Assembly (NCBI GenBank): GCA_001244265.2
Contig: CDLV01000004.1
Coordinates: 1,550,001 to 1,614,000 of the forward strand
From: Microbotryum violaceum
Lineage: Eukaryota
Direction: 5' to 3'
DNA: 64,000 nucleotides
Both the position numbers and the translations under genes were made by a program. Positions 1 to 64,000 of the stretch are shown in pieces (position 1 is the stretch's first letter; every line of letters starts with the position of its first letter). The notes beneath the pieces are model-generated. The model did no database searches. It was not told the origin of the DNA and worked only from the letters and a program-made list of their open reading frames with translations.

Positions 1-455
1 TATGCCTGAATTGTTCTAGATCGGCTCTGAATTGCTCTAGATTGTTCTGAAGCGCGCGTGGTAAAGTTCCTGATGCACGTAGCGGGGCAATCCGCTGTAT
101 CTCGTGTAGTATGCCATGTATCACACTGAATCTTGACGAACCCTCCTACATGATCATCAAGTAGGTCCACCTTCAGTAAGAAGCACTCTCACCAGGACCT
201 CATGTAGTTGGAAATCGTGCCTGCACCCCAGCCGCGGCCACTGCCATCGTCCGGACCCCGGACCGAGTAATCCCCCTCCCCCCACACCCTAGGCTGCAAT
301 ACAATGACTAAGACGATCAATCATCTCAAAGCTGCTGGATGTGTCCCTATGGGGTGGGACACCTTGTATAGCATTCCTCGCCGTACTTCCTGCCTCAGCA
401 ACTCGGACAAGGAAGATCATTGACTGCCTTTCCAAACTTTTTTTTTTTTTTGCTA

Positions 456-1880
456 CTAGGTCCCGCGGCGCGCTCCGCGCGCCACCTCACATTTTAAATC
501 AGCAGTTCTGTTACATTATTGCATATGGCTACGCTTCTACGCTGCTTTCGTCTATGTTTCGGGAGTTCTTGCAGGACTGGACAGAAGTTCCGAGCTTTGT
601 TCATCGGCAGCCCCACCTTGCCGTCGTTGCAACATGCCCTGAATACTGGAGTGTCCCGTCCTCCCGAGCGTTCAAAGTCCCAGTGGAAGGCGCTACACTT
701 CCGACACAGAAGATCCATTGCACCTAAGTCGTGTCGAGGGTAGGCTCCCGGCAGTGGACGCAGTGCAATCGGTGACTGTGCGGCGGGTGGATGTCGCCGT
801 GCGCGAACTGAACGCGCTTCCAGAGGTTCCGGACTGTGAGGTCGTCGCTGCGGGATAGAGTTAACATCGGGCGTTGGCTGGGGTGGAGACGTTTTTCCAA
901 CGGAATCATCTTGCCCTGATCTCCTGGAGGTGGACTGAGTCGTCGATGTTGACTTGGCAAAGGCATGGTCGGGCGGAAAACTGTGCGGGACCGGAACGGA
1001 ACGCTCTCGCTCAAGCCTTTCCCGTTGACGACGTCTTTGCTGACCTTGAGACCTTCGAGAGATCGCAGCGTTCACAGGCGGTGGATCCATTGGATGAATT
1101 TGATTTTCCGGCAGTGGAAGCAGTGCAATCGGTGACTGTGCGGCGACATCCACCGGGACAGAGTGGACATCGGGCGTTGGCTGGGGTGGAGGCGATTGAT
1201 CGATAGAATCATTTTGCTGCCTTTCCCTGCGTCTCCGCAATTGTTGTGCTCTAGATCTTCTGGCAGCAGAATGATACGTCGATGTTGATGCGGTAGAGGC
1301 AGGGTTCGGCGAAGAGCTGTGTGGGACCGGACCGGAACGCTCTCGCTCGAGCCTTTCCCGTTGACGATGTCGTTGCTGGCCTTCAGACCTCCGAGACGTC
1401 GTGCAACTATCAGTATTCTTGCTGTTGTCCATCTATATGGCTGTAAAGACTCACATTTAGTGTCCCATGAACCCGGAATCTCAACTGTACGAATTCAATT
1501 CTTCCGCTGTGTCACTGATGTCCATTGTCTGTTTTTCATATCAATTACCGTCATGCCTAACCATGTAACCATGTAACCATGTCAAGTCATAACTCACGCA
1601 TGCGAGGGTTGACATTCAAAGAAGACGTGTTGAAGGGAATTGCTGCTTGGTAGTTTCCCATTAGCTCCTGAACAATCCCACACCAAGAGCACAGTTCAAG
1701 AAGTTACTTACTCGAATTCGTAGCTATGTTGCATGCGGCAGGCATTTCTTGATCCCGTATTCGTTGCAGAGCTTCCACGACGACCGCTTCGGATGTCGGG
1801 AGCTCGAGGTGGCGATGGGATGAGGTGCGGTGGGTAAGGCGTGGAGAGCAGGAGGGAGAAAGATGGAGAAGCCACACTCG
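456..1880 (-). mobile_element. Non-autonomous Helitron copy A (3' end intact, 5' truncated)
   Basis: Minus-strand 3' terminus: hairpin GGCGCGC-gga-GCGCGCC (467-483) then CTAG|T at 456. Internal sequence is shared with copies at 34283-44429. Confidence 0.85.
494..1432 (-). pseudogene. Helitron RepHel N-terminal fragment (Arg/Gln repeats plus Zn-finger-like motif), truncated
   Basis: HDLGAMDLLCRKCSAFHWDFER...CCNDGKVGLP is the CxxC-H-W-E...CC-GKV motif of Helitron N-termini. RRSQGQQRRRQRERLERERS is repeated. Confidence 0.8.
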
Positions 1881-3249
1881 ACTTGGACAGCTTGCTCGCT
1901 CGACGACGTACACACCAATGCCGACACCTCGAGAAGATCAAGTTTAAAGGTGGCGCGCAGAACGTAGCGTCAGATCAACCCTTTGCCCAAACCGAACCGA
2001 GCACCGCGGCAACGTGCATTCTGCCGCACTTCGAAGGATAGTCGAGACAATGGGAATGGACAGGTATCGACAGTCTGTGGGGAACGAGAGGAACCTTCGC
2101 TTCAGGGGCAAATATCCGGGAGAAGACTTTGCACGAGCAAGCGACAACTGCGATCATCACCGAGGGACGATCTCACGTTAGTCGCTGATTCGTGATGTAT
2201 CATGACGCAAGCTGGGGCGTGCCTTTTCTTGCGCTCACATTTGACTCCGACACCACAGGAAAAAATGAAAGGACGACAAGAGGTCTATGGTCAGATAATG
2301 TCGAACCACGTACTCGTCCGAGCTGTTGATGGTGATGTGTCTGCACTCCGTTCTCTCAAGGTGGACACACTGGTCGTGTATGGAATCCCAGAAGAACCTA
2401 TGGGTTTGCCTTCGGGTGAACAATGCGGGGAACGACTGGCAATCGGGATAGGTATGCCAAACTACTACTTGTGTGGGGAAACTTCACATGACTGACTAGC
2501 ACCGTGACTGCGCATTTTACTTGTCACCTTCCCTGCAGTGAGGAACATTTACAAGAAGTTAAGCACAACTTATGAAAGTGTTGAAAGTCTTGACTCTCTT
2601 GCTCTTTTCGCAAATGCCGTGATACAAGAGCTGCGTGTCATCGCTCCGGGAGTTTACTCCAACCTGTCTCATCAGGCCAACACGCGCATTTGTCAAGTCG
2701 ATGGGCGCTGTATCATAAATTCGCTCAAACCGGACTTGTCAAGCATCAACTACGAGGTCAAGGATTCCACACGATCTAACTGGCGTGATGAAGGGGAAAT
2801 TCACATCACCGTCACTCAAGAACAACGGTACAGGCTTTTGCAGAACATTAAAGGAATTTGAGCAGCATCCCTTGCTTGTCTTGCACCAGGAGGCCGTTCA
2901 GACGAAGACGAAGAGCGTCAACAATGATGAAGAATGAAGGTCAGCCTGGCTCATGCTCGTATGTCGGTAAGCTTTGTCAGAGCTTGGCCCATCAAGTGCG
3001 GCAGTGGATCGCGGTGGGGCGGGTGTGGAGCAGAGCTAGCAGAGCGCTGGCGGCGCTCTTGGTGTGCGCGCGGCGCAGAAAAAATTCTGAGCATTGTAGA
3101 GCTTGGAGAGTAGTTTTCAAAAATTATTCAGCACTAGGCGACCCTCATATTTGGATATTTTCAGTCAAAATCTGGATTTTTTTTGGACATTCTGCCTCGA
3201 AAAAGGCCGTTTTTAGAGGGCCGCCTATGGCTGAGCTTTCGGGGGTCCT
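1881..3249 (+). mobile_element. Right portion of a Zisupton-like DNA transposon carrying an unknown gene
   Basis: Ends in GGCTGAGCTTTCGGGGGTCCT (3229-3249), the same TIR family as 20288, 24221, 32402-32422 and 53835. Left boundary is approximate. Confidence 0.65.
2202..2861 (+). CDS. Unknown transposon-borne protein (last exon about 2538-2861; upstream exons uncertain)
   Basis: ORF 2538-2861 follows an acceptor-like ccctgcag. Protein is clearly homologous to ORF 24956-25351 (NAVIQELRVI..YS, VDGRCIINSL.P, DE..I, EQRY..L..I.G). Confidence 0.55.
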
Positions 3250-3393
3250 GGGGTGCGCTTGCGCTAACTCGCGCGCGCCAAATTGAGTTGGCGCAATTGA
3301 GTTAGCGCACTTGAGTTGGCGCAGTCGAGCGCCCGAGTTAGCGCACTTGAGTTAGCGCACCGCGCTCTTGAGTTGGCAGACTGAGTTGGCGCA
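3250..3393 (+). repeat. Block of ~14-bp repeats (TTGAGTTRGCGCAC), transposon subterminal-type
   Basis: About 8 degenerate copies of GAGTTRGCGC. An inverted copy of the block lies at 21573-21710. Confidence 0.85.
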
Positions 3394-3492
3394 ATCACGC
3401 GGCGATCCCCTTGTGTTCATGCTGCAACGTGCCATATCCTACGATGCAACTACTGTCACGCTTCTTTCGGAAACGAAGCGCCGATAACACGG

Positions 3493-5510
3493 ATGACAAA
3501 ATGTAGCAGTTGGCAAAGCTATCTGGGGCAAGGCTGCAACAACAAAGGTCAGTTACGACGGACTTGCGCCAGTCCTGGCGCCGGGGCTGGAGCTAATGTA
3601 TGTATCTCGAACTATCCCCTTTCACTAGTCCCTTCCTCAGACGATACCGCTGTGCAAATTCTAATCGATCTCTGGCATTTCTTTGACCGGATCTATGAAC
3701 ATGGCGCTGCCAAAGCCTTTGCTCGCGCCTTCTCCGATGCGGTTTTCATCCCGAATGCGGATGATCGACTCCTGATGGAGGCTCGCCTAGCAAAACTCGG
3801 AATGACGTGAGAAGAAGCGGTCCATTCACCTGTATGGAATAAGAAGCTTTGGAGACGCGTTCGTCGATGGATCCCTCCGCCAGGCATTCTCGAGCCTTTG
3901 GTCCGGGAGGTCTTTGAGAAGCTCGGTCGATGCGAAGTCGAAGCAGCCACTTTTCAACAAAGCGGCGCACGAGGCAGCGAAGAGATGTCTTGAGGCGATT
4001 CGGAAAAGCCAAGTATCGGATCCAGTTGGCATCGAGCTGTACACCGACCTTGGGCCTTGCGGAGGGCCAGATGGAATGGCGGATGACGGTGTCCGTTTAT
4101 ATTCCTGCCAGCGCGGCACCAACAGTCTCGAAGGAGGCATCCACCGGAACCTTTGCCAACGGTTTCCAAAGTCGGGTGTTTCTCCGTGCCATGCCAATGC
4201 GTGCTTGGCTGACTAAGTGCTAGTGCACAATCTCATGGTCAGTCCAACTTCACCATCGCGATTCGAAGAAGCGGCAACCTTTCTCACCCACTATCCCTTG
4301 TATTCGCAGGTTGGGACGTTCAATCGTACCGGAAAACCATTCGTGGGGCACTACGACCTCTGGCTCACTGTGGAATTACATCGTCTGAGGCGCAAAACCT
4401 CGGCATTTTCCTACACCACTCAACCACCGTGTCAGATATAGTCAACCCGCTGCTCTACACCCCATCCACCGAAACATTCGGCATCGTACCTGTTGTTCAG
4501 TCGCCAACAGCGCAAATGCGCTTTTTGATCGAGCCCTATCAAGTCGAGCGCGGGACTCTGCGTTTGAAGCCCGTCAAGTGGTCGCCACGAAACTTGCTGC
4601 AAAACAATACGCCGGCGATACAGCATATGCAAAGCCGGCTGCCAACCGATCGCAAGCTTCGCCACGATTGGCCAGCGGAACGTTAGGGTACTCGATTCGC
4701 TGTATTGTATGTCCATACACCCAGCGAACGAGCGCTATACAGATATCTCTCAAGCAAGGTACGACTGGGAGCGCCTCAAAATCTTCGGATATTCGAGATT
4801 ACCGAGCCTTGGAACAAGTATGCCAACGGACTAGACATTTCTTACAAAGTATGTCGCGTCTGTGTCACACTGAATGGTGATGTTGAGCTGAAGCGCAATC
4901 CTCACACAGATGCCAGAGCACATCAATACATGGGCACCGAGATGGTCGTCGCTGGCAAATGCTCAAGCCACAATGAACATGGGTGGGAACGACGTCATAG
5001 TGATTCAAGCTTTGCTTACCGATCCCTCCCGCGGTCGTGATGTTAGCATGCTAGCGGCTAAGCCATTACTCGTCACAAACCGCCTGTCTTGGGGAGGCTT
5101 ACAGAGGTAGAAGTCGATTTCTCGGATCCTCCAACGTCATCCATCCTCCCCTTTGTTGCAACTGCCTCGAGCGACGCTGGTTCGAGCGCGGACTTGGGCA
5201 CGAGCAGCGCTTTGACGCACGCGGGTACCACAGAAGGGGCAAGGCACTGTCGATTATGTGGGCAAACTACTTGTCGACGCAAGGGGTCAAAACTAAGCGA
5301 TGACGGATCGGTGAATGAGTGTGACGGGGCGTGCTTGGACTTCGGGAAGCCTTTCGGGCTGACAGACGAGATAGATCCGAACGACCCACAATCACGAAGG
5401 TTCTGTAGAGGACTGACAAGGGCTGAGATGAATGGCCCAGCTCGGCATCAAAAAAAGTGTCACAACTTTGCAGTTGTAGAATACCTGCGTAATATGAAGT
5501 CTGTTGTCAA
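3493..5510 (+). pseudogene. Zisupton-like (KDZ) transposase, fragmented
   Basis: LIDLWHFFDRI and YSCQRGTNSLEGGIH resemble the Zisupton motifs D(I/L)WH and YRCxRGxxSLE. C-terminal Cys cluster RHCRLCGQTTC. Stops, frameshifts and introns present. Confidence 0.7.
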
Positions 5511-5899
5511 AATGACTTGTTCCGTACCACTTCCTCTCTTTCTCCTTTTTCACCTCCCCCTCCCTCTTCTTCTTTCTCCAAGTTCTTTCTCTTCCCCTCC
5601 CTCTTCTCCTTTCCCCCCCCCCCCTTTTTTTTCCCTTTCCCACTCTTTTTTTTCTTTTTTTCTTCTTCTTTTCTTTTCCTTGCCTCCCACTATGTATGAG
5701 GCGCCGTTGCTATCACGAGCGCCGCAGAAAAAAGAAAAAAGAAAGCGCGCCGCGCGAAAAAAAAAAAAAAAAAAAGTCCTCGACTCGGACGTTGCCCCTC
5801 GGAGCAGTCGGGAGGAGCAGTCGTGAGCAGTCGGGAGCTCTGGAGCTTTGAGTCGCCGAGTGGCTGAGAGGTGACGAGTCTTCGTCTGCTTCGGTCCCC

Positions 5900-7466
5900 T
5901 TGAGTGCCCAACGCCCGAGATGGCTACGTTGCCGCCTGTTCTCACCCACCTTCAAGACGGCGATCAGCATGCCCTAGGGACGGAAGTCGGCGACGAAGTG
6001 CTGGACGAAGAAGCTAAGACAGCGCTATTCGAAGAGATCCGAGTTCAAGGTTTCCAATCTAATGCTCTTGAGATTGAGGAGGCGCGGCGGAAATATTGGT
6101 CGCTGTTCGATGGTCGGAAGAGAACCTTGCAATGTGACAGCTTTTCAAATCATACCCTATCGCTCGCTTGCTGGAATTGATCGTCCAAGCTGGGCCTCGT
6201 CCGAGTGACAAAGTGACAGCCGCGCAGTGTCGCCGATGCGCCGATCGTCTCTGTCTCGCACAAGAGTCAAGATTTGGTACATGTTACGAATTATTGTCTA
6301 TAGTTTCAATCCGAACTCGCTAGTCTACAACGCATGGTTAGTCTCGTGGCCGCGGGGGACGAGAGGTTCGTTCCGAGCGTCGAGGGGAAAACCCCTCCGA
6401 AGGCGCGTTCGACAAGGCGGGGTAGCAAAGCGAGTGAGATCTCCTGGAGGTTCGGTCGAAGAGCGAACGGTAGCATGTTCCCTTGAGTCGGCAAGTGATT
6501 GCATCTGCTGCTCAATCACCTGCCTTGGCTGTCGCTTCGGACCAAAGTTCGGTGGCGGAGGTAACGTTTTCTCCTCTGATCCCTCTTCGGATCCGAACTT
6601 AGAATCATCTCCTGAATCCTTTGCTTCCCCGCAAGGATGTCCTGAACTTGACGCCTCTCCGCACTCGATTCCGAAAGTCCCGACGAAGGTGATTCATCCT
6701 CGCTCGCTTTGTTGTCGTCGTCGTCCTGGCAGATCAACACTTGCGCTCTTCCCCAGTCTTCCTCTTCTTCTGCTTGCTCCCCACTTGCGAATCTTTGCAC
6801 GCCCTTGCCCTTCCTGCTCTCCTCCTTACTAGCGGGCATCAAGTGCATCGCTTCGGCGGGGAGGGGGAGGGGGCGTGCGAAGAGGATTTATCGAGCCCTA
6901 GCTGAGCGCCACTCAGCCAGCCACGCGCCGAGCGTGCCGCTGGTGTCAAGAGCCCACCCCATTGCGATCATTCGCATGTACCGGAGATGATCGCGATGTC
7001 CTTGCGTCGCTCGAGGTCGATCGGCTAAAAGCCGGGTCGGGCAATGGCGCGGCGGGAGCTGGATGACGGGTGGTCGAGGCGCGACTCGAAGACTGCAAAA
7101 GAGTTGAGCTCGAACCCGAGGGGTAGACGAGAGACGACTTGAGGATGTGGAAAGAGTCGAGCCGGATTTGAAGGGATGACCAGTCGTTAACGTAAGCCTA
7201 AGGCACATTGTCCCGGATCTAGTCTACGAAAGCGAGAGCCGAGAGATCAGCAATGGGACACGGAACAAGGGACGGCAAACGGCCAACGTGAATCGACGAG
7301 ACTGACCTGTTTCCTCTAGACCCAGGTGGTGAGAGTTGATCAGCTCCAGATTTGCTGCTGGACCTCGTTTGTCAGCCGCGACCCTAGCTTCCGTCGTGCC
7401 GAAAGCCATCGCGCGTTGTTCAATTGAGCGTAGATCGGCTCGGCGAGCTTCGATTTTGGCAGCCAT
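5900..7466 (-). pseudogene. Degenerate unknown gene, possibly TE-associated
   Basis: Several minus-strand coding-like fragments (7224-7466, 6516-6848, 6325-6519) broken by stops and flanked by long A runs. No recognised domain. Confidence 0.3.
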
Positions 7467-8330
7467 GGCAGCGAGTTGTTGTTCAGCCCAACGTAAGTCA
7501 CCGCCGGTTCATCTTCGAGCCGCTCGGTCGCTTTTCGGCACAGAGCCTTGGAGTCAGGGGTTCAGCTGACTCGCTCGCGGTTCACTGACAATGTCCCCGA
7601 CAGCTTACCATAGCAGCAGGTCTGGGCCAATCGCTCTCTCTCGGCTACTTGCTAGCTATTAGTACTAAAGTCTCAAACATAGAGCAGGCCGTTGACACGT
7701 CTATTGGCCCCCGACAGAATGAAGCGTTGGCCGTCATCGGGCGCAGCCACCACGTCCGGTAGGTGCCTGCGAGCTGCTTTTGTGCTTTTTCTAAAAAATA
7801 AGCGCCCAGCTTCTAAAAACAGAAAGAAAAAAAAAAAAAAAAAAAAAAAAAAAGCGCGCGACGAAAAACAGACAAAAAAAAAAAAAGGCGAGTAATCATA
7901 TTTTAGCCCTCTATAAGAGAATAAGCAGAGTAATAAAAGAGGTTTACTCTAATTAAGCGCTCATAAATCTGAGCGACATAAAAGTTATTTTGTAAGAAGG
8001 CGTGATTCATTCCTTCCCAGGACGGCAATATAAGTAAAAGGAGAAATATGCCTGCGGGAGATGAATTGGCTATCCCGCCGTTCATACTTCAACGGGCTGG
8101 TTAAGTGACCAGTTAACACAATTGCCTACTCCGGTTTCTGCATTGATTCATGCTGCTACTCTAGTAACTGCCGGAGTTTACTTACTACTAAGATCATCAC
8201 CGCTATTAGAATTTGCGCCTACAACATTAGTTGTAATTACATTGTATGCGTGTCTAGAGCAGTTTTGAGTAGCAGATGTCATATTACAAACGGAGAATTA
8301 CAAGATAGAAGGGTGCGCAGGGTAGGAGCA

Positions 8331-9352
8331 TCAGGCCATGAGATCGAAATCGTCCAGCTCGTCCTGTCAAAGAGTGAATCGCGCAGGGTCAGACAAGACG
8401 AACAGGGAAGGATGAAGAGCAGGCCAGCGGAACTGCGGGCGAGACTGACATTGTATTTCTGGACATGTCGCTTGAGCCTGGACGTATCGACCCAAGTGAC
8501 AAAGTCCTCCATGTTGCGAGTGACGAGGAACGCCGGATCAGTGATCGGGTCTGGCCCTACTCGGACATGGCCTTGCTCGATGTAGGTCACAGCCTGGACA
8601 GCGTCGCAGACGAGGAGAGTCAGCAGATAAGTCAGCAGATACGAAAAGAAAAACCCACTGACCAGCTTGACGGTCTCGGCCATTTTGAGCCTGACCAAGA
8701 CGACGGCCAATCGCCTGCGACACAAAGCTCCGACGGTGACTTTGCCCTCCTTCGTGCCCTGGCCCTCGACCTCCTTGACCTTGCCATCGAAGCCCTTGAC
8801 GACGGGTGCGTCCGATCCTTCGATGTCGGACATCTTGGCGCCTCGGTCGAGTATGCCCATGTCGTACAGCTTGGAGAGAAGCAAGTCCTCGTACTTGGCT
8901 CGGAACGGATCCGCGGGCGGCAGGCGGGAGAGCAGATAGGAGAGACGACGAACTTGGCCGCAGATCTTGTTGTAGGAATGATAATCATCACTTTTGAGAG
9001 ATCGTTGGGATTGGCGATCAGATTATTGGGCCCAAGACGGATGAGAAGAGGGCATGCACTGCACGACTGGGAAGCAGCGACACTGACCGGTTCTGCACGT
9101 GGTAGCGCCTCATCACTTTGACTTCTCGCATGCCCGCATCCGACTTCCACGACAGGAAGTCGACCTATGGTGATGCATGCCGCCCACCGGTAGAGGTAGG
9201 TTCGGAGAGAAGGTGATCGAGGGAAGGTGGAGCAGGCGAGGCAACAGGAGGCGAGTCAGCCTCGAATTTGACAGCGGTGCTACAGCGCATGATTTTGATT
9301 AGTGACATACTTTCTTGAGGAGTTTGGCCTCATGATGCTTGAGTTGACGCAT
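8331..9352 (-). CDS. IMP3: U3 snoRNP protein IMP3 (multi-exon)
   Basis: Exons read MRQLKHHEAKLLKK / VDFLSWKSD / YNKICG..LLSKLYDMGIL..LCRRRLAVV / YIEQGHVRVGPDPITDPAFLVTRNMEDFVTWVD / DELDDFDLMA*. GT-AG introns. Confidence 0.95.
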
Positions 9353-10003
9353 GGTGGGCCGGCGACGGTGGTGATGAACGTAGAGCAAACGAGCAGTTGA
9401 GCCAGTCGGAGCCGTGCTGGCGATCGCCGCGGCTGCGAAGCAGTGCGAAGCGACAGCGCGCGTCATCCCGCGCTGCCGAATCACGTGACTTCTTCTTGTT
9501 CGGCGCCGCACGGTCATCAGTGCAGTGCCCGCGCCCCGGCGAAGACATTTGAATGCAGCCAAGTTGCAGTGGTAGAACAAGAACTGGGGAGCAAAAGCCT
9601 GCTGGCGAACCCGTGAAATTTTTGATTCATGTTGGATTGCTAAATCAGGATAGGCTGCACCAACTTTTAAGGAACGCCGGATATTCGATTATTTCACACT
9701 AGGTCATATCAAGCTTGTAGCAAAATTTGGCCATTTGGGGGATCGGAGGCTTGTACTCAGCCTCATCACGTGCCAAGTCGATCTCGGCAGCAACAGTACA
9801 CCAGCACCACAGTGTGTCGCCTATTACACCTACCCCAGAAAGACAGGATTTCCAACAGCTCCTACACCCAGCAAACATCGCACAGTCATCTTACACCTGC
9901 ATCGACTTCCGCTCGCGCGCTTCACTCAACATCGTCCGCGTCCACTCACAAGCTCCGGCGGACCACCTGCCTTCCCTCTCCGACATTTGCTCCAGTACGA
10001 ACT

Positions 10004-12581
10004 ATGTACTCAGCTCTGGATATTCAGGGCATGAAGCGGGCCGAGCTGCAGGCTCTATGCAAGGTGGGTCGCCTGGCGTTTTCCTATGCCCATCCCGGCC
10101 GAGTTGACTGACCGGCAGAGACCTCATCGCGCGAATCGGACGACTTTAGACGAACAAGCTCAAAGCGAATGGCAAAACGGAGGCATTGGTGAAGATGCTA
10201 CTCGATCACTTCAGTCTGTAAGCTGCCGGCGTGTAGTCGCTCCTGGTAAGCCTTGTGCCGAGCTGACTGGACGACGCCTTTGGTGGCTCGCCTCAGAGCA
10301 TCTTCCAGTGCGCTTGAAACAGCACCTTTGACTGCAAGAACAGCGGTCAGGAAACCGCTGCACGCTCCAGGATCCAAAAAAACCAAAGCGCCAAACACAA
10401 TCAAGATGAAACCCATACCGGTTGTTTCCACATTCCTGCCCACGCCTCAGCGGCGTTCCGGAGGCGCCGACGACGACGATGACGACGAGATGCGACTCCA
10501 AACCCCGGTCGCGATCCGAGCGAAAAAAGTGTCGGCGCACAACTCCTTGTTGAAACGCGCACTCGAGTCATCGTTCACTCCCGCTCCAGCCACGAGACCT
10601 AGAGCCACCATTCAGGCTCAGGGTGGGTCAGAAACTGCGCTCGACCCTGCCCGAGCACTGAGGACTGCACACTGACGCTTTGCATCCTATGCCAACAGCT
10701 TCATTTTCCACTTCACCAGCAACGAAGAGAGTCATCAACGTTTTGCTCGCCACAGTTGACACTCTTAAAGCCGAACTCGCGACGACTCGATCTTCGTTAA
10801 CTCACCTCGAATCCACCACCAACATCGTCTCAGCACCTTCGACACCTCCTCTGAAACGGGCGGAAGTGCTTGCCCTCGTGAATGAGCGTATCGTACAGCA
10901 TCGTGCTCAAGTCGATTCTTCGATTGAACAACGATTCGCCTCTGTGAGCGCTCACCTTGCCGAGTTGAGCAAGGCGGTCGAGCTGGCCACCACTCGGGAA
11001 AAGCGGGAGTCCATCATCCAACTACGAGATACACTGGACGAGGAAGTTCGATCGAATCAAATATGGAGAAGAGAGCTGGAGGGTTCTTTCGAAACACTGC
11101 GGTCGAATTTGACGGGTCATGTCGGGGGAACGACTGCGCCGATGTCTTCAATCTCTCCCGCGCGTGCGCCTTCGGCCCCGGTTCAGGGTCCCGCAGTCGC
11201 TTCGCCTACCCTATTGAACTCCTTTTCCCCTTCATCACCAGCACCGTTGATGACTCCGGATACACCCTCTGCGGCATTAGAAAGAGCTCCCGCTTCGGCT
11301 CCCGTAAGCCCCGCGGTCCTCGGCCTCGCATCCACCCCTGCTCCGAACCCGGCCAGTCCGGCCATGTCAGACGGTGCTCCCCCTACGACAACTCTGGCTT
11401 CCTCTTCGAGCCCCATTGCATCTCCTCGAAGGACTCCCCGAACTCGAAACTCGCATAAGCCAAGCCCCTTAAATATCGCCCCGACCACCGTGATCGCCGA
11501 AGGGATCGAGCCCTCGCTTGCTTTGCCGCTCCACATGCTCTCCCACGTCTCGCCGTCCAAGAACAAATCCATCTCCCCTCGTCGAGGAGCATCCTCACCT
11601 CAGGCGTCTCCCCGGAGGTCCCTCGCTTCGGCATCGACACCGGCGACAGCGACGGTTGTTGCTATGAGTCCTGCACGATCGATCGTTAGGTCCATCGGCA
11701 AGCGGCCAAGGCGGGAGAGTGATATTGGCGACGTTTCTGTCGATGGCATGGAAGTCCCGGGACGGGCGACCCCTTCCAAGGCTATGGGAGATAGTGGAGC
11801 AAGGGAAATCAAGGGCTTGAGTGGTGGACGCGCAAGAAAGAGAATGCGGATCAGCCCCGGTGCCGAGAGTCAAATGGAACAAACGCCGGAAGCCGCCGCA
11901 GAGTATGCATCCGAGTCGGAGGAGGATGAGGAGGAGGTGGTGCAAGCGATCCTTACTTCTGACCCTGGAACGTTCGGTGATGAGGAACTGCTCAGTGAAG
12001 AGGAGGGCGAGGAGGCTGTCCACCACCAGGCCGAAGAGACGACTCCACCCGCACTGTTGAATACCCCACGAGAATTTTTCGTCTCGACCAAATCAGGTGA
12101 TGAGTCGTGCATACAGCCTGCGACACCGTCGTCATCGCGCAACCCCTTTAGGCTCGATGGTGCTCCGTCTCTCTTCGTTTCGCCGTCGACATCCCGACAA
12201 ATTCACCCTGGCCGATCGCCAGCGACGAAGATGGCCTCGTTCTTCTGCGTCAAATCATCTGCTCGATCGCACATTGCACGGTCTCTGCATGGAACGCCTC
12301 GACGCACTCCCATCATGACCTTGGCAGGTCGCGTCTTTGCCGATGCTTCGAATCGGCGCATTTCGTCGCTCGCTGTCCCTCCGACGCCGTTGGCGAGCAA
12401 AACGCTTTATGGAACCGAGCGGATCGGGGATGAAGAGGAGATGAGATTCGGAGACGTCGTCGTCAGTCCGGGAGGTGGGATGTCTTCTCCCGTTATTACG
12501 GTCAATCCCTTTGGGAATGGAAGGGATGCGCAGGGCAAAACGTTCGAATGGACCGGCTATGGATTGTTTGGCGAGACTTGA
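10004..12581 (+). CDS. Uncharacterised Ser/Pro/Thr-rich protein with SAP-like N-terminus and coiled coil (multi-exon)
   Basis: MKRAELQALCK / intron / NKLKANGKTEALVKML is a SAP-like helix pair. 633-codon ORF at 10680-12581. Exon structure is approximate. Confidence 0.7.
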
Positions 12582-12847
12582 TTCCTTACAAAATTCGTCT
12601 TTTCGATTTTCGGCCCAGTTCATTGGGTTCAGTTTTTATTTCGTTATTCTTGTTTCGTCAATTCGTGTTGTGGAATCACCAGTATATTTGAAAGGCGTCC
12701 TCTTTTGCACTGAAGCCTTGCCCGGAGCCCTTGTCTTGATCGCGCCCCGTCGCTTCGCGGCGCGTTCTGGCGCGTTCGGCCGACGAAGCGTGCCCGTGGA
12801 GTCGGCGGCTTTTCTACGCCCTTGCAACCTTTCTTTCCACCCAAATA

Positions 12848-13774
12848 ATGAAACGCGCCGCATCACCGAATCCCACCAACCCGAACGAAAGTAAGCGACC
12901 CCTTCTCGACACCACTGAATCTTCCACCACTGCCATGTCCAGCTCCGCCGCAGCCACTTCGGCCAAACGCGTGCTCGCGTCGACGTCGTTCCTCGCGCAG
13001 AGAAACTCGCCCAAGGCCAAGTTGCCCACTAGGGGGTCGACAGCAGCGGCGGGATATGATTTATACTCGTGAGTCTGAGGACCTACTGACTATGCGGTCG
13101 TACGGTAGGAACGCGTGCTCATTGATGTTCATCGTACCCCGAGCGTACAGCGCCGAGGCCAAAACCGTCCCGGCCCGTGGCAAAGCGTTGATCAACACAG
13201 AACTCAGCATCGCCGTCCCGGAGGGAACGTACGGAAGGATTGCACCCCGATCAGGACTGGGTACGTCTCTGCCTGCTCCTTTCTGGAGTATGCGCACGAG
13301 CTGACGGAGCGAATCGCCTGGATGTGGGGGGCCCGGAAACCAGCGAGCAAGTTTATGATCGACACGGGAGCCGGCGTGATCGATGGAGACTACCGAGGAA
13401 CGGTCCATGTCCTGCTGTTCAACTTGAGCGACAAGGACTACGAAGGTCGGTTTGTTTTTCCTCGCGTGGAAGACCTTTCGGATCCGGGTGCTGGCCGCTG
13501 GTTTTGATTGAGTCAAGCTCCCATTACTTCGGATTTTACAGTCGTCGAGGGTGATCGCGTCGCACAACTGATCTTGGAGCAAATCGTCACGCCCGAAGTG
13601 ACCGAAGTCGAGGTAAGCTCTCAGGTTATTCAATCGCGGGCGAGGCATTTCCGTTCGGCCAACATCTTGAATTCATGATCTCCGCAGTCCCTCTCCGAGA
13701 CCGTTCGAGGAGCAGGTGGTTTCGGCTCGACCGGCGGTTTCACCGATGTCGCAGCCGAGAAGAACGGCGCATGA
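12848..13774 (+). CDS. DUT1: dUTP diphosphatase (multi-exon)
   Basis: All five dUTPase motifs across exons: [40 protein letters not shown]. Start could instead be 12935. Confidence 0.96.
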
Positions 13775-14031
13775 AAACCCTGTGCTCTCGAATTGTCTCC
13801 AGAGCATGCATAGTCTTGGGCGTTGTTGCAGTATGAATTCATTGCGAAGATCCCGAAGCCATGCCCCACCATGAAAGAACGAACAAAATACCCCGAGAGG
13901 CACCTACTAGGTCGGGTCAGAAGGCGGACGAAATGAGGGTATATCTGACCCTAAATGTTTCTACACGATGCGAAGAAATTGCTAAAAAATGAATGCGAAC
14001 AGAAGGTAGACCGTGGTACAAACGTGGATGC

Positions 14032-17000
14032 TCATGAAGCGGCGAGGGAAGGGTCGATGATTTTGATCCAATCAATCATCTCGCGCATCGATGAAGTCGA
14101 AAGGAAGTAACTGCAGCCACGTATCAGGTGTGTCAGTCTTTATGCCGAGCGCAATTGACCCCTGCGCCTGTAACCAACCTGTTTTGATGGGTAAAGATTG
14201 CGAATGCGAATTGACGCTGTAAAGAAAAGAAAAGTAGAGGGACGAGCAGACAAAGTTAGGCCCTGGCTTCAGAAGCCCACATCAATGTCAGATGCACACC
14301 TCGAGCATTTGGCCTATTTCGGGTGATTGCTCGACGCGCACCGATGAGACGTTGATGACCATCGTCTCGTCGAGCTCGTTGCTATGTTCGTACAAGTACA
14401 AATAAGGCCGGCGAAGCACGAGCCAGTATTTTTTCCATTTGTTGCTCGTTGGGTCACGGAGGAGAGCGACCCAGCCGCGCTTGGAAAACATGTCACTGTG
14501 CTCACATCCCTTCTCTCGTTAGTTTTTGAGTAGAGGTGACGCATCGGGATCTGACTCACGATCGGGGCACAAGAGTCGTGGTCCCACGTAGTCGCGGAGA
14601 TCGAGAAGGGGTGACGCTCAGATTCGGTGACGGCATTGGCGGAGGGGTTAAGTCAATGACCGCCGACGGCGTGCTCGCCGGTTCTCGTTCGAACGAGATC
14701 TAGCACAAGCAACGCAAGTCAGTTTTAACATCGTGACGAATGCGGCGCGCCCGTGTCGCTCACCTCGTCCATTGCGCCGAAGCGCTTTTGCCACAACTCT
14801 ACCGCCTGGGTCAGACGATTCTCGCTCGTCCGACCCTCGACAAGGCTCGGCAACGTCAACTCGAACGCGGCCAGCACAGCTTTGGCCGCCTCAACGTCCG
14901 CGGCTTTTATCGTTGCCTTCAAGCCCCGTTCAAAGTCCCTTACGAGCGACAGACCCCTTGGCCGCCAATTAGCCAGTAGCTCTTCGCCGCGAACGTACAT
15001 TTCCGCTGTGTTGAGCCGCCAGATCTCGGTCGGATTAATGGTCAGGCAAGGCGTCAGGCGAACAGAAAAGACATTGGTCACGCTAGAGGAAAGGCGAGAG
15101 GCGCGCAAGAGATTCATGAGCTTCGAAGGGCCTCTCGCGTCCCGATTTTGAACGGTGACACCGATATCCATCGAGAACGGAACGGGCTCGAAGCAATTGG
15201 ACGCCGAAACCTGGAAGTGCAAGCGCACCAAGACACGGGACCCGGACGGTGTGGACCGGTTCATATGAGGCGAGTCGTGGACTGAACTATCCCACGCGGC
15301 GGCGAAGTTCAATGTCGCGACGCCGTCGGAAGAAAATCCAGCTCGTGGGTTCCTCATACCTCGCAGGTCGACGTCCGCAGCAGAAGTCGCGGCATGGACA
15401 CGTCCGCGGGCGTCGAGCATGCGCACGTCACCGAGGGACACTTTGGCGACTCGCTTCCACTGCCAGGCCCGGCCTGAGTTGTGTGAAAGCTGGATCACAA
15501 TTCGACGCTGCAGGCCTTGGCGAAGGAAGAAGGCACCACTGTCGAGAGGGTTCGACGAGACGACGACGACGGGCTCGTAATTACCCGACTCGCCCAACTC
15601 GCGGATTTCGATCTTAGCCAGCACGTCATGGGTCTGTTCGACGATGAGGGCATCTTCGTGGCGCCGCGTCACGTCGCTGTTCCGAGGGTCGCCGCGAAGA
15701 GAGGGGGCGTTGGCGATCTTAGAGCTTGTGGAGGAGTCGCGTGCTTCGTCCCACCTTTCGATCTTGTCGAGGTGCGCCGGCGTAATTTTGGCAAAGAAAG
15801 AGACCGGCGCGTAGCCTTGGCTGAGCTCGCGCAGCCGTTCGGCGTTAAGAACGACGGAGAAGGTGTGTCGAAGGCGGATCTCGCTCGCCTCAGACGAGAC
15901 CAGGTTGACCGCATCGCCAGCGACAATCCCATCATCCTCACCGGGCGACTTGACGAGAAACGACGATGCCGACAACTGCAGATGAACGGCGGCAAAATCG
16001 CTTTCGCTCATGCCAATGACCCGATCGACGACGACTTCGAAAGTGAGTTTTGAACCCTCGACGAATGCCGCGATGGAAGGGTGGGTACCCCTGCCCAGAG
16101 GAACTCCGGGCTTTTCGGGCGTCTCAATCGAGAGGGGATTGATGCGAACGCGACATGTCCCCATCGGATCGGCGGTGTAAGGCGAATGAATTTGCACGAC
16201 ATTCGTCGCCGGTAGATTGCGTGACAAGGGTGCGAGCGAAACGGTCGCCGATCCGACGTAAGAGAATCTATTCGAGCGCTCGGCCTCGGACTCGTAGAAC
16301 GGATCTTCCCAGGCAAAGTGCTGGCTATACTCGGGGTTATCGACCCATTTGAACAGGTTACGCATCAGCTCCAACCGTTGCTGCAGTTTGGCCAAAGTCC
16401 AGATCGAGATCATGCGGTGACGTCGATCGAGGACCTTGACACCGATGCAAGGCTTTTGACGGGTCGCCAGCGTAGGATCCGATGAGGCCTCGAATTCGGC
16501 GAGACCCTCTATCGCACCATCGACCGAAGATGGAATCTCGCGACCAATGACAACGAACTGAAACGTCGTCCCCTTTTTGAGCTCACGCGAGATCGCATTC
16601 GCTTCCTTGACCAAGACAGCCTGCGAGAACGTGTCTTCCGCCATTCGCACGCGTTGACACCTTCGCCATCGCTGGACCGCATTCCTGGCCAGCCGCACTT
16701 CTCGTGGGGTCAAAGGGGTGGCATCGAATTCGTCATCGTCGCTGGGGACCCCATTGGACGGGTTCGTGGACTTGAGTCGCTTGACCTTCTTATCGTACTT
16801 GTTCTTCTGGGCGATCATCTTGGCCTCGAGCGACTTGAGCTTAGCCTCCATCTGAGCTTTCTCGGCCATCGCTTCCTCGACCTTGACGGTGGCATTGGCC
16901 ATCGTCTGCCGCTTGGTCTCGTACTCGTCTTTGACAGCCTGGACGCGATCGTCAAAGTCAGGTGACTGATTGAGCGTCAACGTCGAATCGCCGACGTCGC

Positions 17001-20000
17001 CATAGCTCGTCGGACCTGTACTCCAGGTCGCACCTGAATGTCGGCCTGATCCCCCCCCTGCCTCATCTTCGTCGTCATCGTCGCCTTCATGGACCGAGTC
17101 GAGGAAGCTCATCCTACTCTCGGGTCGGTCCCCACTCGTGGCGCTCGATGCGGTCCTCGAGTGTCGGACTTTGAGGATGTCAGCATAGAGTCGATTGAGT
17201 TCGTCATCCTTGAGTTTGTCCAAATTGACGTGCTGACCATTGAGTCGAGCGACAACGGCTTCTCGCCGTGCGTAAGACCAGTCCGCCTCGGCCGTCGACA
17301 TGGGTGATTCAGGTCGGGTCCCTGCCGGCGAGCCCTTCGACCCCGCATCGTCAAATTCGTTACCGAGCGGGGATCGCAGTTGGTGTACGGCATCCCGAGC
17401 TTTCCGGACCTCTTCGGGATGGTTGAAGCGAAAGACGTGGAAGTCGCCGAGAATGATGCGGAATCCAGATCGGAGTTCCCTCGGTTGATCGACCGAAATC
17501 CGCCGACCGTTGACCATCGTCAGACTCCCCGGGAGGGTGTGCAATACAACTTTGCCATCGGGGGAGCTTTCGAAGAAGCAGTGCTCGGCCAAAATGTTAG
17601 AACCACTCAATCGGATGTCGGCCGCGACTTCGGATCCAAGGTTTCCGACCGTCGTCTTTCCCAGCTTGATCTGATAGATCAAACATTCGCTCATCAACGG
17701 GTCCTCGTTGAGGTTGACGAGATGCGGCAGCTTTTTGGGGGTATGGACCCCGACTTGATTCTTTTCGATCGTGATACCGAGCGCCTCCAAAGCCTGTTCG
17801 CGCTCCTTCTGCACCTCTTGCGTCCGTACGAGCTTCTCCTCCCACGTCTCGGTTACCGAGGCCATCAACTTTTCGCTCTGCTCCAGCTGATCCTGCAGTT
17901 CTGCTTTTGTGATTGTCTTGATCTCACCAGCTTGTGTCCGATACGACACAATCTGTTCCTCGGCGGGGATATCGGGATCGTAGGTCGCTTCGTTCGATGC
18001 GCCCGTCATCCGGGTTCGAAGCGTCGCTAGCTCCTCCTTGAGTTCACGGATGAGCCTGGCGTTCGGGTCCTCGTTGACCACGGCCTTGTTCTTGATCTTC
18101 TTAGCCTGGTCGGCATACCGAAGGGTCGACAAGGTCTCGTCGTAGTCGGCGGGGGATATGGCCGCCACCACTGGTTGATCAACACTATGTCAGCCCTGCG
18201 CACCTGGTCGTTGTAAACCCACCTCGATGACTCACTGGCCGTCTTCGAGTTGCCGCCTAATGAGTCCTTCAACAGCCACGTCAAGACCGAATCACGATAC
18301 GGCACTTTCTCACCCGCATGCTTCCCCACCCCGCTCGCGGCAGCCAGCGCCGCAATGACCCGCCCTAGAGTCGTTAAACTTTTGTTGATCAACGCGCCTT
18401 CCTTCAACCGCGTCCCCGTCGCGCCCGTAGAATTGGCTCGCTCTGATCCCGCGAGATCGACGAGTGAGATGCGCGATACTTTCTCCCCTGCCATTCCCGT
18501 CTCGACGTCGACGCGTCTTTGGGTCAACAGAAGGGTGAAAACAGCGTGGGATCGCGAAGATGTTTCGTTCATATTTGTTGCTGCAACCGTGCGGGCCTTT
18601 GTGTCATTGCGTCCGGAAACTGATTTTGTCAGTGCCTGCATGTCCTCATTCAGTATCGCCTCACTCACTTTGGTTCCCTCATCCATCAATGCCTCGATAT
18701 CCGGGAACGACTGAACAGCCAGCTTCGACAGCCCTTCGACATAGGGACCCAAGCTCGGATGTTCCCGTACCTTGAGGTTTCCCTTATTGCTTGGGTTGAG
18801 CAAATCGCGGACTTTTTCCTGGTAAATCTCGGTATAAGAGACCTACTCGGGCAGAGAAAGAACGCGTGTTAGCGTAAGGCACGACACGACGAGCGTGCTT
18901 GTTACGCACTTCGACGGTGAAGGAGAGATTGTCCGTTGAGAGGAACGTGATGCGTTCGAAAAGCGCCTCGCAAATGAGCGGGATAATTCCGCGATCGGAA
19001 CCGTAACCCATCATCGAATAAGATTTTCCTAGGCACGTGCCACCAAAGGATCAGTGTCAAGTCTCAACTGAATGCGACACCTCAATTCCGACTTGAGCTC
19101 ACCACTGCCAGTTTGACCGTCTGCAAGTGTGCGTGAAGCTCAGTTCTCTGCTCCAGGTTCTGCTCCTCGGTCGTCAAATGTGCGACTCACAGGCAAAGAT
19201 ACATGTGTTGAATCCCTGAAACGAGTGATCGAGCAGATCCTTTCCCAAGTCTTCGTACAGGGTCTGTTGCGACGCATATCCAGGTTCGTCTTTGGGCCCC
19301 GCCGACCTGTAGTGATAGAACCCGGCGGCCAGAGGAAGCAGATTGAGCTTTCCTTCCGAGCATGCGGAGGATTCGTGCAGCACGAAACGAAGATGAGTCT
19401 CTCACCAATACGACTTGTCGAAGGCAAAGGATTTGGTCTCCTTTTCTGCGTTGCGACTCGTACCGGTCGCCTAGCACACATGACGAATTTCGGCCATTAG
19501 CCTCGGACGCAGGCCACGTGAGCGCGATCCCCACCTCGGATGAACAGACGACCTACTTCGGGTGGATCCAAGTAGGTGTTGTTGCCTTCCATTCGCACCA
19601 GAGGTTTCGCACCCCTCGCGAGCTCTGTCCAAAGATTCAAGGTGACCTGCTGATGAGCCGCTGATCGGTGCCAAGCTCAAAGAGGAGTCTTCGTGCTGCC
19701 TTCTGTCATCCCAGAGAGGCTCTCCTTAGAAGCTCGGAAGGGGGTGGGGAACTGACCTCTGGAGTTGAGCGGTCGACATCGGACCTAGAAGATAGAATGA
19801 GGTGGTTAGTAAAGAATTATTGAAGAGGGTCTGGTGCTTCGTCGCGTGATGCAACGTGCGACCCGCTCGATCAAGGCTGGGATAATGTTGGCTCAACCCA
19901 TGCCCGACCTGGAATCGCGTCGCACGAGCGAGCTAGTGCATCGGCACAGGGTATTCGGAGTTTGAGTAAAGTGACAATAGATCTGCGTACGACTACTTTG

Positions 20001-20044
20001 ATGTTGCCCCCTCCTCCACCGCCATTTGCTGCGGGATGGGACAT
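14032..20044 (-). CDS. KIN3: Kinesin-3 (Unc104/KIF1-like) motor: motor domain, FHA, stalk, C-terminal PH (multi-exon)
   Basis: [74 protein letters not shown] (FHA), [16 protein letters not shown] (PH). Confidence 0.95.
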
Positions 20045-20287
20045 GCTAGCAGTGCGACCACCCGACCTGCTCCGGTGCGACCTCGACGACGACGATGAGA
20101 AGGCCGGTGCGCACTCAACCGACGCCTGCCTCGCCTACCCAAGTCACACAGCCCCGATGGAGTCAAGGCGAGTGATGAAGGTGAAGCTTGTGAACAATCC
20201 GAGCCAGAGTGCGGTGGCGGTGGTGTTCAAGAAGGTGCGCAACGTGAAGTAGGTCGTACGTACCCGTTCGTATCCACCAGCCTCAGC

Positions 20288-21710
20288 AGGACCCGGGAAA
20301 GCTCAGCCCAATGAGGACCCCCGAAAGCCGGGCCCGTACCCATGTCGGGGGGTGGGGGGGAGGAGAGGAAAAGAAAAGAAAAGAAAAGGGAAAGGGAAAG
20401 AAAGAAAAAAAAAAAGGAGAAAAAGGAGGGGGAGGAAAAAAAAAAAAAAAAAGATCGGGAAAGGGAAAAATGGGGGGAAAAAGAGAAGAGGGAGGGGAAG
20501 AGAAAGAACTTGGAGAAAGAAGAAGAGGGAGGGGGAGGTGACAACATACTTCATATTACGCAGGTATTATACAGCTACAAAGTTGTGACACTTTTTTTGA
20601 TGCCGAGCTCGGCCATTCATCTCAGCCCTTGTCAGTCCTCTACAGAACCTTCGTGATTGTGGGTCGTTCGAATCTATCTCGTCTGTCAGCCCGAAAGGCT
20701 TCCCGAAGTCCAAGCACGCCCCGTCACACTCATTCACCGATCCGTCATCGCTTAGTTTTGACCCCTTGCGTCGACAAGTAGTTTGCCCACATAATCGACA
20801 GTGCCTTGCCCCTTCTGTGGTACCCGCGTGCGTCAAAGCGCTGCTCGTGCCCAAGTCCGCGCTCGAACCAGCGTCGCTCGAGGCAGTTGCAACAAAGGGG
20901 AGGATGGATGACGTTGGAGGATCCGAGAAATCGACTTCTACCTCTGTAAGCCTCCCCAAGACAGGCGGTTTGTGACGAGTAATGGCTTAGCCGCTAGCAT
21001 GCTAACATCACGACCGCGGGAGGGATCGGTAAGCAAAGCTTGAATCACTATGACGTCGTTCCCACCCATGTTCATTGTGGCTTGAGCATTTGCCAGCGAC
21101 GACCATCTCGGTGCCCATGTATTGATGTGCTCTGGCATCTGTGTGAGGATTGCGCTTCAGCTCAACATCACCATTCAGTGTGACACAGACGCGACATACT
21201 TTGTAAGAAATGTCTAGTCCGTTGGCATACTTGTTCCAAGGCTCGGTAATCTCGAATATCCGAAGATTTTGAGGCGCTCCCAGTCGTACCTTGCTTGAGA
21301 GATATCTGTATAGCGCTCGTTCGCTGGGTGTATGGACATACAATACAGCGAATCGAGTACCCTAACGTTCCGCTGGCCAATCGTGGCGAAGCTTGCGATC
21401 GGTTGGCAGCCGGCTTTGCATATGCTGTATCGCCGGCGTATTGTTTTGCAGCAAGTTTCGTGGCGACCACTTGACGGGCTTCAAACGCAGAGTCCCGCGC
21501 TCGACTTGATAGGGCTCGATCAAAAAGCGCATTTGCGCTGTTGGCGACTGAACAACAGGTACGATGCCGAATTCGCGAACTCAAGTGCGCCAACTCAAGT
21601 GCGCCAACTCAAGTGCGCTAACTCGGGCGCTCGACTGCGCCAACTCAAGCGCGCTAACTCAATTGCGCCAACTCAATTTGGCGCGCGCGAGTTAGCGCAA
21701 GCGCACCCCC
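20288..21710 (-). mobile_element. Zisupton-like element fragment, inverted near-identical copy of 3250-5680 with internal deletion
   Basis: TIR AGGACCCGGGAAAGCTCAGCC at 20288. 20540-21572 is the reverse complement of about 4476-5510, and ORF translations are identical or nearly so. Confidence 0.85.
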
Positions 21711-22629
21711 CAGCACCGGTACCGCGCGCGGATTTGGGCCTGCGGGCCGCCACCCATGACCAGGGAGTTGCCGGCGAAGCGGAAAAAGAAAAAAAGAAAA
21801 AAGAGACAGAGGGGAAGGAAAAAAGAAAAAGGAAGGAAATAAAGAAACGAAGGGAAGAAGGGGGAAGAAGGAAAGTTGAACACATGATGTACATCTTGTT
21901 AACTTGCTCGAATTCGGTATCTTTACACCAACACCAAGTACACGCAAAGATGGTATGCCTAAGCTTGAGAAACACGCTTATAGTCCCGCTCGCAGCCGCC
22001 TCACTTCAAAGCCTTTTCAAAGCTCGGACAACAGTGTAAAGAGCAATGGAACAAACAAGCCTTGAACACGTGGATTACAAGATATATACTTTGCTTTACC
22101 GATTTTTTTTCCACAAAAACTATGCGAACATCTCACCGTGTTGGAGTTCCAATGCTTAGAGTAAGGCACCGGTCGATTGAGATCGCGGGTTCGGCGAGGC
22201 CAATCCGAGCTACCAACGAGTCCGAATCACCGTTCTTGAGGACCGTTTTGTTGCGCTGGTATCCGTTGGAGCACATCCTGAATGGTGGAATAATTCGTGA
22301 ATTGAAGGTCGATGAAATATCAAGATACCGAGGATGCCCATGTGAGAAGCGCAGGGAAGGATGCCGATCGATACCGATGCCGATAAGGATCAAGCCGAGG
22401 TCAGAAGATCTTGTCATATGGTCCACCGAGCATGAACTCACGCCAGTCCTTCTTCTTGCGAGCTTCATACAAAGGCTGTTGGTAGCGCGAAGTGATGGCA
22501 CGCTGGATGGCACGCCGTGGAGCCAATCTGTATCCTCCTTGTGTTCCGATCTTAGTGGTTGCATCGAGTCATGATTTCGTCCCGCCGCAGTTCCAAATCC
22601 TCAATCGCCGAGGGGCCACAAGACCCGAC

Positions 22630-22735
22630 ACTTGGCTTTGGGCCCGTTTGCCTTCGCTTCGAAACGCGCTCGCGCTTGAACAAGTCACTAGCCATTTTCG
22701 ATAATCACTTTAGTTCAGTGGCTGTTAGAGAATAT
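22630..22735 (+). repeat. Fragment of Zisupton-like left subterminal arm
   Basis: TGGGCCCGTTTGCCTTCGCTTCGA..GTCACTAG..ACTTTAGTTCAG matches 24435-24880 and 54024-54092. Confidence 0.7.
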
Positions 22736-22792
22736 TAGGGTTTAGGTACCCCTATCAAGTAAAATAAAAATAAAAATAACCTCCCACTGAAA

Positions 22793-23572
22793 TGTCTGAG
22801 GAACGCTATCGACTCTGGAGCAAGATTGCTGTTCGGCGGTCTCGGATGCATTGCCTACCAGGATATGCTCACCATCCTGGGCGGACTGAAGTCGCGTCGT
22901 ACTCTGTCTCGCGCGTCGTGATGTGGTCGGGCGTGATCGTCAAGACGACAATGCAACACATGGGCATTCGCCAAGGCGACGCTCGAACTCGTAACCGAAC
23001 TCGCTGAAGACAAGAAACTCGACCCCGATGCCGTCGTATATCTCTTCCTATGTGGCGAGTTACACGATGCCATCCAGAACCCGTCGCTTCAGCCCCTTGT
23101 ATGAAGGTCCTCGCGGACAGGGAAGGTTCTAGACTATAGTGGGGACTATAATTTAGACAGGAATTGCGAGGGATCTCGGATAGGTCTGGTTGGGCCGAAG
23201 CAACTGAAGGCCAAGGATAGGGGGTGGATGAGGTGAGGTGCCGAGATGAGACTGGGTGAGGATTTAAGAGGAAAGGTTTTAGGCGGGGAGATTGAGAGTG
23301 AGAATGGGAGAGAATTGGAGTGAGAATGAGAGAGCGAGAGTTGTTGCTTGCAGGAAGGAAAGAAGCAACTTCAGAGAGGACCACTATTTATACAAATTCT
23401 GGAAAGACTAAAGGAATATTCGAAGGTATTTTGTGGTCCGATTGGTAAGCAAATAAATAAAAGGGGTCCGCACAATAATCCAGTATCGAGGGTGGTCACG
23501 TGAACACTTGCGCGGCGAGCCACTAGTCAGGTACGCGCGCTAAAGGTCCGCGCTCGGGAACGGCTCGTAACA
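22793..23572 (-). repeat. 3' LTR of a gypsy element (TG...CA, about 780 bp)
   Basis: Minus strand: purine tract AAGGAGGGGCGAC then TGTTACG, TATAAATAG at about 23385-23393, and end ...CTCAGACA. No partner LTR in the window, so the distal boundary is inferred. Confidence 0.65.
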
Positions 23573-24472
23573 GTCGCCCCTCCTTAAGGTCGAACTCCTG
23601 GTCGACTAATCACAATACTCGGACTTGATTGCGTCGCTCGAGTAAGGGCTGAAATCCCCGCGTCGAAACACGTGGCGATCCGGATCAAAGAAGCGATCCT
23701 TTTCGGAGGCGGTACCCGAGGAAGTCCCTGGAGTCGGCTGGCGCATCGCGGCGGGTGAGACGAGGTAGGCCTTGAGTGTGTTGTCATCTTCGCTAAGGTG
23801 AGTCCTCATGACCAAGCGAGGGTCCAGGCTGGGTTGTTGGGCCGTGGGTTGAAGTCTTTGGTTGCCCCGGTCCCGTAGTTGCGCCAGTGGAGTAACGTCG
23901 TTGGAGAGGGCGAAGCACTAGGTCACGTGTTCGGAGGGGAGTTGCGGCAACCGACCCGTCTTGTGGACCAGTTCCATATAGTCATGTTGTAACTCGGAGA
24001 CTTTTTCCGCATGGAGATCGATGGGACCACGGACGAGTGCTTGTAATAGGTGGTAGTACCTTGACCAAGGAGAAGGGAGGAGTCGAGCTCGATTTGCGTC
24101 GTGAAGCGCCTCCCAATTTATAATAATCGCGGATATGATGTAATGGTAACATGACATACTTCCAATAGATTTTTAAGAGTTCGAATCTCTTTTTGCGTAG
24201 TAATCCCAGGCGTGGTCACGAGGACCCCAGAAAGCCCAGCCGGAGGCGCATTTTTTATTTTTATTTTGACATTTTGAGGACTAAAAATCCCGAAAATCGT
24301 CGAGGCGCATTGCAAAAAATTGACATTTTGGGACGAAACACACGTTTTGCCCCCGAGGCGCATTTTCAAATTTTGACATTTTTCCCGTGGATCGACGCAA
24401 TTTTGGCCTACCCTGAGCAGCCTTCGGCATGACTTGGGCCCGTTCGCCTTCAAGACGCGCTGCGCGATGCTC

Positions 24473-24816
24473 CATAGCAAAAAACCACCCCTGAAATGGG
24501 ACGATCCCGGGATGATCCCGGGATCGGGCCCCGATTTGAAATCCCGCAGCGCATTTGAAATTTGAAATCGGCAGATTGAAATGCATTTGAAATCTCTGCC
24601 GATTTCAAAATGCATTTCAAATCACTCTGAGATCGCGCGCCGCGATTTGAAATGCATTTGAAATCGCTCTGGGATCGCGCGCCGCGATTTGGAATGCATT
24701 TGAAATCGGCGGAGCGATTTGAAATGCATTTAGAATCGCTCCGCCGATTTCAAATCGGGGCCCGATCTCGGAATGATCCCGGGATCGTCCCATTTCAGGG
24801 GTGGTTTTTTGCTATG
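24473..24816. mobile_element. 344-bp foldback MITE, CATAG...CTATG ends, 2-bp TSD (CMC/CACTA-like)
   Basis: ~70-bp TIRs CATAGCAAAAAACCACCCCTGAAATGGGACGATCCCGGGA. Internal ATTTGAAATGCATTTGAAATC repeats. TC duplicated at both flanks; empty site in the paralog at about 54061-54080. Confidence 0.9.
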
Positions 24817-24955
24817 TCGCCCCTGTACAGGTCACTAGTCATCTTTTGTAATTACTTTAGTTCAGCCGCTGTTAGCCAATAGTTGCCACCGCTGATATTG
24901 AAGGGGCCCAGGTTCCGCTTCACTTCGTTCTGACATTGAAGCATAGCTCGACAAC

Positions 24956-25351
24956 ATGATCCCTTGCTTGTTTCTCGACGAAGACCAGGACTACTATTTG
25001 AACGACGATGACTATGATCGATTATCGCCGCTTCTACTTTCAAATGTCGTTGTACAGGAGCTTCGCCTCATCAAGAAAGCAAGCTATTCCACTCACCTTA
25101 TTGATGGCACTATGCCGTTCCGCATGATTGATGGTCGACAGGTCATCGAGTCATTAGGCCCGCCAACGACTACAAATCGTTCAACCACTGACCCCACCTC
25201 ATGTTACCCCGACGAGCGCATAATCAGCACGTGCGCACATGCCGAGCAAAGATTTGCCGCACTTCGGAGCGTGCCCGGCCTGCGAGATGCCGCCGGTAGA
25301 ACCTCTACAAGCCGCACAAATGCCTCCGCGGATACAAGGAGCTCAAGTTAA
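24956..25351 (+). CDS. Unknown transposon-borne protein (131 aa; possibly 5'-truncated)
   Basis: Open frame inside the Zisupton-like element; homologous to ORF 2538-2861. Confidence 0.55.
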   Translation: MIPCLFLDEDQDYYLNDDDYDRLSPLLLSNVVVQELRLIKKASYSTHLIDGTMPFRMIDGRQVIESLGPPTTTNRSTTDPTSCYPDERIISTCAHAEQRFAALRSVPGLRDAAGRTSTSRTNASADTRSSS

Positions 25352-25388
25352 GCCAAACGGAGGTCTGACAACGAAGTAGCGAGCCCAT

Positions 25389-26207
25389 TAGGGCTGGGTC
25401 ACTAATAGGTGACATTAGTGACGTGACATTAGTGACCAATTAGTTACCAATTAGTGACAGGGGGGTCCCAGAAATCATTGTCACTAATGTCACTAAGTAC
25501 CTAGGTAGGTACTAGGTACCGGTCTAGACCCGGTCTACTTGCTTGTACCTGATGGCGACCCTGGAATGTGAATGACAAGTCTGGAATATTATTTACGAAA
25601 ATACCGGGTCACGACTCCGGCCACGCGCCTCTTAAGTTTTGATATGCTTCTTAGCCGGACTGTAGTGGGCTGTGGGCCGTGGGCCGTGGCACGCCGGTGG
25701 CCCTGCAGGCTGCCGTCGACTGGTCGGCCGACGCGTACGCTCTTGACGCGATAGTCCTCGCTTTGCCTCATGCCTTTCTCCGATTCCGTTCTATCTCGAC
25801 TATCCGCGTCCCAATAATCGAACCTCAAAGTGACAACCATGATCGTAGCCGATGTCAACGACTTAGTTGCAGCAGAAAAACGATATTCCGAAGATTACGA
25901 ATTAGACCCCTTCCTCAAGGCCTCTGAGGCCATCTTCGCCCGCGACCAAGAGATCGTTTCCATTCAGTTACATTAGTGACCAAATATTGGACGTAGTTAC
26001 ATTACATTAGTGACCAAGGATTGGACTTAGTGACATTAGTGACCAAGGATTGGACTTAGTGACATTAGTGACCAAATATTGGTTAGTGACATTAGTGACA
26101 GGCGAAAATCTGGTGACATAAGTGACAGTGACAATAATAAGTGACCGAGGGTCCGACTTTTGTCACCTATTAGTTACAGGGCCAAAACAATTAGTGACCC
26201 AGCCCTA
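25389..26207. mobile_element. hAT-type MITE, 819 bp
   Basis: TIRs TAGGGCTGGGTCACTAAT / ATTAGTGACCCAGCCCTA. 8-bp TSD GAGCCCAT (25381-25388, 26208-26215). Many subterminal TTAGTGAC(A) repeats. Confidence 0.93.
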
Positions 26208-26453
26208 GAGCCCATCAGCAAAGCAAGGAAGGCATGTTTGATGCCTGGAGCCACGCGCGACACCAGGCCGACGCGACGCGCGCCGCAAGCCACTTTCGAT
26301 CGGCCGCCGCGCACCCGCAAACGCTCGAAACGCGTTTTCGAGGACTTTTGAGCGATTTTTGGAGCATGTAGAACACATTTTGATAATATTTCAGAGGCGC
26401 ATGTGAAATTTTGACATTTTGGGGCCAAAATAGGGTAAAAAACTTTGACAAAA

Positions 26454-29400
26454 CCAGTGGGAACCCGTAAAATAACGGGAGGATGAAAATTAAATAGCAG
26501 AATCGAACGATATACTGTACATGAACTAAGCAGATGTTACAGTGAGATTCAAATAGCAGGATTATTAAACGGTTTACATTATCTCAGGGAAGGTAAAACA
26601 CACAATACAAAGGACAGCATCAAAACTACTCTCCATTCATTGCCCTGAGAACAGCGCAGAATACTGGGTTTGGGGTCGCAGTGGCTGCGGCTGCCGCTCG
26701 ATCAACGGCTTGTAGGTCGTCGTCATCATCGGCGGGGTCTCGAGAAGGCAGTAGCACCTTGATTCGATCAACACTCATGGCTCGAGACAATGCCACATAC
26801 AGCTGCCCATGAGTGAAGACGGGATGTAGGGAGAGATCGACACCAACACGATCGAGTGATTGACCTTGGGCTTTGTTGATCGTCATGGCCAAGGCAACTC
26901 GAAGCGGGAACTGGAGCCGGCGCATAGTGAAACCAAGTTGGCGACTGCTAGTCGCATTTGTCTCAAGTCGCACGCGAGGGATGAAGACCGTGGTGCCCGC
27001 TCGATCTCCGGTCAAGATGATGGCTTGAATGACTCGCGATCTTGCGTGCGACACGATCAGGCGGGTACCGTTGCAGAGGCCCGCACCTGGGTCCAAATTG
27101 CGAAGAAGAACGACCGGGATCCCTTCCTTGAGACGCAAGTGATGCGCGGGGAAGTTGGATGGGTTGATTGAATGTAGATGCTCTGGCGAAATCAGTTCAG
27201 GGGCCATTCCACCCCCAGTTTCGCCTGCCTCAACGACCTCGTCTGCGCTGCGATACTCGATGTAGTCGCCATTGAACTCTTCCAGCAGCTTGGCATTGAT
27301 GCAATCGACCGTTGCGTTGTGCGGAGCTAGGATTGCCTGGCGTGAGAACAGCTGAATCAGGTCTTCGAGGGACTCCTTGTTCACGGTCCTTAAACCGGGG
27401 TAGACAAAGTTGATCAACCCTTCGGCCGTTCTTTGACCGTCCGGAAGCAGCAGGTAATCAGGCAGCTGCGAAACGGATAGAAGGGGTCTTAGTGTCGGTT
27501 GGTTGGGTAAAAGAGGGGAGCCAAACGTACTGCAATCTTGTCGTATGGGTGCATGTTGGCAGTTCCATCTCCCACGGTGAGTAGCCATTCCGCAAAGTCG
27601 CGCGTTCGAGCCAATTGAGCCTCGTCCATCGCATCAGCGTTCGAGCTGAGACGCATGTTCTCGGTAAGTCGCAAGACACGAACGTCGCGCCAGAACTCTG
27701 CCTTGATGAGGGATGCATCGACGATTTGACCGGGAGTTCCTTTGGGAACGACAGGAAGGCACTGGCGAAAGTCCCCTACAAATTGGAGACCTCGTTAGCA
27801 TGCCGCTGTTCAGAGCGGAGGCGGAAGAGCCCAACTGACCCGCAAAGATTGTTGTCACCCCGCCGAAGTGCTCCTCGGTCTCTCGGAGATCACGCAGTAG
27901 ACGGTCGACAGCTTCCACCGCGAATCGATGCGCCATTGGGGCTTCATCCCAAATGATGAGCTTGGTGGTACGCAGCATCAGCGCGAGATCACTCTCCCTG
28001 TCGACTGGACACGTCGAGGTTGGCAAGGTGTCGAGTGGGATTCGAAAAGTTGAATGCGCCGTGTGTCCTCCCTTGAGAAGCAACGCCGCTACTCCGGACG
28101 ACGCCACCGCAATCGCTTGGTCGCCTCGAGCTCGCACAGTATCGAGAAGGGCATTTTCCACAAAAGTCTTGCCAGTACCCCCAGGTGCTAGCAGGAAAAA
28201 CACATGCTGCGGCCCAAGGTTGTTGTCGCGCATCTGATTGACGACGTCGAGCTCGACCGCGCGAAGAAACTCGTCAAATGCAATTTGTTGGTCGTGATTC
28301 AGACGGGCACGCGCCGCTTCGGAATCTTGCGCACATTGCTGGCGATCAAAACGCGGAAGCCGTTCCTCGAGACGATCAAATAGCCGCACTTCGTCCTCGG
28401 TCAGCTCGGGAAGATCAAAGAAGGCCAAAGTTCGATCGTTTGCCGCAAGAAGGAGACGAATCTTGTTGAGCGTCCACAGGCGGATGGTTTGATCGTTGAT
28501 GGGCACGTCTTCATAGCGTTCGATGTGATAACGGGCATCGTCACTAAGGGAAGCGAAGTGACGATCCAGCAAAGCTGGCGGCTTGGCAACCGTCGCATGG
28601 ATAAGCATGAACACGAACAATCGGCGTAGTTGGTCACCGGTCTTAATCTGCGCAGCTTCCCCAAGACAGATGTGATGCTCACCATCGTCGGGGAGAAGTC
28701 CGCGAGCGGCGCAAGCCGCGCGGTACGAAGGATACACGGCGTCTTCAAACTTGAGCAGATCCGCAAACGACGTGGGACCCATGACAACCTCGAGGAGCAG
28801 TCTGAGGTAAAAGCGCTCCCCACTACGCAGTGAAACGGTGTAGATTCGGCCGGTGACATTGCGATCACAAACTCGGCGCTTCCAGCGCAGCTTCTCCTTA
28901 TTCCAGGAGTAGTAGCGGGGAACATTCGTGTACAGCAACGTGGCAGTAAGCTCGCCGTCAGGAGCCGCGGCGCACAGGTCGAAGAAGCCGGTCAATTTGG
29001 AGCGAGTGGGCGGAGTGTCGAGGGGTAGCGGTTCGTCGGGATTGATCTGCACAGATTGTTGATGCTCCAGATGGACCGGTAATCGATTGACAGGTGGCCA
29101 CACTCTACCGGTCGAGAATCCGAATAGGCGGTGGACCGCATCTGGAGCACTGATGTAGCGACCTTCGACGAACTCGTTGATCTCATCTCGAACCGGTTCC
29201 TCCTCGTGAGCCCCTTCACCGTTCGCTGCCCGCTCAACACGCGCCACAGCTCGGTCCGGACCTTTGTACACATACTTGAAGAGGTACTTGATCGCGCCGA
29301 TCGTCGTCACAGCCTCGACGTTGATATGCGCGTTGTAGTTGGCGGAGAGATAAGGCGTGTACGGCACGCAGTCACCATCGTTGTAGATGACACCCCCCTT

Positions 29401-32360
29401 GACGACGGCGTGGCGAAAGCGTCGGCGATACAATGGGTAGCCATCAGGGTGCATGCGGGTGGGGGTTCTGTTCGCGAGGAAAATGGCGCTTGCACCTCGG
29501 GTTACCGTACTTGTCCTTCTCCATGCAGGGCTAAGTCGAATTTCCGCCACACTTGCCATGCAGCATGTGCCTTGTGACGGTCTCGTGGAGATCAGGATAG
29601 CGCGAAGGATCGGGTATCTCGGCTGAGATCATCTTGTCGATTGCTTCCGTCGACAAAGGATGATCATCCGGAGCGAGGGTGATGAGGATATGGGCATGCG
29701 GCAGGCCCCGTTTTTGGTACTCGATGACGTGTGTATGCGTTAGAACGACGCCGAAACAGCCCGCACGTTGCTTGTTGCCAAAAACATCGTCGCAGAGTCG
29801 GTTCAACTTGGCTTGAAACACTCGTGCGATGAGATCCGGACAGTTGGTTGCTTGATCGTTCGGCCCGAGTGCAGCCTTGATTTCCGGCCATTCGGGTTGC
29901 ACGTCACCGTGATGAATAGCGAAGGCTTCCCATATTTGACGACGCACGCCATCACATCTCGGTAACGCTGTGTGACCTCCCGCGGGCTATTCTTGAACGT
30001 CGACCCCAATATCACCGAACGTCCGATTTGATCCGAGGTCAAACCGTTGGCAACGGCGTCGGTGATGCCCTGCGCCGCGGTGAGGCGCAAGTTTTCTTGA
30101 TGAAAGCGGATATAGTTAAGTCGATCGGTCTCCACTTGGGAGTATCCGTCGATTACAAACTCAAGGAAGAGACGCTGGGTGGCATGTGGGATTGAGAAGT
30201 AGGTGTCGCGTTCGTGCAAGTAGTATTCCAGATATTGAGAACGCGAGACTCGGGTTGATCCACCTCGACCCCTTTTGCTTGATCTTCGTCCTAGATTTTC
30301 GAACACCTCATGTCAGTCTCAGGGTGCGTCTCAACAGAGAGGTATGTGAGAATGAGCCGAAGATGCTTAGCTTACGTTCACCATCACCATTCTCATCGTC
30401 CTCCTCGTCATCTTCATCTTCATCGTCCTCCTCTTCGTCTTCTTCATCTGGACCAAGGCCGGCAAGTAGCTCGCGCAATTGGACACCATTGTCGATCTGC
30501 TCTCATTTTCTGGCGATGGGCGGCCCAGCTTGGTTGAAACCGCAAAGAGGAATGTTGGGGTGGAAGCCATCTTCCCCCGCGGGAAGAGTAGTGGGTACCG
30601 GAGAGGCATCGCAGACGGATGGAGCGAGCTAACGGTTTGGTACTTGGGCCGACCATCGGGACATCGATCACCGTGTACCTGGAGAATAAGGTCTTGCGGT
30701 CCACGATCTCCGGTGTTGGTGTCGGAATCGCAGATAAGCATCGCCATTTCCGTGCTTGACGTAGGAAGGTTGTGGGTGCGTCGGTCTCGGCCAGGTGGTA
30801 GACAGAGGCGCAGGACCCACTCTTTGGCTGTATCCCAACCCGCGCGGGCTTTGGCCGATGCGAACTCCCTCACAAAGCGATTGCCAGTGCGCAACATGGA
30901 CTCTAGCTTGGTCAGCGTTGAACTTTGTATGCGAGTCTCTGTGCTGTCGGGTCCTTGAAGTCGTGTGTTGGTGGCCTCGGCCGGGTCGATCAGCCATGTC
31001 TGGGCAAAGGCTGGGCGTTGATTCACGGCAGGGATCAGGGCACCGAGTCAATGATAGAGGCGGCCGAACACGCGAAACACGGGAGGTCCTAGAGTGCCCA
31101 CTTGGGTTTGGTCCCAGTGGGCAGCGAGCGAAGTAAAGGATAGTGCGTTGTTGTAAGACCGGGCATTCTCGCGGAATGCTTTAGCGTCTGTGTAGGTGCA
31201 TCACACAGTTCAGCATGTGGGCCATACTGCAGAGAGATGTTGTTGGGCGGAGCAACTGACCGCTATCCGAGCCTTCAAGAAGCTGCCGATACTCGAGATT
31301 GGGCTGGGGAGGGGGAGGTAGCCGCACCTTGCCCTGCGAGCAGCACGCGCCGAAGTGTCTGGTCGACTTGGACCTTTCGCACTCCCAGTGCCGAGCCTTA
31401 CAGTGGGTGCACACGGCCGTCTGGGGGCCGAGGTCGTCGCGGATCGAAACGTGGGGCTTGAGGGGTTTGAGCGCGATTCGAGCCCGGCGCACCCGCCTTT
31501 GCGGAGGTGGTGGTGGGGCGAGCCCAGCGTCGAGTTGGCCATCGCGCTAACCACGCTGTCCGTTCTGCACAGCTGCACGGCGGGCTCGTATACGTGTCGC
31601 AATGCCAAGATCGGTTGAATTGTTGTCATGACGCGCCGGGGGGCTGATTCTGTTGATCGGTGCGGGACGAAGAGGAGGGTCGAACCGCGGGGCGCCCAGC
31701 AGCGGGCGCTCGAGCAGGCCCATGGTACGCTGCCACCCTCGCGCCCAAGAACTTGGCGAGGTTGCGATGACCCTCCCTGGCGACCTTGGGACCGGGGCAT
31801 TACACAGTAGCGAAGGTTTGTTCTTGAATGAATGTCACTAAAATTAGATGAGAGTGTGAGGGAGAAAGGAAAGGTTCGAGGGAGTGGCACAGGATTATTT
31901 ACGTGGTTTGTTTTGTTGTTTAGCCCCTAATGCCGGTGATCGACTGCCGGACGGGCAATGACACGGCGGGCGCGCCGCATCACGTGACAAATGTTAGCCC
32001 TCGCCCCGCGCGTCAGCCGCCAGGCACCGGGCGGAGCTGTGCTGTAGAAGCAATGTCATGCAAAGCCACGCGCTTGCCGTCCATTAAATGCAATATAAGT
32101 GTAAGCATTGTTTGACGTCAACTGAAAAAGGAAAAAAAAAACTGGGAGCGCTGTAGCTTCGTTGGAACGGCGCGGAGAATACAAAAGTCACCACAGGGCT
32201 TGTACATGACTTCTGATCGGAACCCCGGCGCCACAGGCAGGTGCGGCAGACACAACAGTATGCTGGTGCATCCACCACAGGCGGCCCTCCGGGCCGCAAC
32301 CTAGTTAAAAACAGCGATTTTAGGTACATTCCTTAACTCACATTTTTATATATAGAGAGG
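26454..32360 (-). mobile_element. Near full-length Helitron (autonomous type, disrupted)
   Basis: 3' hairpin CCCGT-tatttt-ACGGG then CTGG|T at 26454. 5' end (CC)TCTCTATATATAAAAATG at about 32360. Inserted at A|T with no TSD. Confidence 0.88.
26626..31500 (-). pseudogene. Helitron RepHel: Zn finger, HUH Rep domain and Pif1 helicase, with introns and frameshifts
   Basis: CTHCKARHWECER..CCSQGKV; GKPSLFITVTCNP; IEYQKRGLPHAHIL; KYLFKYVYKG; PGGTGKT; IIWDEAPM; LCNGTRL; AMTINKAQGQS; HGQLYVALSR. Confidence 0.93.
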
Positions 32361-32752
32361 TAACAAAGGCCAAAAAAGGGCGTTTTTCCGCATGCGCCTC
32401 TGGCTGGGCTTTCTGGGGTCCTTGGTCACGCGACAGGACGTTGGCGATCAAAACGGTATTCAATACCGTTGATGCGGGAACGTGTATGATTCGTCTTGAT
32501 GGCATGTGAAGGGCGGTGTAAAGGTGGCCGCCGGAGACGTAAACAGTCCCAACTTGTAGCGCAGTGTTGACCGTGGTGTCAAAGAGCATGGTGATACTGG
32601 AATGAAGGTGGATAGTGAAAGGAAGTGCGGGGAAGTGATGAAGAGGAGAGAGAAAGAGAAACGGAAGTCGGAATTGAAGTTGTGGATGGTGGAGTCTTGG
32701 AATCAAAGGCGGAGTCCTGCCAGGAGTGGGTCACAATTCGACGAGCGCGTGA

Positions 32753-34277
32753 TCAATTGCAAGAGTTCCCTGGGGCGGGGCCGGCGGAAGCTTGATCGGA
32801 GTGTTCCCTGTTTCGGCCGCGGCGCTTTGCTGTTCCAGGAGTTATCCCCCCCTTTGAGAGCTGCGCTCCTGAGCGGCTTGAGACTCGCTGCGGGGCCGAT
32901 TTCGCGGCGCGAGGGTGCTGAATGTGGAATTGCTCAACGAGGTCGATGGCGTGATCAAGAATGTAGTCTCTAACCCATTGTGGATTTGTGTCTGAGAGAG
33001 GTCCACGCCATTGAACAAGATATTGGAGGACACCACTTCGAGAGCGAGAGTCGAGTATTGCCTCAATTTCGTGTTTGTCATTGCCGTCGATGATAGTGAC
33101 AGGAGGTGGTGGTCTGATGCGTCCTTCGATAGTTGATTCATGGTATTTCCACAAAAGCGAAACGTGTATGACGTTGTGGACGCGAAGGGAGGGCGGTAGT
33201 TCCAGGCGAAAAGCGGAGCGCCCAACAGGGCCAAGGATTTTGAAGGGTCCCAACCATTTGAAGTCAAGCTTCTTGGATTCGCGCACGGTTTCGATGTTCC
33301 CCGCACTTAGCCACACAAGGTCATCTCTCTTGAACTGGGGGTTCTTGTTCCTTGTCTTGTTATAGTTCCTTTTCATTTTGGATATCGTGGCAGCGAGGTC
33401 GTACCGCATAAGGGCATGCGTGTCTCGGAGCGTGTCGTAGTGGTTCGATGTGAATGTGTTTTGAGTTTTGCTGCTGTAGCTCGGAAGGGTGAGGTTGAGT
33501 GTAGGGTGATATCCGTAATTCGCGAAAAATGGGGTCTGTTTGGTGGACAAGTGTTTCATCGAATTGTAGGCAAATTGCGCGAGTGGGAGGAGATCTTCCC
33601 AGTCGCTCTGCCGATGGTTGGTGTAGAGACGGAGATATTGCTCAATAATTTGGTTGAGCCGTTCGGTTTGTCCGTCCGTTTGAGGGTGAAACGAAGTTGA
33701 AAGGTTGGTCTTGATGCGAGTGAGCTGGCAGAGACACTGCCAGAAGTCAGAAGTGAAGACCGAACCTCGGTCGGAAATGATGTCCTTAGGGAGTCCGTGA
33801 GAGGAGACAATGAAGCGGTAGAAGAGGTAGGCTATCACGAGTGCTGTAGCACCTTCTTCCTTGAAAGGAATGAAGTAGCCCATCTTGGTAAACGATCGAT
33901 GACGACGAAAATCGAATCGTTGCCTTGAACGATTTGGGTAGTTTGACATTGAAGTCCATGCCAATGGACTGCCAAGGGCCGTCGGGGATTGGTAGAGGTT
34001 GAAGGAGACCGTGGGGTCGGTCGCGACGAGTCTTGGACCGTTGGTATAGGTCGCATGTGGCGATGTAGTTGATGACGAATTGTTTGGCGTTTGGAAACCA
34101 GAACTCCCGCTTGATAAAGTCAAGTGTTTTCTCGATGCCGGGATGTCCTGCACTTGGTGCATCGTGGGTAGCTTTGAGGACGGCCAGTCGCGCTCGTGTA
34201 TCGTTGGGTACAAAAGGCTTGCCGTTACAGAGTGAGCAGTCTTTGTGGATCCCCCAACAATGGCGACCGAGTTTTCT
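32753..34277 (-). pseudogene. Ty3/gypsy chromovirus integrase plus chromodomain, 5' truncated
   Basis: [67 protein letters not shown]. One frameshift. Confidence 0.92.
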
Positions 34278-34282
34278 TGACG

Positions 34283-34770
34283 CATGCGGCAGGCATTTCT
34301 TGTTCCCATATTCGTTGCAGAGCTTCCACAACAACCACTTCGGATGTTGCGAGCTTGAGGTGGCGATGGGTAAGGTGTGAAGAGCAGGAGGGAGAAAGAT
34401 GGAGAAGCCTGCGCCTCAGTTTAAGCCGGACTAATAGAATGTCATGGAAGGCCGCAGAACGTCGTGGAGTGAAGCCCGAAGCAGAGGGTCATGTGCCAGG
34501 CTGCTTTGATGGGAAATGGAACCTCGACGAACGTGGACGGAACGGTCTGTCGCCACGTGGTTTGTCTCCCGTTCTCTGACGTTCTTTGACGTCGACGTGG
34601 TAGACGCGCAAAACAGTCTGCTTCGGGACACAGAGAGTCACGTGCTATTCAATGGAACCTCGGTGAACGTAGGCGAAACGGTCTGAAACAGCGTTAGCTA
34701 GCTGGGACGCTGGACCGAGAGCTGCCTATGACGTCACGCGATGTGGTTTGTCTTTGTCTCAGGACGTTTT
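34283..34770 (-). mobile_element. Non-autonomous Helitron copy B (5'-side fragment)
   Basis: Homologous to 1730-1880, 36165-36370 and 44197-44360. Confidence 0.75.
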
Positions 34771-34782
34771 ACTACCTCTTTA

Positions 34783-37070
34783 CTAGGTTCGGCGGCGCGC
34801 GGAGCGCGCCACCTCACACCGTAACCGTTGACCTGCAATGTGATGTACTTGGTTGCAACAGCTGCGGTACTGCTGAGTAACGGAAGCGTAGAGGTTGAAG
34901 TCGGGAGAGAAGCGTGCGACGACGATCAGATATACAGAGCCTTCATTCCATCACTGAACTCCTTTTTCGTTCTCTGGGAGCCCAATGATGGGCTCAGACC
35001 GTCGTCGAGACCCGCGTCGAGTGTGGAGCAACGCCATCTCGGTGAAGTTGAGACTCTGAAGATACTCGATCAAGAACAGTGATTCGTCTTCGTTTTCGAT
35101 CGAATCCGCGCTCTAGAACGCTTGAGCGTCACCCGGCAGCAGGTCGAGCCCCATGCCATTGATGTGATCCACCTGCGAATTTTTGGGCGCCAGTTTTGCT
35201 CGCTCTCGGAAGTATTCGACTTTTTCGCCTATCGACATATTGTCCAGTTCGAGCGCGGGGACGGGATAGACGTGTCTGATCAACCCGGAGCTGTTCCTCG
35301 TGGTCGCCGGCAGAAGCTCACGTGGGAACGCGAAAGTCTTCTGTTTCGTTCGCCGACCCGTCTCCAACTCCAAAGAGCCAATCTGCAAGCACTGTGCCTT
35401 TGCCTGTTCCGTTTCGGTCATGCGGTCTGCAGCGGCCAGAAGCCAGAAGACGCATTGTTGGTCTGCGATCGCACCGTGCCGTTGTTAGTATAGGGTCTAA
35501 AGGTCAGGCGAGAACTACTACTTACAGAGAGATCCCCGCAGAAGTCAGCATTCATGATGCGAGCATCGACGATTTGTGCAGGCGATGACTTGAGAATAAC
35601 GGGAAGGCATTGCTTCAGATCCCCTGTGATGTTACAGTCGAACCGGTCAGTTGGTCATGCTGCCCTGCGTTTTGCTTTTGAAAGTTTCGCACACACCTGC
35701 CAACACGACGGTCACTCCAACGAACGGAGCCGTTGAGGATCTGCCACGGATGGTGAGCCGCAATTCACGGAACCTGTTTTTTTTTTGCGTGATTCCTCCT
35801 TTAGAACTATCAGTATTCTTGCTGTTGTTCATTTGTAGCAATGTCAGTGAAGACTCACATTTAGTGTCCCAATGACCCGGCGGATCCTCAACCGTACGAA
35901 GTCAATCCTTCCGCTGTTTCACTGACGTGCAATGTCTGTTTCTCGTATCAGGTTTTCCGTCATATCTAAGACTGCACAGCCATGTCAAGGGATGACTCAC
36001 GTATGCAATGTCACCAGCCGACGGTGAAGAAACAACTCGAGGGTTGACACTCGAAGAGGACGTGTTGAAGGGAATTTCTGCTTGGTAGTAACCCATTAGC
36101 TTCTGAACAATCCCACACCAAGAGCACAGTTCATGAAGTTACTTACTCGAATTCGTAGCTATGTTGCATGCGGCAGCCATTTCTGTATCCCATATTCGTT
36201 GTAGAGCTTCCACGACGACCGCTTCGGATGTCGCGAGCTCGAGGTGGCGATGGGATGAGGTGCGATGGGCAAGGTGTGAAGAGCAGGAGGGAGAAAGATG
36301 GAGAAGCTTGCGCCTCAGTTTGAACCGGACTCATAGAATGTCGTGGAAGGCCGCGGAACGTCCTGGAGTGAAGGCCCGTGACACGCTGGCGGGGCCCCTA
36401 ACGGCGGCATTGGCGCACTGGCCGACGCTACCCGAGGTCTGGAACTGCTTCAAAGCGTGGAGGAACGAATCTCAAACTTGGAGGTGAAGAACTGCGGGCC
36501 CGTTGCACTTGCCGTGCGACATTGAGACTGCCTGCTGCCGGTGCAGTTGCCTTGACGAACAAGTTTGCGCGACGTCGTGTTGATCGGTTTCGCGCTGCTG
36601 CTTCTGGCGAAGGCGTCGTTGCCGCTGAGCTTCGGCGATTGTTCGAGGTTGCTGGCGGCGACGTCTGTGCGATTGTAGCGGGAGTCGGGAGGAGGAGGAT
36701 TGTGCGGAGGAGGAGGAAAGCGAGCAGCTGCCGACGTCTCTGCTGCCCCTCTGCTCTCCGTGAAGATTGTTGTACAGGAGACGGGACGTGAAAGCTTGCA
36801 GATGACTACTCGGCAGTGGCAGAACTGGATGGTTGAAGGGACTACGCTCGGATGTGGCAGGCACGCAAAACCGGTCGTCTGGGAAGCAGAGAACCATGTG
36901 CCAGGCTGCTTTGATGGGAAATGGAACCTCGACGAAGGTAGGCGAAGCGGTCTCGCCGATGCTGAAACAGCGCCAGCTAACTGAGACGCGCTGGACCGAG
37001 AGCTGCCGATGACGTCAAACCACGTGCTTTGTCTTTCGTTCTCTGACGTTCTTTGACGTTCTTTAGCCAC
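34783..37070 (-). mobile_element. Non-autonomous Helitron copy C with captured segments
   Basis: 3' hairpin plus CTAG|T at 34783. Shares blocks with copies A and D. Unique inserts at about 34830-35560 and 36375-36880. Confidence 0.8.
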
Positions 37071-37924
37071 ACAGATCCTTAACTCCTTAAAACTTAAAAC
37101 TTATCTTCTATCTACTAGGTTCGGCGGCGCGCTCCGCGCGCCACCTCACACTGAAAATCAGCAGTTATGTTGCACGGAACGCTATCGCTCAAGCCGTTCC
37201 CGTTGATGACGTCTTTGCTGACCTTGAGACCTCCAAGAGATCGCAGCGTTCATAGGCGGTGGATGCATTGGATGAAGTTGATCCTCCGGCAGTGGACGCA
37301 GTGCCAGCGCCATCGGTGACTGTGTGGCGGCTAGACATCGGTGTGCCCTAGATCTTCTGAAAGTAGACTGGTTCGTCAATGTTGATGCGGTAGACGCAGG
37401 GTTCGGCAAAGAACTGTGGGACCGGACTGGAACGCTCGAGCTCGAGCTTTTCCCGTTGACAACGTCTTTGCTGACCTAAGACCTTCGAGAGATCGCAGCG
37501 TTCACAGGCGGTGGATCCATTGGATGACAACATCCACCGGGACAGAGTGGACGTCGGGCGTTGGCTGGGGTGGAGATGATTGATTGATAGAATCATTTGC
37601 TGCCTTTCCCTGAGTCTCCGCACTTGATGTGCCCTAGATCCTCTGGAAGTAGAATGATTCGTCGATGTTGATGCGGTAGAGGCAGGGTTCGGCAAAGAAC
37701 TGTGTGGGACCGGACCGGAACGCTCTCGCTCAGGCCTTTCCCATTGACAATGTTGTTGCTGACCTTCAGACCTCCGAGACGTCGTGCAGCTATCAGTATT
37801 CTTGCTGTTGTCCATCTGTAGCAATGGCAGTGAAGACTCACATCTAGTGTTCCCATGACCCGGATTCTGCACCGTACGAAGTCAAGCCGCGGACGGATCC
37901 CCTGTGATGGTACAGTCCTACCGG

Positions 37925-38386
37925 TCAGTTAGTCATGCTGCCCTGCGCTGTGCTGTTGAAAGATTGGCACGCACCTGCCAACACGACGGTCAGTCCACCA
38001 AAACGAGCCGTTGAAGATCGCACATCTTGCAAAATCCTGTCCACCAGCTGGAAACATCGACGGTGTTGCATCGGTGCCTCGTCCCAGAGCTCGGCGAGCT
38101 GTCCTTGTTTCGGAACAGTGCACGTAGAGTCGTCGAAGATGTTGATCGGGATCTTGAACCGTGAATGTGCCGTTCTGCCTTTTGGCAGTAGCAGTGCAGC
38201 AATACTCGATGATGCAACGGCAAGAGCGTATGTTCCCTCTGACCGAATTCGAGCAAGGACCGTTTCTTCCAAGAACGTTTTGCGTGTCCCTCCCGGAGCA
38301 TCAACGAAATCGATGATTTGTGTGGGCGATGACTTGGGAATAACGGGAAGGCATTGCTTCGAATCCCCTGTGATGTTACAGTCCAA
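37925..38386 (-). pseudogene. Pif1-type Helitron helicase fragment
   Basis: FVDAPGGTRKTF..AVASSSIAALLLPKGRTAHSRFKIP..WDEAPM..FGGLTVVLAG. Confidence 0.9.
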
Positions 38387-39044
38387 CCGGTCAGTTAATC
38401 ATGCTGCCCTGCGCTTTGCTTTTGAAAGATTGGCACACACCTGCCAACACGACGGTCACTCCAACGAACGGAGCCGTTGAGGATCTGCCACGGATGGTGA
38501 GCCGCAACTCACGGAACCTGTTTTTTTTTTTGCGTAATTCGACCTTTAGAACTATCAGTATTCTTGCTGTTGTCCATCTGTAGCAATGTCAGTGAGGACT
38601 CACATTTAGTGTCCCATGAACCCGGATTCTCAACCGTACGAGGTCAATCCTTCGGCTGTTTCACTGACGTTCAATGTCTGTTTTTGGTATTAGTTTTTCC
38701 GTCATATTTAAGACTGCACAGCCATGTCAAGGGATAACTCACGCATGCAGTGTCACCAGCTGACGGTGAAGATGTTGAGTTGACACTTGAGGAGTACACT
38801 CTGCAGGCTACATGAGCACGAGCACGCGCGGGCTTTCTCTTAGCTTCCTTCTGATTCGAGCGTTCTAATGTATTGAACCGCCTCGAATCAGATCAGTAGT
38901 ATTCACGGTATCATTGCAATAGTTAACTGAGCGTTCTAACATATTGAACCGCCTCGAATCAGACGCCGAGATTCTAGAGGTTATAAGCCCAACGACTTCG
39001 CACAGCTACTGCCACGTCGCAACGGTTCACCCGAACGCTCCACC

Positions 39045-42000
39045 ATGACTGGCGAACAGTCAACCATCGACAAGTCCGTCGACGCAGACCCTTCAACCCA
39101 CTCGCAAGCTTCTCGTTTCCCCGCATTTGCGATTTTGAAAAATTACAACCTCGACGTGTGGCTCGATCACGTTCGCTTCACCGTCGACAGGCGTCAGTGG
39201 CAGCTCTCCTTTCCCAAGCAGTACCCATCTGCTAAATGCAAGGACGACGATGAACTCGATCGAGCTCATGATGCGGTACACAAGGCAATGCATCAAACCT
39301 GCTCGGAAAGTGTGGCGCATCTTCTGGTCAGATGCTACGACATGACGCCGGAGCAGACGGTCGAATACCTTCGGGAGCACCTCGGTCAGTCTTCCCTTCG
39401 CGGCATTATCACGCAGGTCGGAAAGTTGTTCTCGGTCGGACCGCCACCAGCACAGGAAGACAATTATCTTCCTTGGGCCGGATCCATCACTCGCCTCACA
39501 ACTGACCTACGGGCTCACGATTTGACGTTCGATCAAGTGGTTGCATGCCACCTCATTGCGATTGTGGGGGCTCAACGACCGTCGTATCTGGATCAGTTCG
39601 ACTCCAAAGGCGTCGATGCGATACCAACTGTCGACACAGTGATCGCAGCAGGTCGAGCTCCAGCAAGCTTGAGTCAAGATACTGGGAACGCTGCGACGGC
39701 GTTGTTGGCCATGACTGGTGCCCAACCGAAGCCACCCGGCCCCTGCTGGAACTGCGGTGAAGACACCCACTTCAACAAAAACTGTTCCAAGCCAAAGAAG
39801 AAGAAGTCTTCACGACGCAAGACGACCAAAGGCGGGGAACCGATGGCGAATTTGGCGTTCCCTTCGGTTGAAGACATTCTGGGGATCAATTTCGTTGGCG
39901 CGTTCTTCACGCAATTACCAAAGGAACACTCTCCAGAAATGATCTTCTACGACACGGCAGCAACTCATCATGTCATCAATGATCCTGCCGCGTTTGCCGA
40001 CCTGAAGGCAACAGCTCCGTCTTCGTTAAAGGGCATCAATGGTGAGGGAAAGACCATTATGGGAGTAGGCACGGCCTGCGTCGAAGACAAGAACGGCAAG
40101 AGGTACAACTTGGTCAACAGCATATTCGTTCCTAGTGCCCCCGCCAATCTCTTTGCCGGGCATCGAGCCGATCGTGATAGTCGCAAGATCACCATTCAAA
40201 ACGGGTGATTCACGGTGGCGGGAAATGGCGACATCCTACTCACGGGACAGAAGCTCAATTTGGGGTTTTACCGTCTGGACCTCAAGTTGGTTCGAGGTCA
40301 AAGTGCACCCCTTGACTGTGCGTCAGCCACAGCCCTGACAGCAGTGCCTCTCCACATCTGGCACGGACATTTCGCTCATCTGCACTGCCGTTCCCTTCAC
40401 CAGCTGTTCAAGTCTGATGCTGTGATAGGTTTGAACATGAAGTCTCGCAGTGACTTCAAATGCGAATCGTGTCTGGCCGGCAAAGCTACGCACAAGCCGT
40501 TCCCAAACTCCGAATCGCGAGCCGGAAAACCCCTCGATCTCATCCGCATCGATCTTTTGTCCTTCGACGGCGAGCTGTCACTTGCAAACCATCGCTACGC
40601 CTAGTTATCGTCAACGATTGTACGCGGTACATGTGGGTGTTGACGATGCCGCAGAAGTCGGACTCCTTTGAAAGGTTCAAAACGTGGAAACTATGGGTCG
40701 AGCTGTCGTCAGGGTACACTTTGAAAGTTGTCCATCTGGACCGCGGTGGCGAGTTGTTTTTGACGGAGTTCGAGCAATGGTTGGACAACACAGGTTTGTC
40801 GCAACAACTCACGATCCTCAGCACGCCTGAGCAAAACGGTGTTGCCGAAAGGGCCAACCGCTCAATTTCGGAAGCAGCTCGAACAATGCTGTATGAATCC
40901 GGTCTGCCCACGGTGTTTTGGGCCAAAGCCGTGGCTACATACGTGTAAGTGAAGAATTGTTCCCCACACTCTGCCCTTGGTGGCAAGGTGCCATTTTGGG
41001 AATGGACCGGGAAACCTGCTCATGTTCATCACTTACGGGTCTTTGGATGTCAAGCTTGGCACACGGCGAATACCAAACAACGTAAGAAGCTCCTCCAGCC
41101 ACGGGGCCTTCCAATGATCTTCCTCGGATACGACCTAGAATCCAAAGCCTACTGCCTATGGGACCCGGTGAGGGTGCGGTTAACGTTATTGCAAAGCGTA
41201 ACATTCTTTGAGGACAAGTTCCCGACCCGTGAAGGCGCGCCAGCACCGAGAACACCAACAATTGAGGCAATCAAAGTAGTCGTACCTCGACCAGTCGCGA
41301 CAAATCGCCATGAAGCTGAGCAACAGCCAATTGCCGCGGCCCCGGAGGTTGAGGTATATGCCCGGGAAGAAAATCTGGTTGACAATGTTAACCCCGCCAA
41401 GCAACGCGGACCAGTTGTGGAAGATGTACCAAAGGAGCTGCGTTTTGAAGCTCCCGGACCTGCTTGGGCAGCACCGGTCGGAAAGCGGGATCGTAGGGCG
41501 CCTGAGCGTTTCGAACCGGAGGCCTTCGCAGCCGTTGCCGATTCCGACGAGGAGGACGGTCTGTTTGTTCTGCCGACTAGTGATCCCACAACTTGGAAGG
41601 CAGCCATGGCCCACCACAAGTCTCACGAATGCGCGCAAGGTGCAATTGATGAGTTTGAGTCATCGCGTGATGATTACTCAGTCTTTACGCTTATGAAACG
41701 AGACGAGCTTCCGGCCGGTGCCAAGGTTCTCGGGTCGAAGTTCGTTTTCCGAACGAAACGGGACAAGGATGGTCGGCCAACTTTGTACAAAGCTTGACTT
41801 GTTGCACGAGGCTTCACGCAACGGCCGGGAATTGACTCCAAAGAGATGTTCGCACCAACAGTGAAGTTCGTCTCAATTCATACTCTCATCGCGTTGGCGG
41901 CGGCCCGGGGTTACCATATCATCCAAGCGGACATTGACAAGGCCTATTTGCATGGCGAACTTGAAGAGGAATTGTACATGCACGTACCGGAGGGAATCCG

Positions 42001-43358
42001 ATTGCCCGACATTGTCTGTCTCAAGTTACACCACTCAATTTATGGTCTCAAGCAGGCCGGCCGGGTATGGAACGAGATGATCCATAAGACCCTCGTCAAG
42101 CTTGGTTACAATTGTCTTCGGAGCAAAGAGTGTGTCTATTGTCAAACACTTGGCAAAGACAATTATTACATCGCAGTTTACATCAACAACTTGCTGTTTG
42201 TCGGTCCCGACTTATCCAAAACTGATTGCGTGCTCGATGAATTGGATTGATTGTACGGAGTCAAACATCTCGGCAATGCAGAGTACATCCTTGGCGTCCA
42301 GCTAATTTGTCAAGTGGACGGGATTGCGTTGTCGCAACAACAGTATTTGCTCGATGTACTTGCAAGGTTCGGCTGTAATACACCCCGTTGGAGTGTACAC
42401 CTGAGCGGCGACAACAAGGATCACAGGACCAAAGTATGTAGAATTGACACTGGACACTCGTATCAGTCACTGGTATGACAATGCCTTCTGATCCACCTTG
42501 TGCTCACCTGGACACTCGTATCAGTCGCTGGAGAGAGACTAAGAGTGCCCAGGCGCGCATCCCCTCCTCCTAAGGCCCAGGCGCACGGGCCTTACATTGG
42601 CATGGCGGATGCTAACAAAAGTGTATTATCAATGCAACCGGGTCTTCAGCTCAAACCCTGCGACACTCCGGATCCATTGTTACAGACGCAGTACAGTTTG
42701 GCGATTGGATCGTTGATGTACACCGTTGTTGCAACCTGGCCTGATCTTGCATACCCGGTGTCGTACTTGGCAAGATTCACGAACAAGGCGGGCAGCGACC
42801 ATTGGGTGGCAGTTCTGAAGATCCTACGCTACATCAAGGGAACTCTCGAATTCGGCAGTGTCTACAAGGCGAAACGTGATTTGTTGGTTGGATATGTGGG
42901 ATACTCGGATTCAGACTGGAGTTCCTGCATCAACACATCCCGATCTACAATGGGGCATGTCTTCAAGCTGGCTGACGGGCCAATTTCTTGGAGTTCTCGG
43001 ATCCAGAGCCAAGTGGCGACATCATCAACGGAAGCGGAATACATCGCCTTACTCATGCGTCTCGAGAGTGTCAGTTCTTGAGAATCTGCTCGCGGAATTG
43101 GGAATCACGATTTGTGGGCTGATCGAGCTGAAAGGCGACAATCAAGGTGCGATAGCTCTCACAAAGAACCCGGTGTTCCACGATCGAACTAAGCACCTAC
43201 GCCTGACGGAGCATTTCGTTCGAGAACGGGTACCAGAAGGTGACATTGTCGTTAACTATTTTCCAACCGCCGAGATGCTCGCCGACATGTTTACAAAGGT
43301 GTTGCCGAGACCGGCACTAGAGCAGCACAGGGCGGCCATAGGGATGGGAATCATGTAG
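39045..43358 (+). pseudogene. Copia gag-pol (Zn knuckle, protease, integrase, RT, RNase H)
   Basis: CWNCGEDTHFNKNC; YDTAATHH; WHGHFAH..CESC; DRGGE..PEQNGVAERANR; DIDKAYLHG; SIYGLKQAGRVW; YSDSDW; DNQGAI..RTKH. Many stops. Confidence 0.95.
42374..42596 (-). repeat. Solo gypsy LTR inserted in the copia RT
   Basis: TGTAA...TTACA, 223 bp, near-identical to LTRs at 58339 and 62474. TSD TCGGC/TTGGC. Removing it restores DVLARFG|MADAN. Confidence 0.93.
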
Positions 43359-43715
43359 GCCTTAGAGCGAGGGGGGGGGTGTTGAGTTGACACTTGAGTA
43401 CACTCTGCAGGCTACATGAGCACGAGCACGCGCGGGCTTTCTCTTAGCTTCCTTCTGATTCGAGCGTTCTAATGTATTGAACCGCCTCGAATCAGATCAG
43501 TAGTATTCACGGTATCATTGCAATAGTTAACTGAGCGTTCTAACATATTGAACTGCCTCGAATCAGACACCGAGATTCTAGAGAAGAAACAACTCGAGAG
43601 CTGTTCGGATGTCGCGAGCTCGAGGTGGCGATGGGATGAGGTGCGATGGGTAGGGTGTGAAGAGCAGGAGGGAGAAAGATGGAGAAGCCTGCGCCTCAGT
43701 TTAGACCGGACTCAT

Positions 43716-44192
43716 TGTCACGAATGGAAGCTCGCCACTCCGAGTTCGGCCTCTCAGCACTCTCATCATCCGCGTGACCTCGGCCTTCCCGCGCCTCGGA
43801 CCTCCTCTCCCCGCTTCGGCACCTGCACTGCTTTCTTCTCCTCCAACTACACACTCACAACCCTCTCGCCCCCGACTCTTACGTGATCATCAATCAGGCT
43901 CTATTACGTGATCCTCAGCCTCAACATTATTACGTGATCCTCGTGCCTCGCCTCCTCAAGCTCGTCACCTCGTCCCCGACTCCTCTGGTCTAGTTCTCCC
44001 TTTCCGTAGCTTACTTCTCTCTTTCCCTTCTGCAACTCGAATCTCGTCAAAGGTCACATCCTTGCACTCGTCCCTCGTCCTCGTCTCTCTTGAGAAGTCC
44101 ATAGAACCTCTCTCGACTTGTCCCTCGTCCCTCGCCCCTCGTCTCGAGCCCCTTCGTCCGGCTCGTTCCTCCTATCTTTGTCCTTCGTGATA
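43716..44192. repeat. Solo LTR of another family (477 bp)
   Basis: TGTCACGAA...TTCGTGATA inverted ends. TSD CTCAT; empty site CCGGACTCATAGAATG in copy C (about 36325). Confidence 0.88.
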
Positions 44193-44742
44193 CTCATAGA
44201 ATGTCGCGGAAGGCCGCGGAACGTTGTGGAGTGAAGCCCGAAGCAGAGGGTCATGTGCCAGGCTGCTTTGATGGGAAATGGAACCTTGACGAACGTTGGA
44301 ACCTCGGCGAACGTGGACGGAACGGTCTGTCGCCACGTGGTTTGTCTTTGTCTCAGGACGTATTTTATTTGATTTGACTTTTAAGGATCTAAGGATTAAG
44401 GATATATACATATATATATATAATATAGATTAGTATATTTAGCCACAAAGTTCTTTTTAGTAGTTTAGTAGATGGATAGATAAAGGGTTGTTTATAGTGT
44501 TTTTAGTAGGGGGTACTCCCTGCCGAGATAGATCCTGTAAGGCTTTCTGATGCTTTCACTGTACGCTCTCAAAGGGTAAAGGGGTGCTACAAATGATATG
44601 ATAACGCGAAAATGATACCGCAAGCAGGCCTGGTACCTGCACTCCTAAAGGCCTGCACGGGATTCCCAGGTCCGTCACGCGCCTGGTTTACATACGGGGG
44701 ACCCTCCCGCCTGAGACACTATTCCCTCAAGGTCCTGGATAT

Positions 44743-44805
44743 CCCGCGATCCGCCGGCGCTCGAGCAAATCGCGGGAGATCCCGCGGAAAGGGCTTGCGC
44801 GTGTA
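44743..44805 (+). repeat. ~65-bp repeat, inverted partner at 50444-50508
   Basis: CCCGCGATCCGCCGGCGCTCGAGCAAATCGCGGGAGATCCCGCGGAAAGGGCTTGCGCGTGTA matches the reverse complement of 50444-50508 with few differences. Confidence 0.9.
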
Positions 44806-45241
44806 GGATCCCACCCGCACCGGCGCACCCCCGACTTGCGCGCCCATATTCGCGCATATGACGCAGCTCAGCGGATCAGGGCGGCCGGCACTATCTTTAG
44901 CTCTTTCCCTTGCCCCCCTGCCCTCCACCGTAAGTTCACCTTCTCCGGCTGCTCGATACCACGTGGGCACGACCCCAACAGGGCACTAAGTGTGCATGGC
45001 CCCAAAGTGACTTGACCTGTGCTCGTCAGAGCTCGTATCGCACTGTACTCAGCCCCGCGGGCCCCCGCCGGTGCACCTTCCGCCTCATACTTCCCCACTT
45101 CTGAGGCCCCGTCGACTGCATTCACTCAGCACTTTCGAGCATCGAGCGTGACGATCCCGATCGCACCGCCCTGGCCGCATCCGCTTGACCTACTTCTACT
45201 CCTGTCCCCATTGTTGATACCACCATATATCCGGTCATATC

Positions 45242-48200
45242 ATGTCGTCGACCATCTACCAGGACTCGTTCGTCAATGCTCGGCCCGGTGCGCCGTACCA
45301 TGCCGTCACCGCCCGACTGTCGTTCGCTCGTGCGTTGACGCAAGACCTCGCATCCTACTACCACGAGCGGGCTTTGGTTGAAGATGCGTATGTCAAGTCG
45401 TTGCAGAAGCTCTCGACTCGACTGCACCAGGCGGGCTCGCACACGGTCTTTGCCAGCATCGACGAGCTCGGCCTCGATTCCCGTGAGCGCCAGCGTCAAC
45501 TCGGAGCATGGCATGTCGTCCGCGTGCGTCTCGAGGTCGAGGTCAATGAACTGGCCCAGCAGCACGAGACGTGGAGGAGGAAGACGGTCGAAGAGGTCGA
45601 GACTCCGTTGCGACAGAGCTTGTCCAAGCCAGAGTGGGCTCGCTGGCAGGAGGGCGAGGCGTCGCTCGGCTCGACCGTCCGAGAGTACGAGAGCACGCTT
45701 GACAAGGTGCAAAAGGTCAGTAGCAGTCACAGTTTTCTAGTGCTTATGTTTGGTTCAGGGTCCGGGCTAAGACTGACCTCATCCGCTACGTCACTTCCCC
45801 GCCGCTCCTCTCGCATCTCATCTGTGTCTCACCCGCTTCGTGCCGTCATCCGAAATTCGTACACTGTCTTGGCCCCTGTTGATAATTTGCTTCCCTTTAC
45901 ATCCTCAAAGGCTTCTAGCCATCAAGGAACGAAACCGACGGGGTCCACTTCGACCAAGCTTCTGACCTCCCAGGCCCACTTGGCCACGCTCGGTTCATCT
46001 CTCAAGTCGGCTACGCCGGCTTTCCTCGACACCTCGCAAAAGCTTGATGAATCGCACCAGCTCTTCCTCAAGGAGGCTCTCGTCCGATCCGGAACGTTTA
46101 CGTCCGATCTTGGGCGCGACCGAATGGAAGCCGGCGAAGGTCTGCTCAACACCGTGCTCGGCGTCGATGAACAGGCCGAGATCCAGGGCTGGGGCTTGAG
46201 AGAAGGCATGAAGGCCTCGGGTGGTGGATCCGCGGCTGCGAGCGGTGTTCAAAGCACGAACGAGTTCGGAGCCACGTCCGCCACGAGTGCATCCGGGTAT
46301 GGCGGCGCGATCCGAGAGCAATCTATTGCCGAGGAGCCGATCCAGGCTCCGCCTCCAACTCTGGCTACGCCAGCGCAGACCCAGGATCGAATGCGAGCTT
46401 CTTGTGAGTGCCAAGTCCACCAGATACGCAGGTTAAAAAGGTAGCTGATGATCGACATCGAACGGCCTACCTTAGCCAACGCTCGACCTGCACCCCCTCC
46501 CGTCGCCCCTCTGCCCCTCCCCTCCCCGGCAGCACCGAAAAAGACCGGCGGAGGCTTCAAGTTCTCAAAGGTCTTTAAGCGCGACAAGGGATCGTCAGGA
46601 GCCGCCTCTTCCAAATACGGTACTATCGAAACCAGAAACCAGTACCGAGGCTCTGCGGACCGTCAGTCGATCGAATCTCGTGATTCGGCGTCAGTCGTTA
46701 GTCGACCCGAAGCGGCGACGCGCTCGTCCCTTCTGGCTCCTCATGCCCCCCGGTTGGAACGCACGGCTAGTAGATCAAGCAGTCTGATGGGTGGTTCTTC
46801 AAGCGCGGGTGCGATGCAAGCCCCCATCATGCCCACGGCGTCGACCCAGAATCGCGATAGCTTAATGCCAGGGGGTACCGGCGGCCTCTTCCGACGGGCA
46901 TCGTCGGCCAGGATGGGCAGCGGTAGCAAGAATGGCGGGCAGGCAGCAAGTGGCTCGGGTAGAGACGAGCCACTACAAGAACCGACGAGCAGCAATGGCG
47001 CGACTGTTGATGAGGAAGGGTACTCGGTTCCTCCGGCTGGCTACGACAAGCAGCCGTGGGAACGAACGGCGCAGGGCTCGAGCCTGATGGATGATGATGA
47101 CGACGACGAAGCTGCCGACACTGCTGCGCCCTTGCAAAGCTCTTCTCGAGTCCCCGCCGTGGCTCTTGCTCCGGCCATCATGACCGAAGCCGAAAGCGAT
47201 CGTCAAGCCGCGCTCGAAAAGGTGCAATCGACGCTGCTCTCGTCGGGCCCGGCCTCGAGTCTGAGTCGCCGAACGACTCGCGGTCGTCGAGATATCAACC
47301 GTTTGTCGTCGATGCTCGGGCTCTCCGGAGCCACTTTGCCGATAATCGCCGATGAGATCCCCGTGGCCCAAGCCGTCGAGCGACCACAGCAATCACGCGA
47401 GACATCGTTGGATTCGTCGTCGGCCTCACCCGCCGCAGCAACGACGGTCTTTTCCCCCTCGGCGTTGAAACGCGTCGGATCACCTACGATGTCGTCCGAC
47501 CGGGCCATGTCAATGATGTCGACAACGTCTCGCTTCGGTGGTGCGGCCGATCCTTTCGAGCACGAGGCCTCCCCTGGGCTGCGCGCGAACATCGTCGAGA
47601 CCGTGAACGTCCTTTCCAAAGGTGGTGAAGTGACTCGGGCCATGATCACCGGCGAGGTTCATCTATCCTACCGCGCCGACTCTTCCGCAACGGCGGCCTC
47701 GCCACTCCGCTTTCGCATCGCGCAATTCGACCAATTCGAAAAGGCGGCCCCCAACACGACGTACATCTCCCCTATTGCCGGCGGATTCCCCGGCGAATTC
47801 AAAGTTCTGCCTGCTCTAGGCGCACAACACGGCTCGACCGTCGTCGTACTCAAATACCAAGTCCGTATCGGTGCCGGTCAAGAATTTGGCTACAACCCGC
47901 TTTCGGTAAAGGTGTTGTGGAGATGCGAACCGACGCAAACGAAGTTGATCATCAGCTACAAAGCCAACGTTTTACCTTCCTCCTCGTCGAGTCCCTTCGG
48001 CGAGGACCAAGAGGAGCCTTTGAGGGATCTCGAATTTTCGGTTCCCTTGGTGGCGAACGTCTCGACTGTGCAAGCTAAACCTGCTGTGGCGAAATGGCAT
48101 GCTGATACACATCGGTTGATCTTCAGCCTGCCCGAACCATTCGAATCGGGTCCGACGACGGAGGAGAAGAAGTTGTTGGCAAGTGTGGGAACGGACGCGC

Positions 48201-48340
48201 AGTGTTGGGCACAGCCTTTGGCGGTGAAATGGGCGATCAGGGGGAGGTTGCTGAGTGAGGTCGGGGTGGAGATGGAGGGGGAGGGGTTCAAGGAGGTGAG
48301 GAAGGCGGTGGTGGCGGGCAAGTATTTGGTTGCCCCCTGA
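45242..48340 (+). CDS. SYP1: Muniscin (SYP1/FCHO-like): F-BAR N-terminus, disordered linker, mu-homology domain (multi-exon)
   Basis: LASYYHERALVEDAYVKSLQKL (FCH). GLRANIVETVNVLSKGGEVTRAMITGEVHLSY ... VVAGKYL (muHD). Confidence 0.85.
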
Positions 48341-48562
48341 GTGGAGTGGAGTGGGATCTCTTGTTTGGGTTGGGATGGGGAGGCGTCAGAAAGACATTCT
48401 AGACTCGTTTTGACGCAAATCGGTTTGCTCTCTCTTTAATCTATTGAAATGGAATGCAGTAGTCTCTCACTTTGCAGCGACCCTCCACGAGAAACAGATG
48501 CCCTGCATTATGTAAAACCAAAGCTGCACTGTCAAAGCGTACCTCCCTCCCCTCCTTCGCCG

Positions 48563-50254
48563 TCACCATCGCTTGTTCACGGTCCTCGTATCCTGCGGGA
48601 ACTCGAGCGGGATCCTCAACACGGCCTGTTTCCTACTCCTCGCTTCGGAACTGGTCTTGACGATTTTGGCGGCGAGGAGACGTTCCCTTTCGGCAGGGGA
48701 AGGGGTAAGGAGTTGACAGCCGAGGGAACGGAAAACCTCGCCAACCCTGAGTTAAAGAGGAGAGCGTGTCAGTTGATTGTAGGAAGAGCCAAGCTTATGC
48801 GAGGTGTGCCTACCTCTTTGCGCCGGTGCCGAGATCATGCGCGATCGTGCGGACATCGGTCGCATAACTATCAATCCCGAGGCACAAGACCAACACGAAC
48901 GACAAGAGCTTGGTCTCCATCGTACTCGTCATCTTGACCTGTTCCGCACCGCCGCCCAAACCACCGCGATGCGATTCGGTGAACTTTTCCAACAGACCAT
49001 CGATGATGATGGGCAAAGAGAAGAGAGGACCTAGACGTTCGGTAAGTTTAGGCCGGGCGAGAGAAGCCGTACCTCCGAATTGGGTCGTTTGACGGAATTG
49101 CAAGAGGATCGAAAGGTAGACCAAGAGACGGAGGTTCTCCTTGTCCTTTTTACCAAGTTGGATTGACGAGGCGACGTCTTCGGAGTGGGAGGAGAGGAGA
49201 CGACGAACGCGATCGTTGACGAAGCGACTTTTGCGAAAGGGAAGGAACGAGAGACGGGTTTTGAGGGGATCCGAGCGTTTGGAGTGGGTGGTCCGTCGGC
49301 GAGGGTTGGCACTGTTGGGTGTTTCCGGCGTTGGGTGTTCCTCCTCCTCTTCGACAGGTTCTTCTTCGACAGGGGGAAGAGCGTCGACAAAGCTCTCGAT
49401 CCCGATGGAAGCCAATTCGTTCTTGGAGACGATCCCGTCGAGCGGATAGACATCGTCGACCTTGGCCGCGTACAAGTCCAACCTCGGAATGGTCGCTCTC
49501 TCGACATTCGCACTCAATTCGATCTGTGCACGATCGGGTAGACTCACCGAGTTGTCGACGATTGTTTGCTGCAGATGGGATTGGAGGTGCTTGGAGCGGA
49601 CCGAGTCGCCGTAGCTCGATTCGGAGAGCTTGTTCCTCTCTTGGGCGTTGAGTTGACGTTGCGCCTTCTTGGTGCCGAACGTGGCTCCCAATGCTGCCCG
49701 TTGCGCGGAGAAGAGGGAAGACGCGGAGGGACGGGAAGGGTCGTGGGAGAGTGGTTTGAGGGACTTTATGGTGGGGTGAAAGATGTGCAAGGGGGCCGAG
49801 TGGAGGGCGAGGGAGTCGGTGAGAGGGTCGTGGATGCCGATGAGGTATTGCGCGGAATCGGGTTCGGCCAAGAGCGACTGGGAATAGGAGGCGGCTTCCT
49901 CGGAGGCGTCGAGTAGGCGCACCTGGGCTTGGTGACGTGTGGTCGACTCGAATTCGATCGCGTCCGTCTCGGCGACGACGAGGTGAGCTGAGCTGAGCGA
50001 AGACGGTTGACCGTCCGGTGTGTAGAGGTCAAAGGGGGTGGAGGGGGACGGTCGAGTCGAGGGGAACATGCCTGGGTGAGCGACATAGGCGTGAGCCAGT
50101 CTACACGAGGAGGGGTTTAGACAGGGTGCGATGCTTGGAACTGACCTAGAATGGGAGCGACTTGGCCTCGTTCAGGATGGTGGTAAGCAACCGCGATCGC
50201 TTGTCCTGTACTCGACTTGCGCTTCTTGGACGTCGAAGCCACCGAGGACGCCAT
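48563..50254 (-). CDS. RPA49: RNA polymerase I subunit A49 (RPA49/PAF53), multi-exon
   Basis: AETDAIEF, QYLIGIHDP, RAALGATFGTKKAQRQL, IPRLDLYAAKVDDVYPLDGIV; last exon EVFRSLGC..AVLRIPLEFP. Confidence 0.88.
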
Positions 50255-50443
50255 GGTGAGGTGAACAGTGTGGGTGCGCTGGCGACGCTAGAGAGGGAGC
50301 GAACGAGCCCGGCTCGAGGCACGAGTGGACGCTGAAGCCGGTCGCTGCGAAGCGCGGAAGGACCCCGAAAGCCCGGCCTGAGGCGCGTAGCGCCCGACTG
50401 GACAAATTTTGGGCCTCAGATGGGCCAAAATCGCCAAGGCGCG

Positions 50444-50508
50444 TACACGCGCAAGCCCTTTCCGCGGGATTTTCCCGCGAATTTGCTCGAGCGCAGGCGG
50501 ATCGCGGG
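50444..50508 (-). repeat. ~65-bp repeat, inverted partner of 44743-44805
   Basis: Direct sequence comparison. Confidence 0.9.
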
Positions 50509-51100
50509 GGATAGTCCTGGGTCCCGGGATGATCCTAAGATGGTGCCAGGATAGTTGTGGGATCAATTAGTAAACAGTTTAACTTTTACTTATGCATACT
50601 TGTAATGCTTGATCCATTTGTAATCACTTTTGCGTTCATTCTCTCGCTGTAATCGGGTGCGGTTTCCACAATACAGTACAAGGCTAAACAACGTATCGAA
50701 TGTAATTCGCATCGTAGCTTCATTCCGATCACGCGCTAAAGCCATCGCTCGGCTATGCTTTTTCCGAGTCTCAATCCCCTTGCCGGTCCTCCGCCCGGAG
50801 CTGACGGCGGACGAAATGACCTTGAGTTCTGCCTGTATGAGGTATTTGCAAGTTTTTCAGTTGCCTCTAGGGTCTCCGACTAGACGCCTGAAGACTTGTA
50901 GTTGGTCATTGAGCGCTTGTGGCGTTTGAATGACCCCGAGCGGCTGACCATAATCGTCGATTACCTCCCTACGACATTGTGCTTTATTTAAATAGCTATG
51001 CCTGGTGAGAACTGCTACAGGTAATACTACTAACTCAGTCTCGATCTCACACCGATGCCGATGACTTGACGGGCGAACATCCCGCCGAGGTGGAGCTGAC

Positions 51101-53834
51101 TTTTTATTTATTTATTTGATAGGCTTCACTAACAGCATAATTATATTAATACCTAGAAATCTTTGGAAAAGTCGGAGGGAATGCTGTTACGCACACTGGC
51201 AGAAGCCAGTAGTGTAGGACTCATTGACCCTGAACCAGGATCAACCATACCCACTAAAACCCCCTTTGGTGTCTTACAGAGACACTAGGCGACCCTTGGA
51301 CTCCTGAATAGAGGCTCGAAGCCCCTTGAACTCCGTTTCGGTGATCGGTTCCAAAGGATCCGACGAGAATCGGCGACGGCGACAGAGCTTCCAGATCAAG
51401 TGAAAGAAGAGGACTCGTAGTTCGACAAGTCGACGTTCCGAGCGAGACACGACCAGACATACAAAGTCAACAAAGACTGGTGGGGGGTCGGGGACAGAGC
51501 AGACCAGAGACGCCGGGCAAATGGGCAGCCGACCGCAAGGTGGGCCAGGCACTCGGGTGCTTCCGAGAGGCACATCACACAGGAGGCAGATCGATTGTTG
51601 GGGTGCGGGCTGGTTGGGGAGGCGACTTGGCTTCCCGGATGGAGGGACCCCAGGGAGAGAAGGTGGCCGGTATCCTCGGCGTTCGAGTGAACCTGGCGAA
51701 CCTTGCGCAAAGCCTTCCACCAAGCGTTCCAACGTTGTTCAGGCAGATCGAGTACCTTCTGGTGTCCCTTGGGGGAGATAGGAGGGAAGATGAAGACTTG
51801 GTGGTGTTTGGACGCGTTCACAAACGAAGACGGGGTCATCACCTCACCATCGGGCCCTCGAAAAAGCGTCGGGTTGACCGAGAGTCGTATTCTGTGGCCC
51901 GCTGGGAAGTAGAGTACGTGCGTCGCCATTGCTCGAAGTTCCGGCTCTTGGAGAGTTCCGGGGGATTGAGCGTGGTCACCGAAGCCCAGGCTTCGAAGTA
52001 TCGGACCCAACGAGCAGGAAGAAGTTTTGTCGTTTTTCTCACCGCATGGTCCCACTTTGGGGGAGGATGGCAAAAGTAAGCCCACCAGATCCAGATCCAA
52101 GGGCGACGATGCTGGTTGGGGGCCGGTCTGGACAAGGTGAAAGGGGTTGGTTCGTTCGGTGCCTGGAGGCGGATGCGGATGTCGAAGAGGTGGCGTGTGA
52201 AGCAGCCGTCCGGGGCCCAGAGCTGGAAGACCCACTTCGCGTGATCGATCGCTAGACGTCGAGGCAGATCAATCAAGCCGAAGCCGCCGTGATCAAGAGG
52301 GGTGCAGAGGCGCGACCGGGAGACCTTCGGACGTCGCTGAGTACCATCCGAAGCTCGACCGTGAATGGCGAGCATGGCGGCCTCCTCGATCTCCTTGACA
52401 ACGCTCTTGGGGCGGGAAGGAATCGGCTGTAGTACAAGATCTTTGTGTAGCAGTAGATGTTGATGATCGAACACTTGGCTGCATATGGGAGATCGTACAT
52501 CGGAATCGAGCGTATCCGAGCGATGGTCGAGGCCTTGACATCTTCCCAGCCCGCATCCTCGGCGATCTCCACCCCGACCTGAATACCAAGGTAGCGAAAC
52601 TGCGAATCGCTGAGACGCCAGGTCCCGAGATCTGGGGCGCTCGACCGATCCCGAAAATCTCCAAGGGGGTAGAGGAAGGATTTGACGTTGCTGAGCTTGC
52701 TGGCACTTGCCCGTTCGTAAAGCTCGATCGCCCGATTGAGGTGTTCGAGGTCCGAGAGGTTGTGGAGTGCGCAGCAAGCGTCGTCGGCAAAAAGGAGTTC
52801 GCGAACGTTTTGGAGTGCGCAGAAAGCGTGGTCGGCAAAGAGGAGTTTTCGAATGTTTTGGAGGCCCGCAATATCGATGCCCTTGACTCTCAATCGAATC
52901 TGACAGGCAAAAATTTCGATCGCCAGAACGAAGAGAGATGGAGCAAGAGGATCACCTTGCCGAACGCCCGACAGGATGTCGAAAGCGGCACAGAGCAAAC
53001 CGTTGAGGAAGATCGAGGCGGATTGGTTGGTGTAGGTCGCTCGGTACCATTGGCGGGCTTTGGGGCCGAGGCCAACGGCGCAGAGGACTGCATCAAGGTA
53101 CGTGTGGGAAAGACGATCGTAAGCCTTTTCAAAGTCCATCACCGCTAGCATGCCGGACACGGGTGTTGAGCCCGGAAGTCCAGGGTCCATGAGACACTGG
53201 GCCTCAGCGAGGTTCGTGCCGATCCAACGGTTCGGAACAAAGCCACGTTGGGTTGGGCCGATCAGGGACTCGAGCAAGGGAGCGAGGCGCTGGTTGTGGG
53301 CTTGCGAGATGATGCGCTCGTCCGCATTGATGAGCGATATGGGGCGTTTGTTCGAAAGCTGATTCCTCTCGCCGCGTTTGTGGATGAGATGGATGTGGGC
53401 GGTGTTGCGGGGAAGAGGTCCAGGCTGACGGGCCTCGGTGGGGGTCGAGTTGATGACGTCTCGAAGAATCGGGCCAGTGGCCGGCCACGTAGCGCGATAG
53501 AACTCAACCGGGAGGCCGTCAGGCTCTGGCGAAAAGTTCGACTTACACGCCTCTTGAGCCTTTGTCATCTCCTCCAACGGGTACGCTTCCTCGAGCTTGA
53601 ATGAGTCCGCGGGGGACAGGCAGTTGAAGCGAGGCCGTCGGTGATCGCCTTCAGGGCCGCGTCATCGATGGGGCGGTCCTCATAGACCCGCTCGAAGTAG
53701 TCGCTGGCCGCTCCAAGCATCGAATCAGGGTCGGAATGAACAAGATGGTTGACCGTGAGCGAAGGGATCAGGTCGGATGCTCGCACTTTGCGCAGGCGGA
53801 TGAAGATGGAAGAGGGACCCGCCAGAGATGGGTC
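51101..53834 (-). mobile_element. Non-LTR retrotransposon (L1/Tx1-like LINE) ORF2 3' part, frameshifted
   Basis: SPEPDGLPVEFY, RPISL, QRGF, DFEKAYD, GVRQGDPLAPSLF, LFADD, YLG; C-terminal CVMC..ECLAHLAVGC; (TAAA)n tail at 51101-51117. Cut at the 5' side by a Zisupton-like TIR. Confidence 0.92.
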
Positions 53835-54092
53835 AGGACCCCAGAAAGCCCAGCCGGAGGCGCATTTTTTTTTTTGACCCAAAATCCTGAAAATCATCGA
53901 GGCGCATTTGACATTTTGGGACGAAACACCCGTTTTGCCCCCGAGGCGCCTTTGCAGGTTTTGACATGTTTCCCGTGGGTCGACGCAATTTTGGCCTACC
54001 CTGAGCAGCCTACGGCATGACTTTGGGCCCGTTCGCCTTCGCTTCGAGACGCGCGTCGCAATGCTCGCGCTTGTACAGGTCACTAGTCATTT
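53835..54092 (+). mobile_element. Left arm of a Zisupton-like element inserted in the LINE
   Basis: TIR AGGACCCCAGAAAGCCCAGCC and ~250 bp homologous to 24221-24845. Right end is not in the window (predicted TSD GATGGGTC). Confidence 0.85.
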
Positions 54093-54188
54093 CAACTCCT
54101 TCGTAGAGCGCGCGAGCGGAGCCAAGTTAGCAGTGAAGCCAGTCAAGTTGCAGGTTTGGGCTGAACCCGGCATCCCGTATTGTGTATG

Positions 54189-63858
<9,670 letters not shown>

Positions 63859-63863
63859 CGGAC

Positions 63864-64000
63864 GCTATGATTTGTACAATGTCTCAGCGCGGCAGCTTGC
63901 GTGGGTCCCGAAAGTGAAACATTGATGGTACCGTAAGTTTGGCGCTTCTTGCGCAAGATGCAAAACCGAGCGACACCATAGCCAGGAACAGCAAGGAATT
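63864..64000 (-). pseudogene. Upstream continuation of the tyrosine recombinase
   Basis: LLFLAMVSLGFASCARSAKLTVP (YR box-I Arg region); joins 54600 once the gypsy element is removed. Confidence 0.7.

What the first reader, a model, noticed from the sequence alone, without database searches (positions are those of the whole stretch)
24956..25351. Unrecognised protein family at the same position in two divergent Zisupton-like transposons
Seen: ORF 24956-25351 and ORF 2538-2861 align along their length (LSNVVVQELRLI..SYS vs FANAVIQELRVI..VYS; IDGRQVIESLGP vs VDGRCIINSLKP; DERII...EQRFAALRSVPGL vs DEGEI...EQRYRLLQNIKGI). Their DNA is not obviously alike. Both run towards the right AGGACCC-type TIR and stop about 340-390 bp before it once nested inserts are removed. 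Known: fungal KDZ (Kyakuja-Dileera-Zisupton) elements carry accessory genes such as TET/JBP. Inference: this is an old, selected accessory gene of the family, not random cargo. I recognise no domain; an anti-silencing or transposition-helper role is speculation.
Basis: partly seen in the sequence, partly recalled or inferred. Interest (0 to 1): 0.75.

Follow-up and report, generated by a model that had tools for sequence, protein, structure and literature searches.

The report
Last exon of a transposase gene
The two look-alike reading frames are not a separate helper gene but the final coding piece of the transposon's own very long transposase gene, left behind in two broken copies of the element, which is the ordinary way such elements decay.

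Summary
The two ORFs share 34% identity over 85 aa, have no DNA similarity, and each ends about 350-390 bp before an AGGACCCC-type right terminal inverted repeat (TIR).

The interpretation does not hold. The peptide is the last coding exon of the element's single long gene. That gene encodes an N-terminal region, a Ulp1 (C48) protease, a Cys-rich region, a catalytic core and a C-terminal region of about 330 aa.

- **Copy B (24221-32422):** perfect 21-nt TIRs and an 8-bp target-site duplication (TSD), TGGTCACG. It is an internal-deletion derivative: its ORF joins the gene's N-terminal 26 aa in frame to the last ~105 aa.
- **Copy A (1872-3249):** cut off on its 5' side. Its ORF has no ATG and follows a phase-1 intron.
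- **Complete relatives:** two metagenome elements of 6.4-6.7 kb have the same termini, 8-bp TSDs, the same gene order and an intron at the same place and phase. Their genes stop 269 and 321 bp before the right end.

The predicted core fold matches Drosophila P-element transposase. No KDZ/Zisupton Pfam model matches, so "Zisupton-like" is not supported. The C-terminal region remains without a recognised domain. Verdict: an ordinary non-autonomous remnant, of low interest.

The parts
24221..32422 (+). Copy B: non-autonomous element from TIR to TIR, carrying three nested insertions. The 8-bp TSD TGGTCACG lies at 24213-24220 and 32423-32430.
   Evidence: Identical 21-nt TIRs. TSD read and printed.
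24221..24241 (+). Left TIR of copy B, AGGACCCCAGAAAGCCCAGCC. The similarity continues to about 30 nt.
32402..32422 (-). Right TIR of copy B.
24956..25351 (+). The flagged ORF (131 aa plus stop). It is a chimera: aa 1-26 correspond to residues 38-63 of the full-length protein P0004, and aa 24-131 correspond to residues 613-720 of P0001 (89% identity), which is the C-terminal last exon.
24477..24812 (.). Nested MITE flanked by TA. It splits the 5' coding start of copy B.
   Evidence: Inverted repeat I4. Sequence read.
25389..26207 (.). Nested non-autonomous element resembling hAT. Its TIR is TAGGGCTGGGTCACTAAT, and its 8-bp TSD GAGCCCAT lies at 25381-25388 and 26208-26215.
   Evidence: Read. The hAT assignment rests on recalled TIR and TSD habits only.
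26454..32357 (-). Nested Helitron with approximate borders. It carries Helitron_like_N and PIF1 helicase ORFs with frame breaks.
   Evidence: Pfam results. Ends read.
1872..3249 (+). Copy A: the 3' part of an element of a second lineage, cut at 1872 by another repeat.
   Evidence: tblastn with P0029 and P0004. Contigs of other genomes continue upstream of 1872 with sequence that encodes LEKGALYSV, as in P0029.
2539..2861 (+). Last exon of copy A, which is the second flagged ORF. It has no ATG.
2452..2538 (+). Intron of 87 nt, GT..AG, phase 1, inside a Val codon.
   Evidence: Sequence. An X3 contig that ends at 2451 runs on with TGAGGAACA, which is 2539-2547. Same place and phase as the L009 intron 7243-7294.
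2178..2261 (+). Upstream intron of about 84 nt.
   Evidence: X3 contigs join 2177 to 2262/2263 at depth 1012 and 159. P0029 reads across it.
3229..3249 (-). Right TIR of copy A, AGGACCCCCGAAAGCTCAGCC.
22632..23099 (+). Fragment of a further lineage-B copy. It holds P0004 residues 1-37 joined to residues 1002-1085, and has no TIR.
53835..54095 (+). 5' end of a third lineage-B copy: TIR plus the first 25 codons, then interrupted.

Best explanation
[quoted passage not shown] The family has AGGACCCC-type TIRs and makes 8-bp target-site duplications.

A complete element is about 6.4-6.7 kb. It encodes a multi-exon protein of roughly 1,400-1,800 aa, in this order:
- an N-terminal region;
- a Ulp1 (C48) protease;
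- a Cys-rich region;
- a P-element-like RNase H catalytic core;
- a C-terminal region of about 330-450 aa.

The last exon of that gene ends 260-390 bp before the right terminus.

Copy B in the window lost the middle of the gene, about codons 64 to 1534 in P0004 numbering. The first 26 residues are therefore fused in frame to the last ~105. Copy A is cut off on its 5' side and keeps only the last exons.

Both keep this exon because it sits next to the right end, and every copy that can still be mobilised must keep its ends.

**Shown:** the homology, the anatomy, the TIRs and TSD, the intron, the deletion junction and the fold of the core.

**Inferred:**
- The deletion arose by interrupted gap repair after excision, as is established for Ac/Ds and P/KP elements.
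- The short ORFs have no function of their own.
- In the full-length protein, the C-terminal region serves transposase assembly or binding of the DNA ends.
For: 1. **Full-length relatives.** A search with ORF B for longer proteins gave 28 hits at E <= 0.01 among 477 candidates, all from Microbotryum silenes-dioicae or M. saponariae, 249-1662 aa long. P0004 (1662 aa) begins with the first 26 aa of ORF B and ends with the rest.

2. **Pattern of loss.** Of 36 homologs found with the ORF, 0 keep the core, 21 keep part of the N-terminus and 29 keep the upstream C region. That is the pattern of internal deletions with many different breakpoints. The window's junction SPLLLSN occurs in 0 of 51 fetched proteins.

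3. **Copy A is an exon, not a gene.** P0029 residues 333-589 map collinearly to 1871-2934. The ORF has no Met. A GT..AG intron precedes it, and its splicing is seen in contigs of run X3.

4. **The same C-terminus in a third lineage.** P0043 (1375 aa) carries it behind the core in one protein. The tree gives three clades with support 100/100, 99/95 and 96/94.

5. **Complete relatives in metagenome contigs.**
   - 35 metagenome loci encode relatives of the core.
   - L009 1270-7925 and L003 4345-10720 are complete elements with AGGACCCC.GAAA termini and 8-bp TSDs, GTGCCCCT and TTTGACAG.
   - 10 of the 35 loci show such a terminus.
   - In these loci the order Ulp1, core, C-terminal region is collinear on one strand.
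   - In six of them the stop lies 261-352 bp before the right end, against 388 and about 348 bp in the window.

6. **Homology of the C-terminal region beyond Microbotryum.**
   - A profile-profile comparison (hhalign) of the Microbotryum C-terminal region with that of the metagenome/Agaricomycete relatives gives probability 79.6%, E 1.5e-5, over 183 columns.
   - The reversed control gives E 0.56.
   - The L009 intron 7243-7294 splits a Val codon in phase 1 just before VLAFYSK. The window intron 2452-2538 does the same before VRNIYKK.

7. **Fold of the core.**
   - The AlphaFold2 model has pLDDT 71.4 and pTM 0.71.
   - The only two Foldseek matches in the PDB with E <= 0.001 are Drosophila P-element transposase. 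6p5a_A gives E 2e-4, probability 1.00, TM 0.44/0.45 over 340 columns; the other is 6pe2_A.
   - The Atlas feature search also gave P/THAP9-like clusters at 0.95.
Against: - No full-length genomic copy from the window's own genome could be read, because no genome is held. Within Microbotryum, continuity of core and C-terminus therefore rests on predicted proteins.
- Three of the four long lineage-B models (P0040, P0041, P0042) end before the last exon. All four are out of frame across two catalytic motifs.
- The metagenome relatives are not clean ORFs. L003 has 5 in-frame stops in 7274-9253, and L019 has 5.
- For the last exon alone, the profile match to distant relatives is weak: P 0.009 over 33 columns.
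- Run X3 is only guessed to be RNA, and one of the two splice observations rests on 9 letters.
- ORF B is in frame and intact, which a decaying remnant need not be. About one deletion in three would be in frame by chance.
Confidence: 0.88

Rival explanations
1. One reading: a separate, selected accessory gene (ORF2) sits in front of the right TIR in this transposon family, and gene predictors wrongly fused it to the transposase.
For: - No domain is recognised.
- The region is conserved in three lineages.
- The gene models are predictions, and several long ones stop before this region.
Against: - ORF A has no ATG and continues upstream through introns that are spliced in X3 contigs.
- Sequence conservation runs without a break from the core into this region. 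P0043 917-1321 aligns with P0004 1167-1583 at 46% identity.
- In L009 the open frames follow each other without a gap: 5035-6498, 6483-7280, 7189-7653.
- ORF B borrows its ATG from the N-terminal exon of the long gene.
- Annotations of five species give one protein.
Confidence: 0.05
2. The short N-plus-C fusion protein of copy B, and those of the amplified deletion derivatives, is functional. It would act as a trans-acting regulator of transposition, like the KP repressor of P elements.
For: - ORF B is intact and in frame.
- Many deletion derivatives keep the N-terminus and the C-terminal region as open frames.
- The core is P-like, and KP-type repressors are known for P elements (recalled).
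Against: - ORF B keeps only about the last third of the C-terminal region, so a folded domain is unlikely to be whole.
- Its junction is unique among 51 proteins, so this form did not amplify.
- Its upstream start region is split by a MITE.
- Gene predictors report only open frames, so the count is biased towards them.
Confidence: 0.06
3. A host gene or domesticated gene that happens to lie in both places.
For: None found.
Against: - Dozens of paralogs per Microbotryum genome, with breakpoints typical of transposons.
- It lies inside TIR/TSD-bounded units.
Confidence: 0.01

Closest known systems
Internally deleted non-autonomous DNA transposons (Ds from Ac, KP and other deleted P elements)
   Same: Both termini and the adjacent first and last coding pieces are kept, and the middle of the transposase gene is lost. 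There are many independent breakpoints.
   Different: The parent element is a fungal family fused to Ulp1. No copy with this particular breakpoint was seen elsewhere.
P element / THAP9 transposases (P superfamily)
   Same: - 8-bp TSD.
- The modelled core matches 6p5a/6pe2 best.
- The nearest named Atlas clusters carry TNP-like RNase H/GBD families.
- One member of 16 gives a sub-threshold TNP-like_RNaseH_N hit, E 0.12.
   Different: - No TNP-like, Tnp_P_element or THAP Pfam model reaches significance.
- There is an N-terminal Ulp1 protease and a C-terminal extension of 330-450 aa.
- TM is only 0.44, and the model lacks the first strands of the fold.
Zisupton / KDZ transposons
   Same: - 8-bp TSD (Kojima 2025, PMC12730594, passages read).
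- TIRs, occurrence in Basidiomycota, and Cys clusters visible by eye.
- A Ulp1 SUMO-protease domain in the founding fish Zisupton. This is recalled from Bohne et al. 2012, which is not held.
   Different: - KDZ_trans and the CxC domains define KDZ in current annotation (preprint 10.1101/2025.05.19.654958 and PMC12062965, passages read).
- Neither is found in any of the 8 core-bearing proteins, nor in any of the 16 rows of alignment A4, which overlaps that set.
- No solved KDZ structure exists to compare with.
Ulp1-carrying Mutator-like elements of plants (KI-MULEs; recalled)
   Same: A C48 protease is carried by a DNA transposon.
   Different: There the protease is a separate gene, and the transposase is MuDR-type with 9-bp TSDs. 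Not tested here.

Membership tests
Internal-deletion derivative of an autonomous DNA transposon | Both TIRs present, with a target-site duplication | tested here: met
   Copy B has identical 21-nt TIRs at 24221 and 32422 and the 8-bp TSD TGGTCACG. Copy A has only its right TIR.
Internal-deletion derivative of an autonomous DNA transposon | Coding sequence collinear with the ends of a full-length gene, with the middle missing | tested here: met
   ORF B aa 1-26 correspond to P0004 38-63, and aa 24-131 correspond to P0001 613-720. tblastn map.
Internal-deletion derivative of an autonomous DNA transposon | Full-length elements of the same family exist | tested here: met
   Proteins of 1375-1765 aa occur in Microbotryum. 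Complete elements of 6.4-6.7 kb, L009 and L003, have the same termini. A full-length DNA copy in the same genome could not be sought.
Separate accessory gene of the transposon | Own start codon and a transcript independent of the transposase gene | tested here: not met
   ORF A has no ATG. It is joined to upstream exons through introns. ORF B's ATG belongs to the N-terminal exon of the long gene.
KDZ / Zisupton superfamily | KDZ transposase domain (Pfam KDZ_trans) | tested here: not met
   No hit in any of the 8 core-bearing proteins at E <= 10, or E <= 1 for P0004. No hit in any of the 16 rows of alignment A4 at E <= 1; six of those rows are among the eight.
KDZ / Zisupton superfamily | CxC zinc-chelating domains | tested here: not met
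   No CxC Pfam model matches in the same calls. Cys clusters are visible by eye in P0004 and P0043.
KDZ / Zisupton superfamily | 8-bp TSD and TIRs | tested here: met
   These features are shared with the P and hAT superfamilies, so they do not discriminate.
P superfamily | Catalytic core with the fold of P-element transposase | tested here: met
   6p5a_A: E 2e-4, probability 1.00, TM 0.44/0.45, 340 columns. 6pe2_A: E 3.5e-4. The next match is Hermes (hAT), E 0.018, TM 0.20. The model has pLDDT 71.4.
P superfamily | Sequence match to the TNP-like / Tnp_P_element families and a THAP domain | tested here: not met
   Only 1 of 16 members gives TNP-like_RNaseH_N, at E 0.12. There are no THAP or Tnp_P_element hits. 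The PDB sequence-profile searches find only Ulp1/SENP.
P superfamily | 8-bp TSD | tested here: met
Ulp1 / C48 protease domain | Pfam Peptidase_C48 above its cut-off | tested here: met
   P0004 23.4 bits, P0045 29.2, P0050 25.4 and P0051 23.5, against a cut-off of 20.7. P0044 and P0048 fall below it. The profile against PDB 1euv gives E 1e-10.

The most novel reading that the evidence does not exclude
The C-terminal region of 330-450 aa is a new conserved domain of a Ulp1-fused, P-element-like transposase lineage spread through Basidiomycota. In this reading, the small N-plus-C proteins encoded by its deletion derivatives act as trans-dominant regulators of the family, comparable to KP repressors.
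Probability: 0.07. Interest if true: 0.5.

Novelty: new member of a known kind. Interest (0 to 1): 0.22.

Why it matters
For the finding as stated, little changes. It removes a supposed new accessory gene and replaces it with the standard decay product of a DNA transposon.

Three by-products are useful for annotation:
- **A defined family.** It has AGGACCCC termini, 8-bp TSDs and one long gene with a Ulp1 protease, a P-like core and a long C-terminal region. Its core and C-terminal region are invisible to Pfam, so its many fragments are annotated as hypothetical proteins in Microbotryum genomes.
- **A structural hint.** P-like transposases fused to a SUMO-type protease occur in Basidiomycota.
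- **A warning.** TSD length and a Ulp1 domain alone do not place an element in Zisupton/KDZ.

Tried and rejected
- **Own genome:** none is held, so copy number and linkage in the same genome could not be scored.
- **Earlier notes of this scan:** nothing found.
- **Pfam on both ORFs and on 29 C-terminal homologs:** nothing consistent.
- **PDB profile of the C-terminal alignment:** 0 hits.
- **Atlas on the C-terminal region:** no usable hit.
- **Representative search with the two-ORF profile:** 14 hits at E <= 0.001. Of the 12 I looked at, 11 are Microbotryum-like fragments and one (P0038) is an unrelated repeat protein; P0035 and P0039 were never read.
- **hhalign of the Microbotryum C-terminal profile against the single protein P0050:** E 0.37.
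- **HMM score against shuffles:** 3.3 bits, and 7 of 2000 shuffles reached it. This was only weak; significance came after the relatives were turned into a profile.
- **AlphaFold2 of the C-terminal region (P0002, alignment A5):** pLDDT 42.9, pTM 0.22. This is too poor to search with, so no fold search was run on it.
- **Complex prediction, two copies of residues 45-220 of P0002:** 'no answer', score 0.00, with the partner's own fold uncertain. It says nothing either way.
- **The look-up of sequencing runs:** no RNA holder listed. All RNA labels are guesses.
- **dN/dS between A and B:** dS is saturated, so only codon-position identities can be given.
- **dN/dS among close copies:** not possible without their DNA.
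- **Empty-site paralog of copy B's insertion site:** none in the window.
- **Viral-contig scan:** no relative.
- **Papers:** Bohne 2012 and Iyer 2014 are not held. What I say of them is recalled.
- **Literature searches.** None of the following returned anything describing this family in the held library: Zisupton+Ulp1, Zisupton+SUMO protease and Peptidase_C48+transposase+Basidiomycota (0 papers each), and Ulp1+transposase+fungi+P element (3 unrelated papers). Repbase could not be searched, so I make no claim that the family is undescribed.
- **Supplements:** none were opened. The TE libraries of the Microbotryum papers may already hold this family.

Full report
**Observation**

The two reading frames exist. 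One runs stop-to-stop 24947-25351 with its ATG at 24956, and the other runs 2508-2861. They align at 29 of 85 residues, E 9e-12. In a six-frame search of the whole window each finds only the other, at E 3e-9 to 5e-9. Their DNA is not alike: the best blastn match is 13 nt, E 0.039.

The 7-mer AGGACCC is not remarkable on its own: 14 matches against 7.5 expected. The 21-mer AGGACCCCNGAAAGCNCAGCC is: six matches against 0.05 expected. The pair at 24221(+) and 32422(-) is identical over 21 nt and is flanked by the 8-bp direct repeat TGGTCACG. The window is a repeat-rich stretch of a fungal genome. Its closest proteins are from Microbotryum species.

**Anatomy of the right-hand copy (B, 24221-32422)**

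Three nested insertions account for most of its 8.2 kb:
- a TA-flanked MITE at 24477-24812 (I4);
- an 819-bp element at 25389-26207, with TAGGGCTGG... termini and the 8-bp duplication GAGCCCAT;
- a Helitron on the minus strand at about 26454-32357, with Helitron_like_N and PIF1 ORFs.

Without them the element is only about 1.2 kb, and the flagged ORF is its only sizeable frame.

**What the ORF is**

A search for longer proteins returned 28 hits at E <= 0.01 among 477 candidates. All are from M. silenes-dioicae or M. saponariae and are 249-1662 aa long.

P0004 (1662 aa) starts ...MIPCLFLDEDQDYYL.DD.DRLSPL and ends with ...LLSNVVVQELR...IDGRQVIESLGP.... ORF B aa 1-26 equal P0004 38-63. ORF B aa 24-131 equal P0001 613-720 at 89% identity. 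The ORF is therefore a fusion of the first and last pieces of one long gene, with about 1,470 codons missing.

Two other fragments of the same lineage lie in the window. At 22632-23099, residues 1-37 are joined to residues 1002-1085. At 53835-54095 there is a TIR plus the first 25 codons.

Of the 36 homologs found with the ORF, none keeps the core, 21 keep part of the N-terminus and 29 keep the upstream C-terminal region. The breakpoints are many and different. The window's own junction occurs in none of 51 fetched proteins.

**The left-hand copy (A)**

- P0029 (589 aa, itself a deletion form of a second lineage) maps collinearly to 1871-2934.
- P0004 1456-1609 maps to 2256-2825.
- ORF 2508-2861 has no methionine.
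- It is preceded by an 87-nt GT..AG intron, 2452-2538. Removing it gives ...LAIGI-V-RNIYKK..., which matches ...LSIGI-V-RYIYSK... in the other lineages.

Contigs of run X3 (labelled RNA by guess only) support the exon structure:
- One contig ends at 2451 at depth 1567 and runs on with TGAGGAACA, the first nine bases after the intron.
- Unspliced contigs have depth 19-28.
- The same run joins 2177 to 2262/2263.

Contigs of two runs continue upstream of 1872 with sequence that encodes the next residues of P0029. Copy A is therefore cut at 1872 by another repeat.

**The full-length gene and its relatives**

Long Microbotryum proteins (P0004, P0040-P0043, P0045) carry Peptidase_C48. Their profile against PDB 1euv gives E 1e-10. 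They also carry a conserved core with the blocks DDTK, xDG..E, D.KH..K..RN, DRQDDNA and E..EH.F. P0043, of a third lineage, has the same C-terminus behind that core in one protein. The C-terminal sequences fall into three well-supported clades, with the two window copies in different ones.

Agaricomycete proteins P0050 and P0051 share 27% identity over about 800 aa.

A scan of metagenome contigs gave 35 loci:
- L009 1270-7925 and L003 4345-10720 are complete elements. Both start with AGGACCCC.GAAA... and have 8-bp duplications, GTGCCCCT and TTTGACAG.
- Ten of the 35 loci show such a terminus.
- The order Ulp1, core, C-terminal region is collinear on one strand.
- The frames carry introns, and in some loci stop codons.
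- In six loci the gene stops 261-352 bp before the right end, against 388 and about 348 bp in the window. 'Same position' is thus a property of the whole family's single gene.

**Is the C-terminal region the same in these distant relatives?**
- Against the single protein P0050 the answer was not significant: E 0.37, and 7 of 2000 shuffles reached its score.
- Profile against profile, it is supported: probability 79.6%, E 1.5e-5, over 183 columns running into the start of the flagged exon. The reversed control gives 0.56.
- For the last exon alone the match is weak: P 0.009 over 33 columns.
- Independent support comes from gene structure. L009 has a 52-nt GT..CTAAC..AG intron at 7243-7294 that splits a Val codon in phase 1 just before VLAFYSK. 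The window intron does the same before VRNIYKK.

**Selection**

Between A and B, codon positions 1 and 2 keep 47% and 51% identity, while position 3 is at 29%. dN is 0.81 and dS is saturated. The region has therefore long been kept as protein, which fits its being part of a working transposase. Nothing can be said about the short window ORFs themselves.

**Superfamily**

- No KDZ_trans or CxC model matches any of the 8 core-bearing proteins, nor any of the 16 rows of alignment A4, which re-scans six of them plus ten translated loci.
- No TNP-like model matches either, except one hit at E 0.12.
- The Atlas feature search put P/THAP9-like clusters nearest, at 0.95.
- An AlphaFold2 model of the core of L009 has pLDDT 71.4 and pTM 0.71.
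- That model has only two PDB matches at E <= 0.001, both Drosophila P-element transposase. 6p5a_A gives E 2e-4, TM 0.44/0.45 over 340 columns. Hermes follows at E 0.018 and TM 0.20.
- P elements also make 8-bp duplications (recalled).
- Repbase lists P elements in Pucciniales (Muszewska 2017, PMC5751038, passages read).

I therefore file the core as P-like, with two caveats: TM is moderate, and no KDZ structure exists for comparison. The Ulp1 domain and the 8-bp TSD that recall Zisupton do not discriminate. The Zisupton features are recalled from Bohne 2012, which is not held. The 8-bp TSD is from Kojima 2025, PMC12730594, abstract and passages read.

**What remains open**

The function of the C-terminal region is unknown:
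- its model was too poor to use (pLDDT 42.9);
- the sequence libraries are silent.

My mechanism for it, transposase assembly or end binding, is inference only.

The four long lineage-B gene models are out of frame across two catalytic blocks, as is the window fragment at 22745-23099. Lineage B may therefore depend on another lineage for movement. This was not followed up.

**Verdict**

Interest is low.

Noticed in passing
window 3250-5661 and 20437-21709: Inverted duplication: arms of 1034 nt at 99%, plus 111-nt and 73-nt arms, with a 1.1-kb insertion in the left arm. It encloses about 15 kb that holds a kinesin-3-like gene (14725-18189, minus strand) and other ORFs. The outer ends carry 14-nt tandem repeats (AACTCAAGTGCGCC) and abut the right TIR of copy A at 3249/3250. 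No TSD was seen at the outer ends.
   Followed up: partly
window 26454-32357 (-): Helitron nested in copy B. Its Rep and PIF1 helicase are split over at least four frames (29803-30312, 29531-29986, 27634-29628, 26626-27633), so it is probably degenerate. A putative 3' hairpin plus CTGG lies at about 26454-26480. The borders are approximate.
   Followed up: partly
protein P0046 (M. silenes-dioicae): A gene model there merges the lineage-A last exon with a Helitron protein. A Helitron thus sits next to the 3' end of such an element in another genome too. This may be chance or a preferred target; I did not test it.
   Followed up: no
proteins P0004, P0040-P0042; window 22745-23099: The long lineage-B gene models are out of frame across the DRQDDNA and E..EH.F blocks, and the window fragment shows the same shift. 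Possibly no autonomous lineage-B copy exists, and another lineage mobilises it.
   Followed up: partly
window 20288-20334: Two degenerate left-TIR-like sequences lie 26 nt apart on the + strand, followed by a purine-rich tract. No partner end or coding remnant was found.
   Followed up: no
window 25389-26207: An 819-bp non-autonomous element with TAGGGCTGGGTCACTAAT termini, many internal TTAGTGAC repeats and an 8-bp TSD. It resembles hAT by recalled habits only.
   Followed up: no
window 54683-62763: Two adjacent Ty3-type retrotransposon copies, 77-86% alike at a spacing of about 3807 nt, inserted just after the 5' end of the third copy of the TIR element.
   Followed up: no
window 1-1872, 34264-38716, 43570-43719: A shared repeat family, 56-93% alike with internal 336-nt periodicity, ends exactly at 1872 where copy A is cut. 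It is probably LTR-related, but I did not classify it.
   Followed up: no
L009 1270-7925; L003 4345-10720: Complete elements of the same family, 6.4-6.7 kb, in metagenome contigs. They are useful as references for annotating this family. Pfam sees nothing in their individual ORFs.
   Followed up: partly
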